From the NCBI RefSeq assembly GCF_963921235.1, contig NC_086108.1, positions 79,176,001 to 79,240,000 on the forward strand: a DNA stretch of 64,000 nucleotides. The letters are read 5' to 3'. This document shows positions 1 through 64,000 of the stretch, piece after piece. The notes beneath the pieces were generated by a model, which made no database searches, was not told the origin of the DNA, and worked only from the letters and a program-made list of their open reading frames with translations. This DNA is from Mobula hypostoma. Taxonomy: Eukaryota. Each line of letters starts with the position of its first letter. The first letter of the stretch is position 1. Made by a program: the position numbers and the translations under genes.

Positions 1-394
1 TCCCTGTCAAATCTTCAGACGGTGTTCCAGACCTCATCCTATGAAGCGTATGACTGCAGTATATTAATGCAACAACGCTGTGTGCATGTTAGTAAATCTT
101 ATTGAAAATTCGGCTGGATATTTAGGGCAAACGGGTACACATTGCTGTCTGCAGTAAACAGGATTCTTAGGAACAGAACAATGCTGTCATTTCAGCCCCG
201 GATCATTAATACAATCTGTGCAAACCCTCGGTGGGGCGGGGGGGGGGGGTAAGAAATTCACTGACAACCAGTGAATGAGGGCAGTGCTAGATTAATGTCA
301 TCATTAGAAGAGGACTTTTGAGGCCACCGAGCACATGATACAACAGGTCAGCAGCAGATGCCATGTCATTCATTGGCTCTTCACTCAACCCTGG

Positions 395-1590
395 AACATC
401 TGGATGGCGAAGATGCATAGATTCAGAATGTTCTTCATTGACTACAGCTCGGCATTCAATACTATCATCCCCTCAAAATGAATCAATAATCTTCAAGACC
501 TTGGCCTCAATACCTCCTGGATCCTCGATTTCCTCACTTGCAGACCCCTGTCAGTTTGGACTGGAAACAGCATCTCCTCCGCAATCTCAATCAGCATGGG
601 TGCACCACAAGACTATGTGCTTAGACCCTGCTCTACTCACTTTATATTTATGACTGTGCGGCTAAGCACAGCTCCAATGCCATTTTTAATTTTGTCGTTG
701 GCCAAACCAAAGTTGGTGACAAATCAGCATATAGGAGGAAGATTGAATATCTGGCTGAGTGGTATCACAACAACAACCTCTCACTCAATGTCAGCAAGAG
801 CAAGCAGCTGATAATTGACTTCAAGAGGAGGAAACCAGAGGTCCATGAGCCAGTTCTCATTGGGTGATCAATGGAGAGGATCAGCAACTTTAAATTACTT
901 GGTGTTATCATTTTCAGAGGATCAGTTCTGTGTCTAGCACATAGGTGCCTTGATGAAGAAAGCATGGCATTGCCTCTGCTTTCTTACAAGTTTGCGAAGA
1001 TTCGGCATGTTGCCTTGACAAACTTCTGTATAGGTGTGGTGAAGCGTATATTGACTGTTTGCAACATGGGTAAAGCCCACCCCACAACTGAGCACATCTA
1101 ACCAGAGTGCAATCACAGGAAAGCAGCATACATCATCAAGGACCACCACCATCTAGGCCATGCTCTCTTCTCGTTGCTGCCATGAGGAAGTAGGTTCAGG
1201 GGCCTCGGGGCCCACATCTCCAGGTTCAGGAACAGTTATTACTCCTCAACCATTAGGCTAATGAACCAGAGGGATAACTTCATCACCCCATCCTCGAATA
1301 GTTCCCACAATAAATGGACCCAGTCTCAAGGACTCTTTATCTCATGTTCTCAATATTTATTGTTCATTTATTTAGTATTATTATTTTCTTTTTTATATTT
1401 GGAGAGTTTGTTGTCTTTTGCACATTGATTGTTTGTCCATCCTGTTGGGTACGGTCTTTCATTGGTTCTATTGTATTTCTCTTATTCTCTGCGAACGCCC
1501 ATAAGAAAATGAATCTCAGGATTGTAGATAGTGACATCTATGTACATTGATAATAAATTTACTTGAACTTTGAACCTTGAATTTTGAATT
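395..1590 (+). mobile_element. Rex1/Babar-clade LINE, 5'-truncated and decayed (RT C-terminal half plus 3' UTR)
   Basis: Broken RT frame reading FIDYSSAFNTIIPSK at ~432-478 and [10 protein letters not shown] at ~598; ends in aataaa plus a (TTGAAC)n-like tail at 1553-1590. Confidence 0.85.
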
Positions 1591-3482
1591 TTAAGTGACA
1601 GGACAGAGCAGATGAACTCTTATCCAGTGATTGTGTTAACTCTTTGAATCCAGACTCACTAACAGCTATTTTGTATTTGATACAAGAAAGCCTGTTTCAA
1701 TCTTGTACATATTACATTTTAAAGTGTATGTAAGCGATAGTCGTGTCATGCATATTTTTCTTAAGGAAGATCTCCAAGCATGTTCAATATTGCAGCCAGT
1801 CATATTTTTGCCACCACAACACCGTTGACTAACACTGGAACTACATTTTCACGTAAGCTTTAAGCTACCTTAACAGTTGTTCAGTATGAGCCACGAGTAG
1901 TGAGGAAATTATTAAAGCCATATTGACACCATGTTGCTATCTGTGAATGGAAAATTTAAAAATGTAAATTCAAAATAAACAGATGTTATATTCAGCCTCC
2001 CCATCTCATCTATTGTTACTCCAGAATTCCTTGCTACTTAGTATGTGACCATTCCATGCATTCAGTGGGAAATGCCTGGCTGTGGTAGTTAACCTGTAGT
2101 GAATCCCAAAGCGATCTCTAGTTCTACTGTGGTCTAGCACACTACACCTCCAACTTATCCTGCTCTGTCAGCAGTTCGCAAATATCCACGAGACAAAACC
2201 CAGCACTTACTCATCTGCACAGTGTTGATGGATATCTGTCTCTCCAGAGTTTCAGGCCCATCTTTTCCACACTGATGGCAATTCTGCTGCCTGGCTGTCA
2301 CTAACAAGGTTTGCAAAGCATTAATTATCAAAACAAATTATATTGCATTTTTGGAATCAAAGCAACACCTTCTGATATTCTCTGCCTCAGATTTCGCATA
2401 AAAATGTGGTGGCTTGTGCTTTCTCAGTCCTCATGACCAACTTGATGCAAAAGATTAAGCAATAAGGAAAACAGAGCTAGAAAATCAGTGAAGGCCTTGA
2501 TGAATCAGATGTCTCAAAAGGCCAAATGACCTATTCCTGCTTCTCTTTCATTTTCACATCTCCTTAAAAAATACAGATTATTCCCTTCACCAAGTAGCTC
2601 TTAACATTCAAATTTGTGATTGTAACATCTTCCATGCCTTCTTCTCTTCGTTGATATTTCCTGTCTATTAGTATTCATCAATGGCTTTATCATTGCTCTG
2701 GATTTCTGAAAGCATAACTTTATGAATCTGAGGAAAGAAAGATGGTTAGTCTGTGTTCATGGCTACTTCTCAAAGCAATGCCGGGCTGCATCTCACATGT
2801 GTCTTATATTCAAGATTTTGCAAGTGTAATCAAAGGCCTCACAAGTGGTCCAAGAGAAAATAAAGCTTCCTTGGCCTGAACATTATTTTAACCTTGTCTT
2901 TGTGAACCTACATAAAGCTTTGAAGTGATTTACCTGCAGTGGGAAGAGGGCATTGGATGATCTGATATATTGTAGTTAAGATCCCCGCAGAGAAATTGTT
3001 GAGCTTTGAAATACCTTACAGTTTGCTTTTCAGCTCTTTGATCCTGTGTACCAGGAGGGAAAGTTCCATCATTCATTCAGAATCTGGAAATTAAAACTTG
3101 ATTCAATGCACTCATTTACAGAAGAAAGTATATACTAGTATTACTGTTGTTTTCCCATTCCAAATTAAGATTGAACTGATTAATTCTGTATCATTAAATC
3201 ATCAACCATTCCTAATGGTTAGAGTCACACAAAGACTGGACTAAGTAAGAATAATGATTTGACAATGATGCAGAATTTGATGGTATTACTTTGTTCCAGC
3301 ATTAAGATAAATACTCTAGCAAAAGGGGGTAGGAAGTATGTCACTTTGCATATGCCAAGTGTCAATTTGTAAGGTATTACAAGATAGTTTGTCCAACAAG
3401 TATATTTTTTACTCTGCACAGACAAAGACTGTAGGAAAACAATTTGGGAGTAAATCCATGAGAGGCATAAAAAAGACTGAAG

Positions 3483-3917
3483 GTGCTTTGGCAGCTTCTA
3501 CAGCCAGAAGTCTTGGTACATGTTGGTACCAATGACATAGGTAGAAAAAGCGAGGAGCTCCTGAAGAGCGAATTCAGGGAGTTGGGTAGGAAGCTGAAAA
3601 GCAGGACCTCCAGGGTAGTAATCTCAGGATGGCTGCCTGTGCCACGTGCTAATGAGTGCAAGAATAGCATCATCAGACAAATTAGTGCGTGGCTGAGAGA
3701 CTGGTGTGGCAGACAGGACTTTGGGTTCCTGGATCATTGGGGTCTCTTCAGGGGGAGGTATGACCTGTACAAAAAGGACGGGTTACACCTGAGCCCAAAG
3801 GGGTCCAATATCCTAGCAGGCAGGTTTAATAGACCTGTTAGGGAGGGTTTGAACAAATTTGGTAGGGGGACGGGAACTGGGTTGAGGAAGGCAAAAACAG
3901 AAATAAATCAAAGATAG
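3483..3917 (+). pseudogene. CR1 ORF1p SGNH/GDSL esterase domain, C-terminal part
   Basis: HVGTND block and DGLHLS (DxxH) catalytic motif, directly upstream of CR1 ORF2. Confidence 0.85.
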
Positions 3918-6376
3918 CGTGCAACAGAGATGATAGAAAGGACAGGCAGGAGATGAGGCATAGTCAGAGCCAGTGGGATGAGTTACAGGGCGATAAAGGC
4001 ATGGTGCAGTTAAAACAGAAAGCAACAAATACTGGACTGAAAGTGATATATTTGAATGCACGCAGCATAAGAAATAAAATGGACTATCTTGAAATTCAGC
4101 TACAGGTTGGCAAGTATGTTGTGGCCATCTCTGAAACTTGGCTAAAGGATGGCTGCCATTGGGAGCTGAACGTCCAAGGATATACGTGTATTGGAAAGAT
4201 AGGTTAGTAGGCAGAGGGGGTGGTGTGGCCCTATGTATAGGAAATAATATTAAATCATTAGAAAGGGATGACATAGGATCAGAAGGTGTAGAATCTCTAT
4301 GGGTTGAGTTAAGTAATGGCAGGGGTAAAAGGGCACTAATGGCAGTTGTTTACAGGCCTCCAAACAGCAGCCGGGATGTGGATTACAAATTACAGCAGGA
4401 GATAGAAAAGGTGTGTCAGAAGGGCAATGTCATGATAATCGTTGGGGTTTTAAACATGAAAGTGGATTGGGAAAACCAGTCCAGTACTGGACCTCAAGAG
4501 ACAGAATTTGTAGAATGTCTATGGGATGGCTTTTTAGAACAGCTTGTTGTTGAGCCCACTAAGGGATCGGCTGTGCTGGACTGGGTGTTGTGCAATGATC
4601 TGGTGGTGATAAGAGAGCTTAAGGTTAAGGAACCCTTAGGGAACAGTGATCACAATATGATTGAGTTCACATTGAGATTTGAGAAACTAAATTCCAATGT
4701 GTCGGTATTTCAGTGGAATAAAGGAAATTACAATGGCATGAGAGGGGAACTGGCCGAAGTTGTACTGGAAAGGGACACTAGCAGGAGGGACAGCAGAGCA
4801 GCAATGGCTGGAGTTCCTGTGAAAAATGAGAAGTGCAAGACGGATGTATTCCAAATAAGAAGAAATTTTTGAATGGAATGGCTGACAAGTGAAGTCAGAG
4901 CCAAAGTAAAGGCAAAAGAGAGGGCATACAAGGAAGCCAAAGTTAGTGGGAAGATGGAGAATTGGAAAGCTTTTAAGAACTTGCAGAAGGAAACTAAGAA
5001 GATCATGAGAAAGGAAAAGATAAATTATGAAAGAAAGCTGGTGACTAATATCAAAGAAGATACTAAAAGTTTTTTTAAGTATATAGAGAGTAAAACAGAG
5101 TTGAGGGTAGATATAGGACCAATAGAAAATGAGGCTGGAGATATTGTAATGAAAGATACAGAGATGGCAGAGGAACTGAATGCATATTTTGCATCAGTCT
5201 TCACAGTGGAAGACATCTGCGGTATACCGGACATTCAAGAGTGTGAGGGAAGTGAAGTATGTGCAGGGAAAATTATGACTGAGAAAGTGCTCAGGAAGCT
5301 TGATGGTCTGAGGGTGGATAAATCTCCTGAACTTGATGAAATTCACCCTCGGGTTCTGAAGGAAGTAGCTGGAGAGATTGAGGAGGCAATAACAATGATC
5401 TTTCAAGAATCGATAGATTCTGGAATTGTACCAGATGACTGGAAAACTGCAAATGTTACTCTGCTATTTAAGAAGGGTGGGAGGCAGCAGAAAGGAAACT
5501 ATAGACCTGTTAGCCTGACATCAGTCGTTGGGAAGTTGTTGGAATCAATTGTTAGGGATGAGATTATGGAGTACCTGGAGGCACATGACAAGATAGGCCA
5601 AAGCCAGCATGGTTTTCTGAAAGGAAAATCCTGCCTGATTAACCTACTGCAATTTTTTTGAGGAAATTACAAGCAGAGTAGACAAAGGAGATGCTGTGGA
5701 TGTGGTGTACTTGGATTCTCAGAAGGCCTTTGACAAGGTGACACACATGAGGCTGCTTAGCAAGATAAGAGCCTGTGGAATTACAGGGAAGTTACTAGCA
5801 TGGGTGGAGCTTTGGTTGATTGGCAGAAAACAGAGAGTGGGAATAAAGGGATCCTATTCTGGCTGGCTGCCGGTTACCAGTGGAGTTCCACAGGGGCTGG
5901 TGTTGGGACCGCTGCTTTTTATGATGTACATCAATGATTTGGACTATGGGATTAATGGACTTATAGCTAAATTTGCCGATGACACAAAGATAGGCGGAGG
6001 AGTGGGTAGCGTTGAGGAAACAGAGAGCCTGCAGAGAGACTTAGATAGTTTAGGGGAATGGGCAAAGAAGTGGCAAATAAAATACAATGCTGGAAAGTGT
6101 CTGGTCATGCACTTTGGTGGAAGTAATAAACAGGCAGACTATTATTTAGATGGAGAGAGAATTCAAAATGCAGAGATGCAAGGGACTTGGAAGTCCTCGT
6201 GCAGGATACCCTAGAGGTTAACCTCCAGGCTGAGTCGATGGTGCGGAAGGTGAATACAATGTTGGCATTCATTTCTAGAGGTATAGAATATAAGAGCAGG
6301 GATGTGATGTTGAGGCTCTATAAGGCACTTGTGAGACCACACTTGGAACATTGTGTGCAGTTTTGGGCTCCTTATT
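3501..6376 (+). mobile_element. CR1 LINE, 5' part (end of ORF1, APE endonuclease, RT); interrupted by an RTE
   Basis: YLNARSIRNK, ISETWL, VYRPPN, SDHNMI (APE); NYRPVSLTSVVGK, KAFDKV, GVPQG, KFADD (RT); several frameshifts; continues at 8463. Confidence 0.95.
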
Positions 6377-8462
6377 AACAGCCAGATGCTGTGCAAATGA
6401 CTACTGACTACAACTATGTGAAAGCATTCAGTCATCATTTAAAATAGGCAACATCCGTGGAGTGTACGAGGGGATTAAGAAAGCCATCGGGCCAACTCAG
6501 AGCAAGACAGCATCATTGAAAACCATAACAGGTGAGACCATCAATGACAAAGGCAAGCAGATGGAGAGATGGGTGGAGCATTACTCTGAACTCCTCTCCA
6601 GAGAAAACAGCATCTCAGACAGCGCGCTAGACACCGTGGAATGCCTGCCTGTCATGGAGGAACTTGGTGCATTGCCAACTGCCGAAGAACTGAGTAAAGC
6701 CATCGACAGCCTGTCCACTGGGAAGGCACCAGGATTGGATGGCATTCCACCAGTGGCCATCAATTTCGCAAAGGGCGTCCTGCTAAACCACCTGCACGAA
6801 CTACTGTGCCAGTGCTGGGTAGAGGGAGCAGTGCCGCAAGACATGAGAGACTGCAACATTGTCACCATATATAAGAACAAAGGGGACAGAAGCAACTGTA
6901 ACAACTACAGGGGAATCTCCTTGCTGAGCATTGTTGGGAAGGTCTTCTCCCGCGTGGTCCTGAACAGACTGCAGGAAATAGCCGAAAGGGTATATCCCGA
7001 GTCTCAATGTGGTTTCACGTCAGAATGCTCCACAATCGACATGATCTTCTCCCTTCAACAGCTATAAGAGAAATGCAGAGAGCAAAGACAACCACTCTGC
7101 GTCGCTTTCATTGACCTTACGGAGGCCTTCGATCTTGTGAGCAGAGACGGCCTGTTCAAAATCCTCGCCAGGATTGGTTGTCCCCTAGGGCTCCTCAGGA
7201 TAGTTCAGTCATTCCACACAGACATGAAGGGCGTCGTTCAGTTCGACGGCTCTTTTTCAGAGGCCTTCAACATCCGCAGCGGTGTGAAGCAGGGCTGTGT
7301 GCTTGCCCCCACCCTGTTTGGCATCTTCTTCGCAGTCCTGCTGAAGCACACCTTTGGTACATCAACTGATAGTGTCTACCTCCACTCCAGATCAGACGAG
7401 AGGCTGTTCAGTCTGTCCTGGCTGAGGGCAAAAACCAAGGTTCGTGAAGTACTCATCAGGGACATGTTGTTTGCAGATGATGCGGCACTGGCAACACACT
7501 CTGAAGAGCAACTGCAGCGCCTCATGGACAGCTTCTCAAGAGCCTGCCAGGACTTCAGCTTGACCATCAGCCTGAAGAAAACAAATGTGTTGGGCCAAGG
7601 CTTTGAGCACCCCACTGCCATCACCATCAACAACTACGAGCTGGAGGTAGTTCACGAGTTTACATACCCTGGCTCCACCATCACAGACAGCCTCTCCCTA
7701 GACCCCGAGATCAACAGACGGATCAGACGAACAGCCTCAACATTCGCTAGGCTGACGAAGAGAGTCTGGGAGAATAGAAAGCTGATGACGCACACCAAGG
7801 TCGCAGACTACAGGGCCTGCGTCCTCAGCACACTGCTTTACAGCAGTGAGACCTGGAGCCTCTACTACAGACAAGAGCGGCGTCTCAACGCCTTCCACCA
7901 TCACAGCTTGAGACGCATCCTGGACATCAAGTGGGTTGACCGAGTCACCAACAATGAGGACCTGGCCCGTGCTCAGGTACCCAGCCTTTTCACCCTGCTC
8001 CAACAACGCCATCTCCGCTGGCTGGGCTACGTACACCACATGTCAGACGGGAGGATCCCGAAAGACCTGCTGTACGGGGAACTGGTCTCCGGCAAGAGAG
8101 CACAAGGGTGGTCCCATCTGCGATTCAAAGATGTCTGCAAGAGAGACATGAAGTCACTGAACACGAATGTCGAGAGGTGGGAGGACATCGCAAGTGATCG
8201 CTCTCACTGGAGGCTGGAACTATGCAGAGGTCTAAAAAGAGGAGAAGAGAAGCTGAGGCTTGCTGCTGAAGAAAAGCACACTTGTCGGAAAAACAGCACC
8301 AAGACAACACTGGAGGACAGCGCCTTCAAGTGCAGTCACTGCAGCCAAAACTGTCACTCCCATGTGGGCCTCTACAGCCACAACAGGCGCTGCTCTAACA
8401 CGGACTGAAGCAAGACTTTCCAGGCACAGATACATGGTCTCGCAAGACTAACGGATGCCACA
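6377..8462 (+). mobile_element. RTE-clade LINE, 5'-truncated, inserted into the CR1 RT C-terminus
   Basis: CR1 text GCTCCTTATT stops at 6376 and resumes (ATT)TTAGAAAGG at 8463; possible 3-bp duplication ATT; short 3' UTR. Confidence 0.95.
6378..8408 (+). pseudogene. RTE ORF: reverse transcriptase plus C-terminal C2H2-type zinc finger
   Basis: Single frame with only two stops (TGA 6405-6407, TAA 7065-7067); NYRGISLLS, FIDLTEAFD, GVKQGCVLAPTLF, LFADD, RWLGYV, FKCSHCSQNCHSHVGLYSHNRRC. Confidence 0.93.
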
Positions 8463-8990
8463 ATTTTAGAAAGGATATACTGATATTGGAGAGGGTTCAG
8501 AGAAGATTCACGAGAATGATTCCAGGAATGAAAGGGTTACCGTATGAGAAACGCCTGTCAGCTATTGGGCTATATTCCCTGGAGTGCAGGAGAATGAGGG
8601 GGAATCTCATAGAAACTTTCCAAATGTTAAAAAGCCTGAGCAGATTAGATACGGCAAAGTTATTTTCCATGGTAGGGGATTCTAGCACAAGAGGGCACGA
8701 CTTCAGGATTGAAGGACGTCCTTTTAGAACTAAGATGTGGAGAAATTAGTTTAGTCAGAGGGTGGTAAATCTGTGGAATTTGTTGCCTTGAGCGGCTATG
8801 GAGGCCAAGTTACTGGGTACATTTAAGGCAGAGATAGATAGGTTCTTGATTAGCCAGGGCATTAAATGATATGGGGAGAAGGCAGGGGAATGGGGATGAC
8901 TGGAAGAATTGGATCAGCCATGATTGAATGGTGGAGCAGACTTGATGGGCTGAATGGCCTACTTCTGCTCCTATATCTTATGGTCTTATG
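8463..8990 (+). mobile_element. CR1 LINE 3' part (continuation of 3501-6376)
   Basis: LERVQRRFTRMIPG...TRGHDFRI; CR1 3' UTR ending CTTATGGTCTTATG. Confidence 0.95.
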
Positions 8991-9439
8991 TAAGAGTGAA
9001 TGGATTAGGGAGGACAAAGATGGATCCCTCTCAGATAAAATTAGAGAATTTATAATGTGATTAAAGAAGTTGCAATGGAATATTTTCTGTATTTCCATGG
9101 GGTGGATACAAAGAACTTCCCAAAAGTACTTGAGAACCAATATCTAGTGCAAATGAAGGACAAAAAGAGATTAGAACGAGTAACAAATAACAAGAGAATA
9201 AATGAGCCTGATAACTGATTAATCCTAATGATCTAATGATCAATCTCCCAGAGCTTTGAAAGAGATTACTACATATATAATAAAAGTTTTTTAGTTCTGG
9301 AATGTTTCCTACAGATTAGACAGATGTGTACTCACTAAGGAAGTTGGCGGAGTGAAAATGGGGATTAACTGAAGTGCTGAGAAAGTAGTTTAAAAATCTG
9401 AATCAGCAATAAAATATGCGATGTTAATTCACTTAGAAA

Positions 9440-9790
9440 ATAATACTGTAACATGATGGAATGACAGTATGGCTCTCAGAATGGGAAATCATGTTTGATC
9501 AATTTCTTGAGGTTCCTTGAGAATGTATCTAGTAGAAAGACACAGGAAACTAGTCAGTATGGATGATGTGAATTTATAAAAAGAGAGAATATTTCTCATT
9601 AAGGATCCAAGAACAGTGAGTCACAGTCTCAAAATGTGAGACTGGTGATTTAGAACTAACATAAAGAGCGATTTCTCTGCTCAGAGGATAATAAACTTTG
9701 GAAGTTTCTACAAACACACCAACCCCCCACCCTCTACCCTCTACCCCCTCCCCCTCCCCCCCACCCTGAGGGCTGTGGAGGCTCAATCAT
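9440..9790 (+). mobile_element. Highly decayed CR1 fragments
   Basis: Remnants of the GKSCLTNLLEFFE and TRGH / FSQRV-like segments. Confidence 0.5.
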
Positions 9791-10080
9791 CAATTCTCTT
9801 GTTGAAGATGATTATTTCCTGTTTGTTTTGGGGGGGGGGTGTTGTAAATACAAGTATAATCTGAATGGATGCAGAATTCATGAATTAATGACACAGATTA
9901 AAAATGTGAGACAGGTCTTATGGTCACCTTGCAATTATGTCTCTGTGTGGCTCAGGTTAGGGAGTTAATATTCTGGTATTTGACATTTAGAGAAAGCTAC
10001 ACAAAAAGGAAAAAAGAAGAGAGACAATCGAACAAAATGTAAGATCAGAATGGTGATGAGAATTGATCTTGATCAAGACA

Positions 10081-10190
10081 GACACGAGATGACAGATGCT
10101 GGAATGTGGAGCAACACGCAAAGTGCTGGAGAAACTCGGGAGGTCCGGCAGCATCTATGGAGGAAAATGGATAGTTGACATTTCAGACGA
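10081..10190 (-). mobile_element. Penelope-like element terminal fragment
   Basis: Homologous to the PLE ends at 24447, 44887 and 62170 (cagatgctggaa...gcagcatctatggagg...gttgacatttc). Confidence 0.75.
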
Positions 10191-10239
10191 AGAAGAAACA
10201 GGATCAGTTTGGGGAGGAATAACTTGCAGCAAGGGAGTT

Positions 10240-11058
10240 GTCTTGATGCCACATGGAAAGAGATAGTATAAATAAGTAAATAGGTAATGGGGGCTTGTAA
10301 GAAAGTTACTATAATAATTGCTGGTAACTTAGATTGGACAAACCAAACTTATAAAAGGTAGCTCTGAGGATTATTTCGTGGATTATATTTGAGACAATTT
10401 CTTAGAATAATATATTGTGGAATCAACCAGGGAGCAGGTTATTTTAGATCTGGTCATGTGTAATGTGACAGAATTAATTAATGATCCTCCGGGGTGATGA
10501 ATGGCGATAACACACAATGTGATATTCAGTTTGAGATCGAGAAATGTGGGTCTGAAACTAATGTCTCAAGCATGAATAAAAGCAATTGAAAAGGTACGAA
10601 AGGCTGGCTAAAGTGGAGTGGGAAAAGAGATTAAAAGGTGAGACAGTAGATAAGCAGTGCCAGGCATTTAAAGAACTATCTTATAATTCTCAACAAAGAT
10701 TGATTCCATTGAGAAATAAAGACTCTACAAAAGGATGATTCATCTGTGGCTAACTAAGGAAATTAAGGATAATATGAATTGAAAGAAAAGACATATAATG
10801 TTATGAAAATTTATCTTAAACTGTAAGATTGTGAACATTACAAAAACCTGCAAAGGATGATTTTAAAAGCAGGAGAACATACAATGTATTGTGACAGTGT
10901 GCTGGCAAGAAATATTAAAACGGACAGAAAGAGCTTCTACAAGTTTTTGAAAGAGAAGAGTATATATAAGATAAACACTAGTCCCATGGATGTTAAGACC
11001 AGAAAATAAAGGAATGGGAGATGACATTAAAAGCATCCCAATAACAAGAGAAAAATCC
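10240..11058 (+). mobile_element. Old CR1 ORF2 fragment (APE C-terminus to linker); left part of an element split by a younger CR1
   Basis: Decayed STREQVILDLVMCN...; ends ITREKIL and resumes at ~19425. Confidence 0.7.
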
Positions 11059-13488
11059 TGTTGTCGTCAGGCTGAAATCAGCGCAAGAAGTCATTCATTG
11101 GTGACGCAGCATCAGTTTTGAAAAGAGCTCCGGTGCTTTTGGCTCTTTCATTGGGCTGAAATCAGAGCGGCACCAATAAAAAGAAGAGAGGTCTAAACAG
11201 AGTGGCCATTGTGAGAGTGGGCCAATGTTAGAGTGTCAGCCTTTGGCTCAACAGGCAGATGTTCTAAGTAAGTAAGTAATATGGTTTCTAGCGATTTTTT
11301 TTCTTCTGTTAGTACATGGCTAGTGTGCTGAGAATATGTCTGGACAGAGTGGTATGTCCTTTGTGTGAGATGTGGGATTGCTGCAAGACCTCCAGTCTCC
11401 CTGATAACTTTATCTCTATGAAGTGCACCGAGCTGAAGCTCCTTAGGTACAGTGTTAAGGAACTGGAGCTGTAGCTGGATAACCTTCAGCTCATACGGGA
11501 GAACGAGCAGGTGATAGATAGGAGTTAGAGAGTGCGGTAGTCACCCCTAAATTGCAGGAGGCAAGTACCTGGGTGACTGTCAAGAGGGGGAAAATAAATA
11601 GGCAGCCAGTGCAGAAAACTCCTGAAGCTTTTCCTCTCAAAATAAGCATACTGCTGTAGATACTGTTGGGGTGATGACTTACCAGCGGGAAGCTGCAGCA
11701 ACCAGGTCTCTGGCACTGAATCTGACTGTGGCTCAGAAGGGAAGGGGGAGAAGAAGAGTGCAGTCATGACAGGAGATTCCATAGTTAAAGGAGCAGAAAG
11801 CAGGTTCTGTGGATGGGAAAGGGACTCCCAGAAGATATGTTGCATAGGGTCAGGGATATCTCGGATCGAGTCCACAGCATTCTAAAGGGAGAGTGTGAAC
11901 AGCCTGAAGCTGAGGTACACATTGATACCAATGAAATAGGTAGAAAAAGGGAAGAGATGCTGAAGAGAGAATTTAGGGGGCTAAGTAGAGAGCTAAAAAG
12001 CACAACCTCCGGGATAGTAATCTCTGATTACTGCCTGTGCCCATGTGCCAGTGAGGGTAAGAATATGAAGATCTGGCAGAAGAATGCATGGCTGAAGAAT
12101 TGGTGCAGGGGGTAGAGATTCTTTTCTGGGGAAGGTATGACCTGTACAAAAAGGACACGCTACACAAGAACCTAACGGGGACCAACATCCTTGCAGGCAG
12201 GTTTGCTAGAGCTGTGGTGGATGGTTTAAAATGATTTGGCAAGTGGATGGGAACCAGAGTGAGAGAGCTGAGGAGGGGCATTTAGTATACAACTAGATAC
12301 AGTGTGTAGTGAGACTGTAAGCAAGGACAGGCAAATGATAGGGCAAAATTGTAGTTAGTAGGATGAGTTGAAGTATAACAGGAGGCCAAAATCAAAAAAA
12401 AGGCTGATGAATACAGGACTGAAGTGTTATATCTGATTGCATGCAGTATATGGAAGAAGGTAAATGATCTTGTAGCATAGTTAGAGATTGCCAGGTGGGC
12501 ATCTCGGAGCTGTGGCTGAAAGAAGATCATAGTTGGGAGCTCAGCATCCAAGGGCACACATTGTATTGAGAGGATCAGCAGGTAGGCCAAGGGGTGGGGT
12601 GGCACTGCTGGTAAAAAATGAAATAAAATCCTTAGAAAGAGGTGACAGAGGATAGGAAAATGTAGAATCCTTGTGGATAGAGTTAAGAAACTGAGAGATA
12701 AAAAACCCTGATGTGAGAGTTACATACAGAACTCCTAACAGTAGCCAGGATATGGGCTACAAATTACAACAGGAAGTAGAAAAGGCATATGAAATGGTCA
12801 ATGAAGTGATAACCGGGGGAAATTTCAGTATGCAGGAAGATTGCGAAAATCAGGTTTTTGCTGAATCCCTGGGAGGAAATTTGTAAAATGCCTATGAGAC
12901 AGCTTTTTAGGGCAACTTATGGTTGAGCACACTAGGGGAATGGTAATTCTGGATTTGTTGTTATGTAATCACCCAGATTTGATTAGGAAGCTTAGGGTAA
13001 AGGAATCCTTAAGAGACAGTGTGATCATAATATGAAAGAATTTACACTGCAGTTAGAAAAGTAGAAGCTGAAATTGGATGTATCAGTATTACAGAGGAGT
13101 AATGGGAATTACTGAGATATGAAAGAGGATCTGGCCAAAGTTGATTAGAAGGGAACACTACCAGGAATGATGCAAAGAGGAATAATGGCTGGTGTTTCTG
13201 GGGAATTTGGAAGGCAGAGGAAAGATACATCCCAAAAATGCAGAAGTGTTCTAAAGGGAGGGTGAGGCAACCATGGCTGACAAGGGAAGACAAAATTAAA
13301 AGCAAAAGAGAGAGCCTGTAATATTGCAATAACTAGTGGGAAGATAGAGGATTGAGAACTTTTAAAACCAACAGAAAAAAAACATAAAATGAGAAAAGAT
13401 GAAATATAAAAATAAGCTAGCCAGTAATATAAGAGATGTTACAAAATGTTTTTTCAGATATATAAGGAATAAAAGAGAGATAAGACTG

Positions 13489-14811
13489 AACATAAGAACA
13501 TACGAAATTGGAGCAAGAGTAGGCTATCTCACCCGTCGAGCCCTGCTGCGCCATTCAATAAGATCATGGCTGATCTGGCCATGGATTCATCTCCACCTAC
13601 CTGCCTTTCCTCATAACCCTCAATTCCCCTACTGTGCAAAAATCTATCCAACATTGTCTTAAATGTATCTACTAAGGTAGCATCCACCGCTTTATTGGGC
13701 AGAGAATTCCACAGATTCACTACTCTGTTGGAAAAGCAGTGTCTCCTCATCTTCGCCCTAAATCTACTCCCCAGAATCTTGAGACTATGCCCCCTAGTTC
13801 TGGTCTCCCCTATCAGTGGAAACAACTTTCCTGCCTCTATCTTATCTATCCCTTTCATAATTTTATATGATTCTATAAGATCTCCTCTCATTCTCCTGAA
13901 TTCCAGTGAGTACAGTCCCAGTTGACTCAATCTCTCCTCATAATCTAACCCCCTCATCTCTGGAATCAACCTGGTGAACCTCCTCTGCCCCACCTCTGAA
14001 GCCAGTATATCATTCCTCAAGTAAGGAGACCAGCACCACATGCAGTACTCCAGGTGCGGCCTCACCAGTACCCTGTACATTTCCAGTATAACTCTTAAAT
14101 TCAATCTAGCAATGAAGGTCAACATCCTATTTGCCTTCTTGATTGCCTGCTGCACCTACAAACTACCCTTTTGTGATTCATGCACAAGGACTCCAAAGTC
14201 CCTCTGCACATTTAAATAGTAATCTGCTCTTCCATTTTTTCTTCCAAAGTGGATGACCTCGCATTTACCAACATTGTATTCCACCCGCCAAACCTTGCCC
14301 ACTCACTTAACCTATCTATATCTCTCTGCAGACTCTCTGTATCTTCTGCACAATTTGCTTTTCCACTCAATTTAGTATCATCAGCAAACTTAGATACACT
14401 ACACTCGTTCCCCTCTTCCAGATCGTTAATGTGTATCGTGAACAATTGTGGGCCCAGCACCGACCCCTGCAACACCCCACTCACCACTGATTGCCAACCA
14501 GAGTAATACCCATGTATCCCAAGTCTCTTCTTTCTATTAGTTAACCAATCCTCCATCCATGATAATATATCACCCCCAACTCTATGCATCCTTATCTTAT
14601 GGATAAGTCTTTTTTGCGGCACCTTATTGAACGCCTTTTGGAAATCCAAGTAAATACTGTAATGTCCATCTGTTCCCCTCTATCCACTGCGCTCGTTATA
14701 TACTCAAAGAACTCCAGTAAGTTTGTCAAACAGGATCTGTCTTTGCTGAATCCATGCTTCGTCTGCCTGATGAATCCATTTCTTTCCAAATGCCTCGCTA
14801 TTTCTTCTTTA
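13489..14811 (-). mobile_element. CR1 LINE 3' portion nested antisense in CR1
   Basis: ORFs 14212-14649 (KFADD) and 13529-14155 (VRPHLEYC); (TATGTTCT)-type tail at the left end; host frame resumes IGPLE at ~14812. Confidence 0.93.
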
Positions 14812-16020
14812 TATTGGACCGCTGGAAGATGACTCTGGAGAGTTAGTAATGGGGGATAAAGAAATGGCAAATGAACATAATAAGTATTTTGCATCAATTT
14901 TCAACATGGAAGACACTAGCAGAATGCCCAAAATGCTAGAGTGTCTGGGGGTAGAAGTGAATGACATTGATGCTTGGGAGAAGGTGCTTGAAAAGCTGAA
15001 AAGTCTGAAGATAAATCACCAGAACCGGATGGTGTACGCCCCAGTGTTCTGAAAGTGGTTGTTGAAGAAATTGTGGAAGGATTAGTAATGATCTTTCAAA
15101 ATTCACTTGATTCTGGGATGGTTCCAGAGTACTGAAAATTGCAAATGTCACTCCATTCTCTAAGAAGGGATGGAGCCAGACAAAAGGGAATTATAAGCCA
15201 GTTAACCTAATTTCAGTGGTTGGAAAGGTGTTGGATTCTATTACTTTGGATGAGTTTTTACGGTACTTGGAAGCACATGATGATAGGCCAAAGTCAACAT
15301 GGTTTTCTAAAGGAGAAATCTTGCCTGACAAATCTATTGGAATTCTTTGAGGAAATAACAGGAAGGATAGACAAAGGAGAGTCAGTGAATGTTAGTAATT
15401 TGGATTTTCAGAAGGCCTTTGACAAGGTGCCACACATGAGGCTGCCTAACAAGATAACAGCCCATGGTATTACAGGAATGGATGGAAGATTGGCTGACTG
15501 ACAGAAGGCAGAGAGTGGGAATAAAGCGAGCCTTTTCTGGTTGGTTGCTGGTGACTAGTGGTATGCTGCAGGGGTTGGTATGGGTTTCACATCTTTTCAC
15601 GTTATACATCAATGATTTGGATGAAGGAATTGATGGCTTTGTGGCCAAGTTTGCAGACGGTACAAAGGTAGGTGGAAGGGCAGTGTTAAGGAAGTAGGGT
15701 GTCTGCAGAAGGACTTCGACAGATTGGAGGAATGGGCAAAGAATGGAATACAGTGCAGGGAAGTTCACGGTCATGCACTTTGGCAGAATGAATAAAGGCA
15801 TTGACTCTTTTCTAAATGGGGAGAAAATTCAAAATTAGAGGTACAAAGAGAATTGGGAGCCCTCATGCAGGATTCCCTAAAGGTTAACTTGCAGGTTGAG
15901 TCAGTTGGTGAGGAAGTCAAGAGCAATGCTAGCATTCATTTCAAGAGGACCAGAATACAAAAGCAAGAAGGTAATCGTGAGGCTTTATAAGGCATTGGTC
16001 AGACCACACTTGGAATATTG

Positions 16021-18861
16021 GAGTCATAGAGTCATAGAGAAGTTCAGCGCAGAAACAGGCCCTTCGGCCCATCTAGTCCATGCCAAAACTATTTAAACTG
16101 CTTACTCCCAAACACTGCACCAGGACCATAGCCCTCCATATCCCTACTATCGATATACCTACCCAAATTTCTCTTAAATGTTGAAATTGAGCACACATGG
16201 ACCACTTGGCCTGGCAGCTGGTTCCACACTCTCATGACCCTCTGAGTGAAAAAGTTTCCCCTCATATTCCCCTTAAACTTCTTAACTTTCACCCTTAAGC
16301 CATGACTTCTGGTTGTAGTTCCACCCAACCTCAGTGGAAAAAACCTGCTTGCATTTACCCTATCTATACCCCTCATAATTTTGTATACCTCTATCAAATC
16401 TCCTCTCAGTCTTCAACGTTCCAAAGAATACAGCCCTAACCTATTCAATCTTTCCTTATAACTCATGTCCTGCAGACTCGGCAACATCCTTGGAAATTTT
16501 CTCTTTCAAACTTGTTTTCATCTTTCCTGTAGGTAGGTGACCAAATTTGCACACAAACTCCAAATTAGGCCTCACCAACATCTTACACAACTTCAACATA
16601 TCATCCCATCTTCTACACTCAGTACATTGATTTATGAAGGCCAATATATCAAAAGCTTCCTTATGACCCTATTTACCTGTCATGCCACTTCCATCAAATT
16701 ATGTACCTGTGTTCCCAAATCCCTTTGTTCTACTACACTCCTCAGTGCCATACCGTTTTAAAAATCTTTTGTTGATACATAATCTTCTACAGCTATAAAA
16801 TGATACAAGACTTCACAAATTGATATATACAGTTAATAAAGCTGAAAAAAAACTTATCAGAAAAGAATAATATATGATAATGAAAAAAATTATATTTTTT
16901 TATATAAAGAAAAGAAGGAAAAAAGAGAACCCCAACCAACTAAAAGAAAAAAACCCCACTAACTACAAGAGAAAGGAAAAGAAAAAAGAAAAAAAAACAT
17001 TAGGAACCAACTCCCGGAGCAATATGTCTTACAATCATCTATATATATAAAGAAGAAAAATCATCAACTGCCAATTCACATTTATATAAAATAAGATTGG
17101 AAGGAAACCATATAAATTAATTCAAATTAAATGATAATATTTGGCAAAAGAGCCCCATCTTCTCTCAAAATCAAATCGAGGATCAAAAGTTCTACTTCTA
17201 ATTTTTTCCAAACTAAGACATAACATTACTTGGGAAAACCATTGAATTAATGTAGTGACAGAGGTATCTTTCCATTTCAATAAAATAGCCCTTCTTGCCA
17301 ACAATGTAACAAATGCAATTACATGTTGGTCTGAAAATGAAATATCCTGAATATGATGCGGAACTATTCCAAATAGAATAGACAATGTATTAGGTTGTAA
17401 ATTAATTTTCAGAGCTTTAGAAATTGTAGAAAATAAAGATTTCCAAAAAGATTTTAATGAAGAACATGACCAGAACATATGTGACAAAATGGCTACTTCA
17501 GTTTTACACCTATCACAATAGTTGTCTATGTTAGGAAATATTTTGGATAGTCTCTCCTTTGTTAAACACTAACGGTGAACAATTTTAAATTGAATTAAAC
17601 AGTGATTTGCACATATTGAAGAAGAATTGACTATTTTCAGAACTCGCAACCAATCTTCATTAACAAAGGTCATATTAAGTTCTCTCTCCCAATCTTGTTT
17701 AATCTTTAGTGAGAGGTTATCTTTTTGTAGTAAAAATAAATTATAAATTCTACCAATGGAACCTCTCACTAAAGGATTCATGTTCAAAATAGTATCCAAC
17801 AAATCAGATTCTTGCATATATGGAAACTTAGATAAGTATTTTTGTGAAAAATGTCTAACCTGAAGATATTGCAGGAAGTGTGTATGAGATAGAGAATATT
17901 TGCTAATTAACTTTTCAAAAGTCATCAATCGACCATCACAACATAAATCTGCAAAAAAACAGATCCCCTTATTTCTCCATAAGAGAAAAATGGATCAGTT
18001 ATTGAAAGTTTAAATAGAAAATTTCGATATAAAGAGCTACACAATTTAATTTTTTTCAAATTAAAAGAGTTGCGAAACTGAAACCAAATCCGTAAGGACT
18101 GTTTAATAACAGGGTAGAGATTTAAATCTGGAATTTTAGCAAGTTGTAAAGGTAACGGAGCTCCTAATAATGAGGTTAAATTAAATTGTTTGATAGCTTT
18201 TAATTCCAAATCAATCCAAGCTGGGTTTCGGCTCTTGTCAAGCCAATATAGACAAAAACATCATTGTCGAATACAGCCCAATAATACCATCTTACATTAG
18301 GTAGTGCAAGTCCACCATTTTTTTTAGATTTTGGTAAATGATACTTATTAATTCTTGGTTTTTTATTATTCCAACTAAAGGACAAAATAATAGAATCAAT
18401 TTGATCAAAACATTTTTTAGTTAAAAAGATAGGTATATTTTGAAAAATACATAAAAATCTAGGTAAAATCATCATTTTCACGGCATGAATACGACCTATT
18501 AAAGAAAGTGTAAGTGGGTTCCATCTAGAAAATAATTGTTTCATAGAGTCCATTAAAAGAACTACATTAGCTTTATAAAGTTCTACCTAAGTGCAAAATC
18601 TCGCACTTCTCTGCATTAAATTCCATCAGCTATCTTTCAGCCCATTTTTCTAGCCGGTCCTGATCCCTCTGCTAGTTACGATAGCCTTCCTCACTGTCCA
18701 CTACATTCCCAGTCTTGGTATCATCCGCAAATTTGCTGATCACGTTAACCTTATTATCATCCAGATCATCGATATAGATTACAAACAATAATGGACCCAG
18801 CACCAATCCCTGCAGCACCCCACTAGTCTTGGGCCTCCAGTCAGAGAGACAATCCTCTCTC
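16021..18861 (-). mobile_element. CR1 LINE 3' portion (second subfamily, CTATGACT tail) nested antisense in CR1 and split by L1
   Basis: Tail gagtcatagagtcatag at 16021; KFADD at ~18720 on the minus strand; host PHLEY-C|ELFW junction at 16020/18862. Confidence 0.9.
16757..18580 (-). mobile_element. L1-clade LINE, 5'-truncated (ORF2 C-terminal region plus T-rich 3' UTR)
   Basis: LSLIGRIHAVKMMILPRFL, GGLALPN, QFKIVHR, CDRCKTEVAILSHMFWSC (CCHC knuckle); no TSD seen. Confidence 0.92.
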
Positions 18862-19424
18862 TGAGCTGTTTTGGACCCTTCATCTAAGAAAAGAAAAGAT
18901 TGGAGAGGGTCAGAGGAGGTTCACGAGAATGATCCCACGAATGAAAGGGTTAACATATGAAGAGCATTTGACAGCTCTGGGCCTGTACTGATTGGTGTTC
19001 AGAAAAATGAGGGAGGATCTCATGAAATCTATCGAATGCTGGAAGGTCTGGATATGGGAGGACGTTTCCTAAAGTGGATGAGTCTAGGACCAGAGGGCAG
19101 AGCCTCAGACTAGAGCATTTAAAACAGAAATGAGCAGTAATTTCTTTGGCCAGAGGGTGGTGAATCTGTGGAATTCATTGCCACAGGCAGCTGTACAGCT
19201 CAAGTCATTGGGTATATTTAAAGCAGACATTGATAGGTTCTTGATTATTCAGGACATCAAATGTTATGGGGAGAAGGCATGACAAATGGATTAGGATGGG
19301 ATAGGGGATAGTAAATCAACCATGAAGGAATGGCAGAGCAGACTCGATGGGCTAAGTGGCCTAATTCTGCTCCTTTGTCTTATGGTCTTAAAAGTTCAGA
19401 AGGAAATTAATATAAACTTTTATT

Positions 19425-19790
19425 ATAAGACAAACTGAGGGGATGGAAGACTAAAATATCAGCTGGATCTGATGGTTTTCATACAAGGATCTTAGGAGAA
19501 GTGGATGCAAAGATAGAGGACACATTAGTTTGATCTTCTGAAGTTCCATAAGTTCCACGAAGGGCTCAGATGGACTGGAAAATTACAAATGTTAGACCCT
19601 ATTTAGATGGGAAAGAGACAGAAAGCAGCAAAATATAGGCCAATCAGTCTGCCATGTGGGAAAATCTTGAAAACCATTTATAAGGAAGTAGAAGGAAGAC
19701 ATTTCAGAAATCATAAAACAGATCTGCTGGGTGTTTATTGAATGGTGGTGAAACTCAAGAGCCCAAACAGTCTGCTCTTGCTCGTTATGT
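19425..19790 (+). mobile_element. Old CR1 ORF2 fragment, right part of the 10240-11058 element
   Basis: DKLRG..KISAGSDGFHTRIL, DWKITNV, YRPISL. Confidence 0.7.
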
Positions 19791-20539
19791 TCTCATACTA
19801 GCTCCGTAACCCAGGTTTATTAAATTAACAGAATTCAGATATCTTGTTCGCAGTGGTGAGATTTGAAATATTCTCTGTGTCGTTAGCCGAACTAATTGAA
19901 CTGTTAGCCCAGTTTAATGATTGCTCCATCATACCAATGTAGGAGCATACGAAGCTCTCCAGTTGAGGTTGAAGGATTTTGTTGCGAGATCAGCTGTCAG
20001 CAGACGTAGTAAGTGGCAGCTTTCAATGCCATTAGGGGCATTAGGAATTTACCACTGGAAGGAGATTACGATTGATGTCAAGGTGGACACAAACACCATT
20101 TTTTAATTTGAGTATATGGAGAAGCGAATTAGATTTTACACGATTATTTGGCCAGCTGTTTGTTTTCAGTCTGGTTATTTCTCTGTGAATTATTTGTGCG
20201 CATTTCTTCCATGTTAAAGGTTCTCTAACAGGCCGAAATAGTAATTCATTGTACTTCAGTCTCCCATCAGAATTAAGCACGGTGGTGCTGAAAGTATGTC
20301 TTAAACACCTCCCCCCCCAGTATATACCTATTTACTTTAAATGGAGACAATGTAACATGTGTTGGCATTCAGAGCTCCTTTTTATTTAATCAGCCAGATC
20401 TGCAGAATATTGTGCTTTGACTATTTTGTATACTAATTCAAAGGCAGGCAGAAAATAGCATAATGAAACAGAGTTTGGTGGCTTCTAAATACTGTATAGT
20501 TAGTCTGTAATTTTACATAACACTAATTGATCTCTGTTG

Positions 20540-20820
20540 GGATTTACAGCCAATTAAGTAATTTTTGAAGTAATTAAGTAATTCATCTACTGTTGTAGAT
20601 AAATGATTCAGCTAATTTGTGCATAGCAGTGTCCCATCAGCGACAAGGAAATAAACCAATGATCTACATTGGTAATGTTGGTTGAGAGATAAATATTAGG
20701 CCTGATTCAGAGGGAGCACTGTTTATCTCAGATATATGTGTGCCCTTTGGTGAGAACAAATGGGGCATTGCTTTATTATCTTATTGAAAAGGTAGCATCT
20801 CTGAGAGTATAGTACTTGTC
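20540..20820 (-). mobile_element. Ancient Deu-domain SINE relic (SacSINE1/AmnSINE1-like)
   Basis: Minus strand reads AATATTTATCTCTCAACCAACAT and GCTATGCACAAATTAGCTG, matching remembered Deu-domain blocks in the expected order. Confidence 0.65.
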
Positions 20821-20859
20821 ATCAGGGTCTGCCCTTGCTGGTGAGTGGCTCCATTGTTC

Positions 20860-21135
20860 GCATTGACTTGGTTCTCCTTGTTGTCAGGAGGTGGTGTTCT
20901 CTACTGGACAGATTAATGACAGTCTAATGTCCTGCCACCAATCTGTGGTAGAATTCTCCCAAACACTTGAAGTTTGTATCTTCCCAGAAGGCCACAAAAG
21001 GAGCAATGATTCTCTGAACACAAGATGTGCTAACACCACCGGCTTTGGCAAATCCCTTATCTCAGGAAACTATTCAGTGAACCTTCTTTGCGCTGCCAAT
21101 GTGTTCTTCTATCCATATGCATAAGTCAGCCATGA
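20860..21135 (-). mobile_element. Decayed CR1 3' fragment
   Basis: Reverse complement of the CR1 3' region (gaattctaccacaga; cagagaatcattgct). Confidence 0.5.
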
Positions 21136-22734
21136 TCAAGCTGAATCGAAGCATATGAGTCAATATACATATTCTTCTTGTGCTCAGTTCCCTTTGAGAA
21201 ATCTTTGTGGAATCTGACAGAAATTTCATGCACTATATTCCAGACCATTATAACTCACTGTGTAAAAAAGGAAGCATTCTCTTCATCCCACTGTTCTTTC
21301 ACAATTGCATCTTTAATGCCGGCTGCTTAATATTCAAAGACCAGTTGTGCTCAAATTCACTTGAAGAACCTGTGCTGTTCGAAAGAGAGAATAGCTGTTA
21401 TTTCCTTTCAGAGCAGACACTGAGTTGTTATCACCTGACAGAAAGGAGATGATGTTCCTCACTGAAATTTACTTGGCAGTTCATACCTGAGGTAATTGTA
21501 TTCACTGAATGCAGAAAGTCGTTCTATGCTTCATGACTACTCTTAGTGCAGTTATGAAAGCAACAAACTTTGTTTCTATTGGTCAGAGCTGATTCAGTTC
21601 CCATTATTAAAGTAATAATTCTTTTTTCACTCTCCCTGAAGAGAAAATGAAGAACCGGAAGTCATGCATGGGATGCAAGACCTGAACAAAGATTGAACTA
21701 GTCACAAGTTGTTCATTTCACCATAAAAGAAAATGATCATTTGGCATCAGAATAGGTGTTACAATGAATATTCAATTAGTAAAAATTGAATGACGATGTA
21801 ATTGAATATGAAGTTTCAATGCATTCTAAATGAACCTGGATTAAGAAAGCAATATTCCACTGAAATTGGATTTTTCCATCTTGCAAAGAAGCTACATGTG
21901 CATTTCACAGAATAAACAGTCTAGACTCTGAAATATGCCCCTGTTCACTAATTTCTAAACATCCTGTAATTAGAAACAGTCATTTCACGGGAAACCTTAT
22001 CCTGAATATGCTATAAACATTTTGGAACTTGCATGATTACTTTTCAGCTATTATTTTCTTGAAAATCCTTTAATCATTTATAATGAATGGGATTGTGCTG
22101 CAATCAGGCCTCTGTTTCCACATTAACCACTGTGTATAGTAGACACATGGCTGTGGATTGAAAAAACACTCCAATCATCGCCAACTTTTGGGTAACCAAC
22201 ACTAGAATGCTAAATACAATCCAAGAGGACATTAGTCGTTCTTTGCCAATGGCAAGGATACAGTGTCCAGGTGCTCTGCAAAGCTGAGCACAATATAAAA
22301 TAATGGAATGAAAGATTGAAAATGGGGGCCAAATTTACATCAAAAGCCATGGAAAGTGATTAAAATATTTAAGACCCTTAAGTATTGCCAAGTCAGAACA
22401 CAAAATAGAAAATCGACAGCGGGGATAGCCTTTGATTATTGATGATCAATAACCTATTGCCAAGGTAGAAATAAACTCCACCAAGACTTTTAATTGTCAG
22501 CCTTCTTCTTTATGCTCACACTCTGGCTGTCATGTGAATCTACAAAACCCTGTAAATAAGGATTACAATGGGGAAGATAAATCTTAGTGGGTGGAAATCT
22601 GTCTCCTCTATTATGTGGAACTTCGATGTTAAAAATGAGAAAAAGGTCTCCATTATTCACAGAGCAGTTACTAAATATTTCCCACTTTTCCTGACATGAG
22701 AATGAGAAATTACAGTAAGCTCTGCCATACAACA

Positions 22735-23130
22735 AGACCATAGTTGATTATGTACCTCACATCTCTTTCACCCACTGTTCATGTACCCCTTGGATCCATG
22801 AACATCCACAAATCTATCATGTTCAACTTTGAATCATTTCACTGAGATTCTATAGCCCACTAAAGTAGAAATTTTCAAAGATTCCTAATCCATTTCGAAA
22901 GGAAATCTCTTCTCATCTCAGTCTGAAATGAGACCTCCACCTCATTTTCTATCCGTCAAGTTCTCAGCTGCTCATTCAGCATGTCTGTATCTTCTTGAAG
23001 CCTTTTTATGTCCTCCTCATTGCTCAGTCTCTTCTGGTTTTGCATCATTGGCATAGTAATCTTGGAAATATATTTCGTCCCTTCAATCAAATTGAATTTG
23101 AGATCTTGAATAATGGAGCCCTATCACCTG
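22735..23130 (-). mobile_element. Decayed CR1 fragments
   Basis: Similarity to the CR1 3' end and RT C-terminal segments elsewhere in the window. Confidence 0.5.
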
Positions 23131-23256
23131 ATACACCAAGGGTTTGAGACTGCCAGGATGTGAAAATCCCACCTTTGTTAGGCACTGGTAATAAGCACAT
23201 AATGTACCAAACCAGTAATATGATTTTGTCTATTAGGGTCAAATTAGAAGGGCATG

Positions 23257-23520
23257 AATCAGAATCAGGTTCATCATTCCTGACATACGCTGTGAAATTT
23301 ATTGTTCTGCAGCAGTAGTATAGGTGACATAAAAATGACTCTTATGTTACAAAAAATAAATAGTACAAAAGAGGGTTGATGATGTGGAATTCATGGACCA
23401 TTCAGATATCTGATGGAACATGTGAAGAAGCTGTCCCTGAGACATTGGGCGAGGGTCTTCAGGCTCACATATCTTCTCCCCAGTGGTAGTAATGAGAAGA
23501 GATAGGAATGAGAGATCATT
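23257..23520 (-). mobile_element. Rex1/Babar 3' fragment
   Basis: (ATTCTG)n tail on the minus strand; region corresponding to RRYRSL...FFP; homologous to 53925-54090. Confidence 0.7.
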
Positions 23521-24446
23521 TCCTAAACTCATAACTTTTAGCAGAAGAGAGTGAGTGCAAGGATTAGGGAGTGGAAGGTCAGTGGGGGGTAACAAACCAT
23601 TAACAACCTGCATGTAGAATAGTGTCACTTTGTGAATGTACAGCCTGAATGTTTAAGTACTCAAGCATTACGTTATATCAGGCCTGTCAAAATACTAAAG
23701 CTACTGCAGTATTGTTGCAATTTTCTTGGGAATGCACCCATTAAGGTTGTAGACATAAAATGCACTTTGAACATTAAGCTTATGTGCACCTTAGACAATG
23801 TGTACAAAAATAATCTTTTGAAAGGAAGTACAGCCTTTTTTGCTGTGAAGGAACACTGTGAGTCTGATAATTTTCTGACCAATGCCATCCAGAGGGCTCC
23901 AATTCCATAACTGTCTGTCTCTGGGTAACAGTAATGGGTTCGGGACAGGCATACAGTCAGGTCATATTAATTATGCACACTTTTAAAGATACAGTAGTCT
24001 GTGCTCAGTCAGCGTACAAAGTCTAGTGGCAAGGTGCGGCAGAGAGAATTTACTGAAATATTCAACTTGGACCTTAAATACTTCTGACTTCAAGGTAGCT
24101 GTAATATATTGTGGATTCAGGTCACAGTAATAATTTCCAGTTTAAAATCCGTAGCTGGGAGCTGCAAGTTTAGGGCAAATCCTGCTGGTCCAGTGACCTC
24201 CAAACTCAGAATTTATGCATGTGATAGCCTTGCTTCCCATCCTAGCTTCCGTAATTCCTGGTTCTGGATGTGAAAGGCCAATTCTGCCACTTGGCTTAGT
24301 GTCTGAAACTATGGTTTGAATAGTGATAGGTTCTCCAGTAGCATAATAAAGAGGCCTTGCCCCAGAACATGGTGAAGAGCTTTGCGGAATGGAACAGTCA
24401 CGTCACAGCTTGCTGGCAGTACACAGGTCATTTAAAGACTAAATTA

Positions 24447-24890
24447 AGAGATTCTGCAGATGCTGGAAATCCAGAGCAACACAAATAAAACGCTGGAGGA
24501 ACTTAGCAGAGCAGGCAGCATCTATGGAGACAATAAGTGGTTAATGTTTTCAGCTGAAACCCTTCATCGGGGCAACCAGGAACTTAAAATTGCTCACCCT
24601 TTCCACTGCTGACACCTCAGTGAGGACTGGCCCGAAACATCGACTGTTTAGTGAAATTTAAGAGACCACTAGACAGGTATATGGAGGAATTTAAGGTGGG
24701 GGGTTATATGGGAGGCAGGGGTTTGAGGGTCGGCACAACATTGTGGGCCAAAGGGCCTGTACTGTGCTGTACTATTCTATGTTCTATGTTCTATATGTTC
24801 ACTCTCTTCCATAGATGCTGCCTGGCCTGCTGAGTTCCTCTAGCATTTTGTGTGTGTTGCTTAGATTTCCAGCAACTGCAGATTTTTTTT
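24447..24890. mobile_element. Inverted pair of PLE termini with a Rex/Babar scrap at the junction and a nested CR1 3' end
   Basis: Left arm 24447-24571 (minus), right arm 24629-24650 plus 24796-24890 (plus); degenerate hammerhead remnants in both. Confidence 0.85.
24651..24795 (+). mobile_element. Short CR1 3'-end insertion
   Basis: (TTCTATG)n tail; flanking near-duplication TGTTTA 24645-24650 / TGTTCA 24796-24801. Confidence 0.85.
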
Positions 24891-25072
24891 GCCTTCTTCC
24901 ACAAAACATGTCACTTTAGGAGATTCCCACTGCAAGTCTTTCCTTGTACTAGGGTGGATATTGGTAGTGGGGTTGGGGAGAGTGAAATTAGAAAATAAGA
25001 ACTGATACAAAGATTCTTGAAAATACTATGTGCTGCCTTAACTCAAAGGAACATAGAAATATACAGAGAACA

Positions 25073-25283
25073 GGACACAACAGTAGCATAGTGGTTAGCA
25101 TGTCCTCTGTGAGAAATTTGTACATCCTTCCCATGAGTGTGTGCGTTCCTCTCACAGTCCAAAGTAATTAACTGGATAGGTTAATTGGTCATTGTAAATC
25201 ATCTTGTGATTAGGCTAAGTGTTAAATAGATGGGTTGCTGGGTGGTTGGATAGAAGGGCCTGTTTCACGCTGTATCTCTAAAT
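25073..25283 (+). mobile_element. V-SINE (HE1-like), internally deleted
   Basis: A-box TAGCATAGTGG, V-domain-like CTCTCACAGTCCAAAG...GGTTAATTGG, CR1-like tail GAAGGGCCTGTTTCACGCTGTATCTCTAAATA. Confidence 0.75.
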
Positions 25284-26667
25284 AGGTAATTCTTTAAAAA
25301 AAAATAACATTATAAAGGCCTGAAACGGTTATCTGAAATAAAAAGTGCAGTCTATTTTAAGGCCTCAGTGTCCATAGAGTCACCTGAAGCTTGTGACTGT
25401 ATGTGGTGTGCAATGGACAGTGCAAATCATCAAAAGACACTTTCAGACGTGCAAAGAATTTCATGCTTTCTTTAAGGAGCAACATTGTGAAGCAGCTAGA
25501 TTTCACCATTAGTCCCACCAAAAAATGCTGGGCAGCCCTTAACATCACTATACGGTGGATATGCTCCATTAATCTTCTCCATTCTGCTCCACCTTCTGAT
25601 GTTAACTCCATATTAAGTTTACTATAATTGACTTCCTTAACACTAACATCTAGAACCCTGATGTGGCTTTCCTTGATGAATGTAAAATTATACATTTGCA
25701 AAGGCTAAAGTTGGCTGATTTCCAACGAATGCAATGAAAGAGTCGTGACCTCAGGAAACCTCACAATTACAAGGTCCTTCCCCAGACTGTTTTTCTATTA
25801 ATTTCACATTTCCACATCTTCATTGAAATGGATGGAACTCTCTTTGGCATCCAAGCAGTTCAGAAGAATTGATGCCCACTTTACTAGGCAACTACACATA
25901 CACAAAAGAGAATCAATTCTGTCAGAGACAGTTTAATTTTGCAACTTGGTGTCAGTTTCTCAATCAATTATCGAGAACGCTTTCATGTAAACTTGAGTGC
26001 TGTGGAACTCTGGCCTATCTGATAACAGTCCTCATTTCTCACTGTAGTTACTTCTGCTGTTGGAAGGAGAATTGAACACCAAAACATTTCAATGAGCTTC
26101 GTAATACAGTATAAAGGCAAAGAAATAAGCTCCTGAGATTATAATACCACAGTTTGGTTTGAATGTGAAATATAATAAGGATGACAAAAAGTATTTTCTT
26201 AACCATAAGAAGATAATGCAAACTTTTGAAGTGGATGATTTCAATCACCGTGTTAAACTGTTTTAAAATTTACCTTGGAGTGAGTTAAGCAGCAGTATAC
26301 CCAACATATTTATTAATGGTTCTTAAATTCAGAAAGGAGCTGCCTATTAAAATGAATTGGAAAAACATGGAAATTTACTGAACTGTAAACAGCTAGAACT
26401 TTTAGTTTAAAGTTGATAATCACAGAGCTGTCTCCATTCACTTAATGGACTTGATTCAAAGTTCCTTGTCCATTTCCATGGAGAAATGGTTATTTTATTT
26501 TATGCTTATGTCTAATCATGGGTAAAATATCATTTCTAGTCCATAGCTAACCTGTGTCCAGCATAATAGTATCACTAAAGTATGGGTGTTGTGGTCTCAC
26601 ATGGAATCTCTTTGGTTGCAAGATCCTACATACAGTACATTACTTGTGGTATTATATTGTATTATAG

Positions 26668-26876
26668 CAGGCTGGTGGTGTAGTGGCATCAACACCAGAC
26701 TTCAAGGCGAATGGTCCTGGGTTCAAATCTGGTCAGCTCCTTTGCACGCTTTCCATCCATGCTGGGTTGAGCGTTGAGCTAGCAGCCTCGAAAAAACACA
26801 GACAAATCCTAAGGAGACAACAAAAATGCCGCCCAATGCGCCACAAGGCACGAAAAGGAACAGCAACAAAAACAAT
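26668..26876 (+). mobile_element. tRNA-derived SINE
   Basis: A-box TGGTGTAGTGG, B-box GGTTCAAATC, (AAC)-rich tail; second copy at 44262-44432. Confidence 0.8.
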
Positions 26877-26959
26877 ATTGCGTTATCTAACATTCTGCTT
26901 GATTAGTAACTGCAGACTTGCTCAATGGAAGAAGTGGAAGGAATATGTCCTTGGCAATC

Positions 26960-27478
26960 AGTAGGAAATAGGAATAGAATTAGGCCACTCAGTCCAATTG
27001 ACCTCCTCCTCTACTCCATCATGGCTGATTTATTATCCTTTTCAACTCCATTCTCTTGCCTTCTCTCCGTAACCTTTGAAGCTCTGAGTACCCAAGGACC
27101 TATCAACCTCTGTTTTAAATATACTCAATGACTTGGCCTCCACAGCCATCCATGGCAATGCATTCCACAGATTCACCACCCTCTGGCTAACAAAATTCCT
27201 TCTCTGCTCTGTACAAAGTGAACATCCCGCTATTCTGAGGCTGTGCCCTCTGATCGTAGACTCATGACTATAGGAAGCATTATCTTCACATTAGTCTGTG
27301 TTGGACTTTCAATATTCAATAGCTTTCAATTATATCTCCCACTCATTCTAAACGCCAGTGAGCGCAGGCCTCGGGCCATCAAATGCTCCTCATATGATAA
27401 GCATTTTACAATCCTGGAATCATTCTCGTGAACCTCCTCTGGATCCTCTCCAATGTCAGCACATCTTTTCTTAGATAG
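26960..27478 (-). mobile_element. CR1 3' fragment
   Basis: Reverse complement of the CR1 3' ORF2 end and UTR. Confidence 0.85.
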
Positions 27479-27692
27479 TTAAGTTAGTTAAAGTCTGTCC
27501 CAAGCCTTATAGGCTCATCAGGCTAGTGCCTATGCCGGTTTCCGTGGCGTGTAGCGACTGAGAGTACGAGACTCCCCACCCCCCCGGATAGGACGCCAGT
27601 CTATCGCGAGGTTAACCCCCACCATTTTGCCGGTACCCATTTTCAGCTGGATGGACTGGAGCAGTGTGTGGTTAAGTGCCTTCCTCAAGGAT
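27479..27692 (-). mobile_element. 5'-truncated CORE-type SINE
   Basis: Minus strand TCCTTGAGGAAGGCACTTAACC...CCAGCTGAAAATGGGTACCGG...CTCGCGATAGACTGGCGTCC; (TAAC)n tail; CpG-rich. Confidence 0.65.
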
Positions 27693-27759
27693 TTTTACTC
27701 TTGCAGTTTCTTAACTCTACATCTTCTGATCATATGTCACCTCTTTCTAAGGTTTTGGT

Positions 27760-28530
27760 TTCACTTTTTACCAAAAGAGCCCCCCACCCTTTCTGCTCAT
27801 CTGCCTGCGCTTTGTATACAATGCGTATCCTTGGATGTTAAGTTCCTAACTATGATCTTCTTTCAGCCACGTCTCAGTGACGCCCACAATGCCATAGCTG
27901 CCAATCTTTAAATGTGTTACAAGATCATCTACCTTATTCCATTTACTGCATACATTCAAACATAACACCTTCAGTCCCATATCCTTCACCCCTTCCGAAC
28001 TTGCTCCCATGTTGTAATTCACTTCATTACACTGACTGCAATTTTGTTCTATCATCTGCCTGTCCATCCTCACAGTCTCACTACATACTGCATTGACTTG
28101 TATACTAACTGCCCTTTTGTCAGCCCTATCACTCCAGTTCCCATCGCACTGCCAACTTAGTTTAAACACACCCCAGCAACTCTAGCAAACCTGCTCGCAT
28201 GGATATTGATTCCCCCCTGAGTTCAGGTATAACCCGTCCTTTTTGTACAGGTTATACCTTCCCCAGAAGAGATCCCAATGATCCAGAAATTTGAAACCCT
28301 GCCTCCTGCACCACTTCCTCAGTCACTCACTCAACTGCACCATCATCCGATTCCCTCCCTGCCTAGCACATGGTGCTGGGAGTAATCCCGAGATTAGCAC
28401 CTTGGAGGTCCTGTTCTTCAGCCTTTTTGATAACTCCCTATACTCACTGTGCAGGACCTCTTCCCCTTGTGCCAATGAGGACCATGACCTCTGGCTTCTC
28501 ACCCTCCTTCTTGAGAATATTCTGCAGCTG
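27760..28530 (-). mobile_element. CR1 fragment: ORF1 esterase end plus start of the APE domain
   Basis: LCLNVCSKWNK, GVTETWL; FLDHWDLFWGRYNLYKKD on the minus strand. Confidence 0.85.
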
Positions 28531-29542
28531 TATTAAGTACTTAGTACCAAGTGCATGTAAGAATATTGACTATCAGTTGTACTGACTCCACAGATTTGGT
28601 TCTATTGCCTTTAAATTTTGTATGTCTTTGGTACTAGTAAGAAGAGGTTGATTTTGCCCCTGAGATTTCTAGAATTTGAAAGCACTCAGGTCAATATATG
28701 CAACAATGGCTGCCAATTTTCTGTGCTATGAGATTGGAAGTTCTGCACAGATCTATTCAGATTCTATAGCACATAGCTACATAATATACATATTTTTACA
28801 TTACATTATAACAGGAACAATTTTTGACTGACAAAAACAAAATGCAAATTTGGAAAATGGTACTTTAATAAGAACCGACAGAAGAAGTAAGAAATGGATG
28901 CACTGGCTTTCAACTAGACCAAAAGTTGCACATTATCTACAGGACAATAAATTTGTACAAATATCATGATTCACAGTTGGCTAAATTACCTCCAGGACAC
29001 GTGGCAAGCTTAGATATTAATGTATAAAATTTGCATTTGTATAAAATTTGCATTCTCAGGAAACGCCATGCCTGAGAATATACTGGAGGTGGGGCAAAGT
29101 ATTGGGGCAACAGGGCAAGGAACAAAGATGTGAAACTGGTATACAGCAGGGAGCGAACCAGGCTACAGTCAGCTAGCATTCTGCAAAATAGCCACAGTCT
29201 ACTGTCAGTCTGTTACCAGTGGCTGAGTATGGATGCTGGAGGGAAGGTGGGGAGAGGGAATAGCAAATGCTCTTCATCGACTTCATAGACGAAGTGCCAC
29301 ATATGTGCGTTGTACTAGCTCTGAGCAACCTAGAGTTTGTGAACACATGTGCCCTGTCAATTGCATTTCTCTACTAATCAAAGTTGTTCCTGGTTTAAGT
29401 TGAATCATCAGCTTTAATTATGAACAGTTTGATGAGGTTCATTTTCCCAAATTTATACAACTAAAATTTAAAGAAGTAAATTATTTAGGCAGCATTTGTG
29501 ATTTATTTGTACATATTTTGTAACTGATTTAAGCACTGAGTT

Positions 29543-29784
29543 TGTAGGGTACGGTATGTTTCGTAACTCTAAAATATTAAACTAATTAGAACGACACGGG
29601 ACCAGGATTGCAAGTCTAACTTTTATTTAACTTTAAGCCACACAACACATGGTAGCATATTAACGTATGCAATTCACGTATTTTTACTTATAACCTGTAG
29701 TGAATTATTGAAATGAACAAGAATGTTTAATCAAACAGTATATTTACAATATTACTCAAATATTACTGAAGTATTAAATACACA
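29543..29784. mobile_element. Possible solo LTR
   Basis: Begins TGT and ends ACA; flanks AGTT/AGAT could be a 4-bp TSD with one mismatch; AATAAA on the minus strand; no internal sequence to confirm. Confidence 0.35.
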
Positions 29785-30639
29785 AGATGAATGATTTGAA
29801 TTTAAATATTATGGATGCCTAACCATTAAAAAACTTCACTGAACAATGTATTTCTTTTTAATGTAAAATATATTACATCAAATTCTTGTTAGCCTTTTTA
29901 TACGTTACAGTCCTTCACCTTGCAAAATGTCATTGTGAATGTACTGCCACTCAGAAAATAAATACAGTGGTTATTTCAGCTTTAAAAGAGGAAATAAAAA
30001 TAGAACGATAAGTGAGGTCCAAAATATTCAGTAAATGGTTTCAGCACCTTACTAAACTTGTACGCGCACATAAAAGAAAATGCAGCTTTAGGATGGTGGA
30101 TAGCAATTAAATATCCTCTTGTTTCATTACTTCTGTAGCTGGAAGATTGACTGGACTGCTTTTATTCACTATATTAATCCTGACAGCCCTTAAATGCGGC
30201 AGTGCTTTTTTGACCTTAATTTTCATACCACCCTGGAGTCTGAAACCTTGACTGACAATGGAGCTTGACTTTGTCACTTTCCTTATAAAGCCACCAATTA
30301 TCAAATGTTGATCTCTCCAATGTTCTCATTAGATCTTTAACCTGGGGAATATCAAAATGAAAGTTGTTAACACATTCAAAGTACTGTATGGGATGGTATG
30401 ACATGATTTATATTTTTAAGAGTTGCGTGACCTGATACTTGGTTACAATCAGAGTCATAGGTAGAAATGTAAATCATATCTCATAATATATCCAGAGCAC
30501 TCTGTTACATAATACATTTCCATAAAAATATTATAAAACAGATAAAAGGAAAACATTTGTCGCAGTCAAATTTCTGTGCCTGTTTCAATGCAATCTTTTA
30601 TAATTTTGGTTAAAAGATTGTCATACATTCAACTTGACT

Positions 30640-30865
30640 AGGTAATGAGAAGAGGGCATGTTCTGGATGGTGAAAGTCCTTCATGATGAAGGCTGCCTTT
30701 TGAAAATGTCCTCGATGGCAGGTAGGCTTATTCTCATGAAGAAGCTGGCTGAGTCTATAATGCTGTGCAACTTCTTTTGATCTTGTACTATGGAGCCTCC
30801 ACACTAGGCGGTGATGCAACCACTCAGAGTGCTCTCCATAGTACACCTGTAGAAATTTTGCTAAT
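30640..30865 (-). mobile_element. Rex1/Babar C-terminal fragment
   Basis: KAAFIMKDFHHPEHALFSLPS, homologous to 1120-1190. Confidence 0.8.
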
Positions 30866-31059
30866 CTTTCCACCATTGCTAATGGCTACATTATATTCAG
30901 TCTCTTCATCCAAATTATTACCTTAAATTGCTTGAGTGTAAGGTGTACTTATTTCAGTGCTGAACAGCCTACCTCTTTTATTGAGAGAGAGAGATTGCTC
31001 ATTCTAGACTTCTCTGCCTGGGAGTTATTCTCCCTACAGCTGCCCTGTTGAACCCCAGT

Positions 31060-31910
31060 GGAGGGACCAGCATTGTTCATGCAACGCTCTACAGCGCCAG
31101 CTATATGATCAGGATTTGATTCCCACTTCAGTCTGTAAGGGGTTTCTCCTGTACATTCTCCCTATGATGTGTGGTTTTCCTCTGGGTGCTTCCGTTTCCT
31201 CCCATGTATGGTTAGGGTTAGTGAGCTGTGGGTAGGGTTGCCAACTGTCCTGTATTTGCCGGGACATCCTGTATATTGGGCTAAATTTGTTTGTCGCATA
31301 CGGGACCGCCCTTGTCCTGTATTTCTCCTGCTAAGGTAGAGCGTTCCTATGAAACCTTTTGTGCCGAAATGGCATAAAGCGAAGACGCAATTACCATTCA
31401 TTCATATGGGAAAAATTTTTGAACGTTCCCAGACCCAAAAAATAACCTACCAAATCATACCAAATAACACATAAAACCTAAAATAACACTCACATATAGT
31501 AAAAGCAGGAATGATATGATAAATATACAGCCTATATAATGTAGAAATAATGTATGTACAGTGTAGTTGGGAAGATTAAGCCAAAACCGATTTGTGGGAA
31601 AAAAATTGGCACGTATGCACATGTGCACGTCACATATGTGCACATCACGCATGCGCACACAGGTGCCGGCGCAAGGCTTCATGGTCATGGTAGTCTTTCT
31701 TGGGATAAACACGTGTCCCATATTTGACTGCTACTTTTCTTCCTTATTTGGGAGTGAGAAAGTTAGCAACCCTAGTTGTGGGTTTGCTATGTTGGTGCTG
31801 GACGTGTGATGACATTGTGGGCTGTCCAGCACATCCTCACTGATTTGATTTGACTCATACGACACACTTCACTACATATTTTGGTGTATATGTGACAAAT
31901 AAAGGTAATT
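31060..31910 (+). mobile_element. V-type SINE split by a hAT MITE
   Basis: GTGGTTTTCCTCTGGGTGCTTCCGTTTCCTCCCA (V-domain-like); resumes at 31775 and ends GTGACAAATAAAG. Confidence 0.7.
31233..31774. mobile_element. Non-autonomous hAT (Blackjack-like) DNA transposon / MITE, 542 bp
   Basis: 14-bp TIRs TAGGGTTGCCAACT / AGTTAGCAACCCTA (1 mismatch); 8-bp TSD GCTGTGGG 31225-31232 / GTTGTGGG 31775-31782. Confidence 0.9.
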
Positions 31911-31919
31911 TTCTAATCT

Positions 31920-32820
31920 TTTAATTTTGTATGTTACAGTGCGGTTAACTCACATTCTTGTAAGTTTGAAAGAAAAGAGGCCAAGCCTACTCAATCACTT
32001 CTCACATGCAGACCTGCTTTTCCAGGAATTAGTCTGGTGACTGTTAGCTTGCACGCACTTTTGCTTTGCTAAAGAGACTAAAATTGTGCACAATAGTCCA
32101 GATGTAGCCTCTTCAATATCCTATCTAATTGTGGCAAGACATCTTGACTCATGCATTCAAACCCAGCAGTAATAAAGGCCAACATACCATTTGCTTTCCT
32201 ATCTACCTGCTGCCCTTTGCATGTTAACTTTTAGTGATTTGCTTGCAACACGCTTTGAACATCAACATTTCTCAATATCTCACCTTTCATTTTAAAATGT
32301 TCAGATTTCTGCTTTTCTTCCAAAGGTGTATCACAAGATGTTTCCACATTCAATCCTATTTGCCATGTTATTACCCAATCGTTCAGTTTGTCCATATCCT
32401 GTTGAAGATTTCTTGTCACTATTCACATTCTCACTTAGCTTTGTATCATTAGTAAGCTTGGAGATGTTACATTTGGTCCTCTCTGCCATTGATATAAGTT
32501 GTGAACAGATAATCAAGCACTGATCCCTTTGGTTACAGCCTACCAGTTTAAGAAAGACCTATTTTTCTTACTCTTTGTTTTCTACCTGCAAACGAATTCT
32601 CAATTTACACTCTCAAATCTTACTTTCAAATTCATGAACCTTAATTTTTTTTGGCAACTTCTGTGTGGGGCCTGTGGAAAGCCTCAAGAAAGTCCAAATA
32701 GGTCAAACACAACTTCCCCTTTATAAATCCATGTTGACCTCGCTCAGTCTTTCTCAGGGCATCTCCTTTACTAAAGATTTTAATATTTCCCAACCAATTT
32801 GACTCAGGCCAGTTGTTCCT
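31920..32820 (-). mobile_element. Old CR1 ORF2 fragment (further pieces at ~30960-31035, 33350-33680, 34350-34470)
   Basis: ISKLTNDTKL (decayed KFADD) and LQQDMDKLNDW on the minus strand. Confidence 0.75.
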
Positions 32821-32861
32821 TCTTTCCCCTCTTTCTAATTTCTTGTTTTCTGATTTTTCTT

Positions 32862-32975
32862 AACCTGATGAAAGGTGTTTGATCTGAAACATAAACCACA
32901 TTTCTCTCTTCGCAGACGCTGTCTGACCTACTGAGTATTGCTATTCTTATTTCAGATTTCCAGCATCTGCAGTCT
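32862..32975 (+). mobile_element. Old PLE terminus with hammerhead core remnant
   Basis: CTGATGA-AAGGTGTTTGATCT-GAAAC-ATA at 32865-32893 (stem I no longer pairs); tail GATTTCCAGCATCTGCAG. Confidence 0.7.
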
Positions 32976-33139
32976 ATTTGGCTTTTTATGCGCCATGAGA
33001 ATTTTTCTCTATTGTTAATAAATGTTTTAAATCTTTCCTTGCTTTTGCATCTGAATTTTCTACTATTAATGAAACACTTTTAGTGAAGAAGACAGAGAAT
33101 GTATTTGCTCAAATTCTCAACCGTCTGTTTCTCATGGGG

Positions 33140-33350
33140 ACACAGGAGACTGCAGATGTTCGAATCTGCAGTGTAAAGAATATAGCTGAAGGAACTCAGC
33201 GGGCAAGCAGCATCTGTGGAGGCAAAGGTGCAGTCGACATTTTGGGTCAAGATCCTGCATCAGTCCTGACCCAAAACAGAAACCATCTTCTTGCTTCTAG
33301 AGACGTAGCTTGACCCACTGAGCTCCTTCAGCAGTTTCGGTTTTTTTTGC
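33140..33350. mobile_element. Old inverted pair of PLE termini
   Basis: Left arm (minus, with tail) to 33253; right arm (plus, no tail) 33254-33350. Confidence 0.75.
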
Positions 33351-33689
33351 TGCTTACTTCCCTTTATGACTTCCAACTCACATCTTCCTAAGGGAGCAAT
33401 GTTCATACCAGCTACATACTTCCGTTTTATCTGCTTGTAGACACTATCATTGTTTTTACATTTTTTCACACAATCCTTCATGATTTATTTTCTACCATTT
33501 TATTTTTAGTCATTCTTCACTGATTTCTAAAATTTTCCGAATCTACTATCCTACAAGTAACCTTTGCAATATTCTATCCTTCCTCCTAATTTGATTATAT
33601 CCTTAACTTCCTTCATTAGGTGCGGTGACTCATCCTTCTTGTTGGTCTTTACTTTTTCAGCAGAATCCATCTTTGTTTCAGTTCCTTAC

Positions 33690-34350
33690 AGTTGTCATAG
33701 GCAATGGAGGTAGTGAGGATAAGCTCCAATTACCAATTAAATGCTCTCAATGGTGTGTGTCTTAAAAAGTGTCTGACTACGAGTCTAGCTCCTGGCCTTC
33801 ACATGTGGCTTAGTTACTAAGCCTAGCGGAACCATTTCTACTGCCAGGAGAACGGGGAAAGGCAGGTTACTGGTGCCTTAAAACCAGTTGCTTCGGTCAG
33901 ATGATCCTCATCAGACATCGTTGGTAATTCACCTAGGAGATGGAAAATGCTGATCTCAAACCTCCGTTGCCTTGTGGTTATACCCACACATGGGAAAGGC
34001 TTCAGGAGTAAAGCCTGAGGAAAATTCTGGAGCGGGACTACCTAGGGCAGTTGTACATTGAGCTCAATGCTGACTGGTAACTCCTGAGACACCGCTGGTA
34101 ACAAACTGTATCAGTCTTAGATGTTCCTTTGGATTCAACAGCTGCGTGGAGAGGGGGAGCCTGCTGCATTTTTTTTATTCATTGATGGGATGTGGGCATT
34201 GCCAGCTAAGCCAGCATTTATTGCCCATCCCAAGATGGGCAAAAGCTTGATCTCCATATCTTACTGCCCGGTTTGCGTACTGGCTTGGCATATCATGTAG
34301 AGAGCTAGGATGGAATATCTGTGGTTGACCTTGACCAACAGAGAGCATCA
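33690..34350 (+). mobile_element. Non-autonomous RTE-derived element (5' UTR joined to RTE-like 3' end)
   Basis: CTAGGAGATGGAAAATGCTGATCTCAAACC resembles RTE 5' UTR motifs; 3' end resembles 8420-8460; no ORF. Confidence 0.55.
34168..34233 (-). mobile_element. Very short LINE/SINE 3'-tail insertion
   Basis: Minus strand GGGATGGGCAATAAATGCTGGCTTAGCTGGCAATGCCCACATCCCATCAATGAATAAAAAAA; host CTGCAT|GGGCAA is interrupted. Confidence 0.7.
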
Positions 34351-34475
34351 TATCTTTGTTGATTTATGAAATATCTCCTTAAATTGCTGCTGTTGCTCAT
34401 CTACTGTCTCACCTTCTAAACACTTTCGCCACAATTTAGAGTTCTGTAGCCAACTCTAGATATATGTCTTTGTAA

Positions 34476-34731
34476 CTCATAGTCATAGTCATAGTCATAC
34501 TTTATTAATCCTGGGGGAAATTGCTTTTCGTTACAGTTGCACCATAAATAATAAATAGTAATGAAACCATAAATAGTTAAATAGTAATATGTGAATTATG
34601 CCAGTAAATTATGAAATAAGTCCAGGACCAGCCTATTGGCTCAGGGTGTCTGACCCTCCAAGGGAGGAGTTGTAAAGTTTGATGGCCACAGGCAGGAATG
34701 ACTTCCTAAGACGCTCTGTGTTGCATCTCGG
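34476..34731 (-). mobile_element. Rex1/Babar 3' end
   Basis: PRCNTERLRKSFLPVAIKLYNSS on the minus strand; (ATGACT)n tail. Confidence 0.85.
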
Positions 34732-34819
34732 TATCTTCCTTATACAAACAAGACTAAGCCAGAAGAGGAAGCACTAATGATCAAACTGCACCTTTTGCAC
34801 TAAACCCATTCATGGTCAC

Positions 34820-35077
34820 TAAGAAATAGACATTGGAGTTCAGAAGCTTGTGTAGAGAATTTCAGTAAAATCACCCAAACATTGGTTGGAATCGGTAGTG
34901 CACTGCCTTATTGAGTGGTGGAGACATTCAGTAAGTACTTAGCTAAGCACATAAATCGCAAGGCATTGAAAAGTCTGGAACAAGTCCTGGTAAATTAGGA
35001 TTAGCATAGATGGTTACCTGATGGTCATCATGGACTGGGAGACTAAAGGACCTGTTTCTGCACTGTATGACTCTATG
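34820..35077 (+). mobile_element. Decayed CR1 3' end
   Basis: Ends GGACCTGTTTCTGCACTGTATGACTCTATGA. Confidence 0.7.
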
Positions 35078-35505
35078 ATAAGACCTCTACTGGAGACTTC
35101 CTTTATCCATTGTTTTCCAGTTATCCTGCAGCCATTTCTTTGCAAGGAGGCTGAAGTGAGATTCTTTTCTCAGGATACTACCACAGCTGCTCAATGCTAC
35201 AGAGTGAGGTGATGGGCTGGATCTCTATCTCATTCATTGTGTGTGAAAAAAATCTGGCTTTCAGTTCTGTTAAGCAAAGGTTAGACACTACTCTGTCGTA
35301 AATGTAAGTTTGAAAGATATACCGTTTAAACGGATCGAGATTAAGAAAGCAAATTTAACTGTTCATTGCTGTGTACAGATGTTTTTTCTTGTGTTTTTGA
35401 CCTTTCCTTTGCCATTGTGTGCCTGAAAACTTTGAGGTAAGGAATAACACACATCAAAGTTGCTGGTGAACGCAGCAGGCCAGGCAGCATCTGTAGGAAG
35501 AGGTG

Positions 35506-35543
35506 CAGTCGACGTTTCAGGCCGAGACCCTTTGTCAGGACTG
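35506..35543 (-). ncRNA. Hammerhead motif copy with core mutation (CUGACAA, G8 to A), probably inactive
   Basis: Reverse complement of 35865-35902 except position 35533 (CpG-type transition). Confidence 0.75.
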
Positions 35544-35864
35544 ACTGAAGGAAGAGTGAGTAAGGGATTTGAAAGTTGGAGGGGGAGGGGGAGATCCAAA
35601 ATGATAGGAGAAGACAGGAGGGGGAGGGATGGAGCCAAGAGCTGGACAGGTGATAGGCAAAAGGGGATACAAGAGGATCATGGGACAGGAGGTCCGGGAA
35701 GAAAGACAAGGAGGGATGGGGGACCCATGATCCTCTCGTATCCCCTTTTGCCTATCACCTGTCCAGCTTTTGGCTCTATCCCTCCCCCTCCTGTCTTCTC
35801 CTATCATTTTGGATCTCCCCCTCCCCCTCCAACTTTCAAATCCCTTACTCACTCTTCCTTCAGT

Positions 35865-35902
35865 CAGTCCTGACGAAGGGTCTCGGCCTGAAACGTCGAC
35901 TG
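35865..35902 (+). ncRNA. Minimal type I hammerhead ribozyme motif (PLE-associated), intact core
   Basis: Stem I CAGUC/GACUG; CUGACGA; stem II AGG-gucucgg-CCU; GAAA; C-GUC cleavage triplet (predicted cut after 35897); stem III reduced to palindromic ACGU. Confidence 0.85.
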
Positions 35903-36410
35903 CACCTCTTCCTAGAGATGCTGCCTGGCCTGCTGCGTTCACCAGCAACTTTGATGTGTGTTGCTTGAATTTCCAGCATCTGCAGAATTCCTGTCGTTTG
36001 AGGTAAGGAATAACTGCATTTTGTGCTTTTCAGATCAGCAGCAGAGTTTCTGTATGATGGCATTCTGCTGTTTTGAATACAATTCCCTCTCCTTTCATTT
36101 GTAATTTGATTAACATAGTCTTCACAACACTTTTTTTTTAAAGAAAGAAGCATTGAATTTTGAGAGATTACTTTTATTAGTCAGTTTGATGTGTCTGTGG
36201 TGAACAGACAGAATCTGTTCAAGACTGACAGCTTATGAATTGCAGTTTCACAGAGAAATAATTTGCACAGTTCTGGGAGAAAGCTTTAAGATAAGTAACT
36301 TTGCCTGTCAAGCAAGGCACAATGAGCGCTAATCTAACCACTTTGCTTCATGATACCGTACAGTAAGTAAAGTGCTTGTGGCAGTCATCAATAACAATAC
36401 TCAGAGATAT

Positions 36411-36984
36411 AAAAGACTGCAGCGGCTGGAGTCCGGAGCAACACACAACATGGTGGAGGAACTCAGTGGGTAAGACAGCATCTGTGGAGGGAAATGGCCG
36501 TTGGGCATATTGAATTGGGTCCCTGATTTGGACTGAAAATAGAGGGGAGAAAGCTAGTATAAAAAGGTGAAGGGAAGGGTTTGAGCAAAAACAGGCAAGC
36601 GACAAGGGTGAATCCAAGTGACAGACATGTGGAGAAGGGAAGAGTGAAAATGGTGACAGAAGCTCGGAGGTGGAGGCTATTCTTATCTGGATCCAACTAT
36701 TGCTTACAAGATCTGGCTCCACCCCTTCCCTCCACCTTTTTATATTGGATACCTTCCTTCTATCTGGCAATCCAGATGAAAGGTTTCATCTCAAAATACT
36801 GAATAAAGGTTATGGGGAGAAAGCAGGAGAATGGGGTTGAGAGGAAAATTGTTCAGTCAGGGTGAAATGGCAGAGCAGACTCAATAGGCCAAATGGCCTA
36901 ATTCTGCTCCTACGTCTTATGGGTGTCCATTGTCCTCCACAGATGCTACCTGACTCACTGAGTTTCTCAGATATCATGTGTGTT
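36411..36984. mobile_element. Old inverted PLE pair with nested CR1 3' end (36803-36923)
   Basis: Left arm with tail; right arm stops at GTGTGTT without tail; decayed hammerhead CAGATGAAAGG...CAAAATAC at ~36773-36800. Confidence 0.75.
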
Positions 36985-37229
36985 ACATGAGATTGCTCAA
37001 TTGTTATGAATCAGATCATCAATGTGTCAATAAGTGGTGAAGTAGTCCATTTCTACTGGGTGATCACAGTACAATTTGACATTGCTTGGCCTAATGGTGT
37101 TGGAGAAGGGGATCAACTTGCACCTGGATGTTCAATGATTAAAAAGCTTCATGAAATTTTGAGTATCAAGATAAGCAACATATTTTAGATCTATTTTACT
37201 TAGAAATCTATTTTCAGAATATTTTGATT

Positions 37230-38002
37230 TATAGCATTGGTGAACATCACATTGGAAGGACAAACTCAAATACAGCCACAAGGCTAATGGCAGCATTTTA
37301 AGCAGTGCGGAGGAACAGAGGGATCTTGAAGTCCAAATCCACAGATCCCTCAAGGTTGCCGCATAAGTTGATGGGGTCGTTAAGAAGGCATATGGTGTAT
37401 TGGCCTGTAATAGTTGGGTGACTGAGTTCAACAGCATTGAGATAATGTTTCAGCTCTAAAAAACTCTGGTTAGACCACACTTGGAGTATTAGGTTCAGTT
37501 CTGTTAGCCTCATTATAGGAGACATGTGGAAGATTTAGAGAAGATGCAGAGGAGATTTACCAGGATGCTGCCTGCATTAGGGAACATGTCTTATGAGGAA
37601 AAGTTGAACAAACTGGGGCTTTTCTCTTTGGAGCAAAGGAGGATGAAGCGTAACTTAACAGAGGTGTATAAGATGATAGGAAGCATACAGTAGATAGGGA
37701 GGACAGCCAGTGCTTTTTTCCCAGGTCGGCAATATGAGAAAACATATTTTTAAGATGATTGGAAGGAAGTATAGAGGGGATGTCAGAGATAGATTTTCTG
37801 CAGAAGAGAGTGGTAAGTGCGTGGAATGCACTGCTGGGAGTGGTAGCAGAAGCATATATTAGGGACATTTAGATAGGTACATAGAGAAAAATGGAGGGCT
37901 ATGGGGAAGAGAAGGGTTAGATTGATCCAGGAGTATTTTAGAAGATTAGCACAACATCGGGGTCCAAAGGGTCTGTACTGTGTTGAACTGTTCAATGTTC
38001 TT
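37230..38002 (+). mobile_element. CR1 3' fragment
   Basis: EEQRDL, LVRPHLEY, tail TGTTCAATGTTCT. Confidence 0.85.
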
Positions 38003-38509
38003 TTAGCATCTGATTAGCATTAATTTATAATCAGTGGAGTTGTTTGCAGCCTTGCACTTCTTTTGTAGGCTTGAGGGGCCAAGTGGCCTGCTGTCGTTCT
38101 TATCTCCTTATGTTCTTTTGTGCTGCTGGACTTCACTCAAAGGCAATAAGTAACTATTTAAGGACGTGTAAAACTTAAACTGCATTTCTCTCTTTTTTTT
38201 AAAGGATTAGCATTTGCCTGCCAAAATTCCAGTTCCCTTCAGACAGACTGCAGAGAACATTGCAACATAGAAAAATAAGCTCAGGAGTAGGTCACTTGGT
38301 CCATCAAACTTGTTCCACCTTTCAATGTAATCATGGCTAATCCTCTGAAATACCTTATCCTCATGCTATCCTTTGTAACTTTTGTGTCAAGAAATATATA
38401 TCCTTCTTTAACATATTCTCTTGACTTCCACAGCATTCTGTGGTAGAGAATTCCATATTTTATGATTCAATGCTCTCTCTGGGAAGAACCTTCTCCTCAT
38501 CTTCCACTT

Positions 38510-40406
38510 ACCAGCAGCCAGTCTGGGCATCGGAAGTTTTGAGAGGAGGGGACTTCAATCAGGTCTACTGCCCAAGGATAAAAGATAGCAATGGGCTGCA
38601 CCAGCAAAAAAAGAAATTTGCCCAGCGGCCAATCCGCGTTTGGGATTGATTAGTAAATCAATTGATTAGAGCAAATGAAAGGAAGACAGGAGCAAATGCA
38701 GCAGTTATCGTTGCAGTAGCTGTCGTCTGAGGGGACAGAGTCAGAGTGGTGATCTTGAGGGTTTAGCTCTTCAAGGCTTCAGTGAATAGAGTCAAAGAAT
38801 GCAAAGGAAAGAAAAATTATAGTTTTTTTTCCTTCTTTTCTTTATATCTCCTCAGCTGGGGACAGTGGAGACACCAGACAAGGTAGTGAAAAGCTCCTCT
38901 TGCAGGATGTGGGAAGGCAGGGAGACCTCCAGTGTCCCTGACGACCACAAATGTGAGAAGTGCATCCAGATGTAGCTTCTAACAATCCATGTTAAGGAAT
39001 TAGAGCTGGAACTGGATGAACTCCGGATCATTTGGGTACTGAAGGGGTGAGAGGTAGGGCACATAGAGAGGTAGTTACACCCAAGGTGCAGGAGACAGGA
39101 AAGTGGGTGACAGTCAGGAAGATGAAAGGGGTTAAGGAACCCAGTACCGAGTACCCCTGTGGTGATCCCCCTCAACAACAGGTTTCAATATTGTAGGGGG
39201 GAATGTCCTAACAGAGGAAAGTCACAGTGGTCAGGTCTCTGTGACTCAGAAGGGAATGGGAAGCTGTGGTGATAGAGGATTTGTTAGATGGGGGAACGGA
39301 CAGGAGATTCTGTGGGCAAGAATGAGATTCCTGGATGGTATGTTGCCTCCTGGGTGTCAGGGTCCAGGATATCTCAGATCGAGTTCTCAGCATTCTTAAG
39401 TGGGAGGGTAAACAGCCAGGATTGTGCTCCATGTAGGTACCAATGACATGGGTAGGATGAATTTAGAGGTTCTACATAGGAGTTCAGGAAGTTAGGTGCT
39501 AAATGAAAGGCCAGGAACTCCAGGGCTGTCCTCTCAGGATAGCTACCCATGCCACATGCTACTGAGGCCAGAACTTTGAAGATTATACAGCTTAATACGT
39601 GGCTAAGGAGTTGGTGTGGAAGGGAGGGCATAAGATTTTTGGATCATTGGACACTCTTCCAGGGAAGGTGGGACCTGTACAGAAAGGATGGTTTGCACCT
39701 GAACCGGAGGGGGACTAATAAGCTAGCGGGAAGGTTTGTTAATGCTGCTCAGTGGCATTCAGAGCTGCAGGGGGAAGGGGACCAGGGTGCCAGAGCATTT
39801 AGTGGAGAGGTTATGGAGGCAGATGTTGGTAAGACCTGAGACAAAATTAGGAATCAAGAGATCGAGTATGCTGTGACTAATATCCTGAGCTGCCTATATC
39901 TGAGTGCAGAAAGTATCATAGGAAAGGCAGATAATAGTGCTGAAGATGAGGTAGCTGGTTTACAAACAGGGGCAATGTGTAGTGAGGAGAGGCTGTTGAT
40001 AGGGCAAAATTGCAGTCAGCAGAGTGAGTTGCAACGTAAAAGGCAGTCAAAATCAAAATGGGTGAATACAGTACTGAAGGTAAACAACAGGAATTCTGCA
40101 GATGCTGGAAATTCAAGCAACATACATCAAAGTTGCTGGTGAACGCAGCAGGCCAAGCAGCATCTATAGGAAGAGGCGCAGTCGACGTTTCAGGCCGAGA
40201 CCCTTTGTCCTATAGATGCTGCTTGGCCTGCTGCGTTCACCAGCAACTTTGATGTATGTTGACAGTACTGAAGGTGTTGTATTTGAATATGTGCAGTATG
40301 TGGAATAAGGTAGATGAACTTGTAGCACAGTTGCATGTTGGCAGGTATGATGTTGAGAGCATCATTGAATCACAGCTGAAAGATTATAGCTGAGAGCTTA
40401 ATGTCC
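38510..40406 (+). mobile_element. CR1 5' region (UTR, ORF1 Cys-rich motif plus SGNH esterase, start of APE)
   Basis: SSCRMWE...CEKCIQ, HVGTND, FLDHW...KDGLHLN, LKVLYLN; split by a PLE at 40082. Confidence 0.88.
40082..40261. mobile_element. Short fold-back PLE insertion (36-nt tail, 54-bp perfect inverted arms)
   Basis: Arms 40118-40171 / 40208-40261; 14-bp TSD ACAGTACTGAAGGT 40068-40081 / 40262-40275; truncated hammerhead 40179-40209 (minus). Confidence 0.95.
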
Positions 40407-41659
40407 ATAAGACCAGAAGACCATAAGACATAGGAGCAGATTTAGGCCATTCAGCCCATCGAGTCTGCATCGACATTTCATCATGGCTGATCCTGGATCC
40501 CACTCAACCCCATACACATATCTTCTCACCATATCCTTTGATGTCCTGGCAGATCAAAAAACTTCAACTTCCGCCTTAGATGTACCCTGGACTTGGCCTC
40601 CACTGCAATCTGTGGCAGAGCATTCCACAGATTCACTACTCTCTGGCTAAAAAAAATTCCTCCTTACCTCTGTTCTGAAAGGTCGCCCCTCAATTTTGAG
40701 GCTGTGCCCTCTAGTTCTGGATAACTCCACCATAGGAAACATCCTCTCCACATCCATCCTATCTAGTCCTTTCAACATTCAGGAGATTTCAATGACATCC
40801 TCACACATTCTTCTAAATTCCAGCGAGTACAGGCCCAAAGCTGCCAAACATTCTTGATATATGAACCTTTTTATTCCCAGAATCATCCTCGTGAATCTCT
40901 ACCGGGAGCTGTCCAATGACAACACATCCTTTCTGAGATCTGGGACACAAAACTGTTTACAATTCAGCAAGTGCAGCCTGACTAGTGTCTTATAAGGGGT
41001 CAGCATTATCTCCTTGCTGTTGTATTCTATTCCACTTGAAATAAGTGCTAACATTGCATTTGTCTTCTTTACCACTGAATCAACCTATAAATTAAACTTC
41101 TGGGAGTCTTGCATGAGGATTCCTAAGCACCTTTGCACCTCTGATGTCTCTGTAATATCCTTTATTCCATTATCATACTGATACATATGACTTCTGCTTC
41201 TTCCTCTCAAATTGCAGTATGAATTCAGTCATATTATGATCACTAACTCTTAAGGTTTCCTTTACATTAAGCTCCTTAATAAGATCAGGGTTATTGCACA
41301 ACACCCAATCTAAGATAGCCTTTCCCCGAGTAGGCTCATGCACAAGCTGCTCTAAAAAGCCACCTCAGAGGCATTCAAAAAATTCCTTCACTGCGATCTG
41401 ACACCAACCTCATTTTCCCAATCCCCTCGCTTATTGAAGTCCCCCATTAAAATTGTGTCATTACCCTTATTACATGCCTTTTCCAGCTCCCTTTGCAATC
41501 TCAACCCCACATCTTGGCTACTACTTGGAGGCCTATATATGATTCCCATAGTGTTTTTTTTTAACCTTCTGCAGTTTCTGAACTCCACTCACAAAGTTTA
41601 AGCATTCTCTGACCCTATGTCACCTCTTTCGAAAGACGTAGTTCTATCTCTTACCAAAA
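40405..41659 (-). mobile_element. CR1 block on the minus strand: APE segment (41659-41148) fused to ORF2 C-terminus and 3' tail (41147-40405)
   Basis: IYRPPSSSQ, MGDFN; then EVQR... through to the CTTATGGTCTT tail. Confidence 0.85.
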
Positions 41660-42152
41660 GTGAGGTGCAAAGGGACTTGTAAGTCCTTGTGCAGGCTTTC
41701 CTAAAAGATAATTTGCAGGTTGAATCTGTGGTGAGGAAGGCAAATGCAATGTTAGCATTTGTTTCAAGAAGACTAGATAATAAAAGCAAGTATGTAATGT
41801 TGAAACTTTATAAAGCACTGGTGAGACCTCACTTGGAGTATTGTGAGCAGTTTTGGACCCCTTGTCTTAGAAAGGATGTGCTGAGACTGGAGAGGGTTCA
41901 AAGGAGTTTACGAAAATTATTCCAGGCTTGAATGACTTATCACATGAAGAGCATTTGAAGGCTCTGGGCCTGTATTCACTAGAATTCAGAAGAATGAGGA
42001 GTGACCTCATTGAGACCTATTGAATGGTGAAAGACCTTGACAGAGTGGATGTGGAGAAGATGTTTCCTATGGTGGGAAAGTCTGAAACCAGAGGACACAG
42101 CCTCAGAATAGAGGGGTGCCCTTTGAGAAAGGAGATGAGGAGGAATTTCTTT
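41660..42152 (+). mobile_element. CR1 ORF2 C-terminal fragment
   Basis: LYKALVRPHLEYCEQFW, TRGHSL. Confidence 0.9.
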
Positions 42153-43400
42153 AGACCATAAGGCCATAAGCTATTGGAGGAGAATTAGGCCATTTGGCTC
42201 ATTGAGTCTGCTCCGCCATTCAGTCATGTCTGATCTTTTCCCCTCCTCAGCCCCACTCCCCAACCTTCTCCCTTTAATCTTTGATGTTGTGTCCAATCAA
42301 GAATTGATCAAGCTCTTCCTTAAATATACCCAATGACCTGGCCTCCAGAGCTGCCTATGGTAACAAATTACAGAAATTCGATGTAATTTGACCTTTTCCG
42401 AATCCTTCTTATTAACTTGAATAGAGGAGCGGAGTTGACGACATTATTGAATGTATTCAATCTAATATATTGGTCTAGCCTTGTTTTGTTCTGTTTGTCT
42501 TCTTTTTGGGTTTTTTTTTGGTTTTTCTTTGCATTATTTTCTTTCCTTTTATTACTTTTTATTTTTTTTCTCTATGATTAACTATATTAAGAGTTTGAAA
42601 GTCTATTACACTTGTATTATTTGAAGTATTTTTGTACATGTTTATCAACAATAAGATTATTCCAATCTCTCTGTATCAATATTGTTATTCTGTTTATAAT
42701 TTTGGAAAATTAATAAAAAGATTTAAAAAGAAAGAAATTACAGAAATTCACCACCTCTGACTGAAGAAATTTCTCCGCATCTCTATTTTAAATGGATGGC
42801 CCTCTATCCTGAGGCTATGCCCTCTTGTCCTAGACTCCCCTACCATGGGAAACATCGTTTCCATATTTAATCTGTCTAGGCCTTTCATTCAAAATATTTC
42901 AATGAGATTCCCCCTCATCCTTCTAAATCCCAGCAAGTACAGGCCTAGAGACATCAAATGTTTCTCATTGATTCTTTCCCGGAATCATCCTTGTGAACCT
43001 CCTCTGAACCCTCTCCAATGCCAGCACATTGTTTCTTAGATAATGAGCCCAAAACCATGCCAGAGTCCAATGATTCTTGAAAGATCATTGTAATGCCTCC
43101 ACAATCTCTACTGCTACCTCTTTCAAAACTTTAGGGGGCAGTTCATCTTGTCCGGGTGATTTTTAGTTCTTTCGGTTTTTAGCACCTTCTCCCCTGGAGC
43201 TGCACTTGGATGCACCACACGATGTAGTTCCCTGGAAGACTTTGGGTCTCCCAGGACTCCAACGTCCGGCATGAAGAACACACAATGGCAATTTACTACA
43301 CTAGGTGCAGTAAGAGAGAGAGAAGAGCACCATTACAGAAACTTACCCAGAGGCAATGCCTCTTTTGAGCCAAAGCCTGACACTCCTACTCTCACCACTG
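42153..43400 (-). mobile_element. Mosaic of minus-strand CR1 pieces (3' end 42153-43055, RT N-terminal scrap, ORF1 start)
   Basis: Tail accataaggccataag; ORF1 Cys motif VCSSCRTL on the minus strand near 43280. Confidence 0.75.
42380..42734 (+). mobile_element. L1-type 3' UTR insertion
   Basis: T-rich UTR, AATAAA plus A-rich tail; 15-bp TSD AAATTACAGAAATTC 42365-42379 / 42735-42749. Confidence 0.85.
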
Positions 43401-43409
43401 CCTACTCTT

Positions 43410-44530
43410 ATGGTCTTACGGTCTTATCCTGAGGGTGTGACCCCTTGTTCCTGGTTTCCAGGCACAGAGTGCACCCTTCCCAAATCTAGCCTTCAAAATC
43501 CTTTCAGTATGCTATGTTTTGATGAGATCTCACTCTTCTACACACTGGAGAATACAGGCCTGATTGACACAAGCTCTGTTCATTTGAGGAGTTAGTATCA
43601 TCACAGGAGTCTATCTTATGAATCTTCATTGCATTCCCTCCTTGGTTAAAGATAAGGAGAACAAAGCGCTACTCAGTACTCTGGATGTGGCCTCCCCAAG
43701 GCCCTGTATAATCGTTGTAAAATATCCTTCCTCCTGTACTCCTGCAAGAAGGCCAACATACTCTTTTGCATCTTAACTGTGTGCTGCTTCCAGATATTTA
43801 TTTTCTGTGGCTGCATTTTGTTTCATTTTAGGTTTCCAATATCTATGTTTTTAAAAATATTTCAATTACTATTTAAATAAACCTGTACCTTATTGTTTTC
43901 CGACCACAGTGGCTAATTTCACATTTATGAATATTATTCTGCAACTGCCATGATGTGCTTGCCTACTTAATTTGACTTGTCGACATTGCCTTGCACCTTT
44001 TTCATATTTTACACTCCCACCCAGTTTAATGTCAACAGCAGATTTGGAAATGTTATGATCCGTCCTGTCATCCAAATGATTGATCACCGTGGCCCAGGCA
44101 CTGCTCCCTTTGATTGTACCTCCTGTTCTCTGTTTCCAATCTGCTAACTTATTTTCAATCTGCACTAGAACATCACCCCCAAACCACATGCTTTAATTTG
44201 CCCACTATCTTCTTAGATAGCACTTTGTCAAAGGTTTACTGAAAATCCAAATCCAACATGTAGTTGTTCCTTTTCACGTCGAGTGGCATTTTTGCTGTTT
44301 TTGTAACACTTGCCTGCTAGCTTGACACTCAACCCACCGCAGATGGAAAGCAAGCAAGGAGCCAGCGGGATTCGAACTCGGGAGCTTTCACCTCAAAGGC
44401 CGGTGCTGATGCCACTATACCATCGGCTGGCTAAACTACATTCCATGGTTCTCCTTTATCCATTCTGCCAATTACATCCTAAAAAACTCTTTTAGGTTTG
44501 TCAAATATTATTTCTTTTTCAAAAAATCTA
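43410..44530 (-). mobile_element. Old CR1 RT/C-terminal fragment
   Basis: ISKSAVDIKLGG (decayed KFADD); LDFQ*TFDKV on the minus strand. Confidence 0.75.
44262..44432 (-). mobile_element. tRNA-derived SINE (same family as 26668-26876)
   Basis: A-box TGGTATAGTGG, B-box GTTCGAATC, end GAAAAGGAACAAC. Confidence 0.8.
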
Positions 44531-44886
44531 GGTTTACTTGCATTACTAACTGCTGTGTGACCACTGAGAGGTGAGTCCTTCCAAGTTGTCTGAAAAACAT
44601 TCAAACTTTACCAGGAATTTCTTTGAAGTTTTCCTCTGAGACTGTTCTCTCATCCCAAATAATCAACTCTGAAGAATAAGCCCTTTTCGTGTTGCTCAGT
44701 GTTAAATGTTTACTTTGCCACATTGTGGACCAATTCTAAACTAAATCAATCTCATGTGTCCTCTGTGAGAAAAAGTGGTCATTATCATAAGTAAGGACAC
44801 TGACTTTCTGGGACATACACTCTTCTCGTTACCACCATCACAGAGGAGGTGCAGGAGCTTGAAGAATCAACACACAATGATTCAGT

Positions 44887-46081
44887 AACACACACAAAAT
44901 GCTGGAGGAACTCAGCAGGCCAGGCAGCATCTATGGAAAAAAGTACAGTTGACGTTTCGGGCCGAAGGTCTGGAGGTAAAAAACTGAGGAGTAGATTAAA
45001 AAGGTGAGGGGATGGGAAAGTGAAACACCAGGTGATAGGTGAAACCTGGAGGGGGAGGGACGACGTAAAGAGCTAAGAAGTTGGTTGGTGAAAGAGACAG
45101 AAGGCCATGGAAGAAAGAAAAGTGTGGGGGGGGGAGCGCCAGAAGGAGGTGATGGGAGGGCAAGGAGATAGGTGAGAGAGGGAAAACGTGATGGAAGATG
45201 TTGAAGGAGCGAGGGGGGTGGGGGCATAACTGGAAGTTTGAGAAATCGATGTTCATGCCATCAGGTTGGAGGCGACCCAAACAGAATATAAGGTGTTGTT
45301 CCTCCAACCTAAGTGTGGCCTCATCATGGCAGTGGAGGAGGCCATGGATGGACGTATTGGAATGGGAATGGGAAGTGGAATTAAAATGGGTGGCCACTGG
45401 GAGATCCCACTGTTTCTGGCAGACGGAGCATAGATACTTGGCAAAACGGTCTCCCAATCTAAGTCGGGGCTCACCAATATACAGGAGGCCACACTGGGAG
45501 CACCGAAAATAGTAAGTAACCCCAATAGACTCACCTCCCTTGGAAAGACAGTTTCGGGCCCTGAATGATAGTGAGGGAGGAGGTGTAGAGTCAGGCATAT
45601 CACCTGATCCGCTTGCAAGGGTAAGTGCTAGGAGGAAGAAGAGTGGGGAGGGATGTATGGACAAGGGAGTCATGTAGGGAGCAATCCCTGTGGAGAACAA
45701 AAAGTTGGGGAAGGGGAGGGAAAGATTTGCTTGGTGGTGGGATCCCATTGGAGGTGGAGGAAGTTTTGGAGAATTATGTGCTGGATGTGGAGGCTGGTGG
45801 AGTGGTAGGTGAAGACAAGAGGAACCCCATCACTGGTCGGGTGGCGGGAGAATGGGGTTAGGGCAGACATGCGTGAAATGGAAAAGAAGTGGTTGAGGGC
45901 AGCGTTGATGGTGGAGGAAGGGAAGCCCCTTTCTTTGAAAAAGGAGGATATCTCCTTTGTTCTAGAATGAAATGCCTCATCCTGAGAGCAGATGCAGCGG
46001 AGTCGGAGGAATTGAGAACAGGGGATGGCGTTTTTACAAGTAGTGGGGTGGGCATGTGCAGATTTTCTCTTGCTTGTGACT
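44887..46081 (-). mobile_element. Penelope-like retroelement, truncated (RT thumb/linker plus GIY-YIG endonuclease plus terminal repeat), inserted in a Rex/Babar scrap
   Basis: 12-bp TSD CAATGATTCAGT 44875-44886 / 46082-46093; inverted tail piece 46052-46081; hammerhead region partly deleted at 44947-44970. Confidence 0.93.
45225..45530 (-). pseudogene. GIY-YIG endonuclease domain of a PLE
   Basis: VTYYFRCSQCGLLYIGEPRLRLGDRF...PVATHFN...RLEEQHLIFCLGRLQPDGMNIDF. Confidence 0.9.
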
Positions 46082-49000
46082 CAATGATTCAGTGACAACT
46101 TCTTCCCCTCCACTATCATATTTCTATATAATCCACAACATTTTACCCAAATTCCACCATCATGTCAGCAGCGAATAAACAGACCGAACCATGTTTATAT
46201 AAGCAGACACGGTACTTACAAAGCCACCCCAGGCCCTCATCTTGGTCTGTCTAACCACATCTCCATAATGTTAATCCCAGCATACCAACTGCTGCTGAAA
46301 ATTGAGAAACCAGTCAAGAGGACCATCACCATATGGCCTAATGAGGCAATCTCTCTGCTTCTAGGCTGTTTTAAAATGACTAATGTTTGAGGAGGCGGGC
46401 ACAAACGGAGAAGGCACAGACCTTGAGGAATATACCTCATCTGTCACTGGCTACATCAGTAAGTGTGTAGACGATGTTGGTACCTCACAAATGGTCATCC
46501 CAGACCCAAACAGTCAGGGATGCCGCTTTTAAGCCTGGAGGCATCAAGAGGTCAAAGGCTGCCTATGCACAAAAAAATTCAGGAACACCTGTCGATAACA
46601 ATCCCCGGGAACGTGGCTGAGCAACAAGGGCATAACTAACTGTGCAAGGAACAACAGTATGAACTGCACCAGTGAAGCCTCCCTCCCCAATGCTCCAAAC
46701 TTTCATGCACGCTTTGAGGCTTGCAACACAATGACGGCCATGAAAGCTAACAGTCCGTCCCCACCCCTCTGGGTGAGCAGCAACCGCTTACAACTGTGTT
46801 GGTCTTCCCAAATAAAACTGCTTGAAGTGTTTTATGTTTCAGAAAAACTGTAACACATCTTGTTGAACTCCAAAACCTGAGCTCAAAGTATGCCAAAACC
46901 CTTTACGTGGTTGCGAATTATGTGCATTTCCACCAATTACATTACTCGCTGCCAGAATTCAGTGAAACCAGCATTGTGAACCTACCTGGAGCTCGGCCGA
47001 GCCACCCATCTCGGGTCCTATGCTCCATGGGTGGAGGAACAGCAGGTACCTCTGGCTTGTCCAGAGGTGTGTTGCCACACTAATGGTCATGTTGTGACAG
47101 GGGTATCATAGCAGGTCACTGGCTTAAGGTGATCTACTGAAATGCATTCAGCTTTGCCCCTCTTATCCATGATAGAAGTAATTTCTCCCTGTTCCAAAAC
47201 GCAGAACGGGCCATCATAAGGGAGCCTAAAGGGATGTTGGTGTGCATCGTGGTGGAAGAAAACAAGTGAGGCAGAAGGTAAGTCAACAGGGACCTTAGAG
47301 TGCTGTCCACCATAAAGGGAGGTAGGAGCGGGTGAAAAGGAATTAAGTTTACCGAGGAGAGTAGAACACTGTGAGAGGCTGACCAGGTGGTTGTGGTGTC
47401 GGGAATGAAATCACCAGGCACTTGAAACAGCTGCCTGTATGCCAACTCAGCCATGGACAACAGCAGGTCCTCTTTTGGAGCTGTCCTGAGCCCCAGCAGG
47501 ACCCACGGGAGACGAGCAACCCAGGTGCTGATGGTTGCCTGAGCCGTGTCTGTGGCCGTCGTTGATGCTAGGGGGACAACCTCTGGACGCCTGGTGGTAC
47601 AGTCCACCATGATAAGGAGGTGCGTGAAACTGCGGGAGGGAGGAAGAGGACCAGCAAGGTCCACTTTGACAGTCAAACCGTCGCTCAGGAACTTCAAAAG
47701 CTGCCAGTGGTGCCGGTTAATTTTTGCCTGCTGGCACTGTAAAAAGGCTGCACTCCAATCACACATGTCCTTTTGAAGGCCCTGCCACACAAATTTTAAT
47801 GCAGCCATTTTCTGTGAGGCCTTCTGACTCGGATACGAGAGGCCATGTATGGAGTCAAAAACATTCCGCCTTCAGTTTGCAGTCATGATGGGGCAAGGGC
47901 AAACGGTTGAGACATCCGACAGGAGGGAAACCCCAGCTTTCCTGAACTTAATATCAGCCAACCGCAGGCCCTTGACTGCTGTTCGGTAAGCCTGGATCTC
48001 CATGTCAATAGCTTAGTCGGCTGCCATGCCGGCATAGTCAGCCCTTGTGTGTGTATGGCCTCAATGGCTGGGCGTGAGAGGCAATCAGCCACAGCATTAT
48101 TTTTCCCCTTGATATGTTGTATATGGGTCTGATATTTTGGCCATCGTGTGTATGAGGGGTTTGTGATCAGCGAGCACTATGAAATAGTGACCCTCTGGGA
48201 GAAATCGAAAATGGTGGACAAACAGATAGAGACTGAGAAGCTCACGGTCAAACATGCTGTATTTTCTTCCAGGCGGGCGGAGCTGGCGGCTGACGAAGGC
48301 GAGTGGCTGTCACACACCTCTAACCGACTTGTTCATGCACAGCACCCACAAGCATAGTCCGAAGTCAGTAGTACTGGGCAGCAGGTGTTCCAGTAGGGTC
48401 ACATTAGAAAGAGCTTGTTTGGTATCATCAGATGCCATGGTCGTGACCACTGACCGTCAAGCACTTGTTTAGGGTGTTGCCTTTAAGCATATTAAACAGG
48501 GGGAGCATAAGTTCAGCAGCTCGCTGAATGAAGAGGTGATAGAAGTTAACCATACCTAAAAACTCCTGAAATTTTTAGTAGTGTGGGGCAGTGGGAATTC
48601 CATAATAGTGGCTAATTTTGATGGGAGGGCTTTCCCACCCTCCGTGGAGATGTGATGGCCGAGAAAGTCAATGGTTGACAACCCAAACTGGCATTTAGCA
48701 GGGTTAATAATCAAGCCATGTTGGCTTAAGCACTCAAGAAGAGTGCGGAGATGAGATACGTGTTCAGACTTGGGATGCACTGGTGACAAGTATGTCATCC
48801 AGGTAGACAAAAAGAAAAATCTACGTTTTTTAATACAGAGTTCATCAGCCATTGCAAAGTCTGTGCTGCATTTTTCAGTCCAAACAGCTTGCGCAGAAAC
48901 TCAGAGAGCACAAGCAGGGTTATCACAGCCATTTTGTGAATTTCCTCCGAGCACACGGGCACCTGATGGTTGCTCCTAACTAACTGATGTGGGACCGGGA

Positions 49001-50102
49001 AACGATCGGGGGGCAGTGGTGCCAGTAATTACCACATGGCCGGCAACCATTTCGGACTTTGGAACCATTTGGAGGGCAAAGCCCAGGGGCTGACAGTCCT
49101 TGGGCCACACAGGAAATCTGCACTGAACAGAGGTCTAGCCACTGTAACCAGGACGAAGTCCCATGTGTAACGTTGCCCACTGAAGCAGAGCGTCACCTGT
49201 CGTCTCCCAGAAGCTGGGATCCTGCTGCCATTGGCAGCCTCCCAGTAAGGTTTCTTAGCTCTTTGCCTTGTCATCAATAGGCAATGCTAGCAGCAGGCTC
49301 ACTTGAGCACCTGTCTCACAGAGGAAATACCGCACTGAAAAGGTGATGTAATGAACAGTAGATGACCCTGGCAGCTGGAGCTCACAGTGTTCACAGACCT
49401 CTGATATCCCAATGTGCTGGCACTGTCAAAGCCGCAAGGTATTCGGCACTTCCTAGCGTTGTTACCAAAGCAAGCTCAGTGAAAACACAGACCCCGTGTA
49501 GTCTGTTTTGCAGCATTAGATAGTAGTCTGTTTCATGTGCTTACGTTGGAGGCCTTGCTGACTGGGCTTATTGGAGCAGGGAAATGAGGAGGAATTATTA
49601 ATCTCTGCCTAGACAAGTGTAGACTATCAGCACACATTCCCTGTAGTTCTTCACAGGTGCATTAGCGAGGGCCATCCCATCTTGAGCGGGTGTTTGCTGC
49701 ATGAAGTGTTCTTTAAAAATAAAACAAGGATGGTGATTTCACAGATCAGACAGCATGTGGTCCATTTGCTCTGACAGCTTAACATCGACGAGGCCGAGCA
49801 TGGAGAACAACGGTTTGGCGCACTCAGACTCCGATAATCCGATAGTCTGTAAAAGGTCAGTCTTGAGCGATGGGTATTTATCGTGTTGAGGTGAGTGTTC
49901 TACCAGCATCACCACTCTCACAGCTGTGCAATTACTGAGCGACGCTACCACATTAAAAAATCTGGTGTCATCAGTGGTAATTTCTCACAGCAAAAATTGG
50001 GCGTTGGCTTGTACAAACCGAGCAACGGCACTTTGCTCCCAAAACTCTGGCAGTTTCAAAGCATTGGTGGACATGTTCAATAACTCTGGAATCGCCCTGG
50101 AG

Positions 50103-50116
50103 CATTGGGGTCACCA
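50103..50116 (-). promoter_or_regulatory. Primer-binding site, tRNA-Trp type
   Basis: TGGTGACCCCAATG 1 nt inside the 5' LTR; matches TGGTGACCCCGACG with two CpG-type changes. Confidence 0.75.
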
Positions 50117-50178
50117 GTGTAAGTTTTTGCAAGTGAAGCTGTGTGAGGTGTTTGTTTCAGAAAAACCATAACACATTT

Positions 50179-50823
50179 AGGGAGGAGAAGATGGCGGCGC
50201 GACACAGCGTGCGCGGCCGTTCCGAATGAATATCGCTATGTGTAACTAGGAGTGCCGTGCACAATCCGGATTTGATGGAGACAGTCGTGAGAAAGCGCAG
50301 AGGAACATCTGGAGAAACTTCTGAAATGCCTGCTCCGCTGCCGCTGCTACTGTGCGATTGAGAATCTCCAGAGCTGAAGGCCCTAAATTCTCAGCTTTGC
50401 GTATCGCCTGTTGCCAGGGCCGGGGTCCAAACGCTCGGCAGAGTCGGTGCTCGGTGTCGAATAGGTGGTTGGAGGCTCGGGGTTCTTCGGATGGACTCGA
50501 GTCAGACTGTGGTCGGATGCTTCTGGGATGCTGCATCGGCAGGTTGGCGGCGCTGGAGGGTTACCGTCTGCGTGAGATGATGGGACTTTCGAGAGACTTT
50601 GAGATTTTTACTGTGCCATGGTCTGTTCTTATCAAATTATGGTATTGCTTCGCACTGTTGTAACTATATGTTATAATTATGTGGTTTTTGTTAGTTTTTA
50701 AGTCGGTTTGTCATGTGTTTTCGTGATATCATTCTGGAAAAACATTTTTATCATTTCTTAATGCATGCATTACTAAATGACAATAAAAGGGGACTGCGTG
50801 TCCTCATAATCACATATACATAT
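50179..50823 (+). mobile_element. Young non-coding retroposon inserted in the Gypsy 5' LTR
   Basis: Starts AGGGAGGAGAAGATGGCGGCG; CpG-rich body; AATAAA and (ACATAT)n end; 6-bp TSD ACATTT 50173-50178 / 50824-50829. Confidence 0.8.
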
Positions 50824-52389
50824 ACATTTTATTGGACACCAAACTCTGAACACAAAGTATGCTGAAATGTTTCATGTGATTACATCATCACGTCAGACCA
50901 GCCTCTCAAAGTGCAACCCCAACTCAATGTCGGCGATTGTGAATTATGTACGTTACCACCAATCACATTATCCTACAACAGCAGCAGATGTGAGAAGGAC
51001 TCTGCAGAGAGTCAAGTCCATAAGGCTGCCGGGTCAGGAAACATCCTAGGTTGAGTACTCAGGGGTGTGCACACCAGCTCACTGACATCTTCATGGACAT
51101 CTTCATCACATCACTCATCCAGGCTGCAGACAAATCGGCCACCATCATCCTTGAACCAAAGAACTCTACACCTTCAGATCAAAATGACTACCGCCCAGTG
51201 GCACTGGCTTTGAATGACTGGTAGTGACACACGTCAAAAACTCCATTCTTGCCACACTGGACATAACCCAATATGCTTACTGACAGAACTAGTCTATGAC
51301 AGATCCCATAGCAATGTCCTGCTCCTCAGTCTAAATACACCACTGTACAATTAGGTGTTGGACTTCCTAACCAACAGACCTAAGAAAGTCAGGATGCACA
51401 ATTGCTCCTCCCTCTCCCTCCATCAACCACAACACAGGTACCCCCAGGCCTGGGTGCTGAACCCACTGCTGTACATGACTCACACATGACTGTACAACAA
51501 AATACCCAAGTGATCACATTTTCAAGTTCATCAATGACATGACGGTGGTAGGGCTCATCACCAACAGTGATGAGATGGCCTACAGAGAGGGGGTGGAAGG
51601 GTTTGAGGCCTGTGGCTAGGCAAATAGTCTCTTCCTCAATGTCAACAAGACCAAGGAGATGATTATCGTCTTCAGGAGAACTTGCTGAACTCACACCCCT
51701 CTTTACATCGGCTCACAGCAGTGGAACCTGCGAGCAGCTTCAAACACCTGGGAGTGCACATTCTGCATAAGCCCTCATGGTCCCAGAACACATCCTACAC
51801 AACCAAGAAGGTTCACCAGTGCACCTAGAGAGCTGGACTATGCACATCAATACTCACGACTTTCTACAGATGCACGGTAGAGAGCATCCTAACAAGTGGC
51901 ATCATTGCACGGTACGGAAACTGCTCCGCGGTAGACAGAAAGCCTCTACAACGGGTCGTCAAAACTGCCCAGTACATCACCGGTACCAGACTGCCTGCCA
52001 TCAGCGACATATATATAGCAGGGTGCCAGAAAAAAGGCTAGCAATATCATGAAGGATTCCACCCATCCTGCTTGTGGACTGTTTGTCCCACTCTCATCAG
52101 GGAAGAGGCTATGTAGCGTCCATACCAGGACCACCAGACTCAAAAAACAGTTACATACCCCAAGTAGTGAGGCTGATCAACTCCTCCACAACACCTCCCA
52201 CTACCATTAGCTTATCATTTTCTGTCAGTCACTTTATGCACATAACAATCTGTATACAGTATATAAGCTATCTTAAGTATTTATTTTTATTGTGTTCTTA
52301 TCTAGTCCAAACTTCATGTTTATATTTTTCAAAAATAGTTCTGCTATTCAAATTAATTGCTTTAGCTTTACTGATGATGTAAAGAACAA

Positions 52390-53640
52390 ATGATAATCAA
52401 TTTTGTCATTCTAAATCAGGCCCAGAGGAAAAGAAGAAATCTTTCATGTTGTTAATCGACTACCAAAAAGCATTTGATTCTGTCCCATACTCATAATTAA
52501 TAGAAGTTCTTAATATATATTCACTATATCTAATGGTTGTGAAAATTTAAATTGTCCATGTGTAGAAGGTGAGTCAAGGTATAATCCATTTGGTTGTTTC
52601 TGATTTGATACCCCATTTTCATCTGATTCAGTAAATTAGAGAACAGGACTAAAGCTAGACAAAGCCATAGTGGGCTTAGAGAGTTGCCCTGGAAAATGCC
52701 TGGGTTTATTGTGATAATGGTGGTTGTTCTTTTTTGTTGTTAATAGAATAATTATAGTATGCCAATGCTTCATCAGATGATGTAAAAACTTCACAAGTAT
52801 TGGGTGGAGTTAATATATATTAAGAACTGATACTAAGCATGAGTGTGTGACAGAATCAAATGCTTTTTGGTAATCAATATATCAACATGAAAGATATCTG
52901 CTTTTCCTTCGGGCTTGATTTACAATGACAGAATCTACTATCAGTTGTTCTTTACATCCTTTCATACCTTACGGCATCCTTTCTGCTCTTCTGTAAGTAT
53001 ATTATAGTTATTGAAGTAAGTGGTGATTAGTTGCGAGATGCATGTTGTCACAATAATATAGAGTTTGTAAACAAGTAATAGGATAATATTTTGATAGATC
53101 ATTTGTGATTTCTCCTGCAGGTAAGAGATATGTTTTACCTTATTATTGTTGTATTTTTATTTTTTCTCAGCTCAAGTTGGTAAAACCTGAGGTACAGGCA
53201 TAGCCAAGCACACTCATTTCTCAATTGCAAGGGACTTTTGGATTATTCTACTGGTGTTTAGTATTGTGGCTTTCTGGAGATTTACGTAGATATTGCTGTG
53301 TAGCAATAATTGGTTGGTGCTATTGTGTAGTGCCTTTGGGATGATACTAGTTGTAGATACTACTTTCAGGACAATGTATACCCTGTTCATGTTCCAAAGC
53401 CTTTCAATTTCTTCTTTTAATTCAGCATATTTCGACTGTTTTTCTCTTATTGATTTTTGTATGTTATGTTTTGTAATGGCTATATCTATTAAGTAAGTTG
53501 CTCTTTCTCATTCATTCTGTACTATTATATCTGGATGGTTATTATGGATTGTCTTATCTGTAACAATGGATCAGTTGTAATATAATTTGACCCTAAAACT
53601 GGATCAGGCTTGTATTTATAGTAAGGAATGGTTTCTTTTA
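52390..53640. mobile_element. R4/Dong-clade LINE fragments (RT and restriction-like endonuclease), rearranged
   Basis: IDYQKAFDSV on both strands (52455 plus, 52880 minus), GIFQGNSLSPLWLCLAL, NHPDIIV...KYAELKEEIERLWNM (minus). Confidence 0.8.
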
Positions 53641-53649
53641 TGAGTTTGT

Positions 53650-54090
53650 ATTTTAATTTTAATTTGTATTTTAATATTTATTACTATTTTTTTTTGTATT
53701 TGCAGAGTCTGGTTTTTTTGCACACTGGTTGTCCACCCAGCTGGAGTGGTCTTTCATTGAGTCTGTTATGGTTATTGGATCTATTGAGTATGACCTCAAG
53801 AAAATATATATTTACATTGATTATAAATTTACTTTGAATTTGAACTTTTGAACTTCGAGTAACAATTATTTATTTCTCCTTTACACTTGTTTACTGGAAA
53901 TTGCATTAAACAATCTTGAAATTTATATCCTGAACCCATGAATATTACTTTGTTATTCCCATTTTTTGCACTATTTATTTGTTTTGTACTTTATCGTAAG
54001 TTTATGTCTTTCAACTGAACAGCTTCCACAAAACAACAAATTTCGTGTTTTGTAGACAGTGATAATAAACCTGATTTAATTTCTGATTCT
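53650..54090 (+). mobile_element. Two Rex/Babar-type 3' UTR remnants
   Basis: 53650-53856 homologous to 1380-1590 with (TTGAAC) tail; 53925-54090 ends AATAAACCTGATT...CTGATTCT. Confidence 0.7.
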
Positions 54091-56592
54091 AAAGAAATTA
54101 GAAATGAAACAGCAACACCATCTGTGGGAAAGGCTCTAATCTATTAAATCCATATATATCAGCAAAACCTATTGAAAATTATAATCTGATGCACCTTATT
54201 ACTTGAAGTATGTTAGAATTGGGATCCATCACAGTGATCATTACCTTCTGATGCATTGCGAGAACATTTCCCACAAACCCATCAACCTGCTCTGCTGAAT
54301 TCTGAACAACAGAGACTTTGCACCTAAAACTTTACTATATTTCGTCTTTCACTGTCACTCTGTTCAACACCCCGGATCTGATAATAAGGCAGAGACAACA
54401 AGAGGAAAATTCCTTAATTTGTTGAACCACACCACTGACAACTTTGACAGTGACAACACAAGAGGGAGATTTCATTTGATTCATGTGACTTGATCTCTGC
54501 TGCTATCATGGTAACCACAGTTTTATCAAAGACCTAAACACAGAATTATCTTCAAGTATCATCCTTTCAAGTCCAACCAAATTTAGAGATTTTGCATTTA
54601 CCAGGATTTGATTCATAAATGTTTGTTTACTGATCAAAACTATTAATAAATTCTGCCTGAAACCAGATGGACTTCAAGACATTCCAGGGATATTGAAGAT
54701 TCAATATTAGCTCCAAAATGGCACATTTCAAAAAAGAAAAATCCTTTGCATCATGTCTTTCACTGTTTTGACATCCTGCTATCAGGTAAGTGCAGGAATT
54801 GGATGTTTATTTTACTGCACAAGTCTGTTGATAATTTGGAATTCTCACTCAGATGACAGTGAGTGTGGCAGCTCACAATATTACATTGATGTGGTTTTGC
54901 AAGACTGAGCAGGTATTTGGTCTGTATCTTTGATACCGCTACAAGATTTTATACTTGCGCGGCACTGACATTCTGCACACAGATGAAAATAAATTATCTT
55001 AATTTTGTATCAATAGTCTTTTACTATTGTTTTAATAGGACATGTGTGGTTTACTTCTAATCATTTTAGCCTCATTTTGAGCTCCAAAGCCATCTGTCTG
55101 TGATTGATGTTCGTTCTAGTTACTGTGATTGTGCCATTCCTACAGTGTCTGCTAAGCACACTCACCTGTCAGTTCTTTCTCTTGTGCTCAGATGGAGTAC
55201 ACTCAGGTCAAACTGTCTTCATCTTCCTTTCTCACAGCCACTAAATGAATATGTTCTTTGTTTAAGGTATAATTACTAATCACGTAGCCATCGGGAAGAA
55301 AATAACATAATTATCTCCACTCTGGTAGCTCTAATCACCACCAACTGAGGCTACAGAACTGAATAGCTTTAATAATTATCCTTCAGTGCCACTGGCCGCT
55401 TCTCAAAGTCTCAAACAAGAGACATAATGAAAATAAACTGGAAGCTCATCACCACCTTCACAGCACAAAAAATGGCTCTGAGAGTGCTTTAGAATCAAAG
55501 AGGGACAAAATGAGTTTAACCTGCAGTAGATAATGGGTAATTTATATTCTGTAAATTTAAACGGGGGATACAGAGATCAAAAAATTATATGCTCAGCACT
55601 AAAACACATTTGCATTTTTTCTTCCCAGCCCCACTTCTTTCTTTTTTTTTAATTTGAGGGTCAGTTCCCATTTATATTCCTCTTGCTGTGATAAATTGCA
55701 AGTCTCCACCTGACATTTCCTCGCAACAATACAGATGAGATTTCGAATGATAGCAGACCCTACATACCACCACCCTGACACAACACAATGACACTCCAGC
55801 ACACTGTCCTTCAAATTCACTTTACCTTTCCTCATACTGTCGGAATTTGAGATATCCTGAAAGAAGTTAAGGTTAAGCGAGTGCCTGAGGGAAGTGGAAT
55901 TCCGGTGAGAGAACATTATGCAATAGACAGGAAAACAATGCAAAAATTGACCAAGTTTATGGAACTAATGATGACCTTAAGCAGGAGGATACAGGAATTT
56001 GTAAAGCATGACAGCGTTAAAGTAACAATCAGGAGTGCATGAAAAGTTTCAAACAAAGAGAGTCATTGGAGTTTATTGATAGTAACTGGTTTGGGAATGA
56101 GACTCGAGAAGTAAAGTGGAGATTTTAAAAATTAAAACTAAGCATAGAGTTGCCAATTTAATTAAGAAAGAGGAAGGATTAAGAAGTGAAAACATTGGAT
56201 AGATCAGGGTTGGTGTAAGTATCAAGAGGAATTAGTCCCCCATATTCTGCATGTTGCAGAACCATATGTGGAATCCTGTTTCCAGTTCTGGTCTGCATAC
56301 CTACCGAATAATATATATGCCTTAGAAGTGGTGTAACCAAAGTTCACTATGTTGATTCCTAAACTAATGGGGGTTTCCCATGAGATAAGATTGAGTTTTA
56401 TAAATCTATTCTCTCTGAAATTAAAGCAGTGAGATATGATCACACTGAAACTTGCAATACACTGTGAGAGGATTATGGATTGTTACTAAGCAGTTATTTC
56501 CCTTGGTGATGAGCCAAGATCAGGGATTTTACATTTCACATTAGGAGGTTAGCCATTTAGCATTGAGATAACTTTTTGTACACTTAAGAGTA

Positions 56593-57330
56593 CAGTGGAT
56601 TCCAGTTAATTGGGACACATCAGTACCAGTACATTTTGGCCCAGTTAAACAGTGCCCCAGTTAGCCAAAGTTCCATGGAAATAGTTAAAAACGGGATTAA
56701 AATAGACAAACTATCATTTCCATGAGTAACACTACTAATATTACTACAGTACTATAGAACTGTGCATGATTTCCTAATAGTTATCAACTGAGGAATTCAT
56801 CTAGAGTTCGCTATCATGCTTGGCTGCAAGTGAACAAAATCAGTGCAGACCTCTATTGCAGATAATGGACTGCCTTCATACAATGCTTTCAATAACTGTA
56901 TCCTCCAAATCTCCATTTTTCATTGTAGCATTCAAGGTGATTGTGGCTACCTTCAAATTCTTCGTAGGTGCTAACTTGTTGAAGAAGTGAAATCATTTCA
57001 CTTTAACTCCTGGCCGTTTCTGGCATCTCCAAGTCTGAATGCTTCAAGCACAGTGAGCAAAACAGTTTTGAGCTGTCTTAGAGCTTATTTCTCACCAAAT
57101 ATCAGTGAGGAAAATAAGTACAGTGTTGTGTCTAACGGCCATGCAAGTGCACACGACTGATGCTACTTAGAAACTGTGCAGCAACAGTATTCTGTCCCAA
57201 TTAAGAGGCACAGTGCCAAAATAAATGAAGGGAATCCTGGTTATTTTCTCAATTAGTTTTTGTTAAGAGTTCTCTCAACAATTGAGTTCTGCCTCAATTA
57301 ACCAATGGCCCAATTAACCAGAGTCAACCA
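56593..57330. mobile_element. Tigger/pogo-like (Tc1-mariner) deletion derivative inserted in an old CR1 fragment (56240-56590, 57331-57390)
   Basis: TA flanks; left end CAGTGGATTCCAGTTAATTGG, degenerate right end CCAATTAACCAGAGTC; acidic transposase-tail-like remnant on the minus strand. Confidence 0.7.
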
Positions 57331-57453
57331 TATTATGAAGTTATGCAATTCTCTACCCCAGAGAGCTGTGAAAGCTAATTTGCTGATACAATTCAGCTAT
57401 TTAGCATTCACAGCTCTCTGGGGTAGAGAATTGCATAACTTCATAATATGGTT
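57326..57453. repeat. Inverted repeat with 47-bp perfect arms
   Basis: 57326-57372 is the exact reverse complement of 57407-57453; pairing continues imperfectly inward. Confidence 0.95.
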
Positions 57454-57684
57454 ACAATTAGACTAAGTTTACAATTCAGATTAAGTTTATTTTAGATCTC
57501 TCCACAAACTCTTGACTTCACAATCTACCTTGCTATGACCTTGTACCTTATTGTCTTCCTGCACTGCACTTTTTCTATAATTGTAATATTACTTTCTGCA
57601 GCCTGATATTGCTGTTCCCTTGTACTACCTCAATTTACTGATGTTGTGAAATGATCTATATGGACTGCAAAGTATTTTACTGTC

Positions 57685-58650
57685 AAAGTAAAGTTCGCTG
57701 TCACATGCACAAGGTACAATAAAAAACTTAGCAGCAGGCGCATGGCATCATATAAGCAACATTCACAAGAGAGACTTAATTTAAATGTAAATGATAGAAG
57801 ATTCTTACAAGAGAGAACAAAAAAAAGTCTATTTAAATGCAAAGTGATCAAAGTGTTCATGGCGTTACTAAACCGCAGTGTTTGGGGTTTTGCCAGTTCG
57901 TTCAAGAACTGAATGATCGAAGGGGAGCAGCTGTTCTTGAACCTGATGGTGTGGGCCTAAAGGTTTCTGTACCTCCTGCTTGTTAGTAGCTGGGAAAAGA
58001 TGGCATGGCTCAGCTGGTGGGGAACTTTGATAATGGATGTGGCCTTGTTGAGGTGGCACCTTCTGTAGATACTACAGATAGTGTGGATGGATGTGCCTGT
58101 GGTGTATTGGGCAGAATCCATTACTCTCTGCAGCTTCTTATGTTTCTGTGCACTCAAATTGCAGAACCAGACTGTGATGGAACCAATCAGTATACTTTTG
58201 GCAGTACCTCTATAGATGCTGTTGGAGTGTTTAACAATAAACTGAACTTCCTTAACTTCCTAAAAATTTAAAGGCACTGGGAGGCTTTCCTTATGATTGC
58301 ATCTATGTGCTGGGTCCTGGGCAAGTCACCTGATAGGTTAGCAGCCAGGACTTTAAAGCTGCTGACATTCTCCGCCGCCAATTCTCCAACATGGACCGAC
58401 GCACGTTTGCCCTCCTTTACCTTCCTGAAGCCAGCAATCAGTTCTTTAGTTTTGCTGGTGTTGCGTGAGTGGCTGTTCTGCAGCACCACTCAGCCAGGTG
58501 AGCGATCTCGCTCCAGGAAGATGAATCATTGCCACCTGAGATCTGTCCAGCAACAGTAGTGTTGTCAGCAAAACTGAAGACGGCTTTGAGCTGTGCTTAG
58601 CCACACAGTCATGTGTGCAGAGGGATCAGAACAGGGTGCTGCACCTGTGT
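57685..58650 (-). mobile_element. Rex1/Babar LINE 3' portion
   Basis: SKTKELI, VSSFKVL, KLQRVMDSAQYTTG, RRYRNL; (TTGAC) tail. Confidence 0.85.
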
Positions 58651-59572
58651 GCACCTTGGTACATGTGATAATAATTATCCAGTTCCCAATTACCAAGCCT
58701 AGTGGTTTGTCCGTAAGAAGAGCAAATACTGTCAATACCAGTAGCATATTCCAATCTTTTTTTCTGCATCAAATAACCACATGTTGCACTCAGGAGACCT
58801 GAAAAGTTGGGTACTAGTGGTGCAGTGTCCAGAAGGTGGCTCTGTACCTGCTTTCTGAAAACTCCTTCCAATGCCTTTGTGTCAGGAATGAAGCTGAGAA
58901 TTCCAAGCAAAAGACAATTTGCTGGTCAAGCAGCATCTGTAGAGGGAAAGATATTGTCAACATTTCAGGTTAAGTCCCTACAGACAATTCCATACCATTA
59001 CAAGGTAGAAGGAAATCAATAGAAGGTAAATTGCAGGACTCTGCTGCGGTCCTCCAATCCTAACACTTGTTCCAGAGTGCCAGAGCGCCGGTTGGTTAAG
59101 ACCACAGCTACTACCTTGAGTCACAGCCACAGGTCCAATTCTGAGGGATTGACTCCCTCCCTGTGCCTATCTCGTGCTCCAAGCTGACCAGTCTCTTCAT
59201 TACCTCACCACCAGGTTGAGATGAGCAGCAACTTTGAGTCCCATAACCTCCCTCACAAAGACCACCTGTTCTACTAATGTAAACTCGCCCATCTCCTCAA
59301 GCGCCTTGGCCCATCTGCTGCTGAAATACTCAGCTATGTTTTTTTATTAACTCCAAGATGATACCAGTATAGTAATTATTTTTTTAAAACCTGTGCTAAA
59401 GCAAAACTCTACAATCTCACTTCCCATCATTGCCCCTGCACTAATTTGTCCTATGGCCTATCAGTGATTCCATTTCCAAATATTATCCTTAGGTTTGAAT
59501 CTTTCCACAGTAAACCTTTGGGCTGATATGCAGTACTGCCATCAATTAGAAACACAAATTGTATGTTTGCCT

Positions 59573-60150
59573 TTCAAAGTTCAAAGTATATTTATTATCA
59601 CAGTATGTATAGAGTATACTATCTTGAGATTTGTCTCTTTACAGGCAACCACAAAATGAAGAAACCCAAAAGAACCCATCAAAATAGAGGTCTGTCAACC
59701 ACTCAATGTGCTGAGAGAAAAAAAACAAATCATGCCACAGCCTCAGTTTAGCACAGACCTGAGTACTCATCACAGAGCAGTGAGCTGACTGGCCCATCAC
59801 TCAACTCTGGCCCTGACACCCCGACCTTTTCAGTCTGGCCCGCCACTTAAATTGTTCAAACATTGGGACTTTCCTTGTTCTCGGACCAGGGACCTGTCGC
59901 TTTGATACGCTCTGGGGCTTGGACCCATCACCTCGATTTGTCCCATTCCCGACCTTCCTAATTTGGCCTGGTGCTTAAATTGATCAAACCTCGGTTCTTT
60001 CCTCGCTCTTGGGGACAGGCCTGGGCTCCGCCTCAACTCTACCTCACCTCTTCTTGCCTCAACTCTTGCCTCCGTTCACCTCGCCATTGTTTGTGGTGAT
60101 CATTTACCAGAAAAGCATTACTAATGAAGTATTTAGTTGTTTTATTTTGC
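59573..60150 (-). mobile_element. Probable non-autonomous retroposon with Rex/Babar-type tail
   Basis: (TTTGAAC)n tail and AATAAA on the minus strand; GC-rich non-coding body. Confidence 0.5.
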
Positions 60151-60384
60151 TTTGCTTGCCACTGATAAGTAGTCACTGAGCTTCACCAGTGTCATCTCAA
60201 ACTGGAAGTATTTGCCTATGGAGTAAATAAATCTTGTTGTTGTTATATAAGGCTTTGGTGTGACTGCAGCTGGAGTTTTCATCTCTTTACCAAGGAAAGG
60301 AAATATTTGCCACAGAAGAAATACAGTGAAATTCATCCGGCTAGTTCCTGGGATGGTGGGTTTTTATAGAGAAAATAATCAGTA

Positions 60385-61875
60385 GGATAGTTGTTGAGCC
60401 CATTAGGGGATCGGCTGTACTGGATTGGGTATTGTGCAATGAACCAGAGGTGATTAGAGAGATTGAGGTGAAGGAACCCTTAGGAGACAGTGATCATAAC
60501 ATGATTGAGTTCACTGTTAAATTTGAGAAAGAGAAGCCAAAATCCGATGTGACGGTATTTCAGTGGAGTAAAGGAAATTACAGTGGCATGAGAGAGGAAC
60601 TGGCCAAAGTTGACTGGAAAGGGACTCTGGTGGGAAGGACGGAAGAGCAGCAGTGGCTGGATTTTATGCGAGAAGTGAGGAAGGTGCAAGACAGATATAT
60701 TCCAAAAAAGAAGAAATTTTCGAATGGAAAAAGGATGCAACTGTGGCTGACAAGAGAAGTCAAAGCCAAAGTTAAAGCAACGGAGAGGGCATACAAGGAA
60801 GCAAATATTAGTGGGAAGACAGAGGATTGGGAAGTTTTTAAAAGCTTACAAAAGGAAACTAAGAAGATCATTAAGAGGGAAAAGATAAACAATGAAAAGA
60901 AGCTAACAAATAATATCAGAGGATACTAAAAGCTTCTTCAAGTATATAAAGAGTAAATGACAGGTGAGAGTAGATATAGGACCGACAGAAAGTGATGCTG
61001 GAGAAATTGTAATGGGAGATAAGGGGATGGCAGAGGAACTGAACGAGTATTTTACATCAGTCTTCACTGAGGAAGACATCAGCAGTATACCAGGCACTCA
61101 AGGGTGGCAGGGAAGAGAAGTGTGCGCAGTCACAATTATGACAGAGAAAGTACTCAGGAAGCTGATTAGTCTAAGGGTAGATAAATCTCCCGGACCAGAA
61201 GGAATGCACCTTCGTGTTCTGAAGGAAGTAGCTGTGGAGATTGCGGAGGCATTAGCAATGATCTTCCAAAAGTCAATAGGTTCTGGCATGATTCTGGAGG
61301 ACTGGAAGATTGCAAATGTCACTTTGCTATTTAAGAAGGGGAAATGGAAGCAAAAAGGAAATTATAGACCAGTTAGCTCGACATCGGTGGTTGGGAAGTT
61401 GTTGGAGTCGATTGTCAAGGATGAGGTTACAGAGTACCTGGAGGCATATGACAAGATAGGCAGAACTCAGCATGGTTTCCTTAAAGGAAAATCCTGCCTG
61501 ACAAACCTATTGCAATTTTTTGAGGAAATTACAAGTAGGCTAGACAAGGGAGATACAGTGGATGTTGTAAATTTGGATTTTCAGAAGGCCTTTAACAAGG
61601 TGCCACACATGACGTTGCTTAACAAAATAAGAGCCCATGGAATTACGGAAAAGTTACATACGTGGATAGAGCGTTGGCTGATTGGCAGGAAACAGAGAGT
61701 GGGAATAAAGGGATCCTACTCTGGTTGGCTGCTGGTTCCCAGCGGTGTTCCACAGGGGTCCGTGTTGGGGCCGCTTCTTTTTACGTTGTACATCAACGAT
61801 ATGGATTCTGGAATAGATAGCTTTGTGGCTAAGTTTGCTGATGGTACAAGGATAGGTCGAGGGGCCGGTGGTGCC
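60385..61875 (+). mobile_element. CR1 ORF2 internal fragment (same subfamily as 3501-8990), 3'-truncated
   Basis: ORFs 60432-60929 and 60964-61941: SDHNMI, NYRPVS, GVPQGSVLGPLLF, KFADG. Confidence 0.95.
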
Positions 61876-62169
61876 AGAACACACACTACGTTTTACCAAG
61901 TACACTTTATAGATATTACTAAGTCTATGAAATTAATATAAATTTGGTACAGAAAAGGAAGAAGGTCTAGGCCTGCTCCCAATTTACAAGTTCTTATCGC
62001 TGCAATTTCTGTAAAAATCTCTAAGAAATGCATATTCTTCCATCTCGGATCCCTCTCCATAATCATTCTCACCATTGTCTGCCATGTCTTCAACTACCTT
62101 CATCCAGAATTCTCTTTCCAACCCTATTCCCTTTTCTCCTCCTTATATAAATGTTAAACAAACTACAAA

Positions 62170-62300
62170 CAATTGAAAATCTGCAAATGCTGGAAATCAA
62201 AGTAATACACACAAAATGCTGCAGGAACTCAGCAGGCCAGGCAGCATCTATGGAAGAAAGTAAACAGTCGATCTTTTTGCCCAAAACATTGACTGTTAAA
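62170..62300. mobile_element. PLE terminus with small inverted piece
   Basis: Tail plus terminal repeat (minus) to ~62272, then GCCCAAAACATTGACTGT (plus). Confidence 0.8.
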
Positions 62301-63977
62301 CTATCTCTTTGACAACAGGCTTTTCACCTTGCCAGATGTCACCACCATTGGCTTGGTGGTTACTTTTGCTTGATTTCCTCCTGATTGTCAATGGAAATAA
62401 GGGACTTAATAGATTGTTGAGCTATACAGCACATACCTGCTTTACGAGAAGTCTAAATTCAAATTTGCTTCCAATGCGTCCTTTCATTGCTTTGCATAAA
62501 ATCAATATCATCAAAGGTCTCTGAAATAAAATGAAGGTATTTACCACTAATCTGTCCAAAGGGCCTTTCCATCTGTTGATTACTCTGTGCTAGAAAGTAC
62601 TTCTGAATATCAATGCGGTATCATCTATAACTATTTTTGACATCCAGATGGCATCTCAACACTGAAGCAATGGGTGGTACCAATCAGAATTTCATGCCAC
62701 CAGTTTTTCCATGATGAGAGTGGAGAATTGCTGTGATTTTGTTCACAACATACAGATGACAATGTACAGATGTCTAACCAGTTACCATAGCAATAGAAGG
62801 AAATCAAGAGAATACAGTCAGAGACAGTAGCTGGAATTTTAGTTATAGTGAAAGGAAATTAAAATTACACTAGGTTGCAGTATTTTGCAGGTCCTAATTT
62901 TATAAAAAATACGATCAATATTATACTTGTAATTAATCTAGATCATTGGTGTTTCATTTTGCAATTCTTGATAAAATATTATCGTGAAGTACGTCCAATA
63001 TATGACTTGCAAGCAAGGAAACCTGAGAGTGCCCCTGCTTCTGTCAGCAACTCAAAGCCCACACTGTTACGTAAATGCTAAGGGGGAAGACGCCTGTTCC
63101 CATTATACTGAACACACATACTTCTTGTAAGAATAGAAAAGGCAAGCATAAAGCATTCAGAGTGAAAGCTTTCATATGTCTTTTTGTCTTTATCTTCAAA
63201 ATATCTTACTTTGTGGATTATCAGCAATGCCCTCAGTCTAAATAACCAACCATTTTGGAAAATGAAATACCCTGCAGCTATCTGCAGGGAGAATGAGCAA
63301 GAAACAATGTTCTGCTTTTGAGTTTAAATGCTGCGACCACAAGGGAAAATGAAGGGAAATAAATTGCCCAGAGGCAAGATTTTGAGGAAGAACTTAAGTT
63401 TGCTTGATAGAATAGAATGAATGAATTCTCTTCCCAAAACCCTGAGGACCTCTTAATTCAATAACTTGGAACAGAAAATTGTGCTTATGGAAGTTTAATC
63501 AGCAAGATGTTTTTGAAATCTTAATGGAGCTCTGCAGCTCTTCAAAGTTCAGACCTCAGTCAGTGCTAGAAGCAAATAGTTTGACTCTGATATAGGAAGA
63601 GTAATAGGTGATTGGAGTGATAATAAAGCAGTAACCTAATCGAGGGTTTCAGATGAAAGAAGACCTGTGTTGCTGCTAGGTTTGAGTGGTTTCTGCCTGA
63701 CTCCTGAACACCTTGATTAGATTACTGCTTTGTAATCTTATCAGGTTTCTTTGCTGCATTTCCTTTTTGTAAGGTTAAATATATAGAGTGATAAGTTTGC
63801 CTTCGTTCACTCCTATAATCTGTATGCAGCAGTACTAACCACTGCTATACCCACCTCCAGCCATTCAGTTCCATTGTCATTGAAGTAAAGGCCCAACAGA
63901 AGAGCAGGGCCTTATCTTTCACAGTACCCTCCTAATTGGATCCTGGGAACAGTATGTAGTTTTATATATCAACAGAC

Positions 63978-64000
63978 AGTGTGTGTGTGTGTGTATATAT
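63978..64000. repeat. (GT)n(AT)n microsatellite
   Basis: gtgtgtgtgtgtgtgtatatat at the window end. Confidence 0.9.

Follow-up and report, generated by a model that had tools for sequence, protein, structure and literature searches.

A Penelope-like element in the window

The 64-kb stretch of Mobula DNA analyzed here (the window) contains three young repeat insertions, at 35431-36014, 40068-40275 and 44875-46093, together with older copies (Table 1). Judged by its sequence, the repeat is an endonuclease-bearing (EN+) Penelope-like element (PLE), and it is probably Neptune-type. A tblastn search of the window revealed ORF sequence in insertion 3 only, and this copy is devoid of the RT core. The closest named proteins come from rays. 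Insertion 3 matches residues 90-395 of protein P0001 at 64-73%; P0001 has an RT YIDD motif upstream and a Pfam GIY-YIG match (E 0.00046) of 20.9 bits, just below the 22.6 cut-off. Protein-atlas matches at 0.92 were to clusters whose members are 23-41% GIY-YIG. With window pieces alone, none of five Pfam scans and no PDB search returned a match. Two cysteines of a CCHH zinc finger lie between GIY and YIG. The window copy keeps both of them and the second histidine; the first histidine, present in five of six homologs, is substituted. An extra CX2-5CxxC motif in the RT-EN linker, which marks the Neptune/Nematis clades (PMC8557442), was found in five of six homologs; in the window copy its first cysteine is kept and the other two are stop codons.

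Table 1. Coordinates of the insertions, older copies and the candidate ribozyme motif in the window
Feature	Position	Strand	Description
Insertion 1, left TSD copy	35431..35448	.	18 bp maximal; final 3 letters fit arm start too
Insertion 1, tail-less arm	35446..35723	-	~278 nt from internal site, with 39-nt 'loop' 35685-35723
Insertion 1, tail-bearing arm	35723..35999	+	~240 nt + 37-nt tail 35963-35999
Putative minimal hammerhead-ribozyme motif	35865..35902	+	pattern search; core 35870-35894, 65 nt before internal site
Insertion 1, right TSD copy	35997..36014	.	exact repeat of left copy
Insertion 2, left TSD copy	40068..40081	.	14 bp, within LINE-like host repeat
Insertion 2, tail-bearing arm	40082..40209	-	36-nt tail 40082-40117 + 92 nt
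Insertion 2, tail-less arm	40208..40261	+	54 nt; 2-nt central overlap
Insertion 2, right TSD copy	40262..40275	.	exact repeat of left copy
Insertion 3, left TSD copy	44875..44886	.	12 bp, within older repeat
Insertion 3, tail-less arm	44887..46053	-	~1,165 nt, second subfamily: terminal region + decayed ORF end
Insertion 3, decayed ORF end	45227-46053	-	thumb, linker, GIY-YIG; frameshifts and stops
Insertion 3, tail-only piece	46052..46081	+	30 nt; lacks ~13 tail letters adjoining internal site
Insertion 3, right TSD copy	46082..46093	.	exact repeat of left copy
Older head-to-head copy	33140..33350	.	left arm tailed, right arm tail-less, 3-nt central overlap
Older head-to-head copy	36411..36985	.	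left arm tailed; tail-less right arm split by other repeat (~36805-36922)
Exception copy 62177	62167..62311	.	tail-bearing arm + short inverted arm ending ~60 nt before internal site

The predicted cut position of the putative hammerhead motif follows 35897. A core pattern is also present at 32865-32890, and the core patterns are flanked by pairing stems. No hammerhead was among the 16 Rfam matches listed; these were rejected, all being below gathering scores and mostly miRNA models on the palindromes. The fold z-score of -0.34 does not support a conserved RNA hairpin at the inner site. Contig data indicate, qualitatively, that the family is very abundant. DNA patterns of the terminus had no match in viral, prokaryote-genome and metagenome collections, and the element protein gave three candidates, none confirmed, among viral contigs. 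A fuzzy terminus-motif match at 22963-22984 was discarded, not being a copy of the element.

Tails, internal ends and target-site duplications

Structure, target-site duplications (TSDs), fixed ends and arm geometry were read directly in the window, which is a small sample from a single locus. Exact TSDs of 18, 14 and 12 bp surround insertions 1, 2 and 3, the lengths that had been given in an earlier, sequence-only reading. Among random pairs of 30-nt segments spaced 150-1300 nt apart, at least 12 shared letters occurred in 1 of 20,000 pairs and at least 14 in 0 of 20,000. The TSDs bracket whole structures, and none was seen at the centres. Three letters at either end of the 18-bp TSD of insertion 1 are compatible with both element and target, and the true stagger is therefore 12-18 bp. 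Target-element overlap at the outer junctions amounts to 3, 0 and 0 letters in insertions 1, 2 and 3, respectively.

The sequence-only reading had described a Penelope-like element with a tail of 34-37 nt, or its last ~30, on one arm, and an inverted arm that starts without the tail from a fixed internal point, one tail-length from the terminus. This description is supported. Tails of 37, 36 and 30 nt are present, one arm each, in insertions 1, 2 and 3, and the tail-less arms of these insertions and of older copies 33140 and 36411 end at one internal site, within ~3 nt. All six clear head-to-head copies in the window have the tail on exactly one arm. The scatter of arm endpoints that the same reading had named as counting against its rule was not seen in five of the six; the exception, 62167-62311, stops ~60 nt short. 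The statement that 33140 and 36411 obey the rule holds for the internal end; a search for a TSD of at least 9 letters, allowing up to 2 mismatches, found none in either copy. A convincing TSD was found in none of the seven older copies searched, and a search at 62167-62311 found none. Copies 10093, 32900 and 58917 have a tail and no inverted arm. A head-to-head pair, 24451/24800, has tails on both sides and may be a single old insertion with two tails; this pair and 62167-62311 are absent from the list of the sequence-only reading.

The tail-less arm extends closer to the element head than its tail-bearing partner in three of the five fixed-end copies: the excess is 39 nt in insertion 1, 5 nt in 33140 and ~1,165 nt in insertion 3, whose arms do not overlap. 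Such a tail-less arm can therefore not be a copy of the tail-bearing cDNA, nor can the tail be a copy of the tail-less arm. The 39-nt 'loop' of insertion 1 can be aligned in register with insertion 3's long arm, a score reached by 3 of 1000 shuffles. The arms overlap by 239 nt in insertion 1 and by 54 nt in insertion 2. All 54 positions are identical in insertion 2, and 5 of 239 (2.1%) are mismatched in insertion 1. The latter value lies between flank divergences of 1.4% and 4.1% (insertion-bearing versus seemingly insertion-free organism), as would be expected of arms that started out identical. The two parts of insertion 3 do not overlap and thus form no palindrome, so among the three young insertions the claim of a palindromic product holds for 1 and 2.

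Single TSD copies had been predicted at empty sites, and paralogs within the window confirm this for insertions 2 and 3. Three paralogous host-repeat copies span the empty site of insertion 2 in alignment, each with a single TSD copy, and a paralog at 23501-23424 likewise spans that of insertion 3 (E 0.006), again with one TSD copy. Among the contigs listed, none spans an empty site of either insertion. Contigs from two of four runs, compared with the reference from 35963 on with the left flank excluded, are compatible with the absence of insertion 1, from which we infer an empty site. In contigs of organisms H and C the match begins at 35997 and 36000, respectively, after 116 and 567 unaligned letters. 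Loose contig ends piled at 44884-44890 (850-2,763 contigs per place and run) were set aside as evidence, because the reference has no tail there, so that clipping of tail-bearing copies falls on the same position. Among the joints listed, out of more than 15,000, those from other repeats' ends to exactly 44887 were carried by 16-39 contigs per run, which is a weak hint.

Comparison with known systems

The architecture is textbook for PLEs, and our data change little in this respect. The suggestion that the rule might be undescribed in this lineage does not stand for PLEs, where it is already published; for sharks and rays, a literature search found no description of it. EN+ PLEs have inverted pLTRs with a one-sided tail of 30-40 nt (Arkhipova et al. 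2013, PMC3846280; Craig et al. 2021, PMC8557442). Like the Mobula copies, they have an inverted 5'-truncated copy adjoining the element, the tail at one end, a TSD around the whole unit and a hammerhead motif in the terminal region (putative in Mobula). TSDs of the rotifer examples are 8-10 bp, compared to 12-18 bp in the ray-like fish Mobula. How PLE integration is completed and how inverted copies originate are called open in PMC8557442 and PMC11167929.

The biochemistry of Poseidon of Anolis carolinensis (PAc) was described by Frangieh et al. 2024 (PMC11167929). Two RT start sites bracket the PAc tail and agree with the ends of genomic copies, and the arm ends of the Mobula element are placed in the same way. 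In vitro, both target strands are nicked and extended, and starts do not depend on target homology; the 0-3-letter outer-junction overlaps of the Mobula insertions match such homology-independent starts. The PAc protein is a predicted dimer. PAc belongs to the Poseidon clade, whereas relatives of the Mobula element bear the extra cysteine linker of Neptune/Nematis. In the parts of PMC11167929 considered, no head-to-head insertion is modelled, the two sites are not assigned one to each strand, and later steps are called unvalidated.

In L1 twin priming, as described by Meyer et al. 2010 (PMC2837659), a single RNA yields parts that do not overlap and are accompanied by a deletion. L1 twin or dual priming resembles the Mobula case in that both target strands are primed and the inverted parts lie inside TSDs; insertion 3 is similar to an L1 variant whose non-inverted part is very short, and insertions 1 and 2 to two-RNA dual priming (PMC2837659). 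L1 belongs to a different element class; its tail is poly(A), and its internal priming site varies, being set by where annealing to the overhang of the target occurs (PMC2837659), whereas in Mobula the inner end is fixed in five of six copies, the target overlaps are those given above and the arms may overlap. Non-overlap with internal deletion is seen in insertion 3 only. The term twin-priming-like, used by the sequence-only reading, thus fits insertion 3 in its L1 sense; it does not fit insertions 1 and 2, which copied the same RNA stretch twice.

None of 29 metagenome loci matched the window's element at the DNA level. An element end was seen only in L019 (=L020), L017 and L022, the last two with one end only. 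L019, from a distant animal, has a 13-bp TSD, a tail-less arm of 1,075 nt and a tail-bearing arm of 148 nt, the arms being 88% alike over 99 nt. Its geometry is that of the Mobula insertions, with the tail-less arm longer and containing sequence missing from the tail-bearing arm.

Origin of the head-to-head copies

We consider it probable that the copies are 5'-truncated EN+ PLE insertions composed of two target-primed cDNAs, one begun at an outer and one at an inner start, joined head to head. The GIY-YIG nuclease would cut the two target strands 12-18 bp apart, and each free target 3' end would prime a separate cDNA on element RNA, the outer site being the tail end and the inner site lying ~36 nt upstream. 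Each cDNA would halt at an arbitrary length, the two would be joined head to head, often via 1-3 matching letters, and the TSD would arise by fill-in. An outer cDNA halting within the tail would leave a tail and an inverted long arm (insertion 3); when both cDNAs pass the inner site, a palindrome would result (insertions 1 and 2). Of the readings considered, priming of both target strands fits best and is supported in vitro by PMC11167929; outer/inner pairing of starts in a given event, the mode of joining and the use of one or two RNAs are parts of the model that we infer. The longer reach of the tail-less arm, once without overlap, argues for two separately primed cDNAs over fold-back. The earlier proposal of second-strand priming at a fixed site is retained as far as both strands are concerned; its order of strands is not given by the sequence.

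A stronger version, in which dual priming is obligatory and programmed in PLEs, with a dimeric enzyme using outer and inner RNA sites on opposite strands and head-to-head joining, is conceivable but doubtful. If it were true, one reaction would yield every tail, inversion and palindrome, and self-priming would be unneeded. Several observations speak against dual priming. Overlapping arms require that the same RNA stretch be read twice, and no measurement here explains that. PAc start sites are equal on both strands in vitro, which alone predicts no one-tail rule (PMC11167929). The window also contains the short inverted arm of 62167-62311, the possibly two-tailed 24451/24800 and three tailed copies lacking an inverted arm, and the arms of L019 are no more than 88% alike. 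In the literature searched, which excluded Evgen'ev and Arkhipova 2005 and Arkhipova 2006, no published statement of outer/inner pairing on opposite strands was found. Three text files of the PMC11167929 supplement gave no match; figures S1-S2, possibly bearing on novelty, were outside that search. Which arm reaches further and how frequent tail-only arms are separates fold-back from two-strand priming, and genomes rich in young copies can supply such counts of arm geometry without experiment.

The published views differ from two-strand priming in the source of the tail, PMC3846280 favouring self-priming and PMC8557442 nuclease resolution. Accordingly, a hairpin could be formed by self-priming or fold-back and then cut by the nuclease at staggered inner and outer sites before integration, which we regard as unlikely. 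Identical arms with common variants, as in insertion 2, and short central overlaps are accounted for by such a hairpin, and trimming at the inner site could strip the tail from the longer arm. However, insertion 3 needs a 1.15-kb loop closing exactly within the 40-nt tail, L019 needs a loop of ~1 kb, and in vitro the tail ends are RT start sites on target-primed products (PMC11167929).

Simple fold-back, in which the first, tail-bearing cDNA serves as its own template up to the inner site, is very improbable. The longer tail-bearing arm of insertion 2 and of copy 36411 agrees with it, but it is impossible for insertions 1 and 3, 33140 and L019, where the tail-less arm has sequence missing from the tail-bearing arm. 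Insertions 1 and 3 contradict it as a general mechanism, and what is left to it is the role of a second route. Least credible of all is an origin of the inverted shapes from two independent insertions, from later rearrangement or from assembly error: neighbouring copies do occur in an abundant family, and 24451/24800 may be such a pair, but a single TSD brackets every whole structure, the arms of one insertion are closer to each other than to other copies, and the insertion 1 tail junction and the insertion 3 inner junction are present in contigs of two organisms.

The inserted element and its relatives

The sequence-only reading of the insertions as Penelope-like elements (PLEs) was correct. 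On the minus strand, the 1.17-kb arm of insertion 3 codes for residues 90-395 of the homologous protein P0001 with 64-73% identity, the coding stretch being disrupted by frameshifts and stops. Of seven homologs, six are assigned to the ray genera Mobula and Hypanus (62-83% identity), and the host is probably likewise a ray or a near relative. A GIY-YIG match, slightly below the Pfam cut-off, was obtained in four of the six homologs scanned, and the longer homologs contain an RT motif and a cysteine-rich linker. By the definitions in the available part of PMC8557442, the element is a C-terminal-endonuclease PLE, probably of the Neptune or Nematis clade. A pattern search located a candidate hammerhead core 65 nt upstream of the inner site (the internal point where tail-less arms end); this core was not scored in an Rfam search. 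Several ray gene models among the homologs, one named as a kinase-domain isoform and one as mucin-2, consist mostly of PLE RT/GIY-YIG sequence and are likely annotated transposon fragments.

Target site duplications and empty sites

All three insertions were found where they had been placed from the sequence, each flanked by exact target site duplications (TSDs). Among 20,000 pairs of 30-nt windows drawn at random, one had 12 letters in common and none had 14. At insertion 1, three letters at either TSD end are compatible with element and target alike, so the stagger is 12-18. No convincing TSD was found in any of seven older PLE copies searched.

Coordinates of PLE copies and other features in the window
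Feature	Span	TSD copies	TSD
Insertion 1	35446-35999	35431-35448 / 35997-36014	18 bp, exact
Insertion 2	40082-40261	40068-40081 / 40262-40275	14 bp, exact
Insertion 3	44887-46081	44875-44886 / 46082-46093	12 bp, exact
Head-to-head copy 33140	33140-33350		
Head-to-head copy 36411	36411-36985		
Head-to-head copy 62177	62167-62311		
Facing copies 24451 and 24800	24446-24890		
Short repeat in PLE terminal region	24655-24795		
Short repeat in PLE terminal region	36805-36922		
Near-perfect palindrome	57326-57453		
Sequence with inverted ends	52376-52958		

That an empty site should hold a single TSD copy was confirmed on paralogs within the window for insertions 2 and 3, where an older host repeat becomes continuous once the insertion is taken out together with one of its TSD copies. 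The site of insertion 2 is crossed by three paralogs (12324-12496, 28065-27832 and 4028-4122; E 2e-27 to 3e-07) and that of insertion 3 by one (23501-23424; E 0.006); the window contains no paralog of the insertion 1 site. Four public sequencing runs (organisms A, B, H and C) were compared against positions 35963-47000. Contigs of two of the four, A and B, contain the tail junction of insertion 1. In contigs of H and C the match starts at 35997 and 36000, preceded by 116 and 567 unaligned letters, as expected for absence, so these two organisms probably lack insertion 1.

Tails and inner ends

Eleven PLE terminal copies were counted in the window, six of them clearly head-to-head, i.e. with two inverted arms. 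As had been proposed, the tail (the 30-37 nt terminal stretch) is confined to one arm in all six. The proposed fixed inner end holds in five, where the tail-less arm ends within ~3 nt of the inner site, and fails at copy 62177, whose inverted arm ends ~60 nt short and whose TSD search was negative; either a deletion occurred here later or the copy truly departs from the rule. Copies 24451 and 24800 face each other head-to-head with one tail each, also with a negative TSD search. They are either two insertions or one two-tailed insertion, and the latter would break the rule. Copies 10093, 32900 and 58917 have a tail and no inverted arm.

The right PLE end of the facing pair carries an inserted short repeat, and the same kind of repeat lies within the terminal region of copy 36411, in both cases between hammerhead and inner site. 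All four runs contain recurrent junctions of such short-repeat ends with this site. Two PLE subfamilies (insertions 1 and 2 versus insertion 3) are ~80% alike over the terminal 80 nt and have one common inner site. Read depth in the first-subfamily bin relative to the second varies widely across the four organisms, depth being no copy number.

The rule is not special to this lineage, because metagenome loci show it as well. A metagenome scan with P0001 yielded 29 loci, none with DNA likeness to the window element. One of them (L019, overlapped by L020; 2440-3682), in animal DNA, is a complete head-to-head PLE insertion with a 13-bp TSD, a tail-bearing inverted arm of 148 nt and a tail-less arm of 1,075 nt. 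Its tail of ~50 nt exceeds the 30-40 nt given for PLE tails in the literature covered. Of L017 only the tail-bearing end is on the contig, and of L022 only the tail-less end, which lies at the same inner site; the opposite end of each falls outside the contig.

Arm geometry and priming

The long arm of insertion 3 aligns in register with the 39-nt spacer of insertion 1, a fit equalled by 3 of 1000 shuffles. The spacer is thus the tail-less arm continued, and this arm extends 39 nt beyond the tail-bearing one. Insertion 3 consists of a tail-less arm of ~1,165 nt and 30 nt of tail, with ~13 nt missing in between, and in copy 33140 the tail-less arm begins 5 nt further in. In insertion 2 and copy 36411 the tail-bearing arm is the longer. 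Two, one and three letters are shared at the centre of insertion 2, insertion 3 and copy 33140, respectively. The arms of insertion 2 are identical (54/54), and three letters common to both differ from insertion 1. Between the two arms of insertion 1 there are five mismatches over 239 positions, two in CpG context, a divergence between that of the flanks of organisms B (11/767) and H (24/~580).

This geometry favours two cDNAs, each with its own priming event, that were joined end to end. Where the arms overlap, one stretch of RNA must have been read twice; a dimer holding two RNA molecules, a tandem transcript with two terminal repeats, or strand displacement could each account for this. Nuclease trimming of a hairpin intermediate is a possible but less likely route, and the available part of PMC8557442 attributes the 30-40 bp tail, often at one end only, to nuclease resolution; for insertion 3, however, this route requires a 1.15-kb loop that closes within the tail. 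Simple fold-back is excluded as a general explanation, because neither arm is, as a rule, a copy of the other. We therefore consider programmed two-strand priming rather likelier than fold-back, the arm geometry providing a modest, testable argument.

The head-to-head architecture is real, non-random and already published. In vitro, according to the available sections of PMC11167929, both target strands are cut and extended, and reverse transcription has two start sites, one on either side of the tail, which coincide with genomic copy ends and show no strand difference, later steps being left unvalidated there. Twin and dual priming are defined for L1 in the portion of PMC2837659 available. 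The passages covered of PMC8969392, 10.64898/2026.07.22.740005 and 10.1101/2024.12.14.628481 contribute no decisive point. The literature searched contained no report of the one-tail/inner-site rule in sharks or rays, and no pairing of one outer (tail-end) with one inner start per insertion, although reviews of 2005 and 2006 may state it.

Two other inverted structures lie in the window. The 128-nt near-perfect palindrome (arms matching at 53/55) is built of a LINE-like repeat fragment that occurs again at 38425-38457; it has no clear TSD and is a fold-back of non-PLE sequence. The second, of 583 nt, has inverted ends of 169 nt at 83% identity, is single-copy within the window and is either MITE-like or an old fold-back.

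Follow-up and report, generated by a model that had tools for sequence, protein, structure and literature searches.

A complete minimal hammerhead motif, likely inert, in a head-to-head Penelope-like insertion of Mobula hypostoma

Results

A minimal type I hammerhead motif with all core positions

The stretch of Mobula hypostoma DNA analysed here (64,000 nucleotides; hereafter the window) carries, on the plus strand at 35865–35902, the 38-nt sequence quoted in the initial annotation as a minimal hammerhead ribozyme (Table 1). In hammerhead position numbering, the 5′ strand of its core comprises C3 (35870), U4, G5, A6, N7 (C35874), G8 (35875) and A9 (35876), and the 3′ strand G12 (35890), A13, A14, A15.1 (35893), C15.2, G16.2, U16.1 (35896) and C17 (35897). 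All 11 positions of the catalytic core (CUGANGA and GAAA..UH, with C at H17) are kept, stem I is formed by five Watson–Crick pairs out of five (35865–35869 with 35898–35902), and helix III is reduced, without a loop, to the palindrome ACGU (A15.1-C15.2-G16.2-U16.1).

A minimal-descriptor scan of both strands of the 64-kb window has this locus as its sole match, and 600 dinucleotide shuffles yield a mean of 0.045 matches with a stem I of at least 4 bp and 0.02 with at least 5 bp; both the sequence and this control bear out the description of an intact minimal hammerhead with a full core, a 5-bp stem I and a loop-less ACGU. Its fold stability is unexceptional (z = −1.63; 13 of 200 shuffles equally stable). 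A search with covariance models, suggested at the outset as a check, did not recover it: Rfam scans of the whole window at E ≤ 5 (23 matches) and of 35830–35940 at E ≤ 10 (4 matches) returned none to hammerhead models. Pattern scans for the motif gave 0 matches in viral contigs and 0 in metagenome contigs.

Two CAG acceptor-like sites (35864–35868) adjoin the 5′ strand of helix I, like the intron end described in D. virilis Penelope (PMC4209133).

The motif lies in one arm of a head-to-head insertion

The right arm of an insertion of 548 bp with a head-to-head plan (35449–35996) contains the motif; the insertion is bounded by a target-site duplication whose 18-mer occurs twice on the plus strand of the window and 0 times on the minus strand. 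Aligned over 35446–35684 and 35724–35962, the arms are 98% alike, with 5 differences in 239 nt; T35769 and T35777 are bases private to the right arm, and a small palindrome (35715–35728) lies across the arm junction. The tail, which the right arm alone possesses, measures 37 nt if the 3-nt overlap between left arm and target duplication is assigned to the target. The left arm holds a second hammerhead motif, 321 nt from the first on the opposite strand. This inverted insertion, with its target-site duplication and tail, is a setting absent from the initial annotation.

On the right flank, contigs from two other organisms match at about 97% and break off at 35997 and 36000, at the target duplication or 3 nt inside it; for this flank, the one compared, such stops are compatible with empty sites and with an insertion that is young. 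The small number of differences between the arms, together with two other organisms that seem to be without the insertion, suggests that it is young.

Table 1 Coordinates of the hammerhead motif, the insertions and the related element in the window
Feature	Position	Strand	Remarks
Left target-site duplication copy, 18 bp	35431–35448	+	Perfect repeat
Left inverted arm, tail-less	35449–35723	−	Extends 39 nt further 5′ (35685–35723)
Second hammerhead motif, identical except G8>A at 35533	35506–35543	−	Left arm
Right arm, 5′-truncated PLE terminal repeat including tail	35724–35996	+	
Predicted competing hairpin burying C3–A9	35856–35880	+	−10.4 kcal/mol alone; prediction
Type I minimal hammerhead motif with full core	35865–35902	+	Predicted cut 35897/35898
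Tail, right arm only, 34 nt	35963–35996	+	Tail concept: PMC11167929
Right target-site duplication copy, 18 bp	35997–36014	+	Perfect repeat
Second insertion, same subfamily and plan	40068–40275		14-bp duplication 40068–40081, 40262–40275
Tailed arm of second insertion	40082–40209	−	Cut inside hammerhead core
Tail-less inverted arm of second insertion	40208–40261	+	Arms identical over 54/54 nt
Decayed, 5′-truncated PLE: RT thumb, linker, GIY-YIG endonuclease, related terminal repeat	44880–46053	−	

A second insertion and the other copies in the window

The insertion at 40.1 kb has a tail-less arm that ends at the base equivalent to 35963, as against 35959–35962 in the insertion at 35.4–36.0 kb. 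The features of EN+ Penelope-like element (PLE) insertions, namely an inverted 5′-truncated copy, a tail of 30–40 bp at one end and a target duplication, are present in both. MicroRNA-like Rfam matches at 35.6–35.8 kb and 40.1–40.2 kb were rejected, as all score below the gathering score and coincide with the inverted arms.

Among 15 motif placements scored without gaps, 35865–35902 alone keeps all 11 core positions (ungapped scores at 32.87, 33.27 and 62.27–62.29 kb have slipped register and do not count core positions), and the 64-kb window contains no second intact same-sense copy of the motif. The other copies had been described as showing graded decay. Older, more diverged copies do make up the remainder, with more of them at about 10.2, 24.6, 36.5, 58.96 and 62.3 kb; the losses as a whole are nevertheless a mixture of point change (G8>A as the one change of the 35.5-kb copy), junction truncation (the 33.2-kb copy, and the 40.2-kb copy, whose core is cut by the inversion junction and which also has G8>A, at 40206) and a deletion of 11 nt of the core at 44.95 kb.

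Position N7 is U in four older copies (24.55, 32.87, 33.25 and 36.77 kb) and C in the three young ones. C7 and G8 form a CpG, and G8 is A in two of the three young copies. CpG sites are hypermutable; the recurrent G8>A at 35533 and 40206 may reflect either two separate events of CpG decay or a lineage that transposes with a dead ribozyme. Four other CpG sites common to the left arm and the 40.2-kb copy are intact in both, and position 35915 has three states (G, C and T) in the three young arms.

Older copies also occur as head-to-head pairs, at 24451–24885, 33150–33350, 36416–36995 and 62177–62310. Their junctions fall within the hammerhead or close to it, and the pairs at 24 and 36 kb are apparently interrupted by later insertions. 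No target duplication longer than 8 bp was found for these four older pairs.

A related endonuclease-bearing element at 44.9–46.1 kb

In the left arm, 184 of 285 nt (65%) align, in the same sense, with the region just 3′ of a decayed ORF at 44.9–46.1 kb, in an element that ends at about the same place as the tail-less arms and whose terminal repeat bears the 11-nt core deletion. Through this homology to the 3′ region of a GIY-YIG element, the placement of the motif in the sense strand of a PLE terminal repeat holds, the element being a relative at 65% identity and not the source of the insertion, and the window sequence contains no full-length source copy.

The proteins closest to this element come from rays: for the endonuclease piece, identity is 82% with a Mobula hypostoma protein and 76% with one of Hypanus sabinus. 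No Pfam GIY-YIG match was obtained for the decayed piece itself; relatives of the ORF give GIY-YIG matches just below or near the cut-off, and all four longer relatives scanned carry both RVT_1 and GIY-YIG. These relatives come from a protein search in which 12 of 45 candidates were accepted; an earlier one, restricted to targets of 486–2000 aa, had 0 of 24 accepted. In close relatives, a Cys-rich, Zn-finger-like linker, decayed in the window copy, lies between RT and endonuclease and may point to the Neptune type of PLE.

Two Hypanus sabinus annotations hold PLE endonuclease sequence, namely "divergent protein kinase domain 1C isoform X2" (P0003), which also has RT motifs, and "mucin-2 isoform X2" (P0004); both are likely gene models that absorbed the element.

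Formation of the insertion

Following published PLE biochemistry, the protein of the element would have nicked both target strands, 18 nt apart, and reverse transcription would have begun on the element RNA at a pair of sites separated by about 35 nt, near 35960–35963 for the left arm and at 35996 for the right arm. One cDNA per strand and start site would have been made, both stopping early and then being joined head to head.

It is possible, though we consider it the less probable course, that the inversion arose instead by fold-back or self-priming of one cDNA, the model of PMC3846280. The small palindrome spanning the junction would fit such an origin, as would the description of palindromes as common at head-to-head junctions (PMC3846280), and the shorter arm at 40.1 kb is contained, without differences, in the longer one. 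At 35.4–36.0 kb, however, the left arm has 39 nt that are absent from the right, and the right arm has a 34-nt tail that is absent from the left, so that neither arm is a plain copy of the other; moreover, two start sites are used by the anole protein, which cuts as well as extends each of the two strands (PMC11167929).

Priming of two cDNAs could also have drawn on two RNAs. The insertion would then record two-template, two-strand priming, in which a dimeric PLE protein made one cDNA per nicked strand and start site, from one RNA with an intact hammerhead and another of a transposing G8A lineage; this would account at once for the inverted arm and for the tail on one side, and would mean that catalysis by the ribozyme can be dispensed with, or is complemented, in vivo. 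Neither arm being a subset of the other, the G8>A shared by the left arm and the 40.2-kb copy amid four intact common CpG sites, and the three states of 35915 speak for such an event. We nevertheless regard it as unlikely, given that the arms at 40.1 kb are identical and that G8 lies within the C7-G8 CpG, which makes two independent deaminations plausible.

Stem II and variation within the family

A stem II is present as initially annotated, but its 3-bp register (−7.2 kcal/mol) scores less well than one in which A35877 is unpaired and four pairs follow (G35878·U35889, G-C, G-C and U·G; −8.6 kcal/mol). Four pairs, the first of them G·U, and an extra A thus appear to describe the stem better. 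In this lower-energy register A35877 is the additional nucleotide that separates position 9 from 10.1, and a G·U replaces the G10.1-C11.1 pair.

Variation in the family was read from assembled contigs of four sequencing runs, a kind of data that cannot show RNA ends, strand or level. The contigs that align to the stretch number 17,930, 21,451, 9,817 and 7,340, with almost all depth on the element; the element family is very abundant. At 35889, C accounts for 74% and 71% of the summed contig depth in two unclassified runs and for 21% and 29% in two runs that are tentatively RNA, and a C here restores the usual G10.1-C11.1 pair. The register with A35877 unpaired accords with both the published extra nucleotide and this frequent C. 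Among the 40 of 63 variants listed, those inside the motif are 35865 C>T, 35889 T>C and 35897 C>T, with 35901 T>A in one run; none of the variants listed falls at an invariant core position, and the stem changes are one-sided and pair-keeping only. Across the 12 window copies, several of them cut by junctions, covariation does not exceed that in shuffled versions, 382 out of 500 of which are as high.

Loose contig ends, in the 24 of 876 entries listed, pile up at the motif edges (35864–35867 and 35900–35902) and also at both 3′ ends (35963–35965 and 35992–36000); the listing for the four runs contains no pile of molecule ends. The piles at the motif edges suggest either stronger conservation of the motif than of its flanks across subfamilies or a favoured 5′ boundary at the motif.

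In the two unclassified runs, contig joints lead from 35897–35902 back to 35865–35866, as head-to-tail hammerhead duplications with a period of about 35–40 nt. Such hammerhead-only duplications would put two same-sense motifs next to each other elsewhere in related genomes.

Predicted folding and cleavage at this locus

At the level of the family, two same-sense motifs in a full-length tandem transcript would pair through ACGU, and the transcript would be cut weakly after C17, likely with help from the element's protein. At 35865–35902 there would be no such same-sense partner, and the predicted RNA folds bury the core.

Specifically, the predicted fold of the 38-mer on its own is a rod (73% of the ensemble), with G5-A6-C7-G8 paired to C15.2-G16.2-U16.1-C17. 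With the upstream flank, the hairpin at 35856–35880 is predicted to take the core, with P(stem I) at 0.001–0.002; a right-arm RNA started at 35864 reaches a predicted P(stem I) of 0.43, and then almost wholly within the inactive rod; and in a transcript across both arms the motif is predicted to pair with the left arm (P = 0.99995). Nearest-neighbour energies, which ignore core contacts and protein help, place the active dimer at −14.7 kcal/mol and the best inactive dimer at −33.5 kcal/mol. The copy had been annotated as cleavage-competent if provided with a second same-sense copy. Possession of the core is necessary, not sufficient; competence is thus far unsupported, and these models render it doubtful; they indicate that the copy is likely inert. 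Inertness is put no higher than likely because folding models omit tertiary contacts and protein, and against it stand the apparent youth of the locus and a core that is not decayed.

A contig joint from 35971 back to 35898, the first base after the cut site, occurs in both tentatively-RNA runs. It was rejected as evidence of cleavage, being represented by one contig in each and lying beside an internal similarity of 35886–35893 with 35963–35970 that also gives joints in the other runs.

Cleavage of this copy in vivo would call for a right-arm-only transcript, begun within the insertion, that pairs in trans with family RNA or is refolded by a PLE protein. All 11 core positions and both stems are intact, partner RNAs could exist in so abundant a family, and protein-assisted cleavage has been shown for the anole element (PMC11167929). 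Such cleavage is nonetheless quite improbable: stem I is hardly formed in the right-arm-only folds with upstream flank, a start at 35864 gives stem I almost wholly within the rod, a G·U stands in place of the conserved G10.1-C11.1 pair, and a search for RNA-seq ends at the cut site of the anole element found none (PMC11167929).

Other repeats and the question of host use

Elsewhere in the window there are several decayed LINE copies (3471–6214, 6408–8408, 12.1–15.9 kb and 60345–61941) with endonuclease-like and RT frames. LINE RVT_1 matches lie at 4873–5661 and 7068–8408, and the copy at 6.4–8.4 kb appears nested in another LINE. Fragments of another LINE type, with a weak zf-RVT match, lie at 17122–18586 on the minus strand. 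A decayed integrase fragment at 47134–47871, also on the minus strand, has weak Integrase_H2C2 and rve matches below the cut-off and likely derives from an LTR retrotransposon. A near-perfect hairpin at 57326–57453, with sub-threshold matches to microRNA models, and an inverted-repeat pair at 52376–52958 (81–85%) are possibly small inverted-repeat transposons.

A crude exon scan of the window revealed no convincing host gene; a long intron is compatible with the scan. Adoption of the motif by the host, for example as a cassette exon or an RNA-decay signal, is very hard to credit. A polypyrimidine tract and CAG at 35864, a donor-like GAG|GTAAG site provided by the target duplication at 36002/3 and an open 139-nt candidate exon holding the motif would suit it, but the insertion appears young, two other organisms seem to be without it, and the scan that gave the exon is crude, with 12 of its 18 candidate frames inside PLE-derived sequence.

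Discussion

In summary, the motif is very probably a minimal hammerhead in the 3′ terminal repeat of an endonuclease-bearing PLE, likely of a ray; within its head-to-head insertion, which is young and truncated, it is likely an inert passenger. The basis of this reading in the sequence is the complete core, the inverted arms, the target duplication, the one-sided tail and the homology of the arms to a GIY-YIG element. A chance match, or an inverted repeat produced by assembly, is barely conceivable: for all the lack of an Rfam hammerhead match and the unexceptional fold z-score, shuffled windows give just 0.02 matches each, the arms have 5 differences and do not extend equally far at either end, the 18-bp duplication is perfect, and the same plan is found again at 40.1 kb.

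Minimal hammerheads in metazoan PLE terminal repeats were described in 2014 by Cervera and De la Peña (PMC4209133), and the published model is of weak cleavage of tandem transcripts via the palindrome (PMC4209133; review PMC6765202), cleavage being weak even in dimers (PMC4209133). The identification of the present motif as a minimal type I hammerhead, belonging with those that are published as dimer-dependent, withstands this comparison. Like those motifs it is of type I, has no loop 3, a palindromic 15.2–16.2, an extra nucleotide between 9 and 10.1 and a 5-bp helix I, and it lies in sense in a terminal repeat, the published copies being mostly solo and truncated; opposite-strand pairs 100–700 bp apart are also reported (PMC4209133), and the pair at 35.4–36.0 kb is 321 nt apart. 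It differs in its G10.1·U11.1 wobble, where the published G-C pair is highly conserved (typical, not required), and, with four pairs in helix II, from the 7–8 bp of Schistosoma (PMC4209133). A further difference is the CpG that its C7 forms with G8. The main text of PMC4209133 names fishes, coelacanth, frog and reptiles and no cartilaginous fish, although its supplement may list some; a literature search for Penelope hammerheads in sharks found no relevant paper among the four listed, and supplements may likewise list cartilaginous-fish motifs.

The insertion unit described for EN+ PLEs consists of a 5′-truncated copy, an adjacent inverted copy, a tail of 30–40 bp at one end and a target duplication (PMC8557442, PMC3846280). 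The present unit resembles those of Craig et al. 2021 and Arkhipova et al. 2013 in its head-to-head arms with a 34–37-nt tail on one of them, and, again as in PMC8557442 and PMC3846280, the duplication flanks the whole unit and a palindrome marks the junction. The target duplications of 18 and 14 bp are longer than the 8–10 bp given for rotifer EN+ PLEs in the same papers, and the unit at 35449–35996, unlike the EN+ PLE unit, has no ORF.

In the anole (Anolis carolinensis), the protein of the Poseidon element PAc cuts the two target strands and extends them (Frangieh et al. 2024, PMC11167929). Reverse transcription by PAc has two start sites, and these define the tail. The PAc hammerhead, the one PLE ribozyme tested together with its protein, requires that protein for cleavage and is dispensable for insertion in vitro; RNA-seq ends at the hammerhead cut site were not found (PMC11167929). 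The ray insertions appear, from their sequences, to share two internal start sites that define the tail, with the hammerhead just upstream (compare PMC11167929). The linked ray element has a Cys-rich linker ahead of the endonuclease, a feature described for Neptune and Nematis and not for Poseidon.

Animal non-LTR retrozymes, which bear hammerheads, are reported from the one chondrichthyan sampled in a 2026 preprint (bioRxiv 10.64898/2026.07.22.740005). Like them, the present unit is non-coding, PLE-derived and equipped with a type I hammerhead; retrozymes, however, are arranged in head-to-tail tandem and contain two or more intact motifs (bioRxiv 10.64898/2026.07.22.740005), and identity with them was rejected because the unit at 35449–35996 is head-to-head and has a single intact hammerhead.

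The motif, the opposite-strand pairs, the inverted arm, the tail and the target duplication are thus all already published (PMC4209133, PMC8557442, PMC11167929), and since every structural feature is known, the single locus is of little import. The subfamily, by contrast, is young and abundant, and comparison of arm with arm over many insertions could decide between one template and two in the origin of PLE inversions and tails, and could also show whether transposing lineages need intact hammerhead cores.
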